A stretch of 64,000 bases of DNA from Spirochaetaceae bacterium (lineage in GTDB: Bacteria; Spirochaetota; Spirochaetia; DSM-2461): positions 128,001 through 192,000 of the forward strand of contig JAOPTT010000010.1 of the NCBI GenBank assembly GCA_051531975.1, read 5' to 3'. Within the stretch, counting starts at the first letter, position 1. The number at the start of each line of letters is the position of its first letter. The notes under the pieces were generated by a model, which made no database searches, was not told the origin of the DNA, and saw only the letters and a list, made by a program, of their open reading frames with translations. Shown here in pieces: positions 1-64,000 of the stretch. Both the position numbers and the translations under genes were made by a program.

Positions 1-339
1 AGCAGTGAATAGAGATAATGGACCTAGACTTAACATACCAACACTTAAAAAATCTGCTAAAGATAAGATAACAAGGGAGGATATTAATACTATTACTTTA
101 ATATTAGTAGTTACTTTTTTTCTAAATATATAAAGTAAAATCATTAAAATAAAAAGAATAAATGTTGTTACAATAACGTAACTAAATCCAACAATTTTTA
201 TCATAAATATAGAGCTAATAACAACAGGTGCTATAAATACCAATGTGGCTATAAGTATATCGTTAACAATTTGTTCTTTAATTTCATCTAAGTTCGTATT
301 AAATTTGCATTCACCGTCTAGATTCTTATTTAAGTCCAC
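1..339 (-). CDS. N-terminal part of a multi-TM membrane protein running off the window edge (possibly the sensor region of a signalling protein)
   Basis: Not in the ORF track. Read manually: GTG at 339 with AAGGAA upstream, open to position 1 (MDLNKNLDGECKF...ILIATLVFIAPVVISSIFMIKIVGFSYVIVTTFILFILMILLYIFRKK...), with several hydrophobic segments. Confidence 0.7.
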   Translation of the reverse strand, partial: MDLNKNLDGECKFNTNLDEIKEQIVNDILIATLVFIAPVVISSIFMIKIVGFSYVIVTTFILFILMILLYIFRKKVTTNIKVIVLISSLVILSLADFLSVGMLSLGPLSLFTA

Positions 340-546
340 AATATTGTTCCTTTTCTAAGAGTTTAGTTCAATTAAAGTATATTTCATTTAATTATGTTTG
401 TCATCTTTTGTTATCAAAATTAAATATTCAACTTTGAATAAGATTTTAATATAAGACCATATCTATAAAGTTGTAATCATAATTATTTTGCAATTTACCA
501 TTGAATTATATAATTACTCTATTACACTTTAAGTAGAGGTATATTT

Positions 547-1386
547 ATGATTATAACTTTTGAATTAGAAAATATTTCTGATTTAGATAAAAACACGATA
601 ATTGATAAAATAAAACAAGATAAAATAGATTTTGAGACATACTTTAGCAAGATTGGGTTACAAGTAATAAATGACCCTTTTGAATATGAAATTATAATTA
701 GAGATAAGATATTTGGATTCATTAACGAAGGTTTTATGATCCCAGAAACAAAGCAGATAATTTTTTATGGTTTAGAGGATCTAAATATAATATCCCATGA
801 ATGGACTCACGCTGCATTTCCTAATAGTGGGTGTGAAAGACACTCAGAAGGTTTAGCTATATATATCCAGATGCAATTAGGAAAGTTTCATTTTGATGGA
901 TTTACAAACCCATTGCAACTTGTTAACTCTTATATGTTCTCCCCTAATAAAGAAAAAGTTGAAGATTGGTTAAATTATATAAAAAACAGTCAAAATTTTT
1001 ATGATTCTAGGTGGGGCAGAATGTTAATGTCCAGGGCATTAAGCACAGAGTTTGTTAATTTTTTAATTAAAAAACATGGTATAGAGAGATACTTAACCGG
1101 TTTTTATAACAAACTCAGACATAATAGTGATTTTAACTGGTTAGAGGATTTAGAATTTGTTAATTTTTTACAATCATTACCAAAATCTTCTCCAACATTA
1201 ATGGAACCATTTTTTGAATTAAAAGCGGGATTTATTAAAAGTTATGCAAATCACTTTATCCCTAAAACAGGATCTGTATTGCAATATTTAATAGTTAATA
1301 AAAACAGAATAGATCCTAAAGAGTATAACTACTTACAAAATGTTGCTGTGGAAGATTTAAGAACTACTCTATATTTTTATTCGTAG
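547..1386 (+). CDS. Hypothetical protein, putative gluzincin-type Zn metallopeptidase
   Basis: HEWTH (HExxH) followed about 13 aa later by EGLA, the typical third-ligand motif; SD-like AGAGGT upstream. Confidence 0.55.
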   Translation: MIITFELENISDLDKNTIIDKIKQDKIDFETYFSKIGLQVINDPFEYEIIIRDKIFGFINEGFMIPETKQIIFYGLEDLNIISHEWTHAAFPNSGCERHSEGLAIYIQMQLGKFHFDGFTNPLQLVNSYMFSPNKEKVEDWLNYIKNSQNFYDSRWGRMLMSRALSTEFVNFLIKKHGIERYLTGFYNKLRHNSDFNWLEDLEFVNFLQSLPKSSPTLMEPFFELKAGFIKSYANHFIPKTGSVLQYLIVNKNRIDPKEYNYLQNVAVEDLRTTLYFYS

Positions 1387-2167
1387 TAAGTGGGATTGTA
1401 ATCAGATATTTAACACCATTAGTTAATGTAGTATTAAACTCAATTTTACCTTTCAATTTTTTAGTAATTATTGAATGAATAAGGTTTAGTCCTAAACCTC
1501 CACATCTATTTTTTATATCAGTATTAAAAAAAGGTTTATATAAATTATCGTGGAACTCTTTTGCTATACCTTTTCCAGAATCAGAATATAAAATTATTAG
1601 ATTATTATTTTTTTTATTAATATCTATATCTATTATTCCTGGTTCTTTTGAATTAAATCCGTGTTTTAGTGAGTTCATAATAAGATTAGTAAAAATAGTA
1701 GAATATGCACTAGGAAAGCTTAATATATTAATATCTTCTGTGTGGTTAAAAGTTATTTTATGTGGTGTATTTTTATATTCATTATGTAAAGATAAAATTA
1801 TTGAGTCACAATATTTACAAATATTAAATACACTGGCTGATTTTAAGTTCTGCCCTGCTGAGATCTCTTTAAAACTTAAAACCATCTTGGAGGCTCTATC
1901 TAGGTTATTAGTTAAGAGTTCTGTGGTATCTTCTATACAGGTTATATAATCCATTAAATCTTTTTTACCAAGTTTGTTTGATTCTAATAATCTTCTGATA
2001 TTTCGATTTTTATCGGCTAATAAAGATGTTGCTGTTATAGTAATCCCAAGTGGAGTATTTATCTCATGGGTTACTCCCGGAACTAACGCACCAATGGTTG
2101 CTAACTTCTCTTTTTCAAGAAGTCTTGCTAGAAGTGATTCTTTGTCCATATTTGTAATATTATCCAA
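1364..2167 (-). CDS. Cytoplasmic histidine kinase (HisKA + HATPase_c) with no sensor domain
   Basis: H-box HEINTP, N-box NLIMNSLKH, G1 DSGKG, F-box FFNT, G2 GGLGL. Start moved from 2185 to TTG 2167 because GGGGAGG lies just upstream of it. Confidence 0.85.
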   Translation of the reverse strand: MDNITNMDKESLLARLLEKEKLATIGALVPGVTHEINTPLGITITATSLLADKNRNIRRLLESNKLGKKDLMDYITCIEDTTELLTNNLDRASKMVLSFKEISAGQNLKSASVFNICKYCDSIILSLHNEYKNTPHKITFNHTEDINILSFPSAYSTIFTNLIMNSLKHGFNSKEPGIIDIDINKKNNNLIILYSDSGKGIAKEFHDNLYKPFFNTDIKNRCGGLGLNLIHSIITKKLKGKIEFNTTLTNGVKYLITIPLTTNKNIE

Positions 2168-2247
2168 TATCAACCTCCCCACCAATTAAATTATCGGTAT
2201 ATTTCTAGGGGATATCAATATAAAACAGGTAATATTGGCTTATTTGC

Positions 2248-3414
2248 TCAAATATTTACTTTTTTACTATAAATAAAATTGAGAATTGCAAGGATCATGA
2301 AAAATAAACCTATTGATAAATATATTATTGAATTCCCGTCATCTCTAGCTAAAAGTGCAAATAATGGGCCTGTAATAACAAAAGAGACCCTCATGAACAT
2401 ACTCTGAACCGATAAAACAGTGGCTCTATTTTGGCTATTTACCTCTTGGTGTATAAGGTTCCTCTCCAAAGGACCTTTTAGCCCCCGAATAATATAAAAA
2501 CTTAAAAAACCTATTATTATCCAGAACCCAGGTAAAAATATCAGACTAAAATATGAAAGGCTTAATACAAATGGTATAAATCGTAATATTTTAAGTGGTT
2601 CTTTTTTAGAAAATATTTTATGACTTAGATTTGAACAGATACCAACAACAACATTTAGTCCAGCCCATATTCCTCCAAAAAGTACAAGGGGGAACTCTCT
2701 TGACGCAAGTTCAGGTTGTATATACCAAAGTGCTAAAAATGTACCTAAACCGGAAAAAGCACCGTATGTAACTAGGTATAAAGTTTTACTATTACTAAAA
2801 GTTGACTTTATATCTTTAATAAAGTGGCTAAATGTTAGTGATGATGTCCCCTCTCTTTTTATTTTTGGTTCAATTAAGAAAAATGCTAATATAAATGCAA
2901 TTGCTTCTAATGTTCCCTCTATATAAAAATTCATCTTCATGGAATAAACGGCTATAATACCACCAATTATACTTGCTATACCTTCGGAATAACTAGCTAT
3001 GGACATATAAAGTCCTTCGGTTTTATAGTGATTTTTTTCATCTTTTAGCTCTAATAATGTATCATATAACAGAGATGAATCTGTTCCTGATAAAAAACTA
3101 GAACCTATTCCTAACAGAACCTCTGCTAAAATAAAATTCCAAAAACCAGGAGCTAAACCAAATAGATACATACCAATTGTAGAGAATAATAGGCCTACAA
3201 TAATTGTAATTTTTCTACCAATTTTATCACTAAAATATCCTGAAGGTATCTCAAATAGAAACATACTTAAGGAAAATGAAGCTTGAACAACCATAACTTG
3301 AAATAGTGATAATCCATTCTCTTGGAAAAACAGTACTATCGTTGGCATTATCATCAAAAACCATCTAAAAATCTGCATGGCAAAAAGCAGAGGTATATTT
3401 CGTGCTATTTTCAT
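2248..3414 (-). CDS. MFS transporter
   Basis: About 12 hydrophobic segments; EIPSGYFSDKIGRK (MFS motif A); RATVLS in the second half. Confidence 0.9.
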   Translation of the reverse strand: MKIARNIPLLFAMQIFRWFLMIMPTIVLFFQENGLSLFQVMVVQASFSLSMFLFEIPSGYFSDKIGRKITIIVGLLFSTIGMYLFGLAPGFWNFILAEVLLGIGSSFLSGTDSSLLYDTLLELKDEKNHYKTEGLYMSIASYSEGIASIIGGIIAVYSMKMNFYIEGTLEAIAFILAFFLIEPKIKREGTSSLTFSHFIKDIKSTFSNSKTLYLVTYGAFSGLGTFLALWYIQPELASREFPLVLFGGIWAGLNVVVGICSNLSHKIFSKKEPLKILRFIPFVLSLSYFSLIFLPGFWIIIGFLSFYIIRGLKGPLERNLIHQEVNSQNRATVLSVQSMFMRVSFVITGPLFALLARDDGNSIIYLSIGLFFMILAILNFIYSKKVNI

Positions 3415-4559
3415 GATGATATAACTTTATTCATTAACTTTTGAAACTTTCTAATAATTGGAAAGCAACCATATGGTAGTAGTTGAAGCATAAGTACAGC
3501 AGTTAGTCTGTTTTTAGGGTCTATACACAACCATGTAGTTGCCATTCCATCCCAACCCCACTCTCCTATTGGACTACCTGTTTCAGATCTTTCTAGATCT
3601 ATTAAGGTTCTAACACCTAATCCGTATCCATATCCGGCTTTCATATCGGTTTGAAATCTTTCTAAGATGTCTCCTGCAATGTGATTTTTTGACATAAACT
3701 CAACTGTAGATGAATCTAAGATTTTAATATTATTAATAGTTCCTTTGTTTAATAACAGTTCACAAAATATTGACATATCTTTTATTGTAGAATAATAGCC
3801 ACCACCAGGCATTTCAAAAAGTTCTGGAGCCATATCTACTTTGTTTAAACTTTTATCTTTCCATTCATATATTGATGAAACTCTACTCTCTTTTCCTTTA
3901 GGATCTAAAAATGTATCAACCATATTTAGAGGTTCTAAGATTCGTTCCTGTATAAATTCTGAATATTTCTGTTCACTTATAACTTCTATCAATCTACCAA
4001 TAACATCGATTGAAAAGCTATATAAATAGTCACTTCCTGGTTCAAAAGATAGGGGTAAATCTGCTATTAGATCAACAAAACTACCTAGGCTAACTTCATC
4101 CCCTGATTTCTCTTTAATTTTAAACTGTTCTCGATATAATTTATCAATTTCATTATCGTGAAAGCCATAACTTATTCCTGATGTCATAGTAAAAAGTTGA
4201 GCTATTGTAATATCAGTATCTGAATCCTTAGTTTTAAGTTCACCATCTTTATAACTAGTTATTACTTTTGGATTTTCAAAGGATGGTATATATTTTTTAA
4301 TTTTATCTTCAAGTGAAAACCGTCCCTCTTGGTATAAAATTAATGCAGCTGTTACAGTTATAACTTTAGACATTGAATAAATCCTAAAGATTGTATCATC
4401 TTTTATTGGAGCTTTTGACTCTAGATCTGAATAGCCAAAATTCTCTTGGTATAATGTTTCACCATCCTGTTTAATAATAGCGCTTATTCCAGCAATCTTT
4501 TTTTGATCAATGTACTTTTGGCACATTTTATTAATATCTATAAATTTTGTTTTATTCAC
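3411..4559 (-). CDS. Serine hydrolase, beta-lactamase/esterase family (cytoplasmic)
   Basis: SMSK (SxxK), FEPGSDYLYS, PLNMVDT, GWDG; no signal peptide. Confidence 0.85.
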   Translation of the reverse strand: MNKTKFIDINKMCQKYIDQKKIAGISAIIKQDGETLYQENFGYSDLESKAPIKDDTIFRIYSMSKVITVTAALILYQEGRFSLEDKIKKYIPSFENPKVITSYKDGELKTKDSDTDITIAQLFTMTSGISYGFHDNEIDKLYREQFKIKEKSGDEVSLGSFVDLIADLPLSFEPGSDYLYSFSIDVIGRLIEVISEQKYSEFIQERILEPLNMVDTFLDPKGKESRVSSIYEWKDKSLNKVDMAPELFEMPGGGYYSTIKDMSIFCELLLNKGTINNIKILDSSTVEFMSKNHIAGDILERFQTDMKAGYGYGLGVRTLIDLERSETGSPIGEWGWDGMATTWLCIDPKNRLTAVLMLQLLPYGCFPIIRKFQKLMNKVISS

Positions 4560-4562
4560 TTT

Positions 4563-5687
4563 TTATCCTATAGCTTCTACGGTTTCTTTTAACTGTTTTA
4601 TTATCTTTATCTTTTGTGGGCATTTTGGTTCACACTCCCCACATTCTGTACATTCTGAAGCATTTTTACCTTTTAGCCAATCAACTTTTCCAATTTCTTT
4701 ATATTGGGATTTTGCATGTTCAGTTAATCCATATATTTTATGATGATTCATTAAACTAAAATTAAGAGGAATATTTACACCACTTGGGCAGGGCATACAG
4801 TAGTTACAACCGGTACAATAAAGATCAGCAAGCCTTTTATTCTCTTCTAAAGATTCTGATATTGCCTTTAGTTCAGTCTGTGATAGTTTATCAGTTCGAC
4901 TTGTTGTTTTTGTATTTTCATTAACCATGTCTATATTGCCCATACCGGAAAGTGCACAATCTACATTAGGATTTGATAATACAAATCGCATTGCTAATTC
5001 AGGGTTTGAAACAGTTTTATTAGGTAATAAGTCCTGAATAACCTTAGATGGAAAACCTAATCTTCCTCCACCTACAGGCCCCATAACAATAACACCCATG
5101 CCTTTTTCTTTTGCCCTAATCATACCAGCTTCGTTACTTCTATCTAGTAGATTATATTGGCATAACAGTGTTTCAAAATTACCAGTATCTATAATTTTAA
5201 GCATATTTTCTGCATCATCATGAAAACTAAAAGACAGATGTCTAATTATACCCTCTTCTTTAGCTTTTAATGCCATTTCTAGTGGTCCACCTGGAACATC
5301 TATAGACTCTGTATAAGATTTCCAGCTAATACCCCACATATGATAAAAATCTATATAATCCGTATCGAGCTTTGTTAGAGAGCTCTCTAATCGTTTCAAG
5401 AAGTCAGAACCTGATGCATTTTCTATAGGATTTTTTGTTGAAAGATATACCTTATCCCTCCGGCCCTTTAGTGCCATCCCAACTATAACTTCACTCTCTT
5501 TTTCACAATAATATGGTGCAGTATCTACATAGTTCCCACCAAGGTCTAAATAATCATTAATTAATTTAGCTCCTGCTTCATGATCAAACTGATCTTTACC
5601 ATTAACTTTAAGAGTTGGTAACCTCATAGCACCAAATCCTAATGTAGAAATATTTATTCCTGTATTTCCTAGTGGTCTATATAACAT
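4563..5687 (-). CDS. Aldo/keto reductase with C-terminal 4Fe-4S dicluster domain
   Basis: LGFGAMRLP, DTAPYY, YLSTK; C-terminal CTGCNYCMPCP and CTECGECEPKCP; SD GGAGG. Confidence 0.9.
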   Translation of the reverse strand: MLYRPLGNTGINISTLGFGAMRLPTLKVNGKDQFDHEAGAKLINDYLDLGGNYVDTAPYYCEKESEVIVGMALKGRRDKVYLSTKNPIENASGSDFLKRLESSLTKLDTDYIDFYHMWGISWKSYTESIDVPGGPLEMALKAKEEGIIRHLSFSFHDDAENMLKIIDTGNFETLLCQYNLLDRSNEAGMIRAKEKGMGVIVMGPVGGGRLGFPSKVIQDLLPNKTVSNPELAMRFVLSNPNVDCALSGMGNIDMVNENTKTTSRTDKLSQTELKAISESLEENKRLADLYCTGCNYCMPCPSGVNIPLNFSLMNHHKIYGLTEHAKSQYKEIGKVDWLKGKNASECTECGECEPKCPQKIKIIKQLKETVEAIG

Positions 5688-5696
5688 CTATGCCTC

Positions 5697-6287
5697 CTAT
5701 ATTTTGTTTAGAAATTCTACTTCAGAGAAATCTTTATATAAGTTAATTTTTGAAACTGAGCCTCTGTTTAATTTAAATGTCCAAAAATGTTTTAAGTCGA
5801 GAGCAAGCAGATCTAATAAGAGAATCGAAAGTGGTCCTTTGTGTGAAACGATTATAATATTGTAACTTTTATTATCTGCTACAAGTCTGTTTATATCTGG
5901 AAAACTACTTAAAACCCTGGTTTTTAAATCAATTAAAGTTTCACCATTTGGTGGTCTATTATTTATTGGGTCATTAATCCATTTTGTATATTTTTCTGAG
6001 GATTGATTATTTATATCTGAAAAAGAGAGACCTTCCCAATCTCCAAAATCGATCTCTTCTAGACCAATAACAGGAGTTGCTTTTAACCCTATCTGTTTTG
6101 ATAGAATATCAGATGTTAATACTGATCTTTTCATTGGGGAAGTATAAAAGTAGTCTACATTTTTTATATTATCTATTTTTTTTATCTGTTCTGTTCCAAA
6201 ATCGGTTAATAATACATCGGAACCACGGCCAATGTATGTTCCATTCCCTTCACATTCACCATGTCTTATTAAATATAAATTAACCAT
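5697..6287 (-). CDS. Histidine phosphatase family protein (CobC/GpmB-like)
   Basis: LIRHGE, SPMKRS, EIDFGDWEG, PNGET, VSHKG. Confidence 0.85.
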   Translation of the reverse strand: MVNLYLIRHGECEGNGTYIGRGSDVLLTDFGTEQIKKIDNIKNVDYFYTSPMKRSVLTSDILSKQIGLKATPVIGLEEIDFGDWEGLSFSDINNQSSEKYTKWINDPINNRPPNGETLIDLKTRVLSSFPDINRLVADNKSYNIIIVSHKGPLSILLLDLLALDLKHFWTFKLNRGSVSKINLYKDFSEVEFLNKI

Positions 6288-6395
6288 ATAATATTTTATC
6301 CTGTTTCCCTAAAATTGTTAAATAAAGACTAACTTCGTGGCTACATTGTATCAGGTTTTTCTTAATAGTCTTTAAAGAGTTTAAGAAATATAAAT

Positions 6396-8738
6396 TTATT
6401 CAGTTTTAAATTGTCTTATTTCTGTTTTTAAAGTTTTTGTAGTTCTATCAAGTATTTTATTATCTTCTATAACTTGATCTACAATCTCACTTATATTTTC
6501 AGATGACTGGGTTATATAACCAATAGCTGCAGAGACTTCATTTGATTTAAGGGTTGCTTGATTCATAGCTTTTTGCATTAGTTTTGATCTACCTTTCATG
6601 GAACTAGAGCTACTTTGTACTTCTTTAGCAATACGATTTAGTGTATTTAAAGCTTCTAAAATCTCCTTTCCACCATTAGCTAACTCATTTGTAGATTCTG
6701 TGATCTCTTCTAGACCACTTGAAACATCTGCTACCTCAGTATCTATTAAATTAAAACTATCTTTTACATTTCTACTATGATTAACACTTGCTTCAATTTT
6801 ATTAGAAACTTCATTTATTAAATCTGTGATTAAAGTTGTACTATTTGCTGAATTTTCTGCTAATTTTCTAATCTCGTCGGCAACAACAGCAAATCCTTTT
6901 CCATATTCCCCAGCATGAGCAGCCTCTATTGCAGCATTCATTGCTAATAAATTGGTTTCAGACGATATCTGAGTAATAATATCTGTAATACTTTTTATCT
7001 CTTCTACTTTACTAAATACAGCTTCTATTGATTCAGTGCTAAGATCTACATACTCGGCCCCATTCTTAGTATTTTGGGCTAGAGACATTACGGCTCTATT
7101 TTTATCTGCAGTAATACTAGAAACACTGTTTATTGACTCTACCATAATATCAATCGCCGAGGATGATTGTTCTATTGCAACACTCTCGTTTATGACTGTT
7201 CTATCTAGAATATTTATATTATTTATAATTTCGCTGATATCCAAATCTGCTCTTAGAATATTATCGTTTAGAGCTTCGATGTTTCCTGTTATATCTATAA
7301 TTTTACTGTTTATATCTGAGGCTTCCGAGGACATACTCTCTGTATGAACAATTAAATCTTCTTTTACATTTTCAGTTTCAATACTAGCGTTTCTAATATT
7401 AACAACTATTTTTATAAGTTTACCTACAAAATTATTAAACTGTTTTGATAAAAAACCAACCTCATCATTAGTCCTGGTACTTAGTCTTTTAGTAAGATCC
7501 CCTTCTCCTTTGGACATCTCTTCTAATAATTTACCTGCGTTATCTAATGGCTTAACTAAATTCCCAACATAGAGTGAAGTAATAATAATTAAAATTATAC
7601 TTAGAATAATAGCAATTATAAGAGTTAAACCATTTAGTAGAGCTAAATTCTCCTCAACCTTTAGTGTTCTTTCTTCAACAAGTTTTTCTATGTCGTCAAT
7701 ATAAAATCCAGTACCAATAATCCAGCCCCACTCTTTAATTCCTTCAACAAAGGATAACTTATGAACCTCAGGGCCACCTGGAGTTTTGGGCCATAGATAC
7801 TCTACATATCCCTTTTGATCTTTATTAACAACTTGAACCATTGTTTTAAATATATTTTCATCTGTTCCTATAGTTTTGTTATATTTGGCATCGTCGAGCT
7901 TCTTTCCATCAAGAGTTGGAGATACAGGGTGCATTACCATATTTGGAATAGGAGTTTGCATATCGTTTACCCAAAAATATCCTACCCCATCGCTATACTT
8001 CATTGATTTTATTATATCTAAAGCTTCCTGTTTTGCTTCTTTAATTGCATCATCAATATAGATACCAGAACCTATAACCCAATCAAACTCAGGAATCAAT
8101 TTAACATATGAAAGTTTAGGTACACCTTCTTCTAAACCTGTAGGTGTAGGTTTTGACCAAACATAGTCTACAAATCCTTCCCCATCTTTTAAAGCAACTT
8201 CAACAAAAGCTTGAAATAAATTCTGGTTTTTACCTAGTGCTACCTCATATTTTTTATTATCTAAAACCTGGTTATTTAGTGTTGGGGATATTGGATGCAT
8301 TACCATTTTAGGATATGGAAGTCCAGTATCGTTAATCCATATATAACCACTATTATTATCAAATCGAATAGTTTCAATATCAGCTGCGGCTTGCCTTTTA
8401 GCCTGGTCTAAACTAAGTCTGCCACTTTTATACAGATCTACCTTTGTTCTAATAATAGATTCTGATGCATCAATTATATTTTTTAGTTCTTTCCCATATT
8501 TTTCAATAAGTTTATTATTATCTGTTGAGGCAAATATTTTCTCATGAATTGTTTGAGTTGCTATATCTGTGTAGTTTTTAAGGGCAGACTCAGCTTTTTT
8601 ATATTCAGCCTCTCGAATCTCAGCTATATCTATACGATTAACTCTGTCTAGATCTATATTAACGACTAAAAGAACTGACCCACCCATAGCTACAATTACT
8701 GAAATTACTAATAATTTAATTTTCAAACTTATCTTCAT
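6396..8738 (-). CDS. Methyl-accepting chemotaxis protein with two tandem single-Cache domains and HAMP
   Basis: Two TMs; two copies of GY(I/F)W(I/V)ND...MVMHP...W(V/I)IG(S/T)G(I/F)YIDD; HAMP (GDLTKRL...DEVG); MCP core [34 protein letters not shown]. Confidence 0.95.
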
Positions 8739-8813
8739 ACCTACATTATCGTACGGAAATACGTATTTGTTAATAAAATTCTATTTAAAACCATATTCAA
8801 TTTACTTATAAAC

Positions 8814-8861
8814 TTGACACTTTATTTATACCTGATACCATTAAAGGTGAGTCGTGACTCA
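8814..8861 (+). promoter_or_regulatory. Sigma70-type promoter plus palindromic operator (likely TetR site) for the aminotransferase operon
   Basis: TTGACA 8814-8819, 16 bp spacer, TGn-TACCAT 8836-8841; inverted repeat TGAGTC-GT-GACTCA at 8848-8861 over the expected +1. Confidence 0.65.
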
Positions 8862-8894
8862 TTATTAATAAAATTTTCAATTTAAGGTCGTAAT

Positions 8895-10361
8895 ATGAAC
8901 GGATTTTCAATTTCAGAGTACCATGATACAAAAGAGATATATAAAAAACTATATGAACTATTAGATCAGCCAATAAGAACAATAAAAAAAAGTGCATTAG
9001 ATGGTTATTTAAAAAATTATTTCGATAAAAAATGTACTAAATCAAAGGAAATGACTAATAAAGCCATGGAATATATTCCAGGTGGCGTTCAGCATAACTT
9101 AGCGTTTAACTACCCATTCCCCTTAGTATTTACTAAAGCTGACGGGGCTTATTTAGAGGATTTAGATGGAAATAGTTATATTGATTTTTTACAAGCTGGT
9201 GGGCCAACTGTTTTGGGAAGTAACGATAAAGAAATTAGAGGAAAACTAATAGAACTATTAAATACGACTGGTCCCTCCACAGGTCTATTCCACGAATATG
9301 AGTTAAAACTAGCCAAGATAATTACAGAATTTATACCCTCTGTTGATATGTTTAGAATGTTAGGCTCAGGTACTGAAGCGGATATGGCATCAATAAGAAT
9401 TGCTAGGCTTGCAACTAAAAATATGAACATAGTTAAAATGGGTGGAGCATACCATGGGTGGAGTGATCAACTAGCATACGGTATTCGTATTCCTGGTACT
9501 ATGCATTTAGAAGCACACGGTGTTCCAAGGCATATATTCAAACATACACAGGAGTTTTTTCCTAACGACTTAAAATCCCTAGAGAGAGTCTTAAAACGTA
9601 ATAAGTTTAGAGGTGGTACAGCAGCTGTATTAATTGAGCCTATTGGACCTGAAAGTGGGACAAGACCACTTGATAAAGATTTTAATGCTGGAGTTAGAAA
9701 GTTATGTGATAAATATGGAGCACTTTTAATATTTGATGAAGTTGTAACAGCATTTAGAATTGGTATGAGTGGTGCCCAGGGTTATTTTGGAGTTGAACCA
9801 GATTTAACAGTTTTTGGTAAGGTTATAGCTGGAGGATATCCGTCGGCTGGTGGTATTGGTGGCAAAAAAAAATATATGGACTACCTCGGAGCTGGTATTC
9901 AGGCTGGACATAAAAAAGCACTAGTTGGCGGAACAATGGCTGCTAACCCTCTCTCCTGTGCAGCTGGTTATTATACCCTTAAAAAAATGGCAGAAACTAA
10001 TGCCTGTGAGAAAGCTGGTAAGGCAGGGGACAGATTAACAAAAGGTCTGCAAACTTTAATAAAAAAATATGATCTACCATTTGTTGCGTTTAACCAAGGA
10101 TCTATATGTCATTTAGAAACAGTTGGTACAATGTTATTACATGTAGATCTAAAAGAGTTTTGGAAGATAAAATCTACAATTAAAGAAGCAAAAACTAGAA
10201 AAGTAGCAATGGAAGAGATGGGTGCTGCTTGTATGGCCGAAGGTATTGTTACCCTTGCAGGTAGTAGATTATATACATCAGCTGCCCAAACTGATGGTAT
10301 AATAGACGAGGCCTTAATTAGGTTTGAAAGAGTTTTTAAAAATATGCAGGGGGTAGAATAG
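8895..10361 (+). CDS. Class III PLP-dependent aminotransferase (GSA-aminomutase-like fold, substrate unknown)
   Basis: IPGGV, DLDGNSYIDF, SGTEA, YHGW, LLIFDEVVTAFR, PLP lysine in FGKVIAGG, GTMAANP. Confidence 0.9.
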   Translation: MNGFSISEYHDTKEIYKKLYELLDQPIRTIKKSALDGYLKNYFDKKCTKSKEMTNKAMEYIPGGVQHNLAFNYPFPLVFTKADGAYLEDLDGNSYIDFLQAGGPTVLGSNDKEIRGKLIELLNTTGPSTGLFHEYELKLAKIITEFIPSVDMFRMLGSGTEADMASIRIARLATKNMNIVKMGGAYHGWSDQLAYGIRIPGTMHLEAHGVPRHIFKHTQEFFPNDLKSLERVLKRNKFRGGTAAVLIEPIGPESGTRPLDKDFNAGVRKLCDKYGALLIFDEVVTAFRIGMSGAQGYFGVEPDLTVFGKVIAGGYPSAGGIGGKKKYMDYLGAGIQAGHKKALVGGTMAANPLSCAAGYYTLKKMAETNACEKAGKAGDRLTKGLQTLIKKYDLPFVAFNQGSICHLETVGTMLLHVDLKEFWKIKSTIKEAKTRKVAMEEMGAACMAEGIVTLAGSRLYTSAAQTDGIIDEALIRFERVFKNMQGVE

Positions 10362-11443
10362 TGGTTATAGATAACTTACCAATGCGAGAAGAGTTATGCC
10401 AAACTGGGGTTGCACTATCAAACCAGGGTTTAGTTGCAAGAACTTGGGGTAACTTAAGCATTAGAATTACAAGTGATAAATTTATTATCAGTCCATCAGG
10501 TATATTTTACCAAGACACAGAACCAAAACATCTATCATTAGTTAATATAAGTGATGGAAAGTGGGTTGGGGATTTTAAACCTAGTTCAGAAAAAAGTTTA
10601 CATGCATGTATTTATGCACAGGATAACAATATTTCAGCAATAATTCATACTCACCAGATAGCAGCTAGTGCCGTCGCTGCTGCAAGAGTGACAATTGGTA
10701 ACAATATAACACTTGCAAAATATGCACTACCAACAACAGGGACTTTAGCTAAATATGGTTCAAAGGCATTTTCTCTATCTAAACCGTTTATAAAAGGTTC
10801 ATCGGCTAGAGCAGTACTTTTAGCAAATCATGGAACAATAATAGCAGCAAACAGTATGAAAGAAGCTTTTGACGCTGCAATAGAATTAGAAAAAATTGCT
10901 ACTGAGTTTGTTAAATCTAAGTTTGTATCTACAGGTAGTCTACTTTCTAAAGCATATAAAAGTGCCCAGGTAGCTAATTTTGAAAGTAAACTCTATAAAC
11001 GATTAGATACTAATAGACCTAAATTAATAGATGAATTATTTAATACTAGGGAGGATCTGAATTTCATTCTTCACTCTAAGGAACCAAATACTTACGCACT
11101 ATCCGAGACTGGATTAACATTAAAACCACTTTTGGATGACTTAGCACAACTAATTGGAACAAAAGTTGGGTCTGTAAATGTCTCTTTAGATTCCCATCTT
11201 CCTAAAAATGAACCTGGAAGTAGAAATGCCTTTTTTTTAAAGGGCAATGGAGCACTTTGTTTTGCGGAGACAAAACTTGATGTATACGCAGTACAATTAG
11301 TTCTAGAAAAGGGCTCTAGGAGTTTAATAGACTCTGAAATATTAGGTGGTGGGCATAGAATCTCATTATTAGAGTCCTTTTTAATGAGATTTATTTACAA
11401 AAAGAAATATAGTAAAATGAGTTTGAATACAAAAGAGGAGTAA
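10361..11443 (+). CDS. Class II aldolase/adducin family protein with a second, degenerate aldolase-like domain
   Basis: TWGNLS, PSSE, HTH and NHG metal ligands in the N-half; C-half has DDLAQLIG and FFLKGNGALCF but no His ligands. Confidence 0.85.
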   Translation: MVIDNLPMREELCQTGVALSNQGLVARTWGNLSIRITSDKFIISPSGIFYQDTEPKHLSLVNISDGKWVGDFKPSSEKSLHACIYAQDNNISAIIHTHQIAASAVAAARVTIGNNITLAKYALPTTGTLAKYGSKAFSLSKPFIKGSSARAVLLANHGTIIAANSMKEAFDAAIELEKIATEFVKSKFVSTGSLLSKAYKSAQVANFESKLYKRLDTNRPKLIDELFNTREDLNFILHSKEPNTYALSETGLTLKPLLDDLAQLIGTKVGSVNVSLDSHLPKNEPGSRNAFFLKGNGALCFAETKLDVYAVQLVLEKGSRSLIDSEILGGGHRISLLESFLMRFIYKKKYSKMSLNTKEE

Positions 11444-11446
11444 TTT

Positions 11447-12103
11447 ATGGGAAAGTATCATAACGACATTTTTGACAGAATACCTCAGGATAAAAAAAAG
11501 CTTATTTACAAAGTAGCTACTAGTGAATTTTCAGCTGCTGGATACTCAGGTGCAAATATAAATACTATTGCAGATAAAATAGGCATTAGCGTAGGAAGTT
11601 TATATAAATATTTTAGCACCAAAGAAAACCTATTTTTATCTACTGTAGAACTTGGTAGGGAATCTTTAAAACAGGCATTTAACTACCTTTCGACCCTTGA
11701 AGGTGGTCTATTTTTTAAAATTGACGAAGTTATACAAATTATACAGGAACACTCTAAAGAACACCCTGATATGATTATTTTATATAATGAATTAACAACT
11801 GTTGGTTATGCCGATCTTACAAAAAAATTATCAAATCAGATGGAAACAATATCAGCTGATTATTATTCTGGGCTTATAGAAGATGCACAAAACAGTGGAG
11901 AAATACTTAATAAATCCGATGCCAAATCCCTAGCACTTTTTATTGATAACCTTCTTCTAAATCTACAATTTAGCTATTCTAATGAATATTATAAAGAGAG
12001 AATGAGTATATATTTAGGGGAAAAAACAGTAAATGATAAGCAGATAAGAGAAGATTTATTAACTTTTATAAAAAATGCTCTGATTGAAGGTGATAATGGA
12101 TAA
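11447..12103 (+). CDS. TetR/AcrR family transcriptional regulator
   Basis: N-terminal HTH GYSGANINTIADKIGISVGSLYKYFSTKENLF; SD GAGGAG. Confidence 0.93.
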   Translation: MGKYHNDIFDRIPQDKKKLIYKVATSEFSAAGYSGANINTIADKIGISVGSLYKYFSTKENLFLSTVELGRESLKQAFNYLSTLEGGLFFKIDEVIQIIQEHSKEHPDMIILYNELTTVGYADLTKKLSNQMETISADYYSGLIEDAQNSGEILNKSDAKSLALFIDNLLLNLQFSYSNEYYKERMSIYLGEKTVNDKQIREDLLTFIKNALIEGDNG

Positions 12104-13691
12104 ATATATTCTTAGCTACGATGTTGGTACCACGAGTACTAAAACATGTATCTATAGCTTTAATGGAACACTAAAACTAGAAAGCAGTGCTGGTGCAGAA
12201 TATAGTTTATATATATCAAAAGGTGGTATTGCAGAACAGAACCCAAAAGACTGGGTTGATGCCCTGGCAATGACTACTAAAAAAATACTGTATGAACTTG
12301 ATATTAAACCAACTCAAATAGCTGGAATTAGCTTCTGTTCCCAAATGCAAGGCCTGATTTTAATAGATAAAAATGGGGAGCCAATTAGACCAGCAATGAG
12401 TTATATGGATAACAGAGGTACTAAACAAAAAGATCAGTTTATGAAAGCTGGTCCAAGGGTTATGGACTTAAGAGTAGATGCTGCAATATCTGGGTTAATA
12501 GTTAATGGTGGTGTACCAGCTAGTAGTAAAGATCCTATTTGGAAGTACCTGTGGGTAAAAGAGAACCACCCTAAACAGTTTAAAAAAATAAAATACTGGT
12601 TAGATGTAAAAGAGTACTTAATATATGTTTTAACTGGAAATGCTATTATGACAGAGGATACAGCTTTTGCAACATTTTTATACGATACAAGAAAAAACAG
12701 AGGTTCTTGGAATAAAGGGCTAATAAAAAAATATAAAGTTGAAGCGTCCCATCTGCCTATAGTGATACAAGCTAGTGATATAGCAGGATATACAACAGAA
12801 AGTGCTGCTAATGTCCTAGGTCTTATTCCTGGGATACCTGTATTTGGTAGCGGAGGTGATGCAACGTTAATTCCTCTAGGTTCAGGTACAACAAAACCTG
12901 GGGATACCCACATTTACACAGGCACCTCAGGTTGGGTATCTACAATTGTAGATAAAAGAAAAATCGATATTGATTCAATGATAGCCTCTGTACCAGCTGC
13001 AAACAGTGGTTTTTATAACTTTTTTGCAGAGCAGGAGACTGCAGGTAAATGCCTAGAATGGGTTAAAGACCATCTGGCTTTAGACGAGATAAATGTTTAT
13101 CTATCTAAAAAAACTGTTATAGAAGAGCCTTCTGCCCTGCATAAATCACTTTATAGCTATTTAGTAGATGTTATTTCTAAACAAGCAATCGGTTCTGGTG
13201 GTGTAATATTCACTCCATGGTTACACGGCAACAGATCGCCATTCGAAGACCCAAACTCTAGGGGGATGTTTTTTAATTTATCATTAGAAACTGGTAAGGC
13301 ATCTATGATTCGAGCAGTTTTAGAAGGGATTATTTTTAACCAATTTTGGCTTTTAGAGTCTATAGAAAAAAGTATAACTACCAATAAAAAGTTACGTTTT
13401 GTTGGTGGTGCTGCCCAAAACAAATACATAAGCCAGATGATAGCAGATATTTTTAATAGGACAATAGAAGTTCCAGAGGGCCCACAATATGTAGGGGCTA
13501 ATGGTGCTGCAATAGTTGCTGCCGTTGGTTTAAACTGGATAACAAGCTTTGACAATGTATCAAAATCTATAAAAATTGCTCATGTTTCAAAACCAAATTA
13601 TAATAATCATCTAGAATACAGGAAGAATTATTTAGTTTTTAAGAAATTATATAAGGCCAATAAAAAACTTTTTAATGAATTAAATAATTAA
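12096..13691 (+). CDS. FGGY-family carbohydrate kinase (xylulokinase-like)
   Basis: DVGTTSTK, EQNPKDW, GGD, GTSGW, PWLHGNRSP, RAVLEG, VGG. Start placed at ATG 12096 behind GAAGGTGA. Confidence 0.9.
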   Translation: MDKYILSYDVGTTSTKTCIYSFNGTLKLESSAGAEYSLYISKGGIAEQNPKDWVDALAMTTKKILYELDIKPTQIAGISFCSQMQGLILIDKNGEPIRPAMSYMDNRGTKQKDQFMKAGPRVMDLRVDAAISGLIVNGGVPASSKDPIWKYLWVKENHPKQFKKIKYWLDVKEYLIYVLTGNAIMTEDTAFATFLYDTRKNRGSWNKGLIKKYKVEASHLPIVIQASDIAGYTTESAANVLGLIPGIPVFGSGGDATLIPLGSGTTKPGDTHIYTGTSGWVSTIVDKRKIDIDSMIASVPAANSGFYNFFAEQETAGKCLEWVKDHLALDEINVYLSKKTVIEEPSALHKSLYSYLVDVISKQAIGSGGVIFTPWLHGNRSPFEDPNSRGMFFNLSLETGKASMIRAVLEGIIFNQFWLLESIEKSITTNKKLRFVGGAAQNKYISQMIADIFNRTIEVPEGPQYVGANGAAIVAAVGLNWITSFDNVSKSIKIAHVSKPNYNNHLEYRKNYLVFKKLYKANKKLFNELNN

Positions 13692-13700
13692 TTTTATTAA

Positions 13701-13738
13701 CTGCACACTATCTGCACAAAAGACCACTAAAATATAAC
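13701..13738 (+). promoter_or_regulatory. Direct-repeat OmpR/PhoB-family binding site and -10 element
   Basis: CTGCACA at 13701-13707 and 13712-13718 (11-bp period) in the -35 position; TATAAC at 13733-13738; GGAG SD follows. Confidence 0.6.
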
Positions 13739-13752
13739 TAGGAGTTTATTAT

Positions 13753-15591
13753 ATGATATTTGAAATTTTAGTAGATGGTATGACTTGTGGTGGCTGTGAA
13801 CTGCATGTAGAAAAAGCGGTTTCAGAAATTGATGGTGTAAAAAAGGTTAAGGCCAATAATGCAACTTCAAAAGTTATAATAAACACAGATGACTGGGTGA
13901 CAATAGAAAATAGTCAAGATTTTTTAGATACAGTTAGTAATAAAATTAAAGACTCAGGATATGAGTATAAAGGTAAATATATTAAAAGAAGTAATAACTT
14001 TTCATTGAAACAGTGGGTTGGAATAATCATAATTTTTGCAGCTTTATATTTGGTTGTAAAAGAGACTGGTATTTTAAATAGACTGCCAGTAATAAAAAGT
14101 ACAATGAGTTATGGGTTTATATTTATTATTGGACTCTTAACTTCTGTCCACTGTATAGGAATGTGTGGTGGTATTAACTTATCGGTAAGTATTACAGGTC
14201 TAACTAAGAAGCATAAATTTAATAATGCAATCCTCTATAATTTAGGTAGAGTAATTTCCTACACTATTATTGGTGGAATTGTTGGTGCTATCGGCTCAGT
14301 ATTATCAATTACAGGTAGCATGCAGGGTATTATTGTTGGAATTGCAGGAATATTCATGATTTTAATGGCTATTAAAATGTTTGGGCTATTTCCTATAATT
14401 GATAAAATCATACCAAAACTACCAAAGGTTTTAACAAATAAAATAATTGGTTCAGGTACTGGTAGAGGTCCATTTATTATTGGATTTCTAAATGGTTTTA
14501 TGCCGTGTGGTCCATTACAATCAATCCAAATATACGCTCTAAGCACGGGAAGTGCCTTTTCTGGTGCTCTTTCAATGTTTCTATTTAGTTTAGGAACAGT
14601 TCCTTTAATGTTAGGTTTTGGTTCTATAGCTTCTGTTCTTCCTAAAAAGTTCCATAGTAAGATTCTTAAAATAAGTGCTCTTTTAGTTCTGTTATTAGGA
14701 GCAGGTATGGTTATTAGAGGAATGAATTTAAATGGTGTATCTCTACCAGGATCAAATAGTTCAAACCTTAAATCTGAAAATGTACGAATTGCTAAAATAT
14801 CAGGGGATAAACAGTATGTAACTACGATTATGCACTCTGGTGAATACGAACCATTTATAGTACAAGCTGGTATTCCTGTTGTCTGGACAATAGTTGCAGA
14901 TGAAGATCAACTTAATGGATGTAATAACCCATTAACTGTACCTAAATACGATATAAGATTTCAGATGGAACCAGGGGAAAATATTATAGAGTTCACTCCA
15001 CCAGCAGATGCCACAACTATTACATATACATGTTGGATGGGTATGATAACAAGTGGAATATCAGTTGTAGAGGACTTAAACTCTATAGATTCGTCACAAA
15101 TAGAAGAAGCTGCTGCTCTTTCTGCTGAATCCAGTGGTGGTTGTGGTGGTGGTTGTTGCAGTACTGGTGGCGACACTGGCGACAGTACAGGGAACATTTT
15201 AGAATATACCCTACCCTCAATTAATACAGAAAACATTGGACTAGCTTCTATCCAGGATGAAATTCAGATAGCCACGGTTAATATTACTGGGGATGGTTTT
15301 GAACCTGGAGTTATTGTTCTGCAGAAAGATATTCCGACTACATGGCTAATAAATGGTACACAGTTAGATGAAAAAAACTACCGTTTACTGTTTCCAGCAT
15401 ATAATAATAGGGGTATAGAACTAACAGAAGGTGAAAATGTTATAGAGATAATGCCTCAATTGGATTTCCAATACTATTCATGGAGACAAGACTTTGGTGG
15501 TTATGTTAAAGTTGTAGACGATCTAACGAATATAAACCTAGATGAAATTAAGAAGGATGTAGAAATCTTTAATGATAAATTTAAAAGATAA
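13753..15591 (+). CDS. Heavy-metal-associated (HMA) + DsbD_2/UreH-like TM domain + cupredoxin-like domains
   Basis: GMTCGGC (HMA), HCIGMCGG and MPCG in the TM region, NGCNN...YTCWMGM (cupredoxin-like), Cys-rich linker GGCGGGCC. Confidence 0.85.
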   Translation: MIFEILVDGMTCGGCELHVEKAVSEIDGVKKVKANNATSKVIINTDDWVTIENSQDFLDTVSNKIKDSGYEYKGKYIKRSNNFSLKQWVGIIIIFAALYLVVKETGILNRLPVIKSTMSYGFIFIIGLLTSVHCIGMCGGINLSVSITGLTKKHKFNNAILYNLGRVISYTIIGGIVGAIGSVLSITGSMQGIIVGIAGIFMILMAIKMFGLFPIIDKIIPKLPKVLTNKIIGSGTGRGPFIIGFLNGFMPCGPLQSIQIYALSTGSAFSGALSMFLFSLGTVPLMLGFGSIASVLPKKFHSKILKISALLVLLLGAGMVIRGMNLNGVSLPGSNSSNLKSENVRIAKISGDKQYVTTIMHSGEYEPFIVQAGIPVVWTIVADEDQLNGCNNPLTVPKYDIRFQMEPGENIIEFTPPADATTITYTCWMGMITSGISVVEDLNSIDSSQIEEAAALSAESSGGCGGGCCSTGGDTGDSTGNILEYTLPSINTENIGLASIQDEIQIATVNITGDGFEPGVIVLQKDIPTTWLINGTQLDEKNYRLLFPAYNNRGIELTEGENVIEIMPQLDFQYYSWRQDFGGYVKVVDDLTNINLDEIKKDVEIFNDKFKR

Positions 15592-15593
15592 AA

Positions 15594-16277
15594 ATGGCTA
15601 ATATTTTAATAATTGAAGATGAAGTTAAAATTGCAAATGCAATCTCCGCGTATCTAAAAAATAGTGGACATACAGCTTTTATTGAACTTAACGGTAAAAG
15701 TGGATTATCGACATTTTCTAATAGAACCTTCGATCTTATTGTTCTTGATTTAATGTTACCTGATCTAAAAGGTGAAGAGATTTGCTCCTATATTAGGAGC
15801 AGATCCAGGGTTCCAATAATAATGTTAACTGCTAAATCAGATGAAATATCACAAATCCATGGTTTTAGAATTGGTGCTGACGATTTTATTACCAAACCAT
15901 TTAGCCCAAGAGTTTTAATGGTTCGGATCGAAGCACTACTTCGCCGGCATAACCAATCACCATTAGCTCAATTAATTGAGTTTGATTCTGGACGTATAAA
16001 AATAGATACAAAAAATAGTAGCTTAACCAAAGATAAGAGTTCAATTAATTTAACTCCTATAGAATTTAGCATATTAAAAAAACTAATATCTTCTCCAAAT
16101 AGAGTATTTTCAAGAGAAGAGATAATCCATGGTGTTATGGGTCCCGGTTTTGATGGAACAGACAGAACAATAGATTCTCATATAAGAAATTTGCGATATA
16201 AAATTGAAGATGATCCCAAAAATCCATCCTATATTTCTACTAGTAGAGGCAGGGGGTTTTATTTTAATGAAAAATAA
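15594..16277 (+). CDS. OmpR/PhoB-family response regulator
   Basis: IEDE, LDLMLP, MLTAK, DDFITKPF, wHTH DRTIDSHIRNLRYKIE...RGRGF. Confidence 0.95.
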   Translation: MANILIIEDEVKIANAISAYLKNSGHTAFIELNGKSGLSTFSNRTFDLIVLDLMLPDLKGEEICSYIRSRSRVPIIMLTAKSDEISQIHGFRIGADDFITKPFSPRVLMVRIEALLRRHNQSPLAQLIEFDSGRIKIDTKNSSLTKDKSSINLTPIEFSILKKLISSPNRVFSREEIIHGVMGPGFDGTDRTIDSHIRNLRYKIEDDPKNPSYISTSRGRGFYFNEK

Positions 16278-17625
16278 AAAGAGTATCTCGATTGCTCTTA
16301 GAATAACATTCTACTCTGCAACTTCAATTACAATCGCAGTTTTAATTATGGGTCTACTATTTACAATATTTTTGAACAGTCAGTTTAAAGATTATTTACA
16401 TTTAGAAAATAGTAAGATCAGAGATGAAATAGTATATAACTACTCTGTTTACGCAAAAAATAGTACAAAATTGGATCAACATTGGTTAGAACAGTTTAGT
16501 AATTTATATATGAAACAAGGCATGTTTATTAGTTTAACCGATAACTCTGGTGAAACACTTTGGAGTTGTCTGGATAATAATAGTAGTAGTTGTAACATGG
16601 ACATGGTGGAGATGAACTTAGAATCATTAGACTCTTTACAGTCCTCAACCTACAAGGTTCCAACTGGGGACATTAAGATTTCCTACATATCCCCAGAGGA
16701 CTACTCTGTAAACGATAAATCTTTTATATTTGAAACATATAAAATGTTACTACTTTCCATGGTTATATCACTTATAATCTCAGCCATTTCTTCTCTGTTA
16801 TTATCAAGATCTATGAGTAACCCACTTATAACGTTATCAGATTATGCTACAAGGTTAGCAAGTAGAGATTATAAAGCTTCAGATTCTTTTAAAAAAGGGA
16901 CAGTTGAAATTGATAATCTACACAGTGCAATAGAATATTTATCAAAATCTTTGAAAACAGGTGAAGTACTAAGAAAAAGATTAACCTCGGATATATCCCA
17001 CGATTTACGTACACCTCTTACTTCGATACAAAGTTACTTAGAAGCGATGATTGATGGTATATGGCCAGCAACTAAAGAGAGACTACAAGACTGTCACGAT
17101 GAAATAATACGGTTAGCAGGTTTAGTTAATAACCTTGAAGATTTAAACAGTTATGATGATAAAATTGATAAATTAAATTTATCAAAAGTTAAGATAAAAG
17201 ATTCAATTAAAACAGCACTAAAAATGTTTGAAAAGGAATTTCAGGCTTCAAATATACAACTGGATGTAACAGGAGAAGATGTAACAATATTAGTAGATGA
17301 GGATCGGCTAAAGCGAGTCTGGATAAATCTAATATCTAATTCTATAAAATTCATGAAAAATGAGGGCTTTATTAAAGTTAATATAGAAAGTAATACTAAA
17401 GTTGAAGTTACATTTTCTGATAACGGTATAGGTATAGACAAAATGGATATACCCTATATATTTGAACGTTTTTATAAAGTCGATGAATCCAGAAATATAG
17501 AAGGCTCAGGCTTAGGTCTATCAATTGTTAAAGAGATTATAGAACTTCATAAAGGTGATATAAGAGTAGAAAGTAATAAAAATAGTTTAACAACATTTAT
17601 TATTAGTTTGCCTTTAGGAGAATAA
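16267..17625 (+). CDS. Membrane sensor histidine kinase (HAMP-HisKA-HATPase, BaeS-like)
   Basis: Two TMs, SHDLRTPL, NLISNSIKF, DNGIG, IFERFYK, GSGLGL. Start moved to ATG 16267, overlapping the regulator's 3' end. Confidence 0.93.
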   Translation: MKNKKSISIALRITFYSATSITIAVLIMGLLFTIFLNSQFKDYLHLENSKIRDEIVYNYSVYAKNSTKLDQHWLEQFSNLYMKQGMFISLTDNSGETLWSCLDNNSSSCNMDMVEMNLESLDSLQSSTYKVPTGDIKISYISPEDYSVNDKSFIFETYKMLLLSMVISLIISAISSLLLSRSMSNPLITLSDYATRLASRDYKASDSFKKGTVEIDNLHSAIEYLSKSLKTGEVLRKRLTSDISHDLRTPLTSIQSYLEAMIDGIWPATKERLQDCHDEIIRLAGLVNNLEDLNSYDDKIDKLNLSKVKIKDSIKTALKMFEKEFQASNIQLDVTGEDVTILVDEDRLKRVWINLISNSIKFMKNEGFIKVNIESNTKVEVTFSDNGIGIDKMDIPYIFERFYKVDESRNIEGSGLGLSIVKEIIELHKGDIRVESNKNSLTTFIISLPLGE

Positions 17626-17628
17626 GAT

Positions 17629-18780
17629 ATGATAAAAAAAGTAGTAAATCGACTTAAATCTAAGTGGTTAGGTTTATTAATATTGTTAATCCTGTTTTTA
17701 TTTATAAATTACAATAATAAAACAACCATTTTTAAGGTTAAAACAGATGATGAGATCATATTAACACAATCTTTTATTAAACAACATTTTCCCAAAATGA
17801 AGAGTTCCACTAATTCTAAAAAATTGAAGGGATGGAATATTATCAAGGATTCAAAAGGTAGAACTTTAGGTTATTATATTGTATCTGAAAATAATAGATG
17901 GAAGGTTACAGGTTATAATGGGAATGTTCCTATTTTTATAAAATTAGATGAAAACCAAAAAATTTCAGGAGTAGAACTACTAGATAACATAGAGACTCCC
18001 AGATTTTTATATAGACTATATTCTTTAAACTTTTTTAAATCTTGGAATGGTTTAACCCTATCGGAAGTAGCAGATTCTAATATTGATACGATAGCTGGTG
18101 TAACACTTACAAGTCAAACAGTAATATCAAATTTATTTGAAGTAATATTAAACACAGAGGCAATAAACGCAAAAAGAAAAGTTGACTATAAAAAAATAGT
18201 TATTATTACATGCCAATACCTTCTTTTACTTTTTGCATTATGTAGTTTTATAATTAAAGATCTAAAAAAATACAGGATCTGGTTCCTTGTATCTAATATA
18301 TTAATATTTGGATTCATTGCAGGTAATTTTATTTCTATGGCTATGTTAAAAGGATTTTTAACCGGGGCAGTACATTTTACTGCTAACCCAGTTTTATGGA
18401 TTACGGTTTTATTATCAGTAATATTACCATTAATTTCTAACAAATCTTTTTACTGCAATTATATTTGCCCATTTGGTGCAGCCCAGGAAATAGTTGGTAA
18501 AGTTAAAATAAAATTAAAAATATCAAAACAGATACATAAAACACTAAACTCTTTTAGACCAATATTGTTTGGAATTTTAACCCTATTAATTTTAATAAAT
18601 TACTCTATAGATCTTTCATTAATAGAACCTTTTGCCGCCTTTTTATACTCTGTTGCAGCACCAATAACAGTTATATTAGCAGTTGTATCACTGATAATAT
18701 CAGTTTTTATTGATAAGCCATGGTGTAAATGGTTTTGCCCAACTGGTCAAATGCTTGAGTATTTACGATCACAAAGTTAA
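17629..18780 (+). CDS. Membrane protein with periplasmic FMN-binding domain and two CxxxCP motifs (NosR/RnfG-like)
   Basis: GYNG, ETP, DTIAGVT (flavinylation-like motif), CNYICPFG and CKWFCPTG. Confidence 0.8.
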   Translation: MIKKVVNRLKSKWLGLLILLILFLFINYNNKTTIFKVKTDDEIILTQSFIKQHFPKMKSSTNSKKLKGWNIIKDSKGRTLGYYIVSENNRWKVTGYNGNVPIFIKLDENQKISGVELLDNIETPRFLYRLYSLNFFKSWNGLTLSEVADSNIDTIAGVTLTSQTVISNLFEVILNTEAINAKRKVDYKKIVIITCQYLLLLFALCSFIIKDLKKYRIWFLVSNILIFGFIAGNFISMAMLKGFLTGAVHFTANPVLWITVLLSVILPLISNKSFYCNYICPFGAAQEIVGKVKIKLKISKQIHKTLNSFRPILFGILTLLILINYSIDLSLIEPFAAFLYSVAAPITVILAVVSLIISVFIDKPWCKWFCPTGQMLEYLRSQS

Positions 18781-18789
18781 TATACCAAA

Positions 18790-19965
18790 ATGAATATAAA
18801 AAATGATAATAAGTTCTCTATATATTTTTTCACATTTACAACAAGTATGTTATGGTTTTCTCTATACGCCTATGTTGCAGAACTATCTACTTATGCAAGT
18901 ACTCTAGGTGCAAGTTATAGGTTAATAGGAGTAATAACAGGATCCTATGGTTTAACACAACTAATTTTAAGAATTCCCCTTGGGATATTTTCAGATCTAA
19001 TTAGTAAAAGAAAGATATTTATTATCTTAGGTTTAGGAATAAGTATTTTAAGTTCATTAATTACATTTATATATCCATCCACATTTTCTTTATTAATAAC
19101 AAGATCATTAGCTGGAGTATCAGCATCAACCTGGGTACTTTTTACAGTAATGTTTGCAAGTTATTTTAAGAAAGAGGAAGCTACCAAGGCCATAGGTCTA
19201 ATGAACTCATATAATGCAATTGGACAACTATCTGCAATGGCAATTGGTGGTTTCATATCCTATAAATTTGGAACAAGATACCTATTTTTATTAGCTGCTA
19301 TAGGTGCATTTATAGGGCTGATAACAAGTCTATTTATTCATGAAGCAAAAGCTGCTATCAAAAAAATGCATTTTAGAGATTTTATTAAAGTCGCTAAAAA
19401 CAGGCAACTACAAGTAGTTTCTATATTAGGAATTCTATCCCAGTTAATAACATTTGCTACAGCATTTGGTTTTGTTCCTATACTTGCAAAAAAACTTGGT
19501 GCACAAAACTTTCAGTTAAGTATTTTAGCAGCATTGGCTATTTTACCTGCTATATTTATTTCAAGACTTGCAGGTTCATTTTTCCCTGATCATATAGGAC
19601 GAAAAAATACTATAAACATTGGTTTTATTTTAAGTGCCCTACTCTGTATTGTAATGCCGTTTATAAATAACTTACCCCTGTTATATTTAGCCCAGGTATT
19701 GGGAGGAGTTGGCCGAAGTATGGTCTTTCCACTTCTAATGGGTTTAGGTATAGAACAGATTGATAGCTCTAAACGTGCAACAGCTATGGGGTTTTTCCAA
19801 GCAGTTTATGGTATAGGAATGGTTTTTGGTCCAATATTATTAGGATTTATTGCCCAATCCTATGGTCTAATAATAGGTTTTCTAGTTACAGGACTAATTG
19901 GTTTAACTGGACTAATAATAACCTTAATATTTATAAAAGATAAAAATCCAAATTTTAATTCCTAA
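18790..19965 (+). CDS. MFS transporter
   Basis: About 12 TM segments; RIPLGIFSDLISKRK; RATAMG. Confidence 0.9.
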   Translation: MNIKNDNKFSIYFFTFTTSMLWFSLYAYVAELSTYASTLGASYRLIGVITGSYGLTQLILRIPLGIFSDLISKRKIFIILGLGISILSSLITFIYPSTFSLLITRSLAGVSASTWVLFTVMFASYFKKEEATKAIGLMNSYNAIGQLSAMAIGGFISYKFGTRYLFLLAAIGAFIGLITSLFIHEAKAAIKKMHFRDFIKVAKNRQLQVVSILGILSQLITFATAFGFVPILAKKLGAQNFQLSILAALAILPAIFISRLAGSFFPDHIGRKNTINIGFILSALLCIVMPFINNLPLLYLAQVLGGVGRSMVFPLLMGLGIEQIDSSKRATAMGFFQAVYGIGMVFGPILLGFIAQSYGLIIGFLVTGLIGLTGLIITLIFIKDKNPNFNS

Positions 19966-20012
19966 ATTGATACTTGGTTTTAAAATAGCAGTTATAGTGT
20001 TAAACTAAAATT

Positions 20013-20261
20013 ATGGAAGATGATGAAATCAGAGCAGAAGAGATATTAATGCTAGTTCTTGATGCTAAAAAATCAATGTTAAACAAACACCTAAAACCAA
20101 CAAAAGTTATTATGCATTCAAAATTTTATAAAAAACTTAAAATGTATAGGGCAACTTTAGGAGACTATCCAGAAGGTATGGAAGATTACCTAACAACGGA
20201 TAGTATGTTTGGTTTAGATATATGTTTAGACAATAGTTATGGTATTCAGGTAACAGTGTGA
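20013..20261 (+). CDS. Small hypothetical protein (82 aa)
   Basis: Fills the gap between the MFS gene and XPB; TGn-TAAACT lies 6 nt before its ATG. Confidence 0.65.
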   Translation: MEDDEIRAEEILMLVLDAKKSMLNKHLKPTKVIMHSKFYKKLKMYRATLGDYPEGMEDYLTTDSMFGLDICLDNSYGIQVTV

Positions 20262-20302
20262 CTCCTTGTTAATTTTGCCTTAACTCTATATAATAACTCC
20301 TT

Positions 20303-21985
20303 ATGGACTTAAGTGAATTTAAACCTCTAATAGTACAGGGAGACTCATCTCTCCTGCTAGATGTACATAACCCTGATTTTGAAGCAGCTAGGGGAGATAT
20401 AGCACCATTTGCAGAACTGGAGAAGTCTCCAGAGCATATGCATACATATAAAATAACACCTCTTTCTCTGTGGAATGCAGCCTCGGCGGGTATTTCACAT
20501 ACTGAAATATCATTAATCCTAGATAACTACTCAAGATTTCCAGTACCAGATAATGTAAAATTTATTGTACGGGATATTATTAGTAGATATGGAAAAATTA
20601 ATTTAGATAAAACAGAAGAAGATTTGATACTTAAACTTACAGTAGAAGATGAAATAACATACATGGAATTTAGTGCCCAAAAATCATTAAAAACAATTTT
20701 AATGCCAATGGGTAACAAAACATTTCATCTTAAACTATTAGATAGAGGTACTGTTAAACAGGAACTACTAAAACTAGGATACCCTGTAAAAGATTTGGCA
20801 CCTTTAAAAGATGGAGAGCCATATAACTTCAAGTTCAGAGATGAAACTCTATCCGGTAGAACTTTTGGTATAAGAGATTATCAAAAAGAAGCTTGTGATG
20901 CATTTGTTGGTAATAATAAACCAGGAACAGGTTTTGGAACATTAGTACTACCCTGTGGTGCTGGTAAAACAATTGTTGGTATGACTGTTATGGAAAAACT
21001 CCAAACAAATACACTAATATTAACTACAAATGTAGCAGCAGTTCACCAATGGATTGATGAAATCGCAGATAAAACAGATATCCCCAAGGAAGAGATTGGT
21101 GAATATACTGGAGATAGAAAAGTAATTAAACCAATTACAGTTGCAACATACCAAATATTAGTTTGGAGAAAAAACAAAGAAAGTGATTTCCCCCACTTTG
21201 ATATATTTAGAACTGGAAATTGGGGATTAATAGTATACGATGAAGTACACCTACTTCCAGCGCCAGTATTTAAGGTAACTGCTGAAATTCAAGCAGTGAG
21301 AAGAGTTGGATTAACAGCTACACTAATACGTGAAGATGGAGCCGAAGGAGATGTTTTTACTCTTGTTGGTCCTAAAAGATACGATGTACCCTGGAAACAG
21401 CTAGAAGAAAAAGGTTGGATAGCTACAGCATATTGCCACGAAATTAGAGTAGATTTATACGAAGACTTAAAAATTAAATATGCAGTTGCAGATAAAAGAG
21501 CAAAGTTTAGAATTGCAAGTGAAAACCCATGGAAAGTTTCAATAATTAAAAAACTTCTAATACAACACAAGGATGACCAAACATTAGTTATTGGCCAGTA
21601 TGTTGACCAGTTAGTAGAGATTGCGAAAATAATTAATGCTCCACTAATTACTGGAAAAACTCCTAACCCAGAACGAGAAGTTATATTTGATAAGTTCAAA
21701 CGAGGTGAAGTTAAAGTTATTGTTGTTTCTAAAGTAGCTAACTTCGCCATAAATCTACCTGACGCATCTGTTGCTATACAGGTATCAGGAACTTTTGGTT
21801 CTAGACAGGAAGAAGCCCAAAGATTAGGTCGTATATTACGACCTAAACAGAGAGATTCTAATTTTTATTCTGTGGTAACTAGACATACAACAGAAGAAAC
21901 ATTTGCAGCGAATAGACAAAAATTTTTAACAGAGCAAGGTTATAAATACAATATTGAAATATGGAATACAAAGGATCTTATGTAA
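20303..21985 (+). CDS. xpb: XPB/Ssl2 (ERCC3)-like SF2 DNA helicase
   Basis: N-terminal PLIVQGD...ELEKSPEHMHTY, RDYQ, LPCGAGKT, DEVH, GLTATLIRED (RED motif), GSRQEEAQRLGRILR. Confidence 0.93.
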   Translation: MDLSEFKPLIVQGDSSLLLDVHNPDFEAARGDIAPFAELEKSPEHMHTYKITPLSLWNAASAGISHTEISLILDNYSRFPVPDNVKFIVRDIISRYGKINLDKTEEDLILKLTVEDEITYMEFSAQKSLKTILMPMGNKTFHLKLLDRGTVKQELLKLGYPVKDLAPLKDGEPYNFKFRDETLSGRTFGIRDYQKEACDAFVGNNKPGTGFGTLVLPCGAGKTIVGMTVMEKLQTNTLILTTNVAAVHQWIDEIADKTDIPKEEIGEYTGDRKVIKPITVATYQILVWRKNKESDFPHFDIFRTGNWGLIVYDEVHLLPAPVFKVTAEIQAVRRVGLTATLIREDGAEGDVFTLVGPKRYDVPWKQLEEKGWIATAYCHEIRVDLYEDLKIKYAVADKRAKFRIASENPWKVSIIKKLLIQHKDDQTLVIGQYVDQLVEIAKIINAPLITGKTPNPEREVIFDKFKRGEVKVIVVSKVANFAINLPDASVAIQVSGTFGSRQEEAQRLGRILRPKQRDSNFYSVVTRHTTEETFAANRQKFLTEQGYKYNIEIWNTKDLM

Positions 21986-23946
21986 TGGATAACTCAGAAC
22001 AATGGAAACATATAATGTTAACCCTACCGGATAACTACTTTTTTGAATTAATGAAGAATTATTTAGGTCGGATAGAGACCCCTTTTAACAAACATGATCT
22101 TGTTAATAACCTCTCTAGTTTTCTTGTAAAAAACAATGCAGAAGAGAAGATTCTAAAAAACTTAGATGAAAAAGAGATTCTTCTATTAACATCTGTAGAA
22201 TTTATAGAAAACCCTACTGCAAAATCTATTTATGAGTTCTTTTTAGGAGATATTCCATTTATAGAAATGTGTGATATTTTAAAAACTCTAGAAGAAAAAC
22301 TAATAATATATAGTGAAAAAAGTATAATATTTATTTCACCTCTTTTTGGAAAAGAAGTAAGAAGTAAAATAGTAAATCCAGGATTATTATATAAAAGTGA
22401 AGAGATTCAACCAACACCTGGTAAAATGTTGTGGTTATCAGACTCCCTTATACTTAGTTTTTTATCTTTTTTAATACACCAAAAAGATCTTTTAAAATCT
22501 AGTGGAGCTTTTAAAAAGAGAGCATATAACCAGATAGAGGAACTATTTCCAACTCTTTTTCTAGAAGAAGAAGGGAAAAGACGATTAGAGCTAGTTAGAC
22601 GAGTTATACATAATTTAAACCTTGTGAGAATTGATGGTACATCATTAATTCCCCAAGAAGAGATTTGGAAAGAGTTAATCGAGTTACCTAAAAAGAAATC
22701 TTGGTTATATATGATTGCAGCTGGTACAACAGAAAGTTCCCATGATCTTGGAGATCGTGTTGCTACAGTAAAAAGAATAATAGATACAATACCTACAACT
22801 AGAAGTTTTTACCCAGATAATCTTAAAAAATTAATTAAGGCGTTAAGTTCAGATACTCATTTAACAAATAACTGTTCAGTTACAGAATTAATAGACGATT
22901 TAGTAACTCTTAATGTGCTTGAAACATTAGAAAATGGTACTATTACTAAAAACCCTCTACTTGATTTAGATAACCTTAATCATGATTATGGTGACAAAAA
23001 AACTATAATTTTACAGCCTAATTTTGATATAACATATAAGCCATGGATTAATCTAAAAGATGGTTATTTAATTGCTATTTTTTGTAACTTAAAAAAAATG
23101 GATATCTATACTGAATTAGCATTAACAAAAGAGAGCTTTATTAGGGGTTTAACGCTAGATAGCCTAGAAAATTTTGTTGATATAATAACTCAGATCACAG
23201 GAGTTCCAGTTCCAGATAATATACTGTTAACTTTAAAAGAGTGGGAAAAGGAATCAACAAAAGCTACACACTATGAAGCTTCTGTTCTATTACTAGATAA
23301 AGACAAAGAGTTTATATTAAAAGAGACTGGTGTTATAGATCACTTAATATTGTTAAATCCTGCTGACGGAGTATATTTAATTAAACAGGAGAATTATAAA
23401 CATGCTAAACAACTTTTAGAAAGTGTTGATATTGTGCCTGTAGATAAAAACCACTCTGTACCGTTAGAACAAGTATCACTACCTACTTATTACAGTAATT
23501 TACCTTTGACAATTAACTGGGAAGTAAAAGAGATTGATAAAAAGGATTCTACTACAAAATCAAGTTTAGAAAGTTTTATTAGGGATATATCAGCATCTGC
23601 TGAAGAGAAAGATGATCTTAGAAAGAGAGTATCTAGGGGAATTATATTTACTAAAGAGCAGATAAAACCTGGTATAAGTAAAACTGATTTCTCTGAAGCT
23701 AAAGGTATAAATTATCAGGCAAAATTAAGACTTATTGAAGTTAGTTTAAAATCATCTAACGATAGACTAGAGATAAATTTTGTTGAAGACTTCCAGATAA
23801 AAAAGGAATTAATATTACCAGAAAAGATAGAGAAAGATGGTGATTTAAGAATTCTTGTTGGGCAAAAGTTACCACAAGAAGAGGAATTTTCAATCGATAT
23901 AAGTAAAATTAGTCTTGTTAAAAGAATACAAACAACTCTATTTTAG
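21985..23946 (+). CDS. XPB-associated protein with Helicase_C_3-like domain and probable C-terminal WYL-like domain
   Basis: TAATG stop/start overlap with xpb; IILQPNFDI...LTKESFIRGL...VPDNILLTLKEW resembles the XPB N-terminus; beta-rich C-terminal 70 aa. Confidence 0.7.
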   Translation: MDNSEQWKHIMLTLPDNYFFELMKNYLGRIETPFNKHDLVNNLSSFLVKNNAEEKILKNLDEKEILLLTSVEFIENPTAKSIYEFFLGDIPFIEMCDILKTLEEKLIIYSEKSIIFISPLFGKEVRSKIVNPGLLYKSEEIQPTPGKMLWLSDSLILSFLSFLIHQKDLLKSSGAFKKRAYNQIEELFPTLFLEEEGKRRLELVRRVIHNLNLVRIDGTSLIPQEEIWKELIELPKKKSWLYMIAAGTTESSHDLGDRVATVKRIIDTIPTTRSFYPDNLKKLIKALSSDTHLTNNCSVTELIDDLVTLNVLETLENGTITKNPLLDLDNLNHDYGDKKTIILQPNFDITYKPWINLKDGYLIAIFCNLKKMDIYTELALTKESFIRGLTLDSLENFVDIITQITGVPVPDNILLTLKEWEKESTKATHYEASVLLLDKDKEFILKETGVIDHLILLNPADGVYLIKQENYKHAKQLLESVDIVPVDKNHSVPLEQVSLPTYYSNLPLTINWEVKEIDKKDSTTKSSLESFIRDISASAEEKDDLRKRVSRGIIFTKEQIKPGISKTDFSEAKGINYQAKLRLIEVSLKSSNDRLEINFVEDFQIKKELILPEKIEKDGDLRILVGQKLPQEEEFSIDISKISLVKRIQTTLF

Positions 23947-25388
23947 TCTATAGGGTAGTCTAAACCAGTAAACAGTTTATACTGCCTGTAGCCTTGTTCT
24001 TTTAACATATCCATTCCATTTAAAATATTACACCCAGCTTGTTTACCTCGGTCTAAAAACTTAGTAACTGCTGGTGTGTATATAATATCATATAGAAACT
24101 CTGTTCCATTAAAGTTATAAAATTCTAATGGATCAATCTCTTCTAATGGGTGCATACCGGCATTTGTTGTCTGAATAATAATATCACTACTTTTTTTTAT
24201 TAAATGTACAGAGCTTGAATTAAGTGGAGCATAGGATGAGGAGAACTGCCCAGCTAAATCTGCAGCTTTCTCTAAAGTCCGATTAACAACTAAGACTTCA
24301 ACATTCTCTTCTTTTAATGCATATAAAGCAGCTTTTGTAGAGCCTCCAGCACCAATTATAGTGGCTTTTTTACCAGCTAATGTTCCAACAGCTTCTAATA
24401 ATGGATTAATAAAACCAATATAATCTGTATTTTCCCCAATCCAACTTTCACCTATTTTAGTGACTGTATTACATGCACCAATCATTTTTACACTATCAGT
24501 AAAACTTGTAACAAGGGGGATTATATCAGTCTTAAATGGCACAGTTACCGAAAATCCATCAATATTTAACAGATTCGCTATTTTTAAAAATGATTCTAAA
24601 TCATCTGTTTCAAATGGAACATATACAGAATTTAGTCCTTGTTTTTTATAACCATCATTGTGGATAACTGGGGATTTTGTATGCATAACTGGATTACCAA
24701 TTATACCCATAATTTTAGTCTCAAAATTAATCTCTTTAAATCTATAAACATTGTTTAATACTTCTGGACTGGCATGACCAGGGGCAGCAGAACTGCCCTC
24801 TTTAGAACAAAAAGTTAATATGGATCCAAATTTACCAGCAAGAATCCTAGTATTAAAACCAACGTTGCCCATACCAAGTAGAATCTTATCTTCTGATTTA
24901 ATGGATAAAGCTTGTGTATAAAATTCAAGCAGATCTTTTGTTGTATTAATCATCACCGCAGCTTTTGGAATTTCATCTGGTGATTTTTTACACCCAGTTA
25001 ACCTTTTAGCTAAGTTTTTAGGAACTCCATTAAAGTCATGAAATGAACGAATAATTTTAACAGAATTTTCCCCAGCTATCTCTTCAAGATGAGGGGCATC
25101 TAAATCCTCTTCTAAATCAACATAAGAGAAGACACCACTTTTTATTCCCATATTTAAAATCTGAATTCTATAATTTTCATCACCATCAAATAGACCACCA
25201 TCACATGTTTTTCTAAATGTTAAAATAACAGGGATGTCTTGTCTAAACTCTCCAAGCATTAACTGGTCAGAAACATCAAGATAATCGACTCGTAATTCTA
25301 TAAGGTCTATTGGTTCAGTTATCCCTTTTAGTACGTTATAACAGTCATCTAGTCTTCTCTCAGTTAACGTTAAACATAGCTTACTCAT
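23943..25388 (-). CDS. aroDE: Bifunctional type I 3-dehydroquinate dehydratase / shikimate dehydrogenase
   Basis: DHQase: IELRVD, ILTFR, YVDLE, SFHDF, IPKAAV, SAAPG. SDH: HTKSPVIHN, SVTVPFK, GACNT, NTD, GAGG. Confidence 0.92.
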   Translation of the reverse strand: MSKLCLTLTERRLDDCYNVLKGITEPIDLIELRVDYLDVSDQLMLGEFRQDIPVILTFRKTCDGGLFDGDENYRIQILNMGIKSGVFSYVDLEEDLDAPHLEEIAGENSVKIIRSFHDFNGVPKNLAKRLTGCKKSPDEIPKAAVMINTTKDLLEFYTQALSIKSEDKILLGMGNVGFNTRILAGKFGSILTFCSKEGSSAAPGHASPEVLNNVYRFKEINFETKIMGIIGNPVMHTKSPVIHNDGYKKQGLNSVYVPFETDDLESFLKIANLLNIDGFSVTVPFKTDIIPLVTSFTDSVKMIGACNTVTKIGESWIGENTDYIGFINPLLEAVGTLAGKKATIIGAGGSTKAALYALKEENVEVLVVNRTLEKAADLAGQFSSSYAPLNSSSVHLIKKSSDIIIQTTNAGMHPLEEIDPLEFYNFNGTEFLYDIIYTPAVTKFLDRGKQAGCNILNGMDMLKEQGYRQYKLFTGLDYPID

Positions 25389-25819
25389 TAATAGTCTCCT
25401 CTATACAGATAAATATCATCCAATATATCATTAGAAAAATATAACCTTAAATAACGATGAAATCCCTGATCAGGAAGTTTATATATTATTGAATTTTCAA
25501 TAACCTTAATTGGTTCTCCTAATGTTTCAATAACCTGTTTTTTAGTATTACCAATTTCGATATCACCAATAGGTTCACTATATTTATTATCGACCCTTAC
25601 CTGCCACACTCTGTTATTATTAAAATATAGATATATTCTATTCTTATAAAAGAATACAACATCATCCTCTTTTGGAGTCTCACCTCTCTCTGTATAACAA
25701 AACTCTGGAGAACCAAGGATATTTATAGCAATTTCTGGAGTAATTCCTAAATGATCCTCAATAGAATAGATATTTGTAATGTTATATATAAACAGTAGTA
25801 ATATAGTTAATTTTCTCAT
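25388..25819 (-). CDS. Hypothetical exported protein
   Basis: 143-aa ORF with a signal-like N-terminus, translationally coupled to aroDE (TAATG). Confidence 0.75.
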   Translation of the reverse strand: MRKLTILLLFIYNITNIYSIEDHLGITPEIAINILGSPEFCYTERGETPKEDDVVFFYKNRIYLYFNNNRVWQVRVDNKYSEPIGDIEIGNTKKQVIETLGEPIKVIENSIIYKLPDQGFHRYLRLYFSNDILDDIYLYRGDY

Positions 25820-25828
25820 GACTTTAGA

Positions 25829-26602
25829 TTATACATTTTCTAGAAACTGGTCAAACTCTCTTATGTTTTTAATATTAATTGCATTGTATTTTGCTATACC
25901 TTTAAAGCCGATACCATATGCAATAGGTTTTTGCTCTTTAAATGCAAATTTAATAGAGTGTTCACTTCCACCACCGGCTTGTGATTCAATAACAAAAAGT
26001 CCATTTGAAAGACCTGTTATAATTCTATTTCTATTTATACATCTAAACTTTTTTATACATGTATATGGAGGATACTCAGATAAGATGAGACCATTATCTA
26101 ATACCCAGGGAGCTATATTTTCATTATAACCCATGGGAATTACGGCAATAGTTTTACCAAACAATTCAACTGTGGTTTTATGGGCTAAAGAATCACAACC
26201 ATTTGCCAAACCACTAACAATTATCCAACTGTTTTTAACCGCCCTGGTTACAATTCTCTTGCCAATATTACAACCTCTAGCACAAGGGGTTCTAGTACCA
26301 ACTACAGCAAGTAGTTTTTTGCTATTTAATAAGTTTTGCTCACCTTTAATATAAAAGAGAAGTGGCGAATCTATTATATTAGAAAATTCACAGGGTATAA
26401 TCTTCATACCTAATTTAAAGCAGTTCTCTTTTATCCTTTTTACTTCATCCATATACGAACAATAACTGTTTCCAGTCTCTTTTTTTATGAGATAATAAAA
26501 AAAATCAGTATCAGACATAAAGTTTCTGTTATCAAATATAAATTTTTTAATACGAACTAAGCCAAAGCCTGGTATAGCCTGCAGTAGTAATATTTTATCC
26601 AT
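25829..26602 (-). CDS. dprA: DprA/Smf-like DNA-processing protein (short form without C-terminal winged helix)
   Basis: AVVGTR, VSGLANGCDSLAH, SEYP, RNRIITGLS, VIES..GGS. Confidence 0.8.
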   Translation of the reverse strand: MDKILLLQAIPGFGLVRIKKFIFDNRNFMSDTDFFYYLIKKETGNSYCSYMDEVKRIKENCFKLGMKIIPCEFSNIIDSPLLFYIKGEQNLLNSKKLLAVVGTRTPCARGCNIGKRIVTRAVKNSWIIVSGLANGCDSLAHKTTVELFGKTIAVIPMGYNENIAPWVLDNGLILSEYPPYTCIKKFRCINRNRIITGLSNGLFVIESQAGGGSEHSIKFAFKEQKPIAYGIGFKGIAKYNAINIKNIREFDQFLENV

Positions 26603-26640
26603 ATCTATTATATAACTAAAAAAAATGGTAAAATTTGATT

Positions 26641-27273
26641 ATGTTTAATTTAAATACAGACTTATTAGTAATTGATTTAGAAGCCACAGCTGGTGTAGAT
26701 GAAAATGGAAATCAGACAAATAATTATATTATAGACTTAGGTGCAGTTCTGCTAAATAGAGATCTGGAAATTGTATCTACATTTGAGTCATTGGTTAAAC
26801 CAGAAGAAGAAATTTCTGAATTTATAACTAAATTAACCCATATAGATAACAGTATGGTCAAAAATGAGGATCTTTTTCCCCTAGTATCAGAAAAGTTTTA
26901 TGCGTGGTTAATTGATAATTTAGAAGGTAGAAGCATTAAAAAAGTACGATTATGTGCTTGGGGTACTTATTTTGATATCCCACTACTAAGAAAAATATAT
27001 AGTAAATACAATCTAAATTTTCCTTTTTCTGGAACAGCATTTGACATAAAAACCATGGCTTTAATGTGGCATAGTCTAAGTGGTAGAAAGACAGATAAAT
27101 TACAAGTTTCCACAGTTGCAAAAGAGATGAAAATAAAAGCTGAGGGACAATATCACAGAGCTATTACAGATGCTATTGTAGAAGCAAAAATATTACAAAG
27201 AGTTTGGGCTGACCTCCAGGGAATATTTATAGATGGGAAAAAAGGTGTAGAACATTTTAACCTCACAATATAA
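26641..27273 (+). CDS. DEDDh 3'-5' exonuclease (ERI-1/KapD-like)
   Basis: VIDLEAT (ExoI), WGTYFD (ExoII), HRAITDA (ExoIII). ATG 26641 preferred over TTG 26635. Confidence 0.88.
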   Translation: MFNLNTDLLVIDLEATAGVDENGNQTNNYIIDLGAVLLNRDLEIVSTFESLVKPEEEISEFITKLTHIDNSMVKNEDLFPLVSEKFYAWLIDNLEGRSIKKVRLCAWGTYFDIPLLRKIYSKYNLNFPFSGTAFDIKTMALMWHSLSGRKTDKLQVSTVAKEMKIKAEGQYHRAITDAIVEAKILQRVWADLQGIFIDGKKGVEHFNLTI

Positions 27274-27280
27274 CTTATAA

Positions 27281-27310
27281 AATAAAAAACCGCCTAAATA
27301 GGCGGTTATA
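27281..27310. terminator. Intrinsic terminator between convergent genes, strongest for the minus strand
   Basis: Stem AACCGCCT/AGGCGGTT (27288-27307) with a 4-nt loop; a T-run follows on the minus strand. Confidence 0.8.
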
Positions 27311-27330
27311 TAATTATGTTTTAATCTAGT

Positions 27331-27816
27331 TTATAATCCAATTCTTGTTTTAAGACCCATTGTTAATAACCCACCCTCAGCAACATCAGCTTCAGTTGTT
27401 GTTGCACCAGCAGCAATAGTTGATCCATTAGATGCATACCAATTTAGATAAATACCTAAAGAAGTAAAAAAACCTTTCTTTTTAGTAAAGAAGTCATAAC
27501 CTAGCCCTGCACCAAAACCTAATAAATCCCCAACTTGACCTGTGTACATAGTTATTGTTGTATCTTTAACAGGAGTATAAGATATATTTACAGTATTAAT
27601 AGAGATATCCCCAACTTTCGTAAATGTAAATCCCCCACCAATTGTTTCGTTAAATGAGTATGAAAACCCAACTAAACTAGAACCTGCAATCTCACCATCA
27701 CCAACTTCTAAAGAAGCTCCTGATCCAATTTCAAAAGCAAAATAATCTGGTACCTCAGCAAAACTACTAATGATTGCAATCGTTACTACAATTAATGATA
27801 ATACTAGTTTTTTCAT
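27331..27816 (-). CDS. Exported protein, probable small outer-membrane beta-barrel
   Basis: Signal peptide ending SFA; alternating Gly/aromatic strands (GFSYSF, GAGLGYDF, GIYLNWY, GLKTRIGL); own promoter TTGAAT-17-TAGAAT and SD AGGAG. Confidence 0.6.
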   Translation of the reverse strand: MKKLVLSLIVVTIAIISSFAEVPDYFAFEIGSGASLEVGDGEIAGSSLVGFSYSFNETIGGGFTFTKVGDISINTVNISYTPVKDTTITMYTGQVGDLLGFGAGLGYDFFTKKKGFFTSLGIYLNWYASNGSTIAAGATTTEADVAEGGLLTMGLKTRIGL

Positions 27817-27883
27817 TTTTAAAATCTCCTAGGTATTTTTTGTATTCTAATTAAGTGCCTAAATAAATTCAAGTAGAAAATAA

Positions 27884-29077
27884 TTACATATTTTTTATTA
27901 TTAGCTGGGCATACTCTTTAGTTCCTAAAGTTACAGGGGATCCACTCATCATAGAAGCTAAATCTCCAGTTACATTTTTAGATTTTATAGTTTTACTAAC
28001 ACCACTTTCTAATAGATCTGCAACTTCTTGCCATCCCATATACTCAAACATCATTTTACCAGATAAAATTACAGAAGATGGATTTGCCATATTTTTACCT
28101 GCAATATCAGGTGCAGTTCCATGGGTAGCCTCAAATATAGCAACACCTGTGTGATAATTAATATTTGCACCAGGAGAAATACCAATACCACCAACTTGAG
28201 CAGCTAAAGCATCTGAACAATAATCACCATTTAGGTTAAGAGTTGCAACAACATCGTAAGCTTCAGGTTTTAAAAGAATATTTTGTAAAAAAGCATCTGC
28301 AATACAGTCGTTAATTAATATTTTATCAGTTTCTGTAGGATCTTTAGTTACTTGGTCTGCATACTCTCTTAATGCTACCTCATAACCCCATGTCATAAAA
28401 GCACCTTCTGTAAACTTCATGATATTACCTTTATGAACAAGAGTAACAACTTTTCTGTCATTTTTAATAGCATAATCAACAGCAGCTAATACAAGTCTCT
28501 CTGTAGACTCTTTACTCATTGGTTTAAGTCCTAAACCAGTTTCACCTTTTATATTCCAGCCCATCTCTTTTTTTAAGAAAGCTTTTAACTTATCTACTCT
28601 AGGATCATCTGCTGCAACTTCAAAACCAGCATATACATCCTCTGTATTCTCTCTGTAAACAACAATGTCAACTTTTTCTGGCGCTTTTACTGGAGTTTCG
28701 ATACCTGTGTAATATGATATAGGTCGTTGACATACAAATAGATCTAAATTCTGTCTTAAAGTTACATTTAAACTTCTTATTCCACCGCCAACAGGTGTCA
28801 TTAAAGGACCTTTTATACCAATTAAATAATCTCTAAATGAATCCTCAGTCTCCTGGGGTAACCATTCACCGGTTTTTTCAAAAGCTTTTCCACCAGCAAA
28901 AACTTCTAACCAATTAACTTTTTTATTACCACTGTATGCTTTTTCTATTGCAGCATCAAAAACACCCTGTGCCGCCTGCCATATATCTGCTCCAATTCCA
29001 TCACCTTCTATAAAAGGAATTGTAGGATTATCAGGAACAACTAACTTCCCATCGATCATTTTAACTATGTTATTCAT
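27884..29077 (-). CDS. icd: NADP-dependent isocitrate dehydrogenase
   Basis: [60 protein letters not shown]. Confidence 0.97.
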
Positions 29078-29153
29078 ATAAACTCCTTACCTGAATATTA
29101 CTAAATTAGAACAAACTTGCAAAGAGCTATATCACTATGATAGAATCAGCCAT

Positions 29154-30233
29154 ATGAAAATTATCCAGACCATTTTTATAATAGGTTTAACTTTTACAAT
29201 AGTATCCTGTAATAAAAGTGATTATTCCCATTATATAGACAGTAATAATCCCAATAAAGCTGAGTTAGAAAACTTATTTCCACTATTGGAAACCTTTACC
29301 GATTATTCAGAAAATAGATTTACTGTTATGAGTGAAATAATAACAAAAATGTTAATTCAAGAGTCCCCTGGTAAACTTAATTTGCTAATTACAAGCTATG
29401 TATATGATAATCCAGATGATAAATATAACTCATATTATCTATTAAACCTTGCATCTTATTACCTTAAAAACAGTCAAAATGATTTTGCTATCCCATATCT
29501 ACATAGAGTAATAATGGACTATTATGATCTAACTATTCGAGGTGACTCTACACATTTTAAAGCTCTCGAAATTTTAGTTAAGATCTCAGATGATTCTACA
29601 AGAAAGGTCTTTTATTATAAAAAACTCATAAGAGATCACAAAGAAAGAATAGAAAAGAGGGACATATACCCAGGTGGTATAGGTGAGATATATTATTATC
29701 TAGCAGAAACTTTAGAACAAAATGAGAGATGGGAAGAATCTATTGAAGCATATGAAGGTTATCTAGAGAGTCCTGATACAGTCATTCCAAGTAACCCTGA
29801 AGCGAGACTGGATACCGTAAAAAAAGTTGGGTTTTTTAAGTCTGATAAAAAATGGGTAGAGAAAGAGTTAGAGACATTAGTTAGCCGTGTAAAATACGCA
29901 CTTTCTACAAGAAACTCTATAATGTTAGATAAATATAGAGCATTTGATTTTTTTATTATTAACTGGAACTCTAATTATTCAAGTTTAGAAAGTAAAGAGC
30001 ACCTTGAATCATATGTTTTAACAAATATGAAAATATCACCAGCACGAAATTTAGATGCAATGTCAAACGAGAGCGAAGCATTTCTATCTGTTAGTGGTAA
30101 CCCATGGAGTAATTCTATATGGTATGTATATCCAACATGGTATTTTTATTTTAAGAAGGTGGACTTTCCACAAGATCCTGAAATTCATGGAGGTTGGGAA
30201 TGGGCCGGAATATTCCTTGGAGAAAAGCTTTAA
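29154..30233 (+). CDS. TPR-like lipoprotein
   Basis: Lipobox IVSC; helical repeats such as YYYLAETLEQNERWEESIEAYEGYL; Trp-rich C-terminus. Confidence 0.7.
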   Translation: MKIIQTIFIIGLTFTIVSCNKSDYSHYIDSNNPNKAELENLFPLLETFTDYSENRFTVMSEIITKMLIQESPGKLNLLITSYVYDNPDDKYNSYYLLNLASYYLKNSQNDFAIPYLHRVIMDYYDLTIRGDSTHFKALEILVKISDDSTRKVFYYKKLIRDHKERIEKRDIYPGGIGEIYYYLAETLEQNERWEESIEAYEGYLESPDTVIPSNPEARLDTVKKVGFFKSDKKWVEKELETLVSRVKYALSTRNSIMLDKYRAFDFFIINWNSNYSSLESKEHLESYVLTNMKISPARNLDAMSNESEAFLSVSGNPWSNSIWYVYPTWYFYFKKVDFPQDPEIHGGWEWAGIFLGEKL

Positions 30234-31489
30234 TTATTAGCTTATCTCTTTTATCTTTTAATATTCATTCAGAACCAATTTTAGGGAAGATACATCAGAA
30301 ATTCTTAAAAAACGAAAGTAACTACCCTACTTCAACATATAAAACTCAAAATATTTACAAACAGTTAAAAATTTATAATTTTAATATAGATATCCCAAGG
30401 GTTATTAAACAATATGAAAAAAACAGCCCTAAAATTTGGGAAAAATATCTGAATATAACCTATAACAGATTTTTACCATATCGTGATTATATAATAAAAG
30501 AAGCTGAAAAACAAAATATACCCTACGAATTGATCTATCTGCCAATAATTGAATCTGGAGCATCGTCAATGGCTACAAGTAGACGGGGGGCAACAGGGCT
30601 TTGGCAGTTTATGGCAAATAGTAGTGGTGCTTATAACATGAAAACAACTGATTGGTTAGACGAAAGAAGAGATTTTACAAAGTCTACAATTGGGGCTTTA
30701 TCAAAGTTGAAATATAATTATAAAGTAACTGGTGATTGGTTATTGGCTCTTGCGGCATATAATTGTGGTCTAAGTAGAGTAAAAAAAGTCGTTAAAAAAA
30801 CTGGTATATCAGATTTCTGGGAGTTAGCAGAAAAAAATCTACTACCCAGGGAGACTATCAATTATATTCCTAAATTTCTATTAATAAGTTCTCTATTACA
30901 AGAAAAAAATAGATTTAATATCCCAATTAATTGGGAGCAAAAGAGTTGGTCAGAAGTAGATTTATCAAGGGCTGTTGATATTCGACTTTTAGCTAACAAA
31001 GCTGATATTCCTTTTAAAATACTAAAAGAAGCAAATAGCGAGTTGATATATAATGTTACACCACCAATAAATACAAACTATAAACTGAAAGTTCCATCAG
31101 AATATACCGATAAGATATTAGGTGCTCTACAAAGCCAAGAGAAACTAATGGAATTTTATAGATATAAAGTTAAATCTGGAGATACATTATCAGAAATAGG
31201 ATATCATTATGGTATTTCTACTCGAAACTTAATTAGTTATAATCCTGGTGTATCTGCAAGAAATTTAAGAATTGGAAAAACTATAATTATTCCTGCAATA
31301 AAAGAAGTAGAGCCTATGGAGAAATATAAAAGTAAAGGCCCTTTTAAAAATGATTACATAGTTAAAGATGGTGATACATTATGGGGAATTTCTTTAATGT
31401 TTGATACAACAGTAGAGGAGATCGCAATAAACAGCGGTTTTGGTATTAATAGTTATATAAAAGAAGGCATGAGTCTAAAGGTTCCATAA
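30200..31489 (+). CDS. mltD: Lytic murein transglycosylase with two LysM domains (MltD-like)
   Basis: LPIIES, ATGLWQFM, LAAYNCG, ETINYIPK; LysM motifs YKVKSGDTL and YIVKDGDTL. Start ATG 30200 lies 6 nt after GGAGG. Confidence 0.88.
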   Translation: MGRNIPWRKALIISLSLLSFNIHSEPILGKIHQKFLKNESNYPTSTYKTQNIYKQLKIYNFNIDIPRVIKQYEKNSPKIWEKYLNITYNRFLPYRDYIIKEAEKQNIPYELIYLPIIESGASSMATSRRGATGLWQFMANSSGAYNMKTTDWLDERRDFTKSTIGALSKLKYNYKVTGDWLLALAAYNCGLSRVKKVVKKTGISDFWELAEKNLLPRETINYIPKFLLISSLLQEKNRFNIPINWEQKSWSEVDLSRAVDIRLLANKADIPFKILKEANSELIYNVTPPINTNYKLKVPSEYTDKILGALQSQEKLMEFYRYKVKSGDTLSEIGYHYGISTRNLISYNPGVSARNLRIGKTIIIPAIKEVEPMEKYKSKGPFKNDYIVKDGDTLWGISLMFDTTVEEIAINSGFGINSYIKEGMSLKVP

Positions 31490-32326
31490 ATGAATATAAA
31501 ACTTTCTATTATTTTATTATTTTTAAATTTCATAGCTTTTGCATCGGAAGATCCAAATGCTGCTATATGGAATAAAACAATTAATTGGGAAAAAAACAGA
31601 ATAGACATTCACATAAAAACTCCATTAAAAAACAGTGAATCAACATTGGCTTATAAAAGACTTAAAGCAGAAAACTGGATTAATGATAATCTTACAGATA
31701 TATTTTTTAAAAACATATTAGATATACAGATCAATTCATTGGACACCGTTTCTGAAATAATAAATAAAAAACCTGAAATATATTTTAAACTAGATAACCT
31801 TGGAGAAAGTATAGAATCAAAAACTAATGTTTTATCTACTAATCTTGAATATTTGGATTCAGTATATTCTTTTTCTATTTATCCAGATTTTGTAAATGTA
31901 TTTTATACTAACTCTAACCATAATAAAGTTCCAAAAAAACTTGACCATTTAGATTATGGAGATTTTTCAGGATTAATTATATATGTTCCAGAGGGTATCC
32001 CTTCATATAAAAAACAGGACAAAGCATCTTTAACTAAAGTACTGTTTCCAAGAATATTTGATGAAGATATGAATTTAATCATGGACTTATCTATGGTTGA
32101 GCCGGAATATATGAAAAAATGGGGAATGGTTATTTATGGGAATAGTTTTGATGAAAACTTATATCAAAAAAGAATTGGAATATCTCCACTAAGAATAATA
32201 GCTAAGGGTCTCTTTGGTACTAATAATAGTGATATTATAATATCTAAAGAAGAAGCTGATAAACTAATTGGCTCTACTAAAAATTTAAATATTATATCCC
32301 AATCTAGAATATTAATAATCAATTAA
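31490..32326 (+). CDS. Hypothetical exported protein
   Basis: Signal peptide (AFA); directly abuts the mltD stop; no recognised catalytic motif. Confidence 0.75.
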   Translation: MNIKLSIILLFLNFIAFASEDPNAAIWNKTINWEKNRIDIHIKTPLKNSESTLAYKRLKAENWINDNLTDIFFKNILDIQINSLDTVSEIINKKPEIYFKLDNLGESIESKTNVLSTNLEYLDSVYSFSIYPDFVNVFYTNSNHNKVPKKLDHLDYGDFSGLIIYVPEGIPSYKKQDKASLTKVLFPRIFDEDMNLIMDLSMVEPEYMKKWGMVIYGNSFDENLYQKRIGISPLRIIAKGLFGTNNSDIIISKEEADKLIGSTKNLNIISQSRILIIN

Positions 32327-32362
32327 GTATAATCGTTAAAAACTCTTCTAGGAGATATAATA

Positions 32363-33643
32363 ATGCACAAAGTTAAAATGTTGCTAACATCCCTTTTATT
32401 AATATTATCACTATATTCCTGTACCCGTTATATTGGTTATGGAGTAGTACTTGTCCCAGAAGAAGATAGTGAATTAAAATCTGGTACATTAATAAAAATA
32501 ACTAAAGAGTCTAGGATTAGAGAAACTTGGGTTTATAATTCAGATGTCGAAGAACATATAGAAATAAAAAAATGGCGAGTAAAAGATTATGAGAAGTTAG
32601 AACAAGCTGAAGAGTTTATAAAGAACTTTAGTGAATATAAAGATTATTATGCTATTTCAAATAGAAATAGTTTTAGTATGAGAGTAAAACCTGATCAATA
32701 TGCAGCCCTTGTTTATAGACTAAAAAACAATCAAAGAGTTAAAGTAATTGGTCGAAGTTCAGAAAAAGATGACTCGGTTGGAAGTTGGAATGAACATTGG
32801 TGGAATCTGATTACCCACGACGGTATTGAAGGTTGGAGTTATGGTTCTTATTTAAGTATTTATGATAATGGGAAAGTTATTCATACAAATGTAGAAGAAG
32901 ATGGACCTGAAATCGATAACTTTTTCAAAAGTGTTTGGAGACCATATTATTTTTGGGATATGCAAAAGTCAAGAAACATTGATTTAAATAAGTTCAAATC
33001 TAAATTTAAACTAGCAACTGACATTGATAACCGAGAGATAACAATATCAATGCCTGACCACTATGAGACATTTAAATTTACTGAGTTTAAAAGATCCGGG
33101 GATAATAATTATAATCTTATTGGATCTAACGTTCAGTTAGATTTTTCATATGGTGGAGCGGTTACAGTTATATACTCTGTAGATTCAAAATCCTATGAAA
33201 CAACATTTATTAATATGGCGGATAGTCTAGTGAATGAAATAATAAATACAGAATTAACTTCGAGAAAGATAAAATATAATGAATTCCTCTTCCAAGGTCC
33301 TAATTTTGAAAGTAAAGTATATGGAAAAATCACTTTTATAGATGGAAATAAATTTATTTGGGAAGATAAAGAAAATCTACTATCAAGACAATTATTAACT
33401 AATAATGCTGGAAATAGTGGAACAATTACATTTGATAACTTTTTAGGTGACGAAATAATGGGAATATACGAAGGGGTTATTACATTTGATTTTGGATCTA
33501 GACAAGAATTAACTTTTTTATATAACTTTGAATCTGGTGGACTTAAATTACTCTATCTTCCCTCTAAAAACATTAAAGCTAAAGTAGTAGAAACTGATGA
33601 TTTCTACAATCCTATACAACTCTTTTTTACAGGACAACAGTAG
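32363..33643 (+). CDS. SH3b-domain lipoprotein
   Basis: Lipobox LYSC; SH3_3-like MRVKPD...VKVIGRS...WWNLITHDGIEGWSYGSYL; SD AGGAG. Confidence 0.75.
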   Translation: MHKVKMLLTSLLLILSLYSCTRYIGYGVVLVPEEDSELKSGTLIKITKESRIRETWVYNSDVEEHIEIKKWRVKDYEKLEQAEEFIKNFSEYKDYYAISNRNSFSMRVKPDQYAALVYRLKNNQRVKVIGRSSEKDDSVGSWNEHWWNLITHDGIEGWSYGSYLSIYDNGKVIHTNVEEDGPEIDNFFKSVWRPYYFWDMQKSRNIDLNKFKSKFKLATDIDNREITISMPDHYETFKFTEFKRSGDNNYNLIGSNVQLDFSYGGAVTVIYSVDSKSYETTFINMADSLVNEIINTELTSRKIKYNEFLFQGPNFESKVYGKITFIDGNKFIWEDKENLLSRQLLTNNAGNSGTITFDNFLGDEIMGIYEGVITFDFGSRQELTFLYNFESGGLKLLYLPSKNIKAKVVETDDFYNPIQLFFTGQQ

Positions 33644-35569
33644 ATGACGACAGCTCAGGCAATAAATATTGGAATAGCATTTGGTGATAGAGATGTTTTA
33701 AAAGATGTGAATATAACATTAACTGATATCAGTAGAATTGCTCTATCTGGTGGGAATGGTAGTGGTAAATCTACATTGATGAAGATTCTTGCAGGTGTTA
33801 ATAGTCCAGATACTGGAACTGTTTCAATACCAAAGAATGCGAGGAACTACTATCTACCACAATCTGGTATAGTTTTTAAAGATAATACTCTGTTAGATGA
33901 AGCGGAAGAAGCATTTAATCATATTAAAGATCAAATTTTAGTTATGGATAAAATAGCAGAAGAGCTTACTCATTGTACCGAGGATAAACATGATAAACTA
34001 TTAGAAGATTATAATGATTTACATGAACATATTGTTGATAGTGGCTATTATTCTAGAGAAAACGATATAACAAGTATATTACAAGGACTAGGTTTTAAGT
34101 TAACTGAGTTTACTAAAAAAACATCAGAGTTCTCTGGTGGTTGGCAGATGAGAATAGCTCTAGCCAAAGCTCTACTAATGCGACCACAGCTTCTTTTATT
34201 AGATGAACCAACAAACTATTTAGATATTGAAGCAAGAGACTGGTTAGGAAGTTTTTTAAAGAACTTTACTGGTGGTGTTTTAATCGTAAGTCATGATAGA
34301 TTCTTTTTAGATCAGGTAGTTGATCATGTAGCAGAGTTATTTAGTGGAAAGTTAAAACTTTATAAAGGTAATTATTCTAAATATGAAAAATTAAGAGAGA
34401 TTGAGTTAGAAGAACTTCTTAGTTTATATAAAAAGCAGCAAGATGAAATTGCTAAACATGAAAACTTTATTAGAAGATTTAAATCAAAAGCATCTAAAGC
34501 AACCCAGGCTCAATCCCACGTAAAACAATTAGATAAAATAGAGAGAATAGAGATCCCATCTAGTATGCAAAAAATGCATATAAAGTTTCCTGATCCACCC
34601 CATAGTGGAAAAAACGTATTAACATTAGAAGATTTAAATAGATCCTATGGTTCTAGTAAAATAATCAATAACCTAGATCTTCACTTAGAAAAAGGTGAAA
34701 AGTTAGTTATTGCAGGGAAAAATGGTGCAGGAAAATCTACTCTACTTAGGGTTCTAGCAGGAGTTGATACTGAATATACAGGAAATTTCAGACTAGGAAC
34801 CGATGTAAAAGTTGGATATTTTTCTCAAGATCATGGTGAACATCTTGCACCAGAACATACAATTTTAGAAGAATTAGAAAATGAAAGTCCAACTGAATTA
34901 ATACCAAAGTTAAGAAGTCTTTTAGGAGCATTTTTATTCCAAGGTGACGATGTTTTTAAACACATAAGTATATTAAGTGGTGGTGAGAAAAATAGAGTAT
35001 CCCTATTAAAACTTCTATTAAAACCATTTAATCTGCTTATATTAGATGAGCCAACAAACCATTTAGACCTTATGTCTAAAGATGTTTTACTAGATGCATT
35101 AAAAGATTATAAAGGTACACTTATATTTGTATCCCATGATCGTTACTTTATCGAACGATTAGCAGGTAAAGTACTACACTTAGAAAATGGCACGCATAAG
35201 TTATATATTGGTGATTATAAGTATTATAAATGGAAATCTGAACAAGATATTAGTGTTGACTCTGAAGAGACCTTAGTAAAAGAAGTTAAGCAATCAAAAC
35301 TTAGCCGGGATGAAGATAAAAAGATAAAAAATCAGATCCAGAAACTTGAGAAGCTAGAAACAGAGTTAATGCATTTAATAGATATCCAAGGTGAAAAGAC
35401 CCAAGATCTTCATAAATTAATGGGTCTAGAAGAGAATTATAGTGATCAGGCTAAGGCTATTAAAATTCAGGACGATATTAAAATAAGCCAAGATAAAGAA
35501 GAGCAACTAACCATGGAATGGGAAGAGGCTTCTATGAAGCTTGAGGAAGCTAAAGAAAAAAGAGGTTAA
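33644..35569 (+). CDS. ABC-F family ATPase (ribosome-associated)
   Basis: Two NBDs (GGNGSGKST/FSGGW/LLDEPTN; GKNGAGKST/LSGGE/ILDEPTN), inter-NBD linker, C-terminal coiled coil, no TM segments. Confidence 0.95.
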   Translation: MTTAQAINIGIAFGDRDVLKDVNITLTDISRIALSGGNGSGKSTLMKILAGVNSPDTGTVSIPKNARNYYLPQSGIVFKDNTLLDEAEEAFNHIKDQILVMDKIAEELTHCTEDKHDKLLEDYNDLHEHIVDSGYYSRENDITSILQGLGFKLTEFTKKTSEFSGGWQMRIALAKALLMRPQLLLLDEPTNYLDIEARDWLGSFLKNFTGGVLIVSHDRFFLDQVVDHVAELFSGKLKLYKGNYSKYEKLREIELEELLSLYKKQQDEIAKHENFIRRFKSKASKATQAQSHVKQLDKIERIEIPSSMQKMHIKFPDPPHSGKNVLTLEDLNRSYGSSKIINNLDLHLEKGEKLVIAGKNGAGKSTLLRVLAGVDTEYTGNFRLGTDVKVGYFSQDHGEHLAPEHTILEELENESPTELIPKLRSLLGAFLFQGDDVFKHISILSGGEKNRVSLLKLLLKPFNLLILDEPTNHLDLMSKDVLLDALKDYKGTLIFVSHDRYFIERLAGKVLHLENGTHKLYIGDYKYYKWKSEQDISVDSEETLVKEVKQSKLSRDEDKKIKNQIQKLEKLETELMHLIDIQGEKTQDLHKLMGLEENYSDQAKAIKIQDDIKISQDKEEQLTMEWEEASMKLEEAKEKRG

Positions 35570-35572
35570 AAG

Positions 35573-36193
35573 TTGAAAATTAGAATTAAATATAATGCTC
35601 CAGTATCTTTAACTTTCATTATACTAAGCTCATTGATTCTTTTTCTAAATACCCATGTAAATGCATTTTTAATATCAGATTGGTTTACTGCAGATGGTAG
35701 AATGAGTTTCAATTATAGTGACCCAATGGGTTACATAAAATTTATATCCCATATCCTAGGACATACTGATATAGAGCACTTTTTAGGAAATGCAATTTAT
35801 TTAATTCTTTTAGGACCAATTCTAGAAGAGAAATATAAATCTTTAGTATTATTTGGTTTAATTATTACTACAGCTGTAATATCTAGTCTAATAAATGCTT
35901 TTTTTGTAGATACTTATATGCTTGGGGCAAGTGGAATTGTATATCTTTTTATTGTATTAGTTTCATTTACGAACATAGAAAAAGGGGAATTCCCCCTATC
36001 TGTTGTCGTCGTATTAGGTTTCTATATTTATAAAGAATTTACTAGAGAAGATGCTGGGAATATTTCGGTTTTAACCCATCTAGTCGGTGCTGTTACAGGA
36101 CTACTTTATGGATTATTAACAGTAATGGTAGGATTCTCGGGCTCTAATAAAAACAGAAGAGATAATTCTAACGATGTTACAGTGGTCAGGTAG
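35573..36193 (+). CDS. Rhomboid-family intramembrane serine protease
   Basis: HILGH...HFLGN, catalytic GASG, THLVGA. Confidence 0.88.
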   Translation: MKIRIKYNAPVSLTFIILSSLILFLNTHVNAFLISDWFTADGRMSFNYSDPMGYIKFISHILGHTDIEHFLGNAIYLILLGPILEEKYKSLVLFGLIITTAVISSLINAFFVDTYMLGASGIVYLFIVLVSFTNIEKGEFPLSVVVVLGFYIYKEFTREDAGNISVLTHLVGAVTGLLYGLLTVMVGFSGSNKNRRDNSNDVTVVR

Positions 36194-36263
36194 TAATATT
36201 ACTAGGAACTTTTGCTTAGATTAACAATTGATAAGAAACATTTAAACTGTTAAACTTCCTGTT

Positions 36264-37328
36264 ATGAAAATAGAACTTAAACTAGAAGGTATGGTAAGAA
36301 GATTTGCCGACCTAGAAAAATTAATTAGTGACCCTGACGTACTATCTGATCAAAAAAAATATAAAGACCTTATGGTTGAATATTCCCACCTAGGGGATAT
36401 AGTAAATGCTTATAATACATATAAAGATCTAGTCCAAAATATAGCAGAAGCAAAAGAGATGTTAGAAATGGAAGACGATGCTGAAATGAAAGATATGGCT
36501 CGTGAGGAATTAAAAGAGTTAGAAGCAAAAATTGATCCTCTTTTACAAGAACTTCAAATTCTACTGGTTCCTAAAGATCCACTAGATGGTAAAGATATTA
36601 TTATGGAAATTAGAGCAGGAACTGGTGGTGACGAAGCAGCATTATTTGCATCGGATCTGTTTAGAATGTACTCACGATATGCTGAACAAAGAAAATGGAA
36701 AGTTGATATTATGTCATCTAATGAGATTGAGTTAGGTGGATTTAAAGAGATAATTTTTTCTATATCTGGTAAAAACGTATATGCAAACCTTAGATACGAA
36801 AGTGGTGGACACCGAGTACAAAGGGTTCCAATTACTGATTCTAACGGGCGGATTCAGACATCAGCTGCAACTGTTGCAGTACTACCTGAAGCTGAAGAAG
36901 CCGATGTTGATATTAAACAAAATGACCTTAAGATCGATGTATTTAGATCCCAGGGTTGTGGTGGTCAGTCAGTAAATACAACAGACTCCGCAGTTAGAAT
37001 AACCCACCTTCCAACCGGTGTTGTTGTTACATGTCAGGATGAAAAATCTCAACTAAAAAACAAAACAAAAGCTATGAAAGTTCTTAGAAGTAGAATTTTA
37101 GAGGCCGAACAATTAAGAGTTCATTCAGAGAGAGCAGATCATAGAAAAGAACAAGTTGGTTCAGGTGATAGATCCCAAAGAATTAGAACATATAACTACC
37201 CTCAGGGTAGAGTAACGGATCACAGAATTAATCTAACTTTATATAAATTAGATTCGTTTATGCAAGGTAACTTAGACGAGATGTTTGGTGCATTAAAACT
37301 AAGTGCTCAAGAGGATGCTTTAAAGTAA
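36264..37328 (+). CDS. prfA: Peptide chain release factor 1
   Basis: [13 protein letters not shown]1-type PxT (VPIT), [11 protein letters not shown]; adjacent to prmC. Confidence 0.97.
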
Positions 37329-37330
37329 TA

Positions 37331-38167
37331 GTGGATATAAGAGAATTAATTAACAGAGGGGCTGTTCTACTAAAAAATAACTCAGAATCCCCTAGGTTAG
37401 ATTCTAATCTTTTATTAGCATCGACCTTAGGAATGGATAGAGCCAAACTATTGGCCTCTTATCCTGATGTTGTATCCAAGGACAAAGAAACCATTTTTTT
37501 GGATCTAATAAACAGACGAAGTGATGGTTTTCCTGTGTCCTATCTGCTAAATGAAAAAGAATTTTATGGGCAGATCTTTTATATTGAAGAGGGAGTACTT
37601 ACACCTAGGCCTGATACTGAGATTTTAGTAGAAACAACACTTAACCTAATAGACAAACATAATTTAAAAACTGCTTTAGACATGTGCACCGGAACAGGTT
37701 GTATTGCCATTTCATTACAAAATGAACAACCAGAACTTAATGTTATAGCAACAGATATATCCCCTATTGCAGAGAAAGTTTTTGGAATAAATAACAAAAA
37801 ACTAGTTAATAACAAAGTTAATTTTATTCATTCAAACTTATTTCAAAATCTTGATGGAAGACATTTTGATATAATTGCAACAAACCCACCTTATTTAACT
37901 AAAAAAGAGACAGATGATCGTATAGACATAGGTTGGAAAGAGCCAGCCTTAGCCTTAGATGGTGGAGATGATGGATTAGATCTAGTGAGAGATATAATAA
38001 AAGATTCACCAAAGTACTTAAATAAAAATGGGTGGTTGTTAATTGAAGCAGCTTCAGCCCAAATGTTAAATATGAAAGATGAAATGGAAAAAAACAGTTA
38101 TACCAATATAGAGGTTTATAAAGACCTTGCAGGATTAGAAAGAATTATAGTAGGTCAACATGAGTAA
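37331..38167 (+). CDS. prmC: Release factor glutamine methyltransferase
   Basis: PRPDTE, DMCTGTG, NPPY, EPALALDGG. Confidence 0.96.
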   Translation: MDIRELINRGAVLLKNNSESPRLDSNLLLASTLGMDRAKLLASYPDVVSKDKETIFLDLINRRSDGFPVSYLLNEKEFYGQIFYIEEGVLTPRPDTEILVETTLNLIDKHNLKTALDMCTGTGCIAISLQNEQPELNVIATDISPIAEKVFGINNKKLVNNKVNFIHSNLFQNLDGRHFDIIATNPPYLTKKETDDRIDIGWKEPALALDGGDDGLDLVRDIIKDSPKYLNKNGWLLIEAASAQMLNMKDEMEKNSYTNIEVYKDLAGLERIIVGQHE

Positions 38168-40187
38168 CTTGATAACAGAAAACGACATAGATTCAATATT
38201 AGTAGAGCTTCAGAGTCATTTAAATATTTATACTGATATAGAAAAAACAGAGATAATGAAGGCTGCGACCTGGGCTGTAAACCAACATAAAGGACAGTTA
38301 AGAGCGAGTGGAGAACCATATATTATCCATCCAATATCTGTTGCAGAGACTCTAATAAAATTAAAAATGGATGTTCCCACAGTTGTGGGAGGTCTATTAC
38401 ACGACGTAATTGAAGATACAACAATTTCCGAAGCTGAATTTACCAAATTATTTGGTGCAGAAGTTACAGCTCTTGTTAATGGTGTAACAAAAATTAGTAT
38501 TGTTAATGCTGAGAGTAAAAGTATACAGGAATCAGAGACTATTAGAAAAATGTTTTTAGCTATGGTTAAAGATATTAGAGTAATACTTATTAAACTAGCA
38601 GATAAAAAGCATAACATGAGTACACTGCATTTTTTAAGACCGGAGAAACAGCAAAGAATAGCCAGAGAATGTTTAGATATATATGCACCTTTAGCAGGAA
38701 AGCTTGGTATTTATGGTCTTAAATCAGAACTAGAAGATGCATCACTTAAATACCTTGATAAAGAAACTTACCATGAAATAAAAACTTTTATATCAGATAA
38801 AAAAAGAAAAAGACAACAGTTCTTGGCAAGAATAGAACAAAATATAATAGATGCTTCTAAAGAGCAGGGTATAACCATTAATGTTAAATCTAGAGCAAAA
38901 CATTTTTACTCCATTTATAATAAAATGGTTAATAAACAGAAAGATCTAGTTGATATATATGATCTATTAGGTGTTAGAATACTATGCTCAACAACATTTG
39001 AGTGTTATAACATATTGGGACTAGTACATAGTTTATGGAGCCCTATTGCAGGAAGATTTAAAGATTATATTGCTATGCCTAAAGAGAATAACTACCAAAG
39101 TCTACATACAACTGTAATGGGTGAAAAAGGTAAAACTTTCGAAGTACAGATTAGAACTTTTAAAATGAATCAAACTGCAGAATTTGGTATTGCTGCACAC
39201 TGGTTATATAAAGAGGGAAAAAAAGATGGCCATATTAAGGCATCTGATCTTGCAGTAATTAATAAATTAAAAACTTGGAAAGATGTTAATATCGATTCAG
39301 TAGAGTATTTAAATACGGTTATGGGGGATCTACTTCAAGATTCTATATATGTCTATACTCCTAAAGGTGAGATTATAGAGCTACCTAAAGGTGCCACAGC
39401 CCTAGATTTTGCATATCATATACATACTCAAATTGGTGATACATGTGTAGGAGCAAAAGCAAATAATAAAATTATACCATTAACCAAACCTCTAAAAAAT
39501 ACTCAGATTATATCGGTAATGACATCTCCAAATGCCCACCCCCATGTAAACTGGTTAAAACATGTTAAAACTGCAAGAGCCAAAAGTAAAATTAGAAACT
39601 GGTTAAATACTCATCATGAAACTGTTCATGCTGAAAAAAGTATTATTGTTGATAACTCAAAAACAAAACCAATTAAAGAAGAGCACTTTGAAACCTTTGT
39701 GGATAAGGTAGAATTAGTAGAACATCAGGAAGTACATAATAGTGATACCAGTTCTATTATTATTGGAGATGAAACAAACCTTCTTGTTAGCTTTGCAAAT
39801 TGTTGTCACCCTGTTATTGGGGATCAAATAGTAGGATTTGTCTCTAGAGGTCGTGGTGTTATTGTACATAAAAAGAACTGCCCTAACCTACCAGGAATAA
39901 ATGAGTTTAAAGAGCGAGAGATTCATATATCATGGGAAGCAGAAAGTCTAAATACAGTTAGAAAGTGTCGGGTAACAGCCCAAAGAACCCCGGGTATTTT
40001 TAGTGAAATAGAAGGTACCCTAAAAAAATATAGAGCACATCTGATTTCTGGTGTGTTAGATGAGAATGATAGAGGAATGTTAGAAGGAAATTTTACAATT
40101 GAACTCGCAAGTGGGGATGATTTTAAAAAAATACTTAAAAACATCCGAGCTATACCTTCAATTAATTTAGTACAGGAAATAAAATAA
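38160..40187 (+). CDS. rel: Long bifunctional (p)ppGpp synthetase/hydrolase (HD-SYNTH-TGS-ZFD-ACT)
   Basis: RASGEPY, HDVIED, RFKDY, YQSLH, EVQIRT, TGS DFAYHIHT, CCHP...HKKNC. Confidence 0.95.
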   Translation: MSNLITENDIDSILVELQSHLNIYTDIEKTEIMKAATWAVNQHKGQLRASGEPYIIHPISVAETLIKLKMDVPTVVGGLLHDVIEDTTISEAEFTKLFGAEVTALVNGVTKISIVNAESKSIQESETIRKMFLAMVKDIRVILIKLADKKHNMSTLHFLRPEKQQRIARECLDIYAPLAGKLGIYGLKSELEDASLKYLDKETYHEIKTFISDKKRKRQQFLARIEQNIIDASKEQGITINVKSRAKHFYSIYNKMVNKQKDLVDIYDLLGVRILCSTTFECYNILGLVHSLWSPIAGRFKDYIAMPKENNYQSLHTTVMGEKGKTFEVQIRTFKMNQTAEFGIAAHWLYKEGKKDGHIKASDLAVINKLKTWKDVNIDSVEYLNTVMGDLLQDSIYVYTPKGEIIELPKGATALDFAYHIHTQIGDTCVGAKANNKIIPLTKPLKNTQIISVMTSPNAHPHVNWLKHVKTARAKSKIRNWLNTHHETVHAEKSIIVDNSKTKPIKEEHFETFVDKVELVEHQEVHNSDTSSIIIGDETNLLVSFANCCHPVIGDQIVGFVSRGRGVIVHKKNCPNLPGINEFKEREIHISWEAESLNTVRKCRVTAQRTPGIFSEIEGTLKKYRAHLISGVLDENDRGMLEGNFTIELASGDDFKKILKNIRAIPSINLVQEIK

Positions 40188-40690
40188 TGGAATTAAATAT
40201 AGTATTACATGAACCAGAAATACCTCAAAATACAGGAAATATAGCTAGAACATGCGCTGCTGTTGGAGCGAGCCTTCACCTAATCGAACCACTTGGTTTC
40301 AAAATTGATGAAAAAAGTGTTCGAAGAGCTGGTCTTGATTATTGGGACAAACTAGGGGTTAAAACATATAAAAATCTAGATGAGTTTTTTTTATTAAATC
40401 CTGATGGGCAATATGTATTTGGAACCACAAAAGCAAGAATAAATCATACACAGATAAAATATCAAAAAAAATGTTATATCTTTTTTGGTAAGGAGTCAAA
40501 AGGTTTACCAGAGGAATTATTAACTAAATATCCGGAAGGATGTGTAAGAATTCCTATGAAAAGCGAGTTAAGATCATTAAATTTATCTAACTGTGCTGCT
40601 ATAATGGCATATGAAGCTTTAAGACAAAATAATTTTGAGTCTCTTAGCTCCGAGGGAAATCTTCATAATTTAAGTTGGGACGAGAATTGA
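40187..40690 (+). CDS. trmL: tRNA (cytidine/uridine34-2'-O)-methyltransferase
   Basis: PEIPQNTGNIARTC, RRAGLDYW, FGKESKGL, RSLNLSN. Confidence 0.95.
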   Translation: MELNIVLHEPEIPQNTGNIARTCAAVGASLHLIEPLGFKIDEKSVRRAGLDYWDKLGVKTYKNLDEFFLLNPDGQYVFGTTKARINHTQIKYQKKCYIFFGKESKGLPEELLTKYPEGCVRIPMKSELRSLNLSNCAAIMAYEALRQNNFESLSSEGNLHNLSWDEN

Positions 40691-41835
40691 AAATAATTAT
40701 AGTATTCTTATTTTTATTAACAATACCACTAATTGTAGCTGAAGAGACTAAAATTGATGATACTAAAATTGATGATACTAAAATTGATGATACTATAACT
40801 GATGATACTTTAACCGACGATACTTTAACTGATGATACTTTAACTGATGATACTAAAACTGAAGAGATAGTTATTGACTACTGGGCAATACCAGATGATG
40901 AATTAGTTCAATTAGCTGAAACTGGAGACAGAGAAGCGCAGTATTATTTAGGTGTTTTAATTAGTGAGCTTGAAAATTCGCACAACATTACAAGGTTAGG
41001 ATATGTTGATAGAAATAAGTATCATTGGTTTGAACTAGCGGCAGCTCAAAATCATGGGAAATCACTAACTATAATTGGGAAAGAGTATCTAACTGCTTTT
41101 GGTTATTATAGAAATCAAGATTATATAAAAGCAGAAGAACACTTTACAGCTGGAATGTCTGAAGATCCTGAATCACTACTGCTAATTAGTATTTTAACCT
41201 ATTATGGTCTTGGAGCAGTCTCTGACAAATTACTTGCAGAAAAATATCTTATAGAGTCACAACACACTTATTACAGAATCCCACCTATGATTCATCTTCA
41301 AAAAGAGTTAGTACAGATGATACGGGAATTAACACGAAAGGATATACCTGAAGCACTATTTATATTAGGTGATTTTTATTACACAGGTAAAACTGATTTT
41401 TATTTAAAAGATTATAAAAAAGCATTTCGAATCTTTAATAAAGCTGGGGAATTAGGAAATAGCTCTGCAGCCTTTATGTTAGGGACTATGTTATACGATG
41501 GTATTGGAGTTTTAAAAGATCTAAAACAAAGTTATAAATGGATTACTTTAAGTGCTCAATCTGGAAACCTCCAAGCTATAATTAAAGCTGGAATAATGAA
41601 TTATTTTGGAGATGGGACAACTATCGATTTAGAAAAAGCATTTAATTGGTTTAAAATAAGTGCAAAAGAAAATGACTCTCTATCCCAGTATTTCTTAGGA
41701 GTTATGTATTTTAAAGCTGAAGGTGTAGAACAAGATCTAAGCCAAACAAAGTATTGGATACAAAAAGCTTTTGAAAATGGTTCAGCTACTGCCAAAAGAT
41801 TCTGGGATAAAAATAAATTATGGTCAATTCCCTAG
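40687..41835 (+). CDS. Exported SEL1-repeat protein with an acidic pentapeptide-repeat linker
   Basis: Signal peptide; (T-x-x-D-D)n; several SEL1 repeats (AQYYLG, ALFILG, AAFMLG, SQYFLG). Start TTG 40687 overlaps the trmL TGA. Confidence 0.85.
   Translation: MKIIIVFLFLLTIPLIVAEETKIDDTKIDDTKIDDTITDDTLTDDTLTDDTLTDDTKTEEIVIDYWAIPDDELVQLAETGDREAQYYLGVLISELENSHNITRLGYVDRNKYHWFELAAAQNHGKSLTIIGKEYLTAFGYYRNQDYIKAEEHFTAGMSEDPESLLLISILTYYGLGAVSDKLLAEKYLIESQHTYYRIPPMIHLQKELVQMIRELTRKDIPEALFILGDFYYTGKTDFYLKDYKKAFRIFNKAGELGNSSAAFMLGTMLYDGIGVLKDLKQSYKWITLSAQSGNLQAIIKAGIMNYFGDGTTIDLEKAFNWFKISAKENDSLSQYFLGVMYFKAEGVEQDLSQTKYWIQKAFENGSATAKRFWDKNKLWSIP
40741..40860 (+). repeat. In-frame 15-bp tandem repeat, 8 units
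   Basis: GAAGAGACTAAAATT, GATGATACTAAAATT x2, GATGATACTATAACT, GATGATACTTTAACC, GACGATACTTTAACT, GATGATACTTTAACT, GATGATACTAAAACT. Confidence 0.95.
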
Positions 41836-42957
41836 TTCATTAACTACTTTTCTCTTCTTTTTAACCTTGTTAAAACCAGCTCGTCCACCACGTTTAACAT
41901 AACGTCGTTTACCAGTTATTTTAATATTTTTTCTTTTTAGTAATAATCTTGCGGCATTTTCTACATCAGCATTAGGTGCAATCAATGGTTTTAAACTATC
42001 TTTAATATTTTGAACAAAATCTTTCATTACAATATTTTTACTATTAAAAACACCAAGACCGGTCAGATATGCATCAAGGAAATATGACAATGCTAAACCT
42101 TTACTTTTCTCTGAGCCTCTATATATCTTTTTATCAAGTTTATCTAAATCTTTTAATAATCGAGTTTTAAACTCTTTTTTATTCTTTCCTAATAGTGCAT
42201 CTCCAACTTCAGGGAATAGACATTCAAATGCTCTGTAATATATAATATCTTCAATAATTTTATTTGAACAACCAGATAATAAAATCTTAAAAACTTCTTC
42301 AATTAACCTTGAAACAGACACTGTATCTAGTAGATTGATCTCTTTTTTTATTTGACGTCTCAGTTTTAAAGGTATTTTTAATCTAGAAATATTACTATAT
42401 TTTATAGCACGAATCATTCTAACAGGATCTTCTTTAAAAGTTGTATCTAAGTCTATAATTGACTTTAATTTACTATTTCTTAAATCCTTTACTCCACCAA
42501 GATAATCAATTACTAGGTTATCAGATGGTGAATAATAGAGGGCATTAATAGTAAAGTCTCGTCTTAAAACATCCTCTTCTATATTACCATAATCATTATT
42601 ATTATTTGATGATTCTAAAGATCTAAATGTAGCTATTTCAAATATTTTAGGACCAAAATAAATATGTACAAGTTTAAAACGCTTACCAATTATTCTGGAA
42701 TTCTTAAAAGTTCTTCTAACTTCTTCTGGTAACGCATCGGTTGCTATATCAAAATCTTTTGGTTCTCTTCCTACCATTAAATCTCTTACTGCCCCACCAA
42801 CTATATATGCTTGGTAACCTCGGCGAGTTAGTTTCTCTATTATAGAAATTGCATCTCTATCTACAAATGCTTTATTTATATTATGCTCTAAAGGCTGATA
42901 TACCTCAGCTTGCTTTACAGGACGACCTTTTTTGTCAGTAGTATAACGAATTAACAT
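41824..42957 (-). CDS. pcnB: Poly(A) polymerase I
   Basis: VGGAVRD, DFDIAT, PAP-specific signature IIGKRFKLVHI, RRDFTINAL, EDPVRMIRA, basic C-terminal tail. Confidence 0.9.
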   Translation of the reverse strand: MLIRYTTDKKGRPVKQAEVYQPLEHNINKAFVDRDAISIIEKLTRRGYQAYIVGGAVRDLMVGREPKDFDIATDALPEEVRRTFKNSRIIGKRFKLVHIYFGPKIFEIATFRSLESSNNNNDYGNIEEDVLRRDFTINALYYSPSDNLVIDYLGGVKDLRNSKLKSIIDLDTTFKEDPVRMIRAIKYSNISRLKIPLKLRRQIKKEINLLDTVSVSRLIEEVFKILLSGCSNKIIEDIIYYRAFECLFPEVGDALLGKNKKEFKTRLLKDLDKLDKKIYRGSEKSKGLALSYFLDAYLTGLGVFNSKNIVMKDFVQNIKDSLKPLIAPNADVENAARLLLKRKNIKITGKRRYVKRGGRAGFNKVKKKRKVVNELGN

Positions 42958-43107
42958 AATAAGAAATGTAACCTATAATCTCTCGATATTCAACCATTAA
43001 GAATTATGAATAAACTGGACAGTAAAGGTACTCGATGTTAATATTTATCTTTATAGTAAAACTGCCGATATAGATTAAGTCTGATAAACTCAAATTAAGG
43101 ATAATTA

Positions 43108-45264
43108 ATGAGAATAAAGAATAAACTTACCACTGTACAACTAATAATGACCATAACACTTCTGCTTTCAATATTTATATTCACTTTACATATGCAAAAG
43201 GTTGTTAAAGTAAAAAACGCAGTTATTGTTTTAAATCACCTTGATACTGAGATTACAAAATTTAATTGGTATATAAAATCGTTAGCTTATGTAAGGGTTG
43301 AAAGTAATGTAATTCAAGAACAACTAGGTAGTAGAACTTTAATACAAAAAAGGTTTATTGATGAAATAAAAAGGTCTTCTCTATATAACAATGCAACTAC
43401 AAGGGACATATTAAAGGATTTAAATGTCTCTTTTACTTTATTAACTAGTAAATCAATTTCAAGTTTTACAAAACATATAATTACTTTAGATGATGAATAT
43501 AAAGAAACAGATGCAAAACGTTTAATACAAGAAGTTGGTATAAAGGACGCTCTGGCAAAAGCAAAATTGATTCCCATAGGAACAAATGAAGAAAGTTCTG
43601 GTACAAACGAACTAATAGTTCTTTTATATAAAATAGATTTTGCGAATAAAGAGATAGTAAAAGAGTATGCAGCGTACCATGAGTTATGGAAAACTGTAAA
43701 AGTATCATGTGATACCAGATTAGATGAAATACAAAGAAAATCTATTATTTCAACAGTAATGTTACTTATTTTTGTTATAGGAATTGCCCTCTACTTTAAT
43801 AGTAAAATAACAAATGTTATTACTATTAACTTAAATGAGTTAAATTCATCCTTAGCCAAAATGACCGATGGAGACTTTACTTCAAGTGTACACATTGCTG
43901 CAGGGGATGAATTTGGAGACTTAGCGCGGAACTTCAATGATTTTATAGCATCACTCTGGAAAAAACTTGACTCAATGAATGTTATTATGGCTGATATTGG
44001 TAATGCCATGAACGAAGAGCTTAATCTGACAAAAATACAGACAAATATTCTATCAAATGTGACTAACCACATTGTTTCAGACTCTGCTGCTTTATTCACA
44101 TTAAAAGACGGGGAAATAAAAATTACTTCATCAAAAGGACATTTTCCTCCCTTTTTTCCAATTGAAGAGGATCTAAGTTCAGATAGACCTAAAGCAGGTA
44201 GATACCTATACGAAAATGTTATTCCAATAGATACTCCAATTCTTGTAAAAGTTATGGAGAGCCAAAAACCTATGCTTATCCGAGAATGTTTAAATCATCC
44301 TGACTTTCCCCAATGTAGAGATAAAAAATCGGCATTATATATAAACTCACTAATGATGGTACCTCTAATGAATGCTGGTGAGATTATAGGTGGATTTGTC
44401 GTGATGAGAACATCAAATCCTAAACCATTTTCAGATTTAGATTTCTCAAACTTCTCATCCTTTAGTGATTATACAGCATTAACGCTGGATACTCTGGACA
44501 AATATAATGAACTTCTAGAAAAATTTGAGATGCAAAAAGAGATTGGTGTTGCTGCGGATATCCAGCAGAGTCTTGTTCCAGGGAAAATGCCTAAAATTAA
44601 AGGGATTACTTCTAGTGCATATACACTTGCAGCCAAAGGGGTAAGTGGAGACTATTACGACTTCTTTAGAATGAATAAAAATACAATCGGAGCTACAGTT
44701 TGTGATGTTGCCGGCAAAGGTGTTCCTGCATCATTAGTAATGGTAATGATTAGGACAATATTAAGGTTAGTATCCTCTCCTAAACGAGGGGCTGCTGAAA
44801 CACTTACAATGTTAAATAAAAGTATTTGCGGTAAAATTGATGTTGATCGATATGCAACTATGGCATTTTTTAAGATTGATTTAGAGAAGATGAAGTTAAA
44901 TTATTCAAATGCAGCCCATCACCCTATACAGATTTATAGGCAAAAAACACAGAAATTTTATGCAGTAGATTCTCCAGGATTACCAGTAGGTATTGATAGT
45001 ACTGCTGTATTTAAAGAGAAAAGAATCAGTTTAGACCCAGGGGATGTAATATTTATGTATACCGATGGTTTCCCAGAAGCAAGAAACCCAAATGGAGATG
45101 AGTATTCAACTCAAAGAATGTTAAGAGAAATTAGACTTCACTCTAACTTAAGTGCTCCAAAGATTCTTGATAGTGTAATAACTGATATGCATAAATTTAC
45201 TGCCCGTGCAAAACAGCATGACGACCAGACAATTCTAATTATTAAAATTGATGAGGATAAATAA
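43108..45264 (+). CDS. Membrane PP2C/SpoIIE-family phosphatase (2TM-HAMP-GAF-PP2C)
   Basis: HAMP GDFT...DEFGDL; GAF; VSGDYYD, DVAGKG, YTDG, DDQT. Confidence 0.92.
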   Translation: MRIKNKLTTVQLIMTITLLLSIFIFTLHMQKVVKVKNAVIVLNHLDTEITKFNWYIKSLAYVRVESNVIQEQLGSRTLIQKRFIDEIKRSSLYNNATTRDILKDLNVSFTLLTSKSISSFTKHIITLDDEYKETDAKRLIQEVGIKDALAKAKLIPIGTNEESSGTNELIVLLYKIDFANKEIVKEYAAYHELWKTVKVSCDTRLDEIQRKSIISTVMLLIFVIGIALYFNSKITNVITINLNELNSSLAKMTDGDFTSSVHIAAGDEFGDLARNFNDFIASLWKKLDSMNVIMADIGNAMNEELNLTKIQTNILSNVTNHIVSDSAALFTLKDGEIKITSSKGHFPPFFPIEEDLSSDRPKAGRYLYENVIPIDTPILVKVMESQKPMLIRECLNHPDFPQCRDKKSALYINSLMMVPLMNAGEIIGGFVVMRTSNPKPFSDLDFSNFSSFSDYTALTLDTLDKYNELLEKFEMQKEIGVAADIQQSLVPGKMPKIKGITSSAYTLAAKGVSGDYYDFFRMNKNTIGATVCDVAGKGVPASLVMVMIRTILRLVSSPKRGAAETLTMLNKSICGKIDVDRYATMAFFKIDLEKMKLNYSNAAHHPIQIYRQKTQKFYAVDSPGLPVGIDSTAVFKEKRISLDPGDVIFMYTDGFPEARNPNGDEYSTQRMLREIRLHSNLSAPKILDSVITDMHKFTARAKQHDDQTILIIKIDEDK

Positions 45265-45267
45265 AAG

Positions 45268-47409
45268 ATGAAAATACAGACTAAAATTACCCTGATTCAA
45301 TTAACAACAGTATTATGTATACTCTTCTCTATTTTTATTTTATATACATCTTTTAATAACATACAAAAGTTAAAAAATATTCAGGTAGAGTTTAACCGTT
45401 TAGTAGATATGGGTGATAGTTTAAGTGAACTATTCTCGAACTCTCTTTATACCGACGAAAATATTGTAGATTATAGTCTTCGTATAACCAGTAAACATGA
45501 TGAATTATTAACTCTTTTAGATTATTTATATGATAAAATCACTACAAATCATAAGGACTTAGAAGAGAGTTTTAAAAAGTTTTATTACACGTGGTCACAA
45601 CAAAATGCATCATATTATTTACCTATTACCAGTACTTTTAGAGGGCTAATTGATCCCAATTCTGGATGGATTCCAATTATTGCAAGTAATGGAATTATAA
45701 AAAGTTATGATATAATTTATGAAAGAATGAAAAGTGATAATACACTTACTTCAAAATTTACGACTTTAAGACAACTAATTACTCAGATTGAGGCTCAAGA
45801 TTATAGTTATTTATCTATTGATACCTTAATTGTTGTTGTACAAGATGATCTTATATATGAGGTAGATAGAAATATCGCAACCAACACACTCTTTCTTATT
45901 TTCTTTACAATTGTAATTGTTATTGCAGCAATGAATTTAAGCTTACGAGTAGCAAGAAGTTTAATAAGTAAAGTTAACAATGTTGAAACATCTATTGAAC
46001 AAATCTCAGAAGGAGACCTTTCAGTTCAAGCCCACGATAATAGTGGTGATGAGTTTAGTGTACTTACACAGAACTTCAACCAATTAACCTCCATGTTAGT
46101 AGGTAAAACAGCATCGATGAGAGAGTTAATGAACGAAGTAAGTTCTATAATATCCGAATCTGTAAATATTGATGCTTTATTAGCTAAAATAACACAATTA
46201 GCAAAAGATTCATCAAATGCGGATACTGCTGTAATTCTTTTAGTTGATAAATTTACAGATGTTTTAAAAGTAGAACATATGGAAGGTTTTTTTCCTCCCC
46301 CATTCTCAGTATCAGTATCAGTTAGATCAAAAAGAGCTCTAATTGAGGAAAAATTAAAATCTACACCAATTGCATTTGGAAGTACATATCTATCTAGTGA
46401 ATCCGTTTTAAAAGGCTCATCATTGTTTATTAAAGATACCCAGCTTGAAACTGATAAACTTCCTTTAAACTCAAATCCACAGGATATTTTATTTATTAAA
46501 TCAAGTATGACTATTCCTTTAGTTGTTTCAAATAAACTTCTAGGTGTTATATCACTTGCTAAAACCCAAAGAGATGATACATTTTCAGACTTAGATTTCT
46601 CAAATATGGTATCTTTTATGGAGTATGTATCGTTAACAATTGATAATATCTATAAATATATGGAACTTCTTGAAAAAACAGAGCTTAAAAGAGAGATGAA
46701 TATTGCGTCTCAGATTCAATCTCAGTTACTTCCTAAAAAAATTCCAGTACTTCCTAATATCGATGTTTCTGCATTTTCTGAAAGTGCTAGAGGTATTAGT
46801 GGTGACTACTACGATATTTACAAAATATCTAAAAGTAAAAGTGTTGCAACAGTTTGTGATGTTGCAGGTAAAGGTATCGCTGCTGCCCTAGTATTAGTAA
46901 TTATTCGAACTATACTTCAGTTAGCATCAAATAGTAAATCTACAGCAAAAGATCTACTAACATTTCTAAATAAAAGTATTTCAGATAGAGTTAAAACAGA
47001 CTATTTTGCAACACTATCAGTATTAGTTTACGATGATGATAAAGATGAACTTACAATTGCAGTTGCTGGAGATACTCCGTTTCTAATTTACCGTAATGCG
47101 AGCCAGAGAGTTGAAAGAATAAATCATGATGATGTTCCAGTAGGTATAGATAACACAACTGTATATACAAACAAAAGTATAAGATTACAAGATGATGATG
47201 TATTGTATATGTTCTCAGATGGTCTACTAGAAGTTAGAAATGACTTTAATGATGTATTCACAATTGAAGAGCTAGAATCATTCATATTAGAGAACTCAAA
47301 CAATAGAACTGAGACAATATCACTGCTATTAAAGAATTATTTAAATGAGTTTAGAGGATCTAGAAACAGAGTAGATGATGAAACTGTAATTATTTTTAAG
47401 AAGATTTAG
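45268..47409 (+). CDS. Membrane PP2C/SpoIIE-family phosphatase (2TM-HAMP-GAF-PP2C), paralog of the upstream gene
   Basis: HAMP GDLS...DEFSVL; GAF; ISGDYYD, DVAGKG, FSDG, DDET. Confidence 0.92.
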   Translation: MKIQTKITLIQLTTVLCILFSIFILYTSFNNIQKLKNIQVEFNRLVDMGDSLSELFSNSLYTDENIVDYSLRITSKHDELLTLLDYLYDKITTNHKDLEESFKKFYYTWSQQNASYYLPITSTFRGLIDPNSGWIPIIASNGIIKSYDIIYERMKSDNTLTSKFTTLRQLITQIEAQDYSYLSIDTLIVVVQDDLIYEVDRNIATNTLFLIFFTIVIVIAAMNLSLRVARSLISKVNNVETSIEQISEGDLSVQAHDNSGDEFSVLTQNFNQLTSMLVGKTASMRELMNEVSSIISESVNIDALLAKITQLAKDSSNADTAVILLVDKFTDVLKVEHMEGFFPPPFSVSVSVRSKRALIEEKLKSTPIAFGSTYLSSESVLKGSSLFIKDTQLETDKLPLNSNPQDILFIKSSMTIPLVVSNKLLGVISLAKTQRDDTFSDLDFSNMVSFMEYVSLTIDNIYKYMELLEKTELKREMNIASQIQSQLLPKKIPVLPNIDVSAFSESARGISGDYYDIYKISKSKSVATVCDVAGKGIAAALVLVIIRTILQLASNSKSTAKDLLTFLNKSISDRVKTDYFATLSVLVYDDDKDELTIAVAGDTPFLIYRNASQRVERINHDDVPVGIDNTTVYTNKSIRLQDDDVLYMFSDGLLEVRNDFNDVFTIEELESFILENSNNRTETISLLLKNYLNEFRGSRNRVDDETVIIFKKI

Positions 47410-47893
47410 TTTTTAAAGATACTAGAAGATATACAGATAAAAACAGTAGTGAAAAACCAATAATTCTAGTTACAAAAAATGAGACACCTAATGGGAATAT
47501 TGCGATAATAAAACCTACTATTAGAAATATAATTCCTGCTGAAGTCTCTTTTGTTCTAGCTATAGCTACAACTCCAACTAACATAATTAGAAGGCCTAGA
47601 ACGACAAATATTGCCCCAGATAAAAACCCAGCAACAACCGTTGAATTAAACAATAATAAGCAGCCTAATGTAGTTAAAATCAGGAATCTTAACCCTTCAG
47701 GTACCCACCCCTTCTTATATTTAATTAATGCTAAAAAAGAGATTAATGCATAGATTCCAATAAGAACCATATAACCACCAAGAACAAATAACATAATTGA
47801 TAGAAGTGAATTAGGTTTAATTATTATTACTAAACTCATTATTAACATAATAGAGAATTTTACTGTTTTTAATACATTTTCATTACTAGTCAT
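47396..47893 (-). CDS. HdeD/DUF308-like integral membrane protein
   Basis: 165 aa, about 6 TM segments with repeated G-x-x-x-I-x-x-P pattern. Confidence 0.7.
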   Translation of the reverse strand: MTSNENVLKTVKFSIMLIMSLVIIIKPNSLLSIMLFVLGGYMVLIGIYALISFLALIKYKKGWVPEGLRFLILTTLGCLLLFNSTVVAGFLSGAIFVVLGLLIMLVGVVAIARTKETSAGIIFLIVGFIIAIFPLGVSFFVTRIIGFSLLFLSVYLLVSLKTKSS

Positions 47894-47970
47894 AGGTTAG
47901 TTTATATCATGAGACTTATTTGATCAAACTTTTTATAGATTTTTTTTAAAATGAAAGATAGACTATTATT

Positions 47971-49065
47971 ATGAATGGGACTGAAAGAAATATATTAAAT
48001 TTAATTAGAAAACATAAAAAATTATCCAATACTGAGATAACTAAAATAACTGGCAAACATAAGTCTACAATTTCACCTTGTATACAGTCTCTAATAAATA
48101 ATGAATTTATTACTACAGCTGGAATTGGAACATCAACAAAAAAAGGTGGTAAACCTCCACAATATCTGGAACTAAATTCTAAGAAGTTTTATACCATAGG
48201 TCTTAGTATAGAACCGGAACAGATAACAGTTTTAATTACTGACTTTTGTGGAAATATAATTCAAACCCACTATTCAACGTATAAAGATAAAACATCAAAA
48301 GATGACATAATTTCTGATATAAAAGAATCAATAATTCAGATAATTCAAAAAGAATCGTTAAAAGATTCTCAGATATCAGGTATAGGAATAGGAATCTCTG
48401 CACAAGTAGATAGTAAAAATGGAATAATATATAAATGCGATGGTCTTAATCTGTCTGAAGTTCCATTAAAAGCAGAAATCGAAAAATTATTCCCCTACCC
48501 TGTTGAGCTTATTAATGATGTAAATGCCTCATTATTAGCTGAAAAATGGTTTATTCATGACCCTGAAAATATTAACTATGAAAATGTAATCTACCTTTTT
48601 ATTGGTTCTACTCTAGTAAATATGGGTTTAGGTCTATACCTGAACAGTACACTTTATGAAGGTAGTAATCACCATGCTGGAGAAATGTACTCTTATCAAA
48701 ATGATGTTAGATTAGCTAATTATTCAAATAACAGTCAAGATATTTCTGACTTTAGAATTGATAAAGTAAAAAACTTTCTAGAAATAGACAAAGATGCTAC
48801 AACTGGATTGTTAAATTTATATACTGATATCATTTCTGATAAAATGGTCCAGTGTATAGAGCTTTTAAATCCACAAAAGCTAATTATAGGTGGGAATGTA
48901 ATCTACGCAAAAGACGAATTTTTGACTCCTTTAATTAACGCAATAAAAGTTAAAACAGAAAAATTATTTCAAGGGTATCTGGATGTTGAAATTACAGGCT
49001 CAGAACTAGATGAACTTGCAACTCCCTTAGGAGCAACAACATTAATATTAAAAAGTTATTTTTAG
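47971..49065 (+). CDS. ROK-family transcriptional regulator
   Basis: N-terminal wHTH with GGKPP; GIGIGIS, INDVNA, GLGL, HAGE, LLNPQKLIIGG. Confidence 0.88.
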   Translation: MNGTERNILNLIRKHKKLSNTEITKITGKHKSTISPCIQSLINNEFITTAGIGTSTKKGGKPPQYLELNSKKFYTIGLSIEPEQITVLITDFCGNIIQTHYSTYKDKTSKDDIISDIKESIIQIIQKESLKDSQISGIGIGISAQVDSKNGIIYKCDGLNLSEVPLKAEIEKLFPYPVELINDVNASLLAEKWFIHDPENINYENVIYLFIGSTLVNMGLGLYLNSTLYEGSNHHAGEMYSYQNDVRLANYSNNSQDISDFRIDKVKNFLEIDKDATTGLLNLYTDIISDKMVQCIELLNPQKLIIGGNVIYAKDEFLTPLINAIKVKTEKLFQGYLDVEITGSELDELATPLGATTLILKSYF

Positions 49066-49077
49066 TATGGGAGCTCT

Positions 49078-50031
49078 ATGAATATAGTAATACTTGATGC
49101 TGCAACACTTGGAAAAGATCTAAACCTCTCTTCTTTTAACGATCTAGGAGAAGTAACTACTTATCAATTTACTAGTGATTCCGATGTTCTAAAACATAGT
49201 AAAAATGCGGATGTATTAGTATTAAATAAAGTAGATTTAAGAGAAAAAGAGTTCAGAGCTCTACCAAAATTAAAATTAATATGCTTAACAGCTACAGGTT
49301 ATAATAATATAGATACTATTAAAGCCAAAGAATTTGGAATTACAGTTTGTAATGTGACTAATTATTCCACGGAATCTGTTGCTCAACATACATTTAGCAT
49401 GCTTTTATATCAACTCCAGCATCTAAAATATTACGATAATTATATTAAGAATAGGGAATATAATAACAATATAGTATTCACAACTATAGAACAAAGTTGG
49501 AATGAGATTCATGGAAAAAACTGGGGTATAATCGGTCTTGGTAATATTGGACGAAAAGTTGCAAATATAGCAGATGCTTTTGGGGCTAATATTTTTTTTA
49601 CATCAACTACTGGTATAAAAAGAGATGAAGATTATACAGAGGTATCTTTAAAAGTCCTAATGAAAACATGTGATATTATTTCAATCCATGCACCACTGAA
49701 TAACAGAACTATAGATCTTATATCTTTTCCTGAATTAGAATTAGCAAAAAAGAATCTGATTATTATGAATTTAGGCCGGGGTGGAATTATTAACGAAGAA
49801 GCGTTAGCTTATGCTTTAGATAATGATCAGATAAAAGCTGCTTGTATAGATGTATTAACAACTGAACCTGTAAAAAATGATAATCCACTAATAAATATAG
49901 TGCAAAAAGAGAAACTATTTATTACTCCGCATATTGCTTGGGCTAGTATAGAATCTAGAAACAGAGTTATATCAGAGATATGTAAAAATATCTCAGCATA
50001 TTTTAGTGGTAATATTAGAAACCAAGTTTAA
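49078..50031 (+). CDS. D-2-hydroxyacid dehydrogenase (glycerate dehydrogenase-like)
   Basis: ATGYNNID, GIIGLGNIG, IHAPL, NLGRGG, DVLTTEP, TPHIAW. Confidence 0.92.
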   Translation: MNIVILDAATLGKDLNLSSFNDLGEVTTYQFTSDSDVLKHSKNADVLVLNKVDLREKEFRALPKLKLICLTATGYNNIDTIKAKEFGITVCNVTNYSTESVAQHTFSMLLYQLQHLKYYDNYIKNREYNNNIVFTTIEQSWNEIHGKNWGIIGLGNIGRKVANIADAFGANIFFTSTTGIKRDEDYTEVSLKVLMKTCDIISIHAPLNNRTIDLISFPELELAKKNLIIMNLGRGGIINEEALAYALDNDQIKAACIDVLTTEPVKNDNPLINIVQKEKLFITPHIAWASIESRNRVISEICKNISAYFSGNIRNQV

Positions 50032-51044
50032 GATAGTTGATCATCAATAAAATACATATTTGTTAAGCCCTTACCTTTAACATCAATTGGTTCTCTTTTT
50101 GTAAAATTAAAATTATCCTTAACTCTTAAATAGAAATCCTCTGAGACATTTATAGCCATAGGTTCTGAGTTTGACTCCATTCTTGACGCGATATTAACAG
50201 AATCACCAAAAATATCGTAAATATATTTTTTAGTTCCAACAATACCTCCAACGATATCTCCGGTATGTATACCAATTCGTACTTGCCACTTATTATCAGA
50301 TATACCGTTTCTCTTGATTAAATACTCTTTAATTTCAAGTGCAGCCTTAGCCAAACTAGAGGCACTGCTACAGACACCTAAATATGCATCGCCAATTGTT
50401 TTTATTCTTTCACAGCCGTTTTTATCCATAATCTCATCAAATGCTGTAAACATGTCATTTAGTTCTGTTATTAATGTTCTAGGGGCTAACTGAGTAGCAT
50501 ATTCGGTAAATTTTACAAAATCTGTAAACATAATACTTACATCAGCGAAACTTTGAGGTTCACTTGTCCCATACTCTTTTAACTCCTTTGCAACACTTTC
50601 TGGTAATACATTTAATAGTAGTGCATCAGACTTTCCTCTTTCGATCTCAATATCTTTCTGAATTTGTCTTAATTTTAGATGTGTTGTAACCCTGGCTATA
50701 ACTTCTTCCTTCTGAAAGGGCTTAGATACATAATCAACAGCTCCAGAAGTAAATCCTTTAACTTTATCCTCAATCTGATTTAATGCAGAAATAAATATAA
50801 CAGGAATATCAGCGATAGTTGGGTCAGCTTTTATTTTCTCAATAGTTTCATAACCATTCATACCAGGCATCTTTATATCTAATAATATCAAATCAGGTAG
50901 TGCCTTTTTTGCAATCTGAATAGCTCTCTCACCACTCTTAGCTTGTAGAGGATAAAAACCTTGCTGAGTCAGTGTTTCTGTAAGAACTTTTAAATTCTCT
51001 TCAATATCATCAACTATTAAAATTCTTGATTTACTCTTATCCAT
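50028..51044 (-). CDS. Response regulator receiver fused to class III adenylate cyclase
   Basis: REC (VDD, LDIKMP, KPF); cyclase FTDFVKFT, IKTIGDAY, YDIFGDSVNIASRME. The K/D specificity residues point to ATP as substrate. Confidence 0.92.
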   Translation of the reverse strand: MDKSKSRILIVDDIEENLKVLTETLTQQGFYPLQAKSGERAIQIAKKALPDLILLDIKMPGMNGYETIEKIKADPTIADIPVIFISALNQIEDKVKGFTSGAVDYVSKPFQKEEVIARVTTHLKLRQIQKDIEIERGKSDALLLNVLPESVAKELKEYGTSEPQSFADVSIMFTDFVKFTEYATQLAPRTLITELNDMFTAFDEIMDKNGCERIKTIGDAYLGVCSSASSLAKAALEIKEYLIKRNGISDNKWQVRIGIHTGDIVGGIVGTKKYIYDIFGDSVNIASRMESNSEPMAINVSEDFYLRVKDNFNFTKREPIDVKGKGLTNMYFIDDQLS

Positions 51045-51047
51045 AGA

Positions 51048-53852
51048 TCATCCTTGTTTTAGTTTTTCTATTACTATTTGCAAATTATCGTCATCAAAAT
51101 TATCTGTATAGTAGATAACAGTTTCTACAAAAGCTGTAAGTTTTGGTTCATCTTTATAACCATCTAGTATATTTTTAATACCAGCGAAATCATTTATCAA
51201 TGCTAAATCATCAAGTTCATCAATTTGTGTCTCTGGAATAAGTGGAATAATCTCTTTAAAGTTTAGTGAATCTATGGATATTTTTTTTATCACTTCCCTC
51301 TTGGTTTCATAAATAAATTTAATATCACTGCTATCATGTACAAGTCTAAAAAGAGAACTTAATTTAAAAGGTTTAGCAAGAAATCCATCAAATCCAGATT
51401 CTAAAATAGATTTTTCATCATGTTTAAAAGCACTTGCCGTTAAAGCAAAAACAGGAATATCTTTTATAGACTCATCTTCTTTAATTAATTTAACTGCACC
51501 ATAACCATCCAAAACAGGCATTTTAATGTCCATAAATACTAACTCTGGTTTAACTTCTTTTACTCTCTTAACAGCTTCTAGACCATTTTCAGCTTCAATT
51601 GTAACAAAACCGACTCTTTCTAACATCTCTTTTAAAATAAGTCTGTTATTAATTTTATCGTCTACAATCACAACATTAGGATGTCTATCATTTTCAATTC
51701 CTAATACAGTACCAAGGTCATCCTCTTTGTTTTCAGCGCCCTTGGCTAATTCGTAATCGACACCAAATGAGAATGTACTACCAACATCTTCTTTACTCTC
51801 AATTTCAAGTTGACCACCCATCATTTTTATAAAACTATTTGTAATTGCTAAACCTAAACCTGTTCCACCTTCATTATCTGTAATACTAGACTGAGTAAAA
51901 GGTTGTAAGATAGAACTAATTTCATCGGTAGGGATACCTTTTCCAGTATCGTTTACCGAAAATCTAAGTTTGTCATTTTCTATACCAACAACAATTGCAA
52001 TTCCACCCTCTTTTGTGAATTTTATAGCATTACCTAATATATTTATCATAATCTGTCTAAGTTTACCTAAATCGGCTTTAACATATACGGGTATTGGATC
52101 TACATATTCAATATAGAGAGATAGACCTTTATTTTTACATTTAAGTTCAAGCATCTGTTTTAAATCTTCACTAAAATCTCTTAAGTTAAATGTAGTTTCA
52201 TGTAGTTCAATCTTCCCAGCTTCAATTTTTGAGATATCTAAGATGTCGTTAATTAAGGCAAGTAGATGCTCCCCACTTCTGGAAATTGTATTTAACTTAT
52301 CAACCTGACTATCTGTTAAGTTTTTATCTGTATTTAATAGTTGGGTAAAACCTAATACGGCATTTAATGGAGTTCTTAGTTCATGGCTCATGTTTGCTAA
52401 AAACTCACTTTTTAATTCATTGGCTCTCTCTGCTGAAGATTTTGCTTTTTTAAGACTATCTTCAAATTCCAATTGTTTACTAATATCTCTAATAACAGCG
52501 GTATAAATAGCTCCATCAGGGGTTTCTGACCTGCTAAAGTTTGCTTCAAAAGAGACTTTATCACCAGTTGATGTAATTCCACTAAAACGTTGAAGATCGT
52601 CATTTCCCTCTGTTACTACTTTTATAAATTTCTGTTCATCCTCTGCACATATTTTGCAATAATCAGAATCAGGATCAAACAGTTGAATTAAAGAGGTACC
52701 TTTTATCTGTTCACGATCCCAACCAAAAAACAGTTCTGCTGCTGGGTTAAATATGTAGATATGTCCTTTTTCATCGAAACTAACTATCGGGTCTGCTGCA
52801 TTATCAATAACAGAGTGTAATCTTTCCTGGCTTATTCCTAACTCTGTCTCTTGCATATCAATTAATTTATTTATATCGGTATATATAAGACTAAATTCAT
52901 CATTATTAACTATCTCAATTCTTTTTGTCTCTTTTTTAGAATCAGATGTTAACTCTTCCAATCTACTCTCAACTGTTTTAAGAGGATTTTTTATTGATTT
53001 TTTTAATAAGGCTAAAGCTCTTAAGCTCAATAAAAAGTAAATTATGATCTTAAAAACAAGAACATCTACTAAGTCTTCAGTTTTTTTATGTCCTGTTCCC
53101 ATTTTTGTAAAAAACATCTCAGGTTCCATAGCCATCTCGATAACTGTTCCTAAATCTGATTCTACATCACCGTCAATAATGGTCTCATCAGAGGTGACAA
53201 AGTTTTTACTTTGAGCTCTATTATATGCAATATCATAAAAATCAGTTGCAATACTAAATATTTGAAAACCTAAAAATGCTAGTAAAAGAAGCATTGTTTT
53301 ACTCATCTGCCTAAAAAAAGATTGGAATCGAGGTTTAACTTCAGGATAATTTAACATTAAAGCACTTTTAATTGGGAATAATATATCATCTAAACTCATT
53401 ACAATTAGGGTGACAGTAAATAGACCAGTTGCTATTGATTCTGCAATAATATATGTAAAAGGTAAAATACTAAAATTATTTGTTAGGTCATCATGACCAG
53501 ACATTGCTCCAATTAGAAAACCAGAAACACACATTAAAGTGATGATTTTATTCAATTTATTAAAAATATGCATAGATATGTTTTTATGTTTTATTGATAT
53601 AGGTTCACCTCTATTATATTTAGTCCAAAATGAGATTAGAGGTTTTGCATATAAAAAAATTACTAAGTTAATTAATAATACTAGCCCCCAGCTAAAATTG
53701 GCATAAGGAAATGTAAAAAGAGAAGAAATACTATTATGAAATGCAGCTTCAATGTTTTGTCCTTTAAAATCAATTAAAATAATCATCATTATTGGTATAA
53801 AAAAAGTAATTCTAAACATTTTAAACAGTATTTTTTTTTCACATCGATCCAT
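51048..53852 (-). CDS. Multi-TM hybrid sensor kinase (PAS-HisKA-HATPase-REC)
   Basis: PAS FNPAAELFFG; SHELRTPL; NILGNAIKF; DTGKG; GTGLGL; REC VDD...MDIKMP...KPF. Confidence 0.93.
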   Translation of the reverse strand: MDRCEKKILFKMFRITFFIPIMMIILIDFKGQNIEAAFHNSISSLFTFPYANFSWGLVLLINLVIFLYAKPLISFWTKYNRGEPISIKHKNISMHIFNKLNKIITLMCVSGFLIGAMSGHDDLTNNFSILPFTYIIAESIATGLFTVTLIVMSLDDILFPIKSALMLNYPEVKPRFQSFFRQMSKTMLLLLAFLGFQIFSIATDFYDIAYNRAQSKNFVTSDETIIDGDVESDLGTVIEMAMEPEMFFTKMGTGHKKTEDLVDVLVFKIIIYFLLSLRALALLKKSIKNPLKTVESRLEELTSDSKKETKRIEIVNNDEFSLIYTDINKLIDMQETELGISQERLHSVIDNAADPIVSFDEKGHIYIFNPAAELFFGWDREQIKGTSLIQLFDPDSDYCKICAEDEQKFIKVVTEGNDDLQRFSGITSTGDKVSFEANFSRSETPDGAIYTAVIRDISKQLEFEDSLKKAKSSAERANELKSEFLANMSHELRTPLNAVLGFTQLLNTDKNLTDSQVDKLNTISRSGEHLLALINDILDISKIEAGKIELHETTFNLRDFSEDLKQMLELKCKNKGLSLYIEYVDPIPVYVKADLGKLRQIMINILGNAIKFTKEGGIAIVVGIENDKLRFSVNDTGKGIPTDEISSILQPFTQSSITDNEGGTGLGLAITNSFIKMMGGQLEIESKEDVGSTFSFGVDYELAKGAENKEDDLGTVLGIENDRHPNVVIVDDKINNRLILKEMLERVGFVTIEAENGLEAVKRVKEVKPELVFMDIKMPVLDGYGAVKLIKEDESIKDIPVFALTASAFKHDEKSILESGFDGFLAKPFKLSSLFRLVHDSSDIKFIYETKREVIKKISIDSLNFKEIIPLIPETQIDELDDLALINDFAGIKNILDGYKDEPKLTAFVETVIYYTDNFDDDNLQIVIEKLKQG

Positions 53853-53952
53853 TCAATCCACCATATTATAAACAAGTTATATAAAATATAACACTTTTAT
53901 TTACAAAAGCGTATTAAAAGAATATAAATTACATATTAAGTTGGAGTTATAG

Positions 53953-55320
53953 TTGGATAAAATTGTTGTTAAATTTGGTGGTTCAAATCTAAAAAGTAGA
54001 GAGGACCTAAATAGAATTATAAGTGTTGTAAAAAGTTACAACAGACCATTAGTACTTGTAGTATCAGCTTTTTATGGTATTACTAACTACTTAACTGAAG
54101 GGATATATAAGGTTCAACAATCTATAAATCATATAGATGAAGTACAAAAATTTATCCAAAATGTTAAAAAAGAGACTATTGAGTATCATATAAAAGATAT
54201 AGAGCTACAAAAAGAGATTAATGCTGCAATAAATTCTAGACTTTCTGAACTTGAGAACTGTCTGAAAGGAATTCACTACATAGGTGATGTCCCAGATTTT
54301 GTAGAGGATAAAGTTTTAAGTTTTGGAGAGAAGTTATCATCAATTCTTTTAACCGCAATACTTAGACATAATGGAATTGATGCAGTTGAAAAACTTCCAG
54401 AAGATATTGGACTAACTACTTATGGAGAGTACAAAAATTCATCAATAGATTTTGATAAATCTAGACCTCTTGTCCAAAGTGCTTTAAAAGATGATAAGGT
54501 TTATGTAATTCCTGGATTTTATGGGATAACACCTAAAGGAAGAATCTCACTTTTAGGTCGTGGAGGAAGTGACTACTCAGCAGCTTCATTTGCTAATTTA
54601 TTAGATGCTAAATCTCTAGACATATGGAAAGATGTTGATGGATATTTAAGTGCTGACCCTAAACTTGTTAAAAACCCAGTAAAGATAAAGAACCTATCAT
54701 ATAGAGAAGCAGCAGAATTATCATATTTTGGTGCTAAAATTCTACACCCTAGAACAGTAGAACCATTAATGAAAAACTCAATACCAATAAATATATTTAA
54801 TATAACAAAGGAAAATATTGATTTAGTACCTTTAACTATAATAAACCAGGAAGAGAGTGTTTCTAAATCTGTTGTAAAAAGTGTTACTTACAACGATAAC
54901 TTCTCAGTATTAAAATTAAATGGACCAGCTGTTGGTATTAAACCTGGGATCTTAGGACGTATAACAACACTGTTGGATAACCATAATATTAATATTTTAT
55001 CAGTTGTAACGTCTGGGACATGTATAAATATATATATTGAAGATAAAGATTTAAAAGACGCTACACTTTTAGTTGAATCCAATAACTTTCATACAATTAC
55101 AAGTATTAAACCTTTAGATAACCTCTCAATTATTGCAATTGTAGGAGAAGGTATATTAGCTCATCATGGACTTGTTTATAAAATGTTACACGCAATAAAT
55201 AGCGAAAATATAAATGCTAAGATAATTTCAGGTGGAGCATCTGAGGTTGCAGCACATATTGTCGTTGAAACTACTCACCGAGATAAAGCAATTGAAGTTA
55301 TTCATAATGCGTTTTTTTAA
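53953..55320 (+). CDS. lysC: Monofunctional aspartate kinase with two ACT domains
   Basis: KFGGS, VVSA, SFGEKLS, LGRGGSDYSA, DVDG...ADP, ELSYFGAKILHP; TTG start with GGAG SD. Confidence 0.88.
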   Translation: MDKIVVKFGGSNLKSREDLNRIISVVKSYNRPLVLVVSAFYGITNYLTEGIYKVQQSINHIDEVQKFIQNVKKETIEYHIKDIELQKEINAAINSRLSELENCLKGIHYIGDVPDFVEDKVLSFGEKLSSILLTAILRHNGIDAVEKLPEDIGLTTYGEYKNSSIDFDKSRPLVQSALKDDKVYVIPGFYGITPKGRISLLGRGGSDYSAASFANLLDAKSLDIWKDVDGYLSADPKLVKNPVKIKNLSYREAAELSYFGAKILHPRTVEPLMKNSIPINIFNITKENIDLVPLTIINQEESVSKSVVKSVTYNDNFSVLKLNGPAVGIKPGILGRITTLLDNHNINILSVVTSGTCINIYIEDKDLKDATLLVESNNFHTITSIKPLDNLSIIAIVGEGILAHHGLVYKMLHAINSENINAKIISGGASEVAAHIVVETTHRDKAIEVIHNAFF

Positions 55321-55943
55321 TATACCGGTTCTTTTTCTATTGCCATATAATTTTCATACTGGGGATTAATATTTTGTTTAACATCCCTGTATGAAATTTT
55401 TGAATCTAACCAATAGTCTATTTCTTCCTTTTTAATTATTAAGGGCATTCTTAGTTTACTATTATGTACTTCTCTCATAACTCCCTGGGCTTCGGTTGTT
55501 ATTATAGAGAATGTATTAATTCCACCCCAAGCTGATACTAAACCGCCAATTAGTAGAGGTTTACCAGATTTATCAGATACATAGTGAGGTATTTTTTTTC
55601 CTTCTATATGTTTCCACTCATAAAATCCATCCATAAGTACTATTATTCTTCCACCGTTCACAGATCCTCTAAAAGATGGTTTCTCTTCTAAAGTTTCAAC
55701 TCTAGCATTTAATGTATATTTTACAATCTCTTCTGATTTTTTACACTCTTTAACCCAATGTGGAATAAGACCCCATTTACCTTGACCTAGGACTCTATCT
55801 TCTAAAATTATTGGTAGAAAAGGATGGACAAAAGCAGATTTAAATTCAGAATATCCATTATATATAAAGTCTGATCCAATGTTCAGATTATACTCATATT
55901 GAGCTACTTCTAGGGGTGTCATTATTGTTGCATTAAAACACAT
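55317..55943 (-). CDS. SRAP family abasic-site processing protein (YedK/HMCES-like)
   Basis: N-terminal M-C, WGLIPHW, NARVET, DGFYEW, HN..RMPLI. Confidence 0.9.
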   Translation of the reverse strand: MCFNATIMTPLEVAQYEYNLNIGSDFIYNGYSEFKSAFVHPFLPIILEDRVLGQGKWGLIPHWVKECKKSEEIVKYTLNARVETLEEKPSFRGSVNGGRIIVLMDGFYEWKHIEGKKIPHYVSDKSGKPLLIGGLVSAWGGINTFSIITTEAQGVMREVHNSKLRMPLIIKKEEIDYWLDSKISYRDVKQNINPQYENYMAIEKEPVY

Positions 55944-56011
55944 AATTAAATTATAGATGATTTAATGTGGTAAAGCTAGTCTAAACTACTTAAATTACGT
56001 ATAGTATAAAT

Positions 56012-57127
56012 ATGGTTCAAAGAAAAATAGTCCATGTAGATATGGATGCTTTTTTTGCTGCAGTAGAGCAGAGAGATCACCCAGAATATAGAGGTAAACC
56101 ACTAATTATTGGTGGTGATCCCAATAGCCGTGGTGTGGTTTCAACGTGTTCATACGAAGCTAGAAAGTATGGTATACACTCTGCAATGCCTACATATAAA
56201 GCATATAAACTCTGCCCCCATGGAATTTTTGTAGGTTGTAACTTTGATAGGATTAAAGAAGCATCTAATCACATTCATGAGATCTTTCATAAATATACTG
56301 ATAAAGTTGAACCACTTAGTTTAGACGAAGCATATTTAGATGTTACAGAAAATAAGATTAATGAACCCTCCGCCACAAGAATTGCTGAAATGATTCGTAA
56401 AGATATTTTTGAGAAAACAAGACTAACCGCTTCTGCAGGTGTATCATACAATAAATTTATTGCTAAAGTTGCCTCTGATTTTAATAAACCTGATGGTATT
56501 ACAGTTGTTACCCCGGATAAAGCTCAAGAGTTTATTCTAAATTTACCAATTAGAAAGTTCTGGGGTGTTGGTAAAGTAACTGAAAAAAGAATGTTACAAC
56601 TTGGCATTAAAAGTGGAAATGATCTATTTAAATATAAACGATATGAATTAATCGAACTTTTTGGAAAATCAGGTCCATACTTTTACGATATTGTACGTGG
56701 TATAGATAATCGTGAAGTTGAAGTTATTCGAATTAGGAAATCTATAGGTAGAGAAAAAACATTTAGCCAGGATATAACTGATAAAGAGAGACTAGTAGAC
56801 TTTTTACACACTGTCTCTGCAAGAGTAGAAACTGATCTTCGAAAAAAATCTAAAAAAGCGTTAACAATAACTTTAAAAGTTACATATCACGATTTTACAA
56901 AAATCACTCGAAGTATTACAGCTCCAAGTTATTTATATAAATCAAAAGATATTATGTTGTATATAGAGTCACTTATTCCAAAAACTTTAATTGGAGAAAA
57001 GGCTGTAAGACTACTAGGAATATCAACTTCTAATTTTTATGGAGAAGAAGAAGATAAATATGGACTAATGCAATATTGGCTTCCTTTTAAACCTGAAGAA
57101 ATCGCACCTAGATTTAATTACGATTAA
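56012..57127 (+). CDS. dinB: DNA polymerase IV
   Basis: HVDMDAFFAAVE, SYEAR, SLDEAYLD, KVASDFNKPDG, RLLGI, C-terminal clamp-binding-like QYWLPF. Confidence 0.96.
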   Translation: MVQRKIVHVDMDAFFAAVEQRDHPEYRGKPLIIGGDPNSRGVVSTCSYEARKYGIHSAMPTYKAYKLCPHGIFVGCNFDRIKEASNHIHEIFHKYTDKVEPLSLDEAYLDVTENKINEPSATRIAEMIRKDIFEKTRLTASAGVSYNKFIAKVASDFNKPDGITVVTPDKAQEFILNLPIRKFWGVGKVTEKRMLQLGIKSGNDLFKYKRYELIELFGKSGPYFYDIVRGIDNREVEVIRIRKSIGREKTFSQDITDKERLVDFLHTVSARVETDLRKKSKKALTITLKVTYHDFTKITRSITAPSYLYKSKDIMLYIESLIPKTLIGEKAVRLLGISTSNFYGEEEDKYGLMQYWLPFKPEEIAPRFNYD

Positions 57128-57327
57128 AAGCTTTATTTACAGTTAAATACAATTCTATTTATGGTACTTATTAGAATTTAATACTATAATTCTTTAGCTA
57201 ATAGTAATATTATTTATTTAGATTTTTTTATGAAATTAATTTCAAAAGAGGCTTTTAGCGTCATGAATCATATTAATACTAAAGATTTACAAAGTCAGTT
57301 TAATACTGACCAGAACTAGGGGAATAG

Positions 57328-58179
57328 ATGATTAAAACAGGAAAACACAATTTACTTTACATACTAAGAAGTACAGACTATGGACTTTTTTTAGGTGATG
57401 ATGATGGAGAAGAAGTACTTCTTCCTAATAGATACTGCCCTAAAGACTTTGAGCTAGACGAAGAAATTAATGTATTTGTATATATAGATAAATCTGAAAG
57501 AAAGATAGCTACAACACAAAAACCAAAGTTAGAATTATATGAATTTGCTCGATTAAGAGTTGAATCTGTAACTGATGCTGGAGCTTTCATGGATTGGGGT
57601 ATGGATAAACATCTATTTGTTCCAGCATCTGAGCAAAGAACTCCAATGGATGTTGATAAATACTACTTTATATACATGATGAAAGATCCAAGAACAGAAA
57701 AACTATATGGAACTAAACGTGTTGAAAGATATCTTCAAAATGATGAAATTACAGTATCAGAGGGTGAAAAAGTAGACTTACTAGTTTATCAGGATGCAGA
57801 ATTTGGTCTATCTGTCATTGTTAATAATAACCACAAGGGAATGGTATACAAAAATGAAATTTTTAAAGATCTTAAAATTGGAGATTATTTAAAAGGTTAT
57901 GTTAAAAATATAAGAGATGATAGTAAATTAGATATCTCTATTCAACCTCTCGGTTATAGAAATTTTATCGACCCTACAACTCAGCTATTGTTAGACTCCT
58001 TAGAAGCTGCAGATGGTTTTATACCTTTAAATGATAAAAGCAAACCTGAAGAGATTTATTCCAAGTTTGCAATTAGTAAAAAGGCTTTTAAAAAAGCAGT
58101 TGGTTCACTTTTTAAACAAAAATTAATAGAGATTACAGATGATGGAATAAAATTAACTTCACAAGATCAAGAAGATTAA
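57328..58179 (+). CDS. cvfB: CvfB/YitL-family S1 RNA-binding protein
   Basis: S1 repeats (GLFL...VLLP, GAFMDWG), C-terminal wHTH DKSKPEEIYSKFAISKKAFKKAVGSL. Confidence 0.88.
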   Translation: MIKTGKHNLLYILRSTDYGLFLGDDDGEEVLLPNRYCPKDFELDEEINVFVYIDKSERKIATTQKPKLELYEFARLRVESVTDAGAFMDWGMDKHLFVPASEQRTPMDVDKYYFIYMMKDPRTEKLYGTKRVERYLQNDEITVSEGEKVDLLVYQDAEFGLSVIVNNNHKGMVYKNEIFKDLKIGDYLKGYVKNIRDDSKLDISIQPLGYRNFIDPTTQLLLDSLEAADGFIPLNDKSKPEEIYSKFAISKKAFKKAVGSLFKQKLIEITDDGIKLTSQDQED

Positions 58180-60008
58180 TCTCTACTATATTCTAATATT
58201 GCAGATGTAAATGATTTTATCTGTAACTGTTCACTGACTTCTAACTCTCTATTTGTTAGAAGTTCAGTTGATTTATCTGTTATATCTATACTTTTAAGTT
58301 CGTCGCTATTATTATGAATTATTAAAAGGTTAGATGTCGCAGTTTCAACTTTATAAACATATAATCCGTCTAAATATTCAACCTTCTTATAGTTTTTAAT
58401 GCTAAATAACTCTTTATATTTTTTTCTTATTTTTATTAAAGATTTATAATGCTCTAACACAGAACCATCTATACCACTTTGCTCTTGGTATGAGATACCG
58501 TCTGAAGGTTTAGTATAATCCATAGAGTGATTAAAACCACCAGTACTCATTGATGTCATACCAATCCCATTAGTCTCGGTATACCAATCAAATGGTTCTC
58601 TTAGACTCTCATCAGGTTTTTTACCTAACTGACCTAACTCTTCCCCATAATATATGAAAGGTGTGCCTGGCATTGTGAAAAGAATAGTTGCTGCTAATTT
58701 AGTTTTATCTAAATCACCACCTAAATTAGAGGATATTCTATTTTGGTCGTGATTTGTTAAAAATGTTGAATCTATGAACTTCTTATTATATCTTTTATAT
58801 ATATCATATATTCTTTCAATTTTATTTAACAAGTCGACTTTATCTCCGCGACTAAATTCCTCGATACTACTAGCAAAAGTAAAATTAAATGAAGAATCTA
58901 GATCATTAAAATAGGAAGCCATTTTAGCTGTAGAGGTCCAGTTTTCTCCAATTAAAAGAGCATTAGGGTTAATACTTTTAACATGAGTATTAAACTCTTT
59001 CCACCAGCTATGTGTAACATCTTTATCTTTATCATCAATATGTAGTGCTGCGTCTAATCTAAAACCATCAATGCCATTTTCTATCCAAAAAGTAGCAATA
59101 TCTTTAAATTCATCCCTTACTTTTTTATTTCTAAGATTCATATCAGGCATTCTGTCCCAGAAAATGGCATTATAATAACCAGAGTAAGCTTTATGCCACA
59201 TTTTGCCACCAAAGGGCCCATTATCTGTAACTCTATCAGTTGAATCTGCCCAGTCATAATAATTTCGATATGTGTTATCGACCCCTTTAACAGCATCTTT
59301 AAACCAAGGATGATCAATTGAACTGTGATTAATAACCAAATCCATAACTATTTTTATATCGTTTTTATGGGCCGTTTTTATTAAATCAAAAAGATTTTGG
59401 TTTGTTCCATAATCTTTTTCAACATTATAATAATCTGTAACATCGTATCCATGGTATGTAGGTGATTGTAAAATAGGCATTAACCACAATGCGTCAACTC
59501 CTAACTCTTTTAAGTAGGGAATTTTTGCCTCTAACCCCTTTAGATCCCCTATTCCATCATCATCTGAATCGTTAAAACTTCTTACAAATACTTCATAAAA
59601 AATTGCTGACCTTCCCCACTCTGCATGGCTCCAGTTATTAGTTCTATCTTGTTTTGTAAATGACAATATATCTGTTTTAAGAGTTTCTGTTTCCCTTATA
59701 ACCTCGATCATGTAATAATATTTTTTTTTTGCCTCTAGGTTTTCTACTTTTAAACCTTTGTTTTTATATGGTAATAAATCCTGGACTTTATTTAAGTTAT
59801 TAGAGTCTAAACCTATATAGAAGTTAACTAAATCACCTCTTAAAGTTTTAAATAAAAATTTAACAGTCGATTCATTAATATCAATAAAAAAGTTTTGATC
59901 TAGAATTTCTAACTCTTTTATAACCTCTTTACTTGTTGTAGTTTCCGGCTTTGTAGTACACCCATAGATAAACAGTATGTAAATTATGAGTAATGCTATT
60001 TTCTTCAA
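58176..60008 (-). CDS. GH13 alpha-amylase family lipoprotein with an N-terminal beta-rich (FN3-like) domain
   Basis: Lipobox IYGC; HGYD, DLVINH, GFRLDAALH, GENW, FLTNHD, YYGEELG; TTG start with GAGGAG. Confidence 0.92.
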   Translation of the reverse strand: MKKIALLIIYILFIYGCTTKPETTTSKEVIKELEILDQNFFIDINESTVKFLFKTLRGDLVNFYIGLDSNNLNKVQDLLPYKNKGLKVENLEAKKKYYYMIEVIRETETLKTDILSFTKQDRTNNWSHAEWGRSAIFYEVFVRSFNDSDDDGIGDLKGLEAKIPYLKELGVDALWLMPILQSPTYHGYDVTDYYNVEKDYGTNQNLFDLIKTAHKNDIKIVMDLVINHSSIDHPWFKDAVKGVDNTYRNYYDWADSTDRVTDNGPFGGKMWHKAYSGYYNAIFWDRMPDMNLRNKKVRDEFKDIATFWIENGIDGFRLDAALHIDDKDKDVTHSWWKEFNTHVKSINPNALLIGENWTSTAKMASYFNDLDSSFNFTFASSIEEFSRGDKVDLLNKIERIYDIYKRYNKKFIDSTFLTNHDQNRISSNLGGDLDKTKLAATILFTMPGTPFIYYGEELGQLGKKPDESLREPFDWYTETNGIGMTSMSTGGFNHSMDYTKPSDGISYQEQSGIDGSVLEHYKSLIKIRKKYKELFSIKNYKKVEYLDGLYVYKVETATSNLLIIHNNSDELKSIDITDKSTELLTNRELEVSEQLQIKSFTSAILEYSRD

Positions 60009-60024
60009 TTAAACTCCTCAACAT

Positions 60025-60053
60025 ATAATGCAAACGCTTGCACAATATGTCAA
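60025..60053 (-). promoter_or_regulatory. Sigma70 promoter of the amylase gene with an embedded LacI-family operator
   Basis: Minus strand TTGACA (60053-60048), 17 bp, CATTAT; near-palindrome TGCAAACGCTTGCA at 60029-60042 with the central CG typical of LacI/GalR sites. Confidence 0.7.
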
Positions 60054-60196
60054 GTTAAATACTAACTAATAATAAAAAAACTGCTCAGATATTAATAATA
60101 CACGGCTATTCTAAAGAATATAAGTTAGATTGGATTACTCAAAAAATAATTACAGAAACTAATATATATACTAAAATACCAAATACTATTGATGAA

Positions 60197-60727
60197 TTAA
60201 CTATTTAGTTTTTTTATTTTTTCTATTCTTTCTTCATTTGTAATTATTTTATTTTTAAACATTAATTCAATACTAAAGATATTTGCTTCTAATATTGCAT
60301 CTTTATTTAGATGTATTGGTCTACTAACTTTTTCAATAACCTTTTTATCCTCTACAGCAATATGAGATTGTAACCAATAACTTAGAAAATAATAAAGTTT
60401 AATAGGTTTGTATGAAGTTTTAGTTTTAAAATCCTTAGAGATAGATTGTATCTCTTTTATGAACTCATTATGTATCTTTTTATGTTCATCTAATAGCTCG
60501 TATTTTATGTTTTCTAAATACTTTTCTTCGTATGAAAAATGAAAGATTACATAATCTATTAGGAACTTTAATATTTCCTTAACTTCTTTACGCTCTTGAA
60601 TATAATTTTCTGGAAAATCATTTCTTAATCTAGCAATAATATCAAATAACTCTTTATGTTGCTCATCAATTTTTTTTATACCTGTAATATATATATCATT
60701 CCATTCCATATTTATCATTAACCTCAT
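60197..60727 (-). CDS. Bacteriohemerythrin
   Basis: W..., IDEQHKEL, HFSYEE, HKKIH, WLQSHIAVED. The start could also be a downstream ATG (for example MEWND). Confidence 0.88.
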   Translation of the reverse strand: MRLMINMEWNDIYITGIKKIDEQHKELFDIIARLRNDFPENYIQERKEVKEILKFLIDYVIFHFSYEEKYLENIKYELLDEHKKIHNEFIKEIQSISKDFKTKTSYKPIKLYYFLSYWLQSHIAVEDKKVIEKVSRPIHLNKDAILEANIFSIELMFKNKIITNEERIEKIKKLNS

Positions 60728-60872
60728 TGTTATTATATCATGATCATTATATAACTAAGAATTATATTGAATAATAATTTAAATATTAGTAACTTGCCTA
60801 CAATCACGAACTTAACATTGTAATTAGCAGTAATAAGTGTTAAAAATACTAATCTAATTTTAAGGAATATTT

Positions 60873-62393
60873 GTGGATAAAAGTAATATAATCTCTTGTA
60901 TAGAAACACTAAGAGAACTTATAAATAACGACGAAGTTTATGTAACTCTAAAAGAAGAGGAACAGATTGAACTGATGAAGTTAGCTGGGAAAATATCTCA
61001 CCCAGATGTATATACTCTTAAACAGAGAAGAAAAATAAAAAAACGTATCAAGAGACAAGAAAAAACTACACTTGAGAAAAAAGCTAGAGCTGCAACAGGT
61101 ATTAGGATTGCCCGTGAGGACTCTGTATTTCAGGCTCCTCTTATGTTAGAAAATGAATCAACAATAGAAAGAGATGACTTATATTTACAATCCCCTAGAA
61201 ATTGTTACGTTTGCAAGGATAAGTTCACAAAACTTCACCATTTCTACGATACAATGTGTCCAACATGTGCAGATCTTAACTATAAAAAAAGATTCCAAAC
61301 CACAGACTTAAAAGGTCAAGTAGCAGTAATTACTGGTTCTAGATTAAAAATAGGTTACCATTCAACTTTAATGATGTTACGTTCTGGTGCAACAGTTGTA
61401 GCAACAACTAGGTTCCCAGTAGATTCTGCAATACGTTACTCAAAAGAAAAAGATTTTAATATTTGGGGACATAGGTTGCATATTTATGGGTTAGATTTAA
61501 GACATACCCCTAGTGTTGAAATATTCTGTAGCCATATAGAACAAACTTTTGATAGGTTAGATATTTTAATTAACAATGCAGCACAAACCGTTAGACGTCC
61601 TCCTGGATTCTACTCACACATGATGGAGAACGAAATGAAATCATTTTCACATTTCTCTGATGGTGTTCAGATGCTTTTACATAACTTTGAAGTTTGTACT
61701 GACAAAATAAATGCTATATCCAAAAATAGCCAAGATCCTGAAAGTTCACTTCCAGTAGCATGGAATGCAAAAGCTCCTGGAATTGGGTTAAGAGAGTCTG
61801 CAAAACTTTCACAAATACCATACTCATACGATGATGCACTTTCAACTGAGGAGATATTCCCTACTGGTCAACTAGATGTAGATCTACAGCAAGTAGATTT
61901 AAGAACCACAAATAGCTGGAGATTAAAATTAGGTGAAATTAATACATCAGAAATGTTAGAGGTTCAACTTGTAAACGCAGTTGCTCCTTTTGTACTTTGT
62001 AACCAGTTAGCACCACTAATGAAAAGGGATAATACTGGTAAAAAGCATATAATAAATGTTACAGCTATGGAGGGTAAGTTTCAACGTTTCAAGAAAGAAG
62101 CTAGACACCCACATACAAATATGGCAAAGGCTGCACTTAATATGTTAACACATACTTCAAGTCGAGAGTTTGCTGACTTTGGTATATTTATGAACGCAGT
62201 TGATACTGGTTGGGTAACAGATGAAGATCCAGTACAGTTATCGAAGCTTAAAGTTGATTTACATGACTTTCAGCCACCATTAGATATTGTTGATGGGGCC
62301 GCTAGAGTTATGGACCCACTAATAGATGGAATAAACTCTGGTAAACATTGGTGTGGTAAGTTCTTAAAGGACTACTTTCCAATTGATTGGTAA
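60873..62393 (+). CDS. Atypical SDR oxidoreductase with an N-terminal CxxC...CxxC zinc-finger-like region
   Basis: CYVC...[43 protein letters not shown]. Confidence 0.85.
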
Positions 62394-62424
62394 AAATACA
62401 GCCCCTGAGGGCTGATTTTTTTCT
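62394..62424 (+). terminator. Intrinsic terminator, probably bidirectional
   Basis: CAGCCC-CTGA-GGGCTG (62399-62414) followed by ATTTTTTT; A-rich on the upstream side. Confidence 0.8.
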
Positions 62425-62435
62425 TTATTTTTTCT

Positions 62436-62810
62436 CTAATATTTAACTACTGTTCCACTTATAGTGACCGTTGAAGGTGCATAAATGTTACTTGTAAAAT
62501 AATTTAGAAGATAGTTGATGAAATTTGCACCGTATGTAATTTCAATATTAACAGCTGCATCACCACCATATTTACCAATCTCTCTCTGAATAGCATCATA
62601 AACTGGATCAATAGAGTTATCTGCACCATTATTAAAAAGTGTTGATCCCCCTGAACTACCAAAAAACTTATGAACTGTAACCTTAGTATTAAATTCACCA
62701 ATTACTTGAAAACTAGGCATCTCATCTGTCATTTGTAATCCACCAAATTTTGCTGTAGTACAACTAGTAAAAAGTATTAAACTAACTATAAGTAATATTA
62801 TTTTTTTCAT
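62436..62810 (-). CDS. Small lipoprotein of unknown function
   Basis: Lipobox FTSC; GGDAAVNIEI motif; SD AAGGAG. Confidence 0.75.
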   Translation of the reverse strand: MKKIILLIVSLILFTSCTTAKFGGLQMTDEMPSFQVIGEFNTKVTVHKFFGSSGGSTLFNNGADNSIDPVYDAIQREIGKYGGDAAVNIEITYGANFINYLLNYFTSNIYAPSTVTISGTVVKY

Positions 62811-62930
62811 TATTACTCCTTCAATAATATTTTGAAAGTTTAAATGATTTTATAAAACTTTACTATTATTATAATTAATTTATCTGAAAACAAATTAACA
62901 CACTTATTCTTAGGTAATATGTTATAAAAT

Positions 62931-62956
62931 CTACCTAGGAATAAAACCTAGGCAAC
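62931..62956 (-). terminator. Probable terminator downstream of rsgA
   Basis: CCTAGG-N7-CCTAGG hairpin (62934-62952), extendable by G-U pairs, followed by ATTTT on the minus strand. Confidence 0.45.
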
Positions 62957-62961
62957 CTACA

Positions 62962-63999
62962 TTATTTATTTAGTGATCTGGCAAACTTAGAAATATCCTT
63001 CCACTTCTTCTTCTCATCTTGTTGAGCTTTTAATGAAGTTTTTCTCTCAAGAAACTGAAGTTCTTTCTTCATTTTTAGGTACCTATTATACCTATCCTTA
63101 TCAAGTTCTCCACTATCTAAAGCGCGTTGTACCTGACAACCTGGTTCACCATTGTGGGAACAATCAGAAAACTTGCACAGATCTGCAAATTCTGAGATAT
63201 CTTCGAAGGTACTATCTAATGTATCCTCGTCTCCCCATAGTTGTAACTCTTTTAAACCTGGGCTATCAATTAATATAGAACCATCGTCTAATAAAATAAG
63301 TTCTTTATGTGTTGTTGTGTGTTTACCTTTTTTATCATCATCTCTAATAGATCCTGTACGCATAATTTCAACACCACAGAGGGCATTTATTAAAGCTGAT
63401 TTACCAACACCAGAGAACCCTGTAAATGCTATAGTTTTACCTGGCTTTAAGTATTTTCTTAAATCATCTAACCCACTACCATCAATGGCACTTGTAAGAT
63501 AAATAGGAGTTCCAGCGGCAATTAACTCAGTTTTATAGATAAAATCTGCTGTATTTTCACATATATCTGATTTATTTAGAACAATTATAGGGGAAGCTCC
63601 ACTATCCCAGGCTCTAGTTAAAAACCTTTCTACTGCACCTTCTGAGTAGTTCCGACCACCTTCTAATCCAAAAACTAAAAAGATATAGTCAATATTAGCG
63701 GCTATAACTTGTTCTTCGATTTCATTACCTGCTCGCTTTCTAGAGAATGAACTTTTTCTCTCTATTAACTTCTCTATTACTGCTGTATCCTGATCCAATT
63801 TAACAGCTACCCAATCACCAATTGTTGGGTAATCTGCTCTATTTATTGCTGTGAATACAAAGTGTCCCGAAACCTTACCAGAGTATCGCCCCTGTTCTGT
63901 TTCTATCTCATATAGATGCCTAGACTCTTTTACAATACGTCCAATATGTAATCCCTGTTCTACTAAATATTCTGTTAGTTCTTTGAAATAGGAAGTTAA
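62962..63999 (-). CDS. rsgA: Ribosome small subunit-dependent GTPase A (start lies beyond the window)
   Basis: AANID, NKSD, GFSGVGKS, GKHTTT, DSPG, CKFSDCSHNGEPGC. The frame stays open upstream of 63798 to the window edge (...PTIGDWV...). Confidence 0.95.
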   Translation of the reverse strand, partial: LTSYFKELTEYLVEQGLHIGRIVKESRHLYEIETEQGRYSGKVSGHFVFTAINRADYPTIGDWVAVKLDQDTAVIEKLIERKSSFSRKRAGNEIEEQVIAANIDYIFLVFGLEGGRNYSEGAVERFLTRAWDSGASPIIVLNKSDICENTADFIYKTELIAAGTPIYLTSAIDGSGLDDLRKYLKPGKTIAFTGFSGVGKSALINALCGVEIMRTGSIRDDDKKGKHTTTHKELILLDDGSILIDSPGLKELQLWGDEDTLDSTFEDISEFADLCKFSDCSHNGEPGCQVQRALDSGELDKDRYNRYLKMKKELQFLERKTSLKAQQDEKKKWKDISKFARSLNK

Positions 64000-64000
64000 T

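Follow-up and report, generated by a model that had tools for sequence, protein, structure and literature searches.

What do an aminotransferase, a class II aldolase, a TetR-family regulator and an FGGY-family kinase do together? The question is raised by four translationally coupled genes on the + strand at 8895-13691 of a 64,000-nucleotide stretch of DNA (the window) from a Spirochaetaceae bacterium. The initial annotation of this DNA proposed a route from an amine to a ketose, a ketose phosphate, and finally dihydroxyacetone phosphate (DHAP) and an aldehyde. That chemistry agrees with all findings reported here and appears to be their best explanation. We consider it probable that the genes form a catabolic (or detoxifying) module, repressed by TetR, that acts on an amino-alcohol with a head group of the 2-amino-1,3,4-triol type. 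We infer every reaction, the substrate of the module and its repression.

Organization of the locus

The features of the locus are as follows.

8814..8841, + strand: promoter-like site (sigma-70-like), TTGACA, 16-nt spacer and TACCAT with a TG extension, 10/12 consensus positions
8848..8861, no strand: candidate TetR operator, a 14-bp palindrome with perfect arms, TGAGTCGTGACTCA (TGAGT-N4-ACTCA), proposed from position and recurrence
8895..10361, + strand: class-III (HemL-like) aminotransferase (AT), 488 aa, Pfam Aminotran_3 177.8 bits
10361..11443, + strand: two-domain class II aldolase (ALD), 360 aa, Pfam Aldolase_II 134.6 bits at residues 10-181
11447..12103, + strand: TetR-family regulator, 218 aa, Pfam TetR_N 45.4 bits
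12084..13691, + strand: FGGY-family kinase, ORF from TTG 12084 (535 aa), FGGY_N 150.6 and FGGY_C 102.8 bits

As read from the sequence, the AT stop and the ALD start share one base (TAGTG). The TetR ATG lies 3 nt past the ALD stop and is preceded by a GAGGAG ribosome-binding site. The kinase has an in-frame ATG at 12096 with GAAGGTGA ahead of it and an 8-nt overlap with the TetR stop (ATGGATAA); this ATG (531 aa) is predicted to be a likelier start than TTG 12084. A sequence scan found no terminator-like site 3' of the kinase, so transcription may continue into the next gene at 13753 and the unit may be longer than four genes. No transporter is present in or adjoining the window's operon.

The promoter scan returned 22 sites overall against a shuffle mean of 23.4, which is no enrichment, and the site at 8814-8841 is a consensus match only. 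The palindrome begins 7 nt past the -10 hexamer and finishes 34 nt ahead of the AT start. Its exact form, TGAGT-N4-ACTCA, occurs twice in the 5.46-Mb genome while 5.4 occurrences are expected from composition; its significance therefore comes from position and recurrence in other genomes, not from rarity. The same pattern lies 5' of the AT start in five other loci (L023, L024, L035, L041 and L048), and the loci that bear it there span Spirochaetota, Pseudomonadota and Bacillota. Around the core genes of 17 TetR-bearing loci, 5087 nt of intergenic DNA contain exact GAGT-N4-ACTC at 6 sites, compared with 0.08 expected. The ORFs, Pfam matches, junctions, the promoter-like site and the candidate palindrome confirm the earlier description of four tightly coupled genes behind one promoter and operator.

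Both marks of a TetR-type repressor, the TetR_N helix-turn-helix and a palindrome at the promoter, are present. The regulator would occupy the palindrome, across the transcription start, and repress from there until binding of the substrate or an intermediate releases it. The initial annotation called TetR control of sugar catabolism unusual. This was a fair remark, and an amino-alcohol or lipid-like substrate suits TetR better than a sugar does.

Co-occurrence and distribution of the genes

The initial annotation also staked its reading on the genes occurring together in other genomes, and wide co-occurrence was found. Among 80 loci seeded with ALD, many of which are cut by contig ends, an AT match lay beside ALD in 58; identity was 60-77% in 56 of these, and the other 2 had no closer match than a 43% paralogue. 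A kinase match was present in 28 of the 80, with identities of 43-51% in 23 loci and of 27-30% in 5 from Bacteroidales, and the four-gene set was complete in 11. TetR homologues were found in 12 of the 80 loci by tblastn and in 17 by clustering. AT was absent within 8 kb of the ALD homologue at full-flank loci such as L016, L022, L037, L055, L083, L085 and L089. In all five genomes whose locus had AT and ALD alone, a kinase orthologue (48-51% identity) was encoded elsewhere, and this displaced orthologue adjoined a TetR gene in 3 of the 4 regions fetched (3 of these were scanned).

In the window's class (301 genomes), the kinase orthologue was present in 26 of the 29 AT carriers and in none of the 272 others; in the phylum, AT carriers made up 56 of 301 sampled genomes. 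AT was also found in records titled Bacillota, Bacteroidota, Pseudomonadota and an actinobacterium. A pattern search with one genome per species gave at least 593 matches that encode an aldolase relative (593 of 600 among the matches listed). The four genes are a real module, common to many bacteria. No description of the module or of the function of AT was found in the literature searched.

Proposed pathway and neighbouring genes

Both domains of an FGGY kinase were found in the fourth protein, which scores below the cut-off for XylB (291.7 versus 380.25 bits) and further below those for GntK, GlpK, LsrK, FucK, RhaB and AraB. AT, ALD and the kinase are all under every curated equivalog cut-off, and therefore their substrates are not readable from family membership. 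In the proposed pathway, AT would pass the C2 amine to a keto-acid acceptor to yield a ketose-like 2-ketone, filling the place of the isomerase in fucose or rhamnose catabolism. The kinase would phosphorylate the adjoining primary hydroxyl, either before or after this step. The zinc-binding domain of ALD would then split the ketose-1-phosphate analogue into dihydroxyacetone phosphate and an aldehyde.

When 858 ORFs from the 80 loci were clustered, only lineage-restricted neighbours were found outside the four core families, and no isomerase or dehydrogenase family recurred with the module. In one lineage, 8 loci have an iron alcohol dehydrogenase gene immediately 5' of the module and in the same orientation, a hint of an aldehyde. 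Other members of its cluster are not same-strand neighbours of AT, and the one scanned, an ordinary lactaldehyde reductase at L068, is encoded on the opposite strand. An MFS_1 transporter, whose best solved relatives are the choline/ethanolamine transporters FLVCR1 and FLVCR2 (103-118 bits), is near the module in four annotated ceramidase-linked loci and L114, and in 4 of the 80 seeded loci. Its orthologue in the window's genome (48-51% identity) is on contig C1. This transporter is a hint of an amino-alcohol. The operon at L110 ends with a large glutamate-dehydrogenase-like gene.

These neighbours also bear on a different order of reactions, in which AT acts last: a ketose from an isomerase encoded elsewhere would be phosphorylated and cleaved, and AT would aminate the aldehyde (for instance lactaldehyde to aminopropanol, or glycolaldehyde to ethanolamine). 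The nearest solved relatives of ALD yield lactaldehyde or acetaldehyde, the FLVCR-like transporter could move a small amino-alcohol out of or into the cell, and the natural substrate of HemL is an amino-aldehyde. However, the 80 loci show no recurrent isomerase family, the same-operon alcohol dehydrogenase in 8 loci would compete for the aldehyde, and the L110 glutamate-dehydrogenase-like gene suits nitrogen removal rather than fixation. We regard this order as unlikely.

The two-domain aldolase

ALD has the class II aldolase fold and matches Pfam PF00596 at 134.6 bits. Its N-domain (about residues 1-190) retains the metal and phosphate motifs, and its C-domain (about residues 205-360) is a degenerate copy of the aldolase fold. 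The motifs GN(L)S, SPSG, KPSSE, HTH and NHG of the N-domain align with solved fuculose-1-phosphate and 5-deoxyribulose-1-phosphate aldolases. In 19 sequences N31, S46-G47, S75, E77, H96, H98 and H157 are invariant and S76 is nearly so; we take them to include three metal-binding histidines, the catalytic glutamate and the Asn, Ser and Gly of the phosphate site. The structure model has a mean pLDDT of 92.3, and FucA and DrdA structures match it at a target TM-score of 0.78-0.82. The degenerate second domain probably provides the loop that in FucA comes from an adjacent subunit. The fusion of an active and a degenerate domain clearly exemplifies a duplication after which the two copies divided the motifs between them.

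The class II aldolase fold also includes epimerases, dehydratases and decarboxylases, so ALD could be one of these, with a phosphorylated amino sugar or sugar acid as its substrate; the module would then serve a different pathway. The best equivalog match of ALD, NF005302, scores 100.2 bits where the cut-off is 264, with all others lower. NCBIfam matches under their cut-offs point in that direction: a ribulose-5-phosphate 4-epimerase subfamily (98.8 bits), 3-oxo-tetronate 4-phosphate decarboxylase (87.3 bits) and MtnB dehydratase (58.5 bits). So does the reading LDD or FDE in the loop aligned with the FucA segment that presumably holds Tyr113. Nevertheless, the top matches in both sequence and fold are fuculose-1-phosphate and 5-deoxyribulose-1-phosphate aldolases, and the glutamate and three histidines are all retained, which makes a non-aldolase function quite improbable.

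Candidate substrate and link to ceramidase

To our knowledge, 2-amino-alditols apart from sphingoid bases are rare in nature. This rarity narrows the candidate substrates and singles out none. Phytosphingosine-type sphingoid bases are the leading candidate. In the 301 genomes of the phylum, neutral ceramidase (PF04734) was present in 42 of the 56 AT carriers and in 21 of the 245 others. It lay 5-8 kb from AT on the same strand in six of the genomes, four of which were annotated. The ceramidase was not found in the window's genome, in the 20 genomes of the window's family, or near the module in the 80 seeded loci.

It may be, and we offer this tentatively, that the module provides bacteria with their missing route for degradation or detoxification of sphingoid long-chain bases, in which the head group of phytosphingosine (4-hydroxysphinganine) is handled as a sugar. 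Transamination at C2, phosphorylation at C1 and aldol cleavage between C3 and C4 would yield DHAP and a long-chain fatty aldehyde. Here a TetR switch would control the window's copy, which would use free bases that other organisms release.

The same enzymes might run toward biosynthesis, with ALD joining DHAP to an aldehyde and AT aminating C2; the product would be an amino-polyol or sphingoid-like lipid. The reaction of class II aldolases is reversible, and a calcineurin-like phosphoesterase gene follows ALD in seven loci. Production of phytosphingosine by Flavonifractor plautii, reported in a paper that names no genes in the passages considered, would also fit (PMC11914097). However, the kinase, the substrate-type repressor and the importer-type transporters suit catabolism, and no acyl-reductase or N-acyltransferase genes recur in the clustering of the 80 loci. 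We regard biosynthesis as very unlikely.

Aminotransferase and HemL

AT has the class-III PLP fold (177.8 bits on PF00202, cut-off 30.5). K309, the PLP lysine, and D281 are in invariant columns of the alignment, and we take them to be the Schiff-base lysine and the pyridine-binding aspartate, respectively. HemL shares this fold type and these two residues and is the nearest sequence family: the best NCBIfam matches of AT are HemL models, at 287.5 bits (cut-off 398) and, for TIGR00713, 269.2 bits (cut-off 527.3), and its best PDB matches are GSAM structures (228.3 bits). Both NCBIfam scores are below cut-off, whereas the genome's real hemL, on contig C12, scores 588.7 bits. AT differs also in an N-terminal extension of about 50 residues, not present in HemL, and there is no tetrapyrrole gene context around it. 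In a FastTree phylogeny, where the initial annotation would have been contradicted by grouping with true GSA aminomutases, the 58 module ATs group in a clade of their own (support 99), and the genome's HemL and a HemL-like paralogue fall outside. In HemL the stretch GGVNSPVRAF, which reads IPGGVNSPVRAF in the genome's own HemL, contains a Ser and an Arg that presumably bind the substrate carboxylate. The window's AT, four module ATs and the 43% paralogue (AT2) have IPGG(V/I)QHNL-A(F/N) instead, and SPVR is missing. With these differences and the tight co-occurrence of AT with ALD and the kinase, the idea that AT is the cell's glutamate-1-semialdehyde aminomutase in a chance neighbourhood is already effectively refuted. 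The earlier warning against a hemL label is borne out, and such a label on AT and its many homologues would be wrong, even where HemL models are the best database matches.

Implications

Hosts have sphingoid bases as antimicrobials, and these bases are also abundant lipids of the diet. If the sphingoid pathway is true, it would bear on carbon and nitrogen turnover in the gut, the rumen and the sea, and on bacterial tolerance of host lipids. The product of bacterial sphingosine metabolism was still described as unknown in a 2025 abstract (PMC11893366). The module's enzymes, all three soluble, and its repressor with a defined candidate operator would make this question directly testable.

Comparison with known systems

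In eukaryotic degradation of sphingoid bases, sphingosine kinase phosphorylates C1 and sphingosine-1-phosphate lyase cuts the chain to give a fatty aldehyde. That PLP lyase cuts between C2 and C3 and leaves the amine on phosphoethanolamine, whereas the proposed module would remove the amine first and its zinc aldolase would cut between C3 and C4 to give DHAP. FumI, the aminopentol aminotransferase of fumonisin degradation, presumably strips the amine from a sphingoid-like 2-amino-polyol; we know of no kinase or aldolase partner for it. Like AT it is a class-III aminotransferase (PDB 6hbs), but only a distant relative (94.6 bits, compared with 228.3 for GSAM). Pseudomonas aeruginosa senses and removes sphingoid bases through SphR, sphA, sphBCD and CerN, linked to a secreted neutral ceramidase (PMC5150637, PMC3900636, PMC11893366). 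The proteins of that system are wholly different, namely an AraC regulator, a periplasmic oxidase and a cytochrome c, and it is not known to include an AT, kinase or aldolase.

The best solved relatives of ALD are the 5-deoxyribulose-1-phosphate aldolase of B. thuringiensis (6btd, 83.9 bits) and FucA. The module enzymes are under the curated cut-offs for FucA, AraD, FucK, RhaB and XylB. In catabolism of L-fucose (FucI-FucK-FucA) and L-rhamnose (RhaA-RhaB-RhaD) and in 5-deoxyribose salvage (DrdK-DrdI-DrdA), as in the proposed module, an FGGY-type or related kinase yields a ketose-1-phosphate and a zinc class II aldolase splits it into DHAP and an aldehyde. Unlike those systems, the module has AT in place of an isomerase, its aldolase is a fused pair of an active and a degenerate domain, and its regulator is of the TetR type.

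Organization of the operon

The window carries a four-gene module made up of a class-III aminotransferase (AT), a two-domain class II aldolase (ALD), a TetR regulator and an FGGY kinase.

Features of the operon and its control region
8814-8841, + strand: promoter-like site TTGACA-16 nt-TACCAT with a TG extension, from the promoter scan
8848-8861: palindrome TGAGTCGTGACTCA, candidate operator, 7 bases beyond the -10 hexamer of the promoter-like site
8895-10361, + strand: AT, Pfam Aminotran_3
10361-11443, + strand: ALD, Pfam Aldolase_II over residues 10-181 of 360
11447-12103, + strand: TetR regulator, Pfam TetR_N
12084-13691, + strand: kinase, Pfam FGGY_N and FGGY_C

The initial annotation described the four genes as tightly coupled, and the junctions agree with this in that they indicate translational coupling. 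As read from the sequence, the AT stop codon overlaps the ALD start by one base (TAGTG), the ALD stop and the TetR ATG are 3 bases apart, and an ATG at 12096, preceded by GAAGGTGA, shares 8 nt with the TetR stop. The kinase probably starts at this ATG rather than at the TTG at 12084. No terminator-like site was found 3' of the kinase. The G+C content is about 31% in the window and 31.5% in the whole genome.

Directly 3' of the kinase, the genes at 13753-18780 (+) possibly form a metal or redox sensing unit: a 612-aa heavy-metal-associated domain-DsbD_2 membrane fusion is followed by an OmpR-type response regulator, a histidine kinase and an FMN_bind/Fer4_5 (NosR/NapH-like) membrane protein. 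Divergent from the operon is a 780-aa chemoreceptor (6396-8738, -) with dCache_2/sCache_2, HAMP and MCP signalling domains. Its top NCBIfam match, P. aeruginosa CtpM, lies far under the cut-off (here and below, the curated NCBIfam equivalog or Pfam threshold of the model concerned), and its position beside the module is not conserved in other genomes. Further away on the same strand are a CobC-like histidine phosphatase (5697-6287, -; 124 bits on the alpha-ribazole phosphatase model, below the cut-off) and, adjoining it, a 374-aa aldo/keto reductase fused to a 4Fe-4S dicluster domain (4563-5687, -).

The aminotransferase and HemL

The initial annotation warned that a hemL label for AT would likely be wrong, and the warning holds. 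AT scored 269.2 bits against the TIGR00713 cut-off of 527.3 and 287.5 bits against the NF000818 cut-off of 398, and the true hemL of the genome, at 22132-23370 of contig C12, scored 588.7 bits. In a FastTree phylogeny of 64 sequences, 58 module ATs formed one clade with a support of 99, leaving outside HemL, one HemL-like paralogue and four sequences of AT2, an AT paralogue of about 43% identity. Judged from its sequence, the module AT is thus not HemL. The closest AT, at 77% identity, comes from a record titled "Spirochaetia bacterium".

Module ATs have an N-terminal extension of about 50 residues. K309 and D281 are invariant in the AT alignment, in which IPGG(V/I)QHNL-A(F/N) is found in the window AT, four orthologues and one 43% paralogue at a stretch where the HemL of the same genome has IPGGVNSPVRAF. 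We take the Ser and Arg of that HemL stretch to bind the substrate carboxylate; if they do so, the AT substrate would lack such a carboxylate.

Conservation of the four genes

When one genome per species was scanned with the aldolase patterns, at least 593 relatives were confirmed (593 among the first 600 matches listed), and the conservation counts cover the best 80 loci of these. Contig ends interrupt many of the 80 loci, so the counts are lower bounds.

Genes found beside ALD in the 80 loci
AT: 58/80 by tblastn, 56 at 60-77% identity, two (L036, L088) with the 43% paralogue only
Kinase: 28/80 by tblastn, 23 at 43-51% identity, 5 Bacteroidales loci at 27-30%
TetR: 12/80 by tblastn, 17/80 by family clustering
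All four genes together: 11/80 by tblastn

According to the record titles, the loci belong to Bacillota, Spirochaetota, Bacteroidota, Endozoicomonas and one Nanopelagicales. AT was absent within 8 kb of ALD in loci with full flanks such as L016, L022, L037, L055, L083, L085 and L089. Where the locus linked only AT and ALD, a kinase orthologue (48-51% identity) was present elsewhere in all five of five genomes, and TetR adjoined this unlinked kinase in 3/3 scanned regions (4 fetched), one of which, L103, also has an adjoining MFS_2 transporter.

The cleanest co-occurrence figure comes from 301 genomes of the window's class, sampled without seeding. AT is present in 29 of them and the kinase orthologue (E <= 1e-100) in 26; all 26 are among the 29 AT carriers, as against 0/272 of the others, and one of the three AT carriers without the kinase is a genome just 81% complete. 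Together with the 58/80 loci, this supports the expectation that the genes co-occur in other genomes. The distribution of AT is patchy, with 8/20 genomes in the window's family and 0/1 other in the genus.

Some individual loci may be recorded here. A Clostridiales contig (L043) carries the AT-ALD pair twice, at 6507-9227 and 14743-17205, about 8 kb apart and with identical AT proteins. In Endozoicomonas (L048), the four-gene module, with ALD as two ORFs, lies between an MFS_2 transporter and a GH1 glycosidase (1225-3551 and 9331-12216), each of which is interrupted by a transposase gene. In two Fimenecus-type loci, L102 (genome G045) and L103 (G044), the unlinked kinase follows melibiase-like (GH36/GH31), GH4 and PfkB kinase genes on the same strand; in L103, the kinase is preceded by TetR and followed by MFS_2, and in L102 the place of TetR is taken by a MatE gene.

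Candidate operator

The promoter scan yield was no better than chance (22 sites vs 23.4 in shuffles), and the palindrome pattern TGAGT-N4-ACTCA occurs 2 times in the genome vs 5.4 expected. Because neither count is enriched, the case for the promoter and the palindrome rests on position and conservation. The only other exact match in the genome is on contig C7 at 242844 (TGAGTAAACACTCA).

Exact GAGT-N4-ACTC sites, mostly inside the longer TGAGT-N4-ACTCA, were found 5' of the AT start in other loci: one each in L023, L035 and L041, two in L048, and one in L024, which has another between the kinase and TetR genes. The 5087 nt of intergenic DNA that surround the core genes in the 17 loci with TetR contain 6 exact sites vs 0.08 expected. 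The motif shows no enrichment across the full 1.06 Mb of loci (13 seen vs 16 expected), and therefore only its placement 5' of AT is informative. The motif is absent from the Acutalibacteraceae/Fimenecus AT-ALD loci and from their TetR-kinase loci. The half-site is common to Spirochaetota, Pseudomonadota and some Bacillota, and this sharing supports one putative orthologous repressor-operator pair. The TetR protein itself matched no curated equivalog.

Proposed pathway and substrate

Since AT would replace an isomerase and is accompanied by a kinase and by an aldolase whose metal and phosphate site is intact, one scheme can be drawn from a 2-amino-polyol to DHAP and an aldehyde. AT, in the isomerase's place, would turn the 2-amino-polyol into a 2-ketone, the FGGY kinase would make the 1-phosphate from it, and ALD, as a DHAP-type aldolase, would split the 1-phosphate into DHAP and an aldehyde. 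We favour this general scheme with moderate confidence. The kinase is closest to XylB (291.7 bits, cut-off 380.25) and GntK and falls under every curated cut-off; among solved structures it is related to gluconate, xylulose and glycerol kinases, and a look-up in the ESM Atlas returned generic FGGY clusters only.

When 858 ORFs from the 80 loci were clustered, no isomerase, dehydrogenase or hydrolase recurred broadly. In 8 Fimenecus-type loci, the gene directly 5' of AT, and on its strand, is a divergent iron alcohol dehydrogenase (179 bits, cut-off 523). It was rejected as a general partner because its 12-locus cluster mixes two gene kinds and true adjacency is confined to this one lineage; the one further member that was scanned (L068) encodes an ordinary lactaldehyde reductase and lies on the opposite strand. 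Other lineage-restricted neighbours are a calcineurin-like phosphoesterase (7 loci), a GPH-type MFS_2 transporter (5) and a second AT (4). The Bacteroidales module of L039 lies among glycoside hydrolases (GH5, fucosidase, GH30, GH1), and related Bacteroidales loci have GH2, DUF2961 and an MFS_1 transporter.

Because C4 must bear a hydroxyl for retro-aldol cleavage, the smallest suitable substrate would be a 2-amino-1,3,4-triol. The abundant natural compound of this kind is, we assume, phytosphingosine. Sphingoid bases are thus a possible substrate, one that we propose only tentatively. Three points count for it: a link to neutral ceramidase (Pfam PF04734), the frequent lipophilic ligands of TetR repressors, a family that often senses such compounds, and the lack of a dedicated transporter in most loci. 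Against it count the lack of a ceramidase in the window's genome and family and the small-solute relatives of the transporter; moreover, we know of no precedent for an FGGY kinase acting on a lipid.

The ceramidase link comes from the 301 genomes sampled across the phylum, of which 56 have AT (E <= 1e-100) and 63 have a PF04734 match, 59 of them above the cut-off. By hand count and among non-independent relatives, a match was present in 42/56 AT carriers vs 21/245 others; about 30 of the double carriers resemble one lineage with genomes of roughly 4 Mb. Six genomes (G133, G238, G268, G288, G318 and G341) have the ceramidase and AT on one strand, 5-8 kb apart. Four such loci (L109-L112) have the one-strand order neutral ceramidase, 7TM-GAF-AraC membrane regulator, FGGY, single-domain ALD, AT and MFS_1, with identities of 46% for FGGY, 28-30% for ALD and 58-60% for AT; L110 additionally has a 998-aa glutamate-dehydrogenase-like gene. 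The four have this gene order in common and together amount to about one evolutionary event. In the tree, their ATs are placed as the sister group of the remaining module ATs, and their family scores mirror those of the window. Other counts speak against the link. None of the 80 seeded loci has a ceramidase within 8 kb, and PF04734 had no match in the window's genome (98.5% complete). In the window's class, a ceramidase is present in just 6/301 genomes, all AT carriers of a single family; it is lacking in 23/29 AT carriers of the class and was found in 0/20 genomes of the window's own family.

For the MFS_1 transporter found in the ceramidase loci and in L114, the closest relatives of known structure are the choline/ethanolamine transporters FLVCR1 and FLVCR2 (103-118 bits; next matches <=32 bits). 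These relatives point to an amino-alcohol as the probable cargo, whether its chain is long or short. MFS_1 orthologues adjoin the module in 4/80 loci (L018, L050, L065 and L072), and the window's genome has one at 240942-242180 of contig C1 (48-51% identity), unlinked to the operon. In the fetched region (L115, 8910-10193, -), this gene follows an alpha/beta hydrolase (Peptidase_S9/BD-FAE) near the contig end and adjoins a xylose-isomerase-like TIM-barrel gene. L114 (genome G350, 6232-15306), from a lineage of about 40% G+C, has AT, TetR, the FLVCR-like MFS_1 and the kinase, with no aldolase match, and further on an APH-family phosphotransferase, a GlpD-like FAD oxidase and a metallo-beta-lactamase-fold protein. 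The MFS_2 transporter was set aside as a substrate clue because MelB (54.9 bits) and the lysolipid carrier Mfsd2a (42.8 bits) were not discriminated; a second MFS_2 copy matched no solved relative.

A literature search, which covered sources other than subscription journals, found no paper that assigns this gene combination. The "fin" riboflavin neighbourhood of C. scindens (10.64898/2026.02.13.705874) was rejected, as the available portion of that paper describes a class I aldolase and does not mention an aminotransferase. For sphBC of P. aeruginosa, a 2025 abstract (PMC11893366) states that sphingosine is metabolised to an unknown product.

A duplicated and divided aldolase

Relatives of ALD of 355-420 aa are numerous. 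Among 19 of them, N31, S46-G47, S75, E77, H96, H98 and H157 are invariant in the N-domain, and S76 nearly so. The C-domain has no histidine triad but invariants of its own (P256, D259, D260, Q263, G266 and others). In alignments, the N-domain motifs coincide with those of fuculose-1-phosphate and 5-deoxyribulose-1-phosphate aldolases of known structure, to which the AlphaFold model of ALD (mean pLDDT 92.3, pTM 0.89) gave target TM-scores of 0.78-0.82. In Endozoicomonas (L048) and in locus L113, the C-domain is a stand-alone ORF that matches PF00596 (E = 7.6e-18 and 9e-18), and ALD profile positions 239-358 match NovR, an aldolase-fold decarboxylase. By these matches, the C-domain is aldolase-derived. 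Fused ALD-related proteins of 631-2000 aa were not found, which is weak as evidence.

The alignment of tandem, split and single-domain forms revealed how the motifs are divided. A 236-aa Bacteroidales enzyme has them all in one domain: ARTWGN, KPSSEK, HTHQ, PPILDDMAQIIG, NHG and an LGG...LM..IY..KYS tail. In the window ALD, the metal and phosphate motifs remain in the N-domain, which no longer has the LDD loop or the tail; the C-domain retains these two but no longer the catalytic residues. The LDD loop aligns with a segment of FucA, which we take to be the one that carries Tyr113, lent to the active site by the neighbouring subunit. On the basis of this alignment, it is plausible that the degenerate C-domain would serve the ALD active site as the neighbouring subunit does in FucA.
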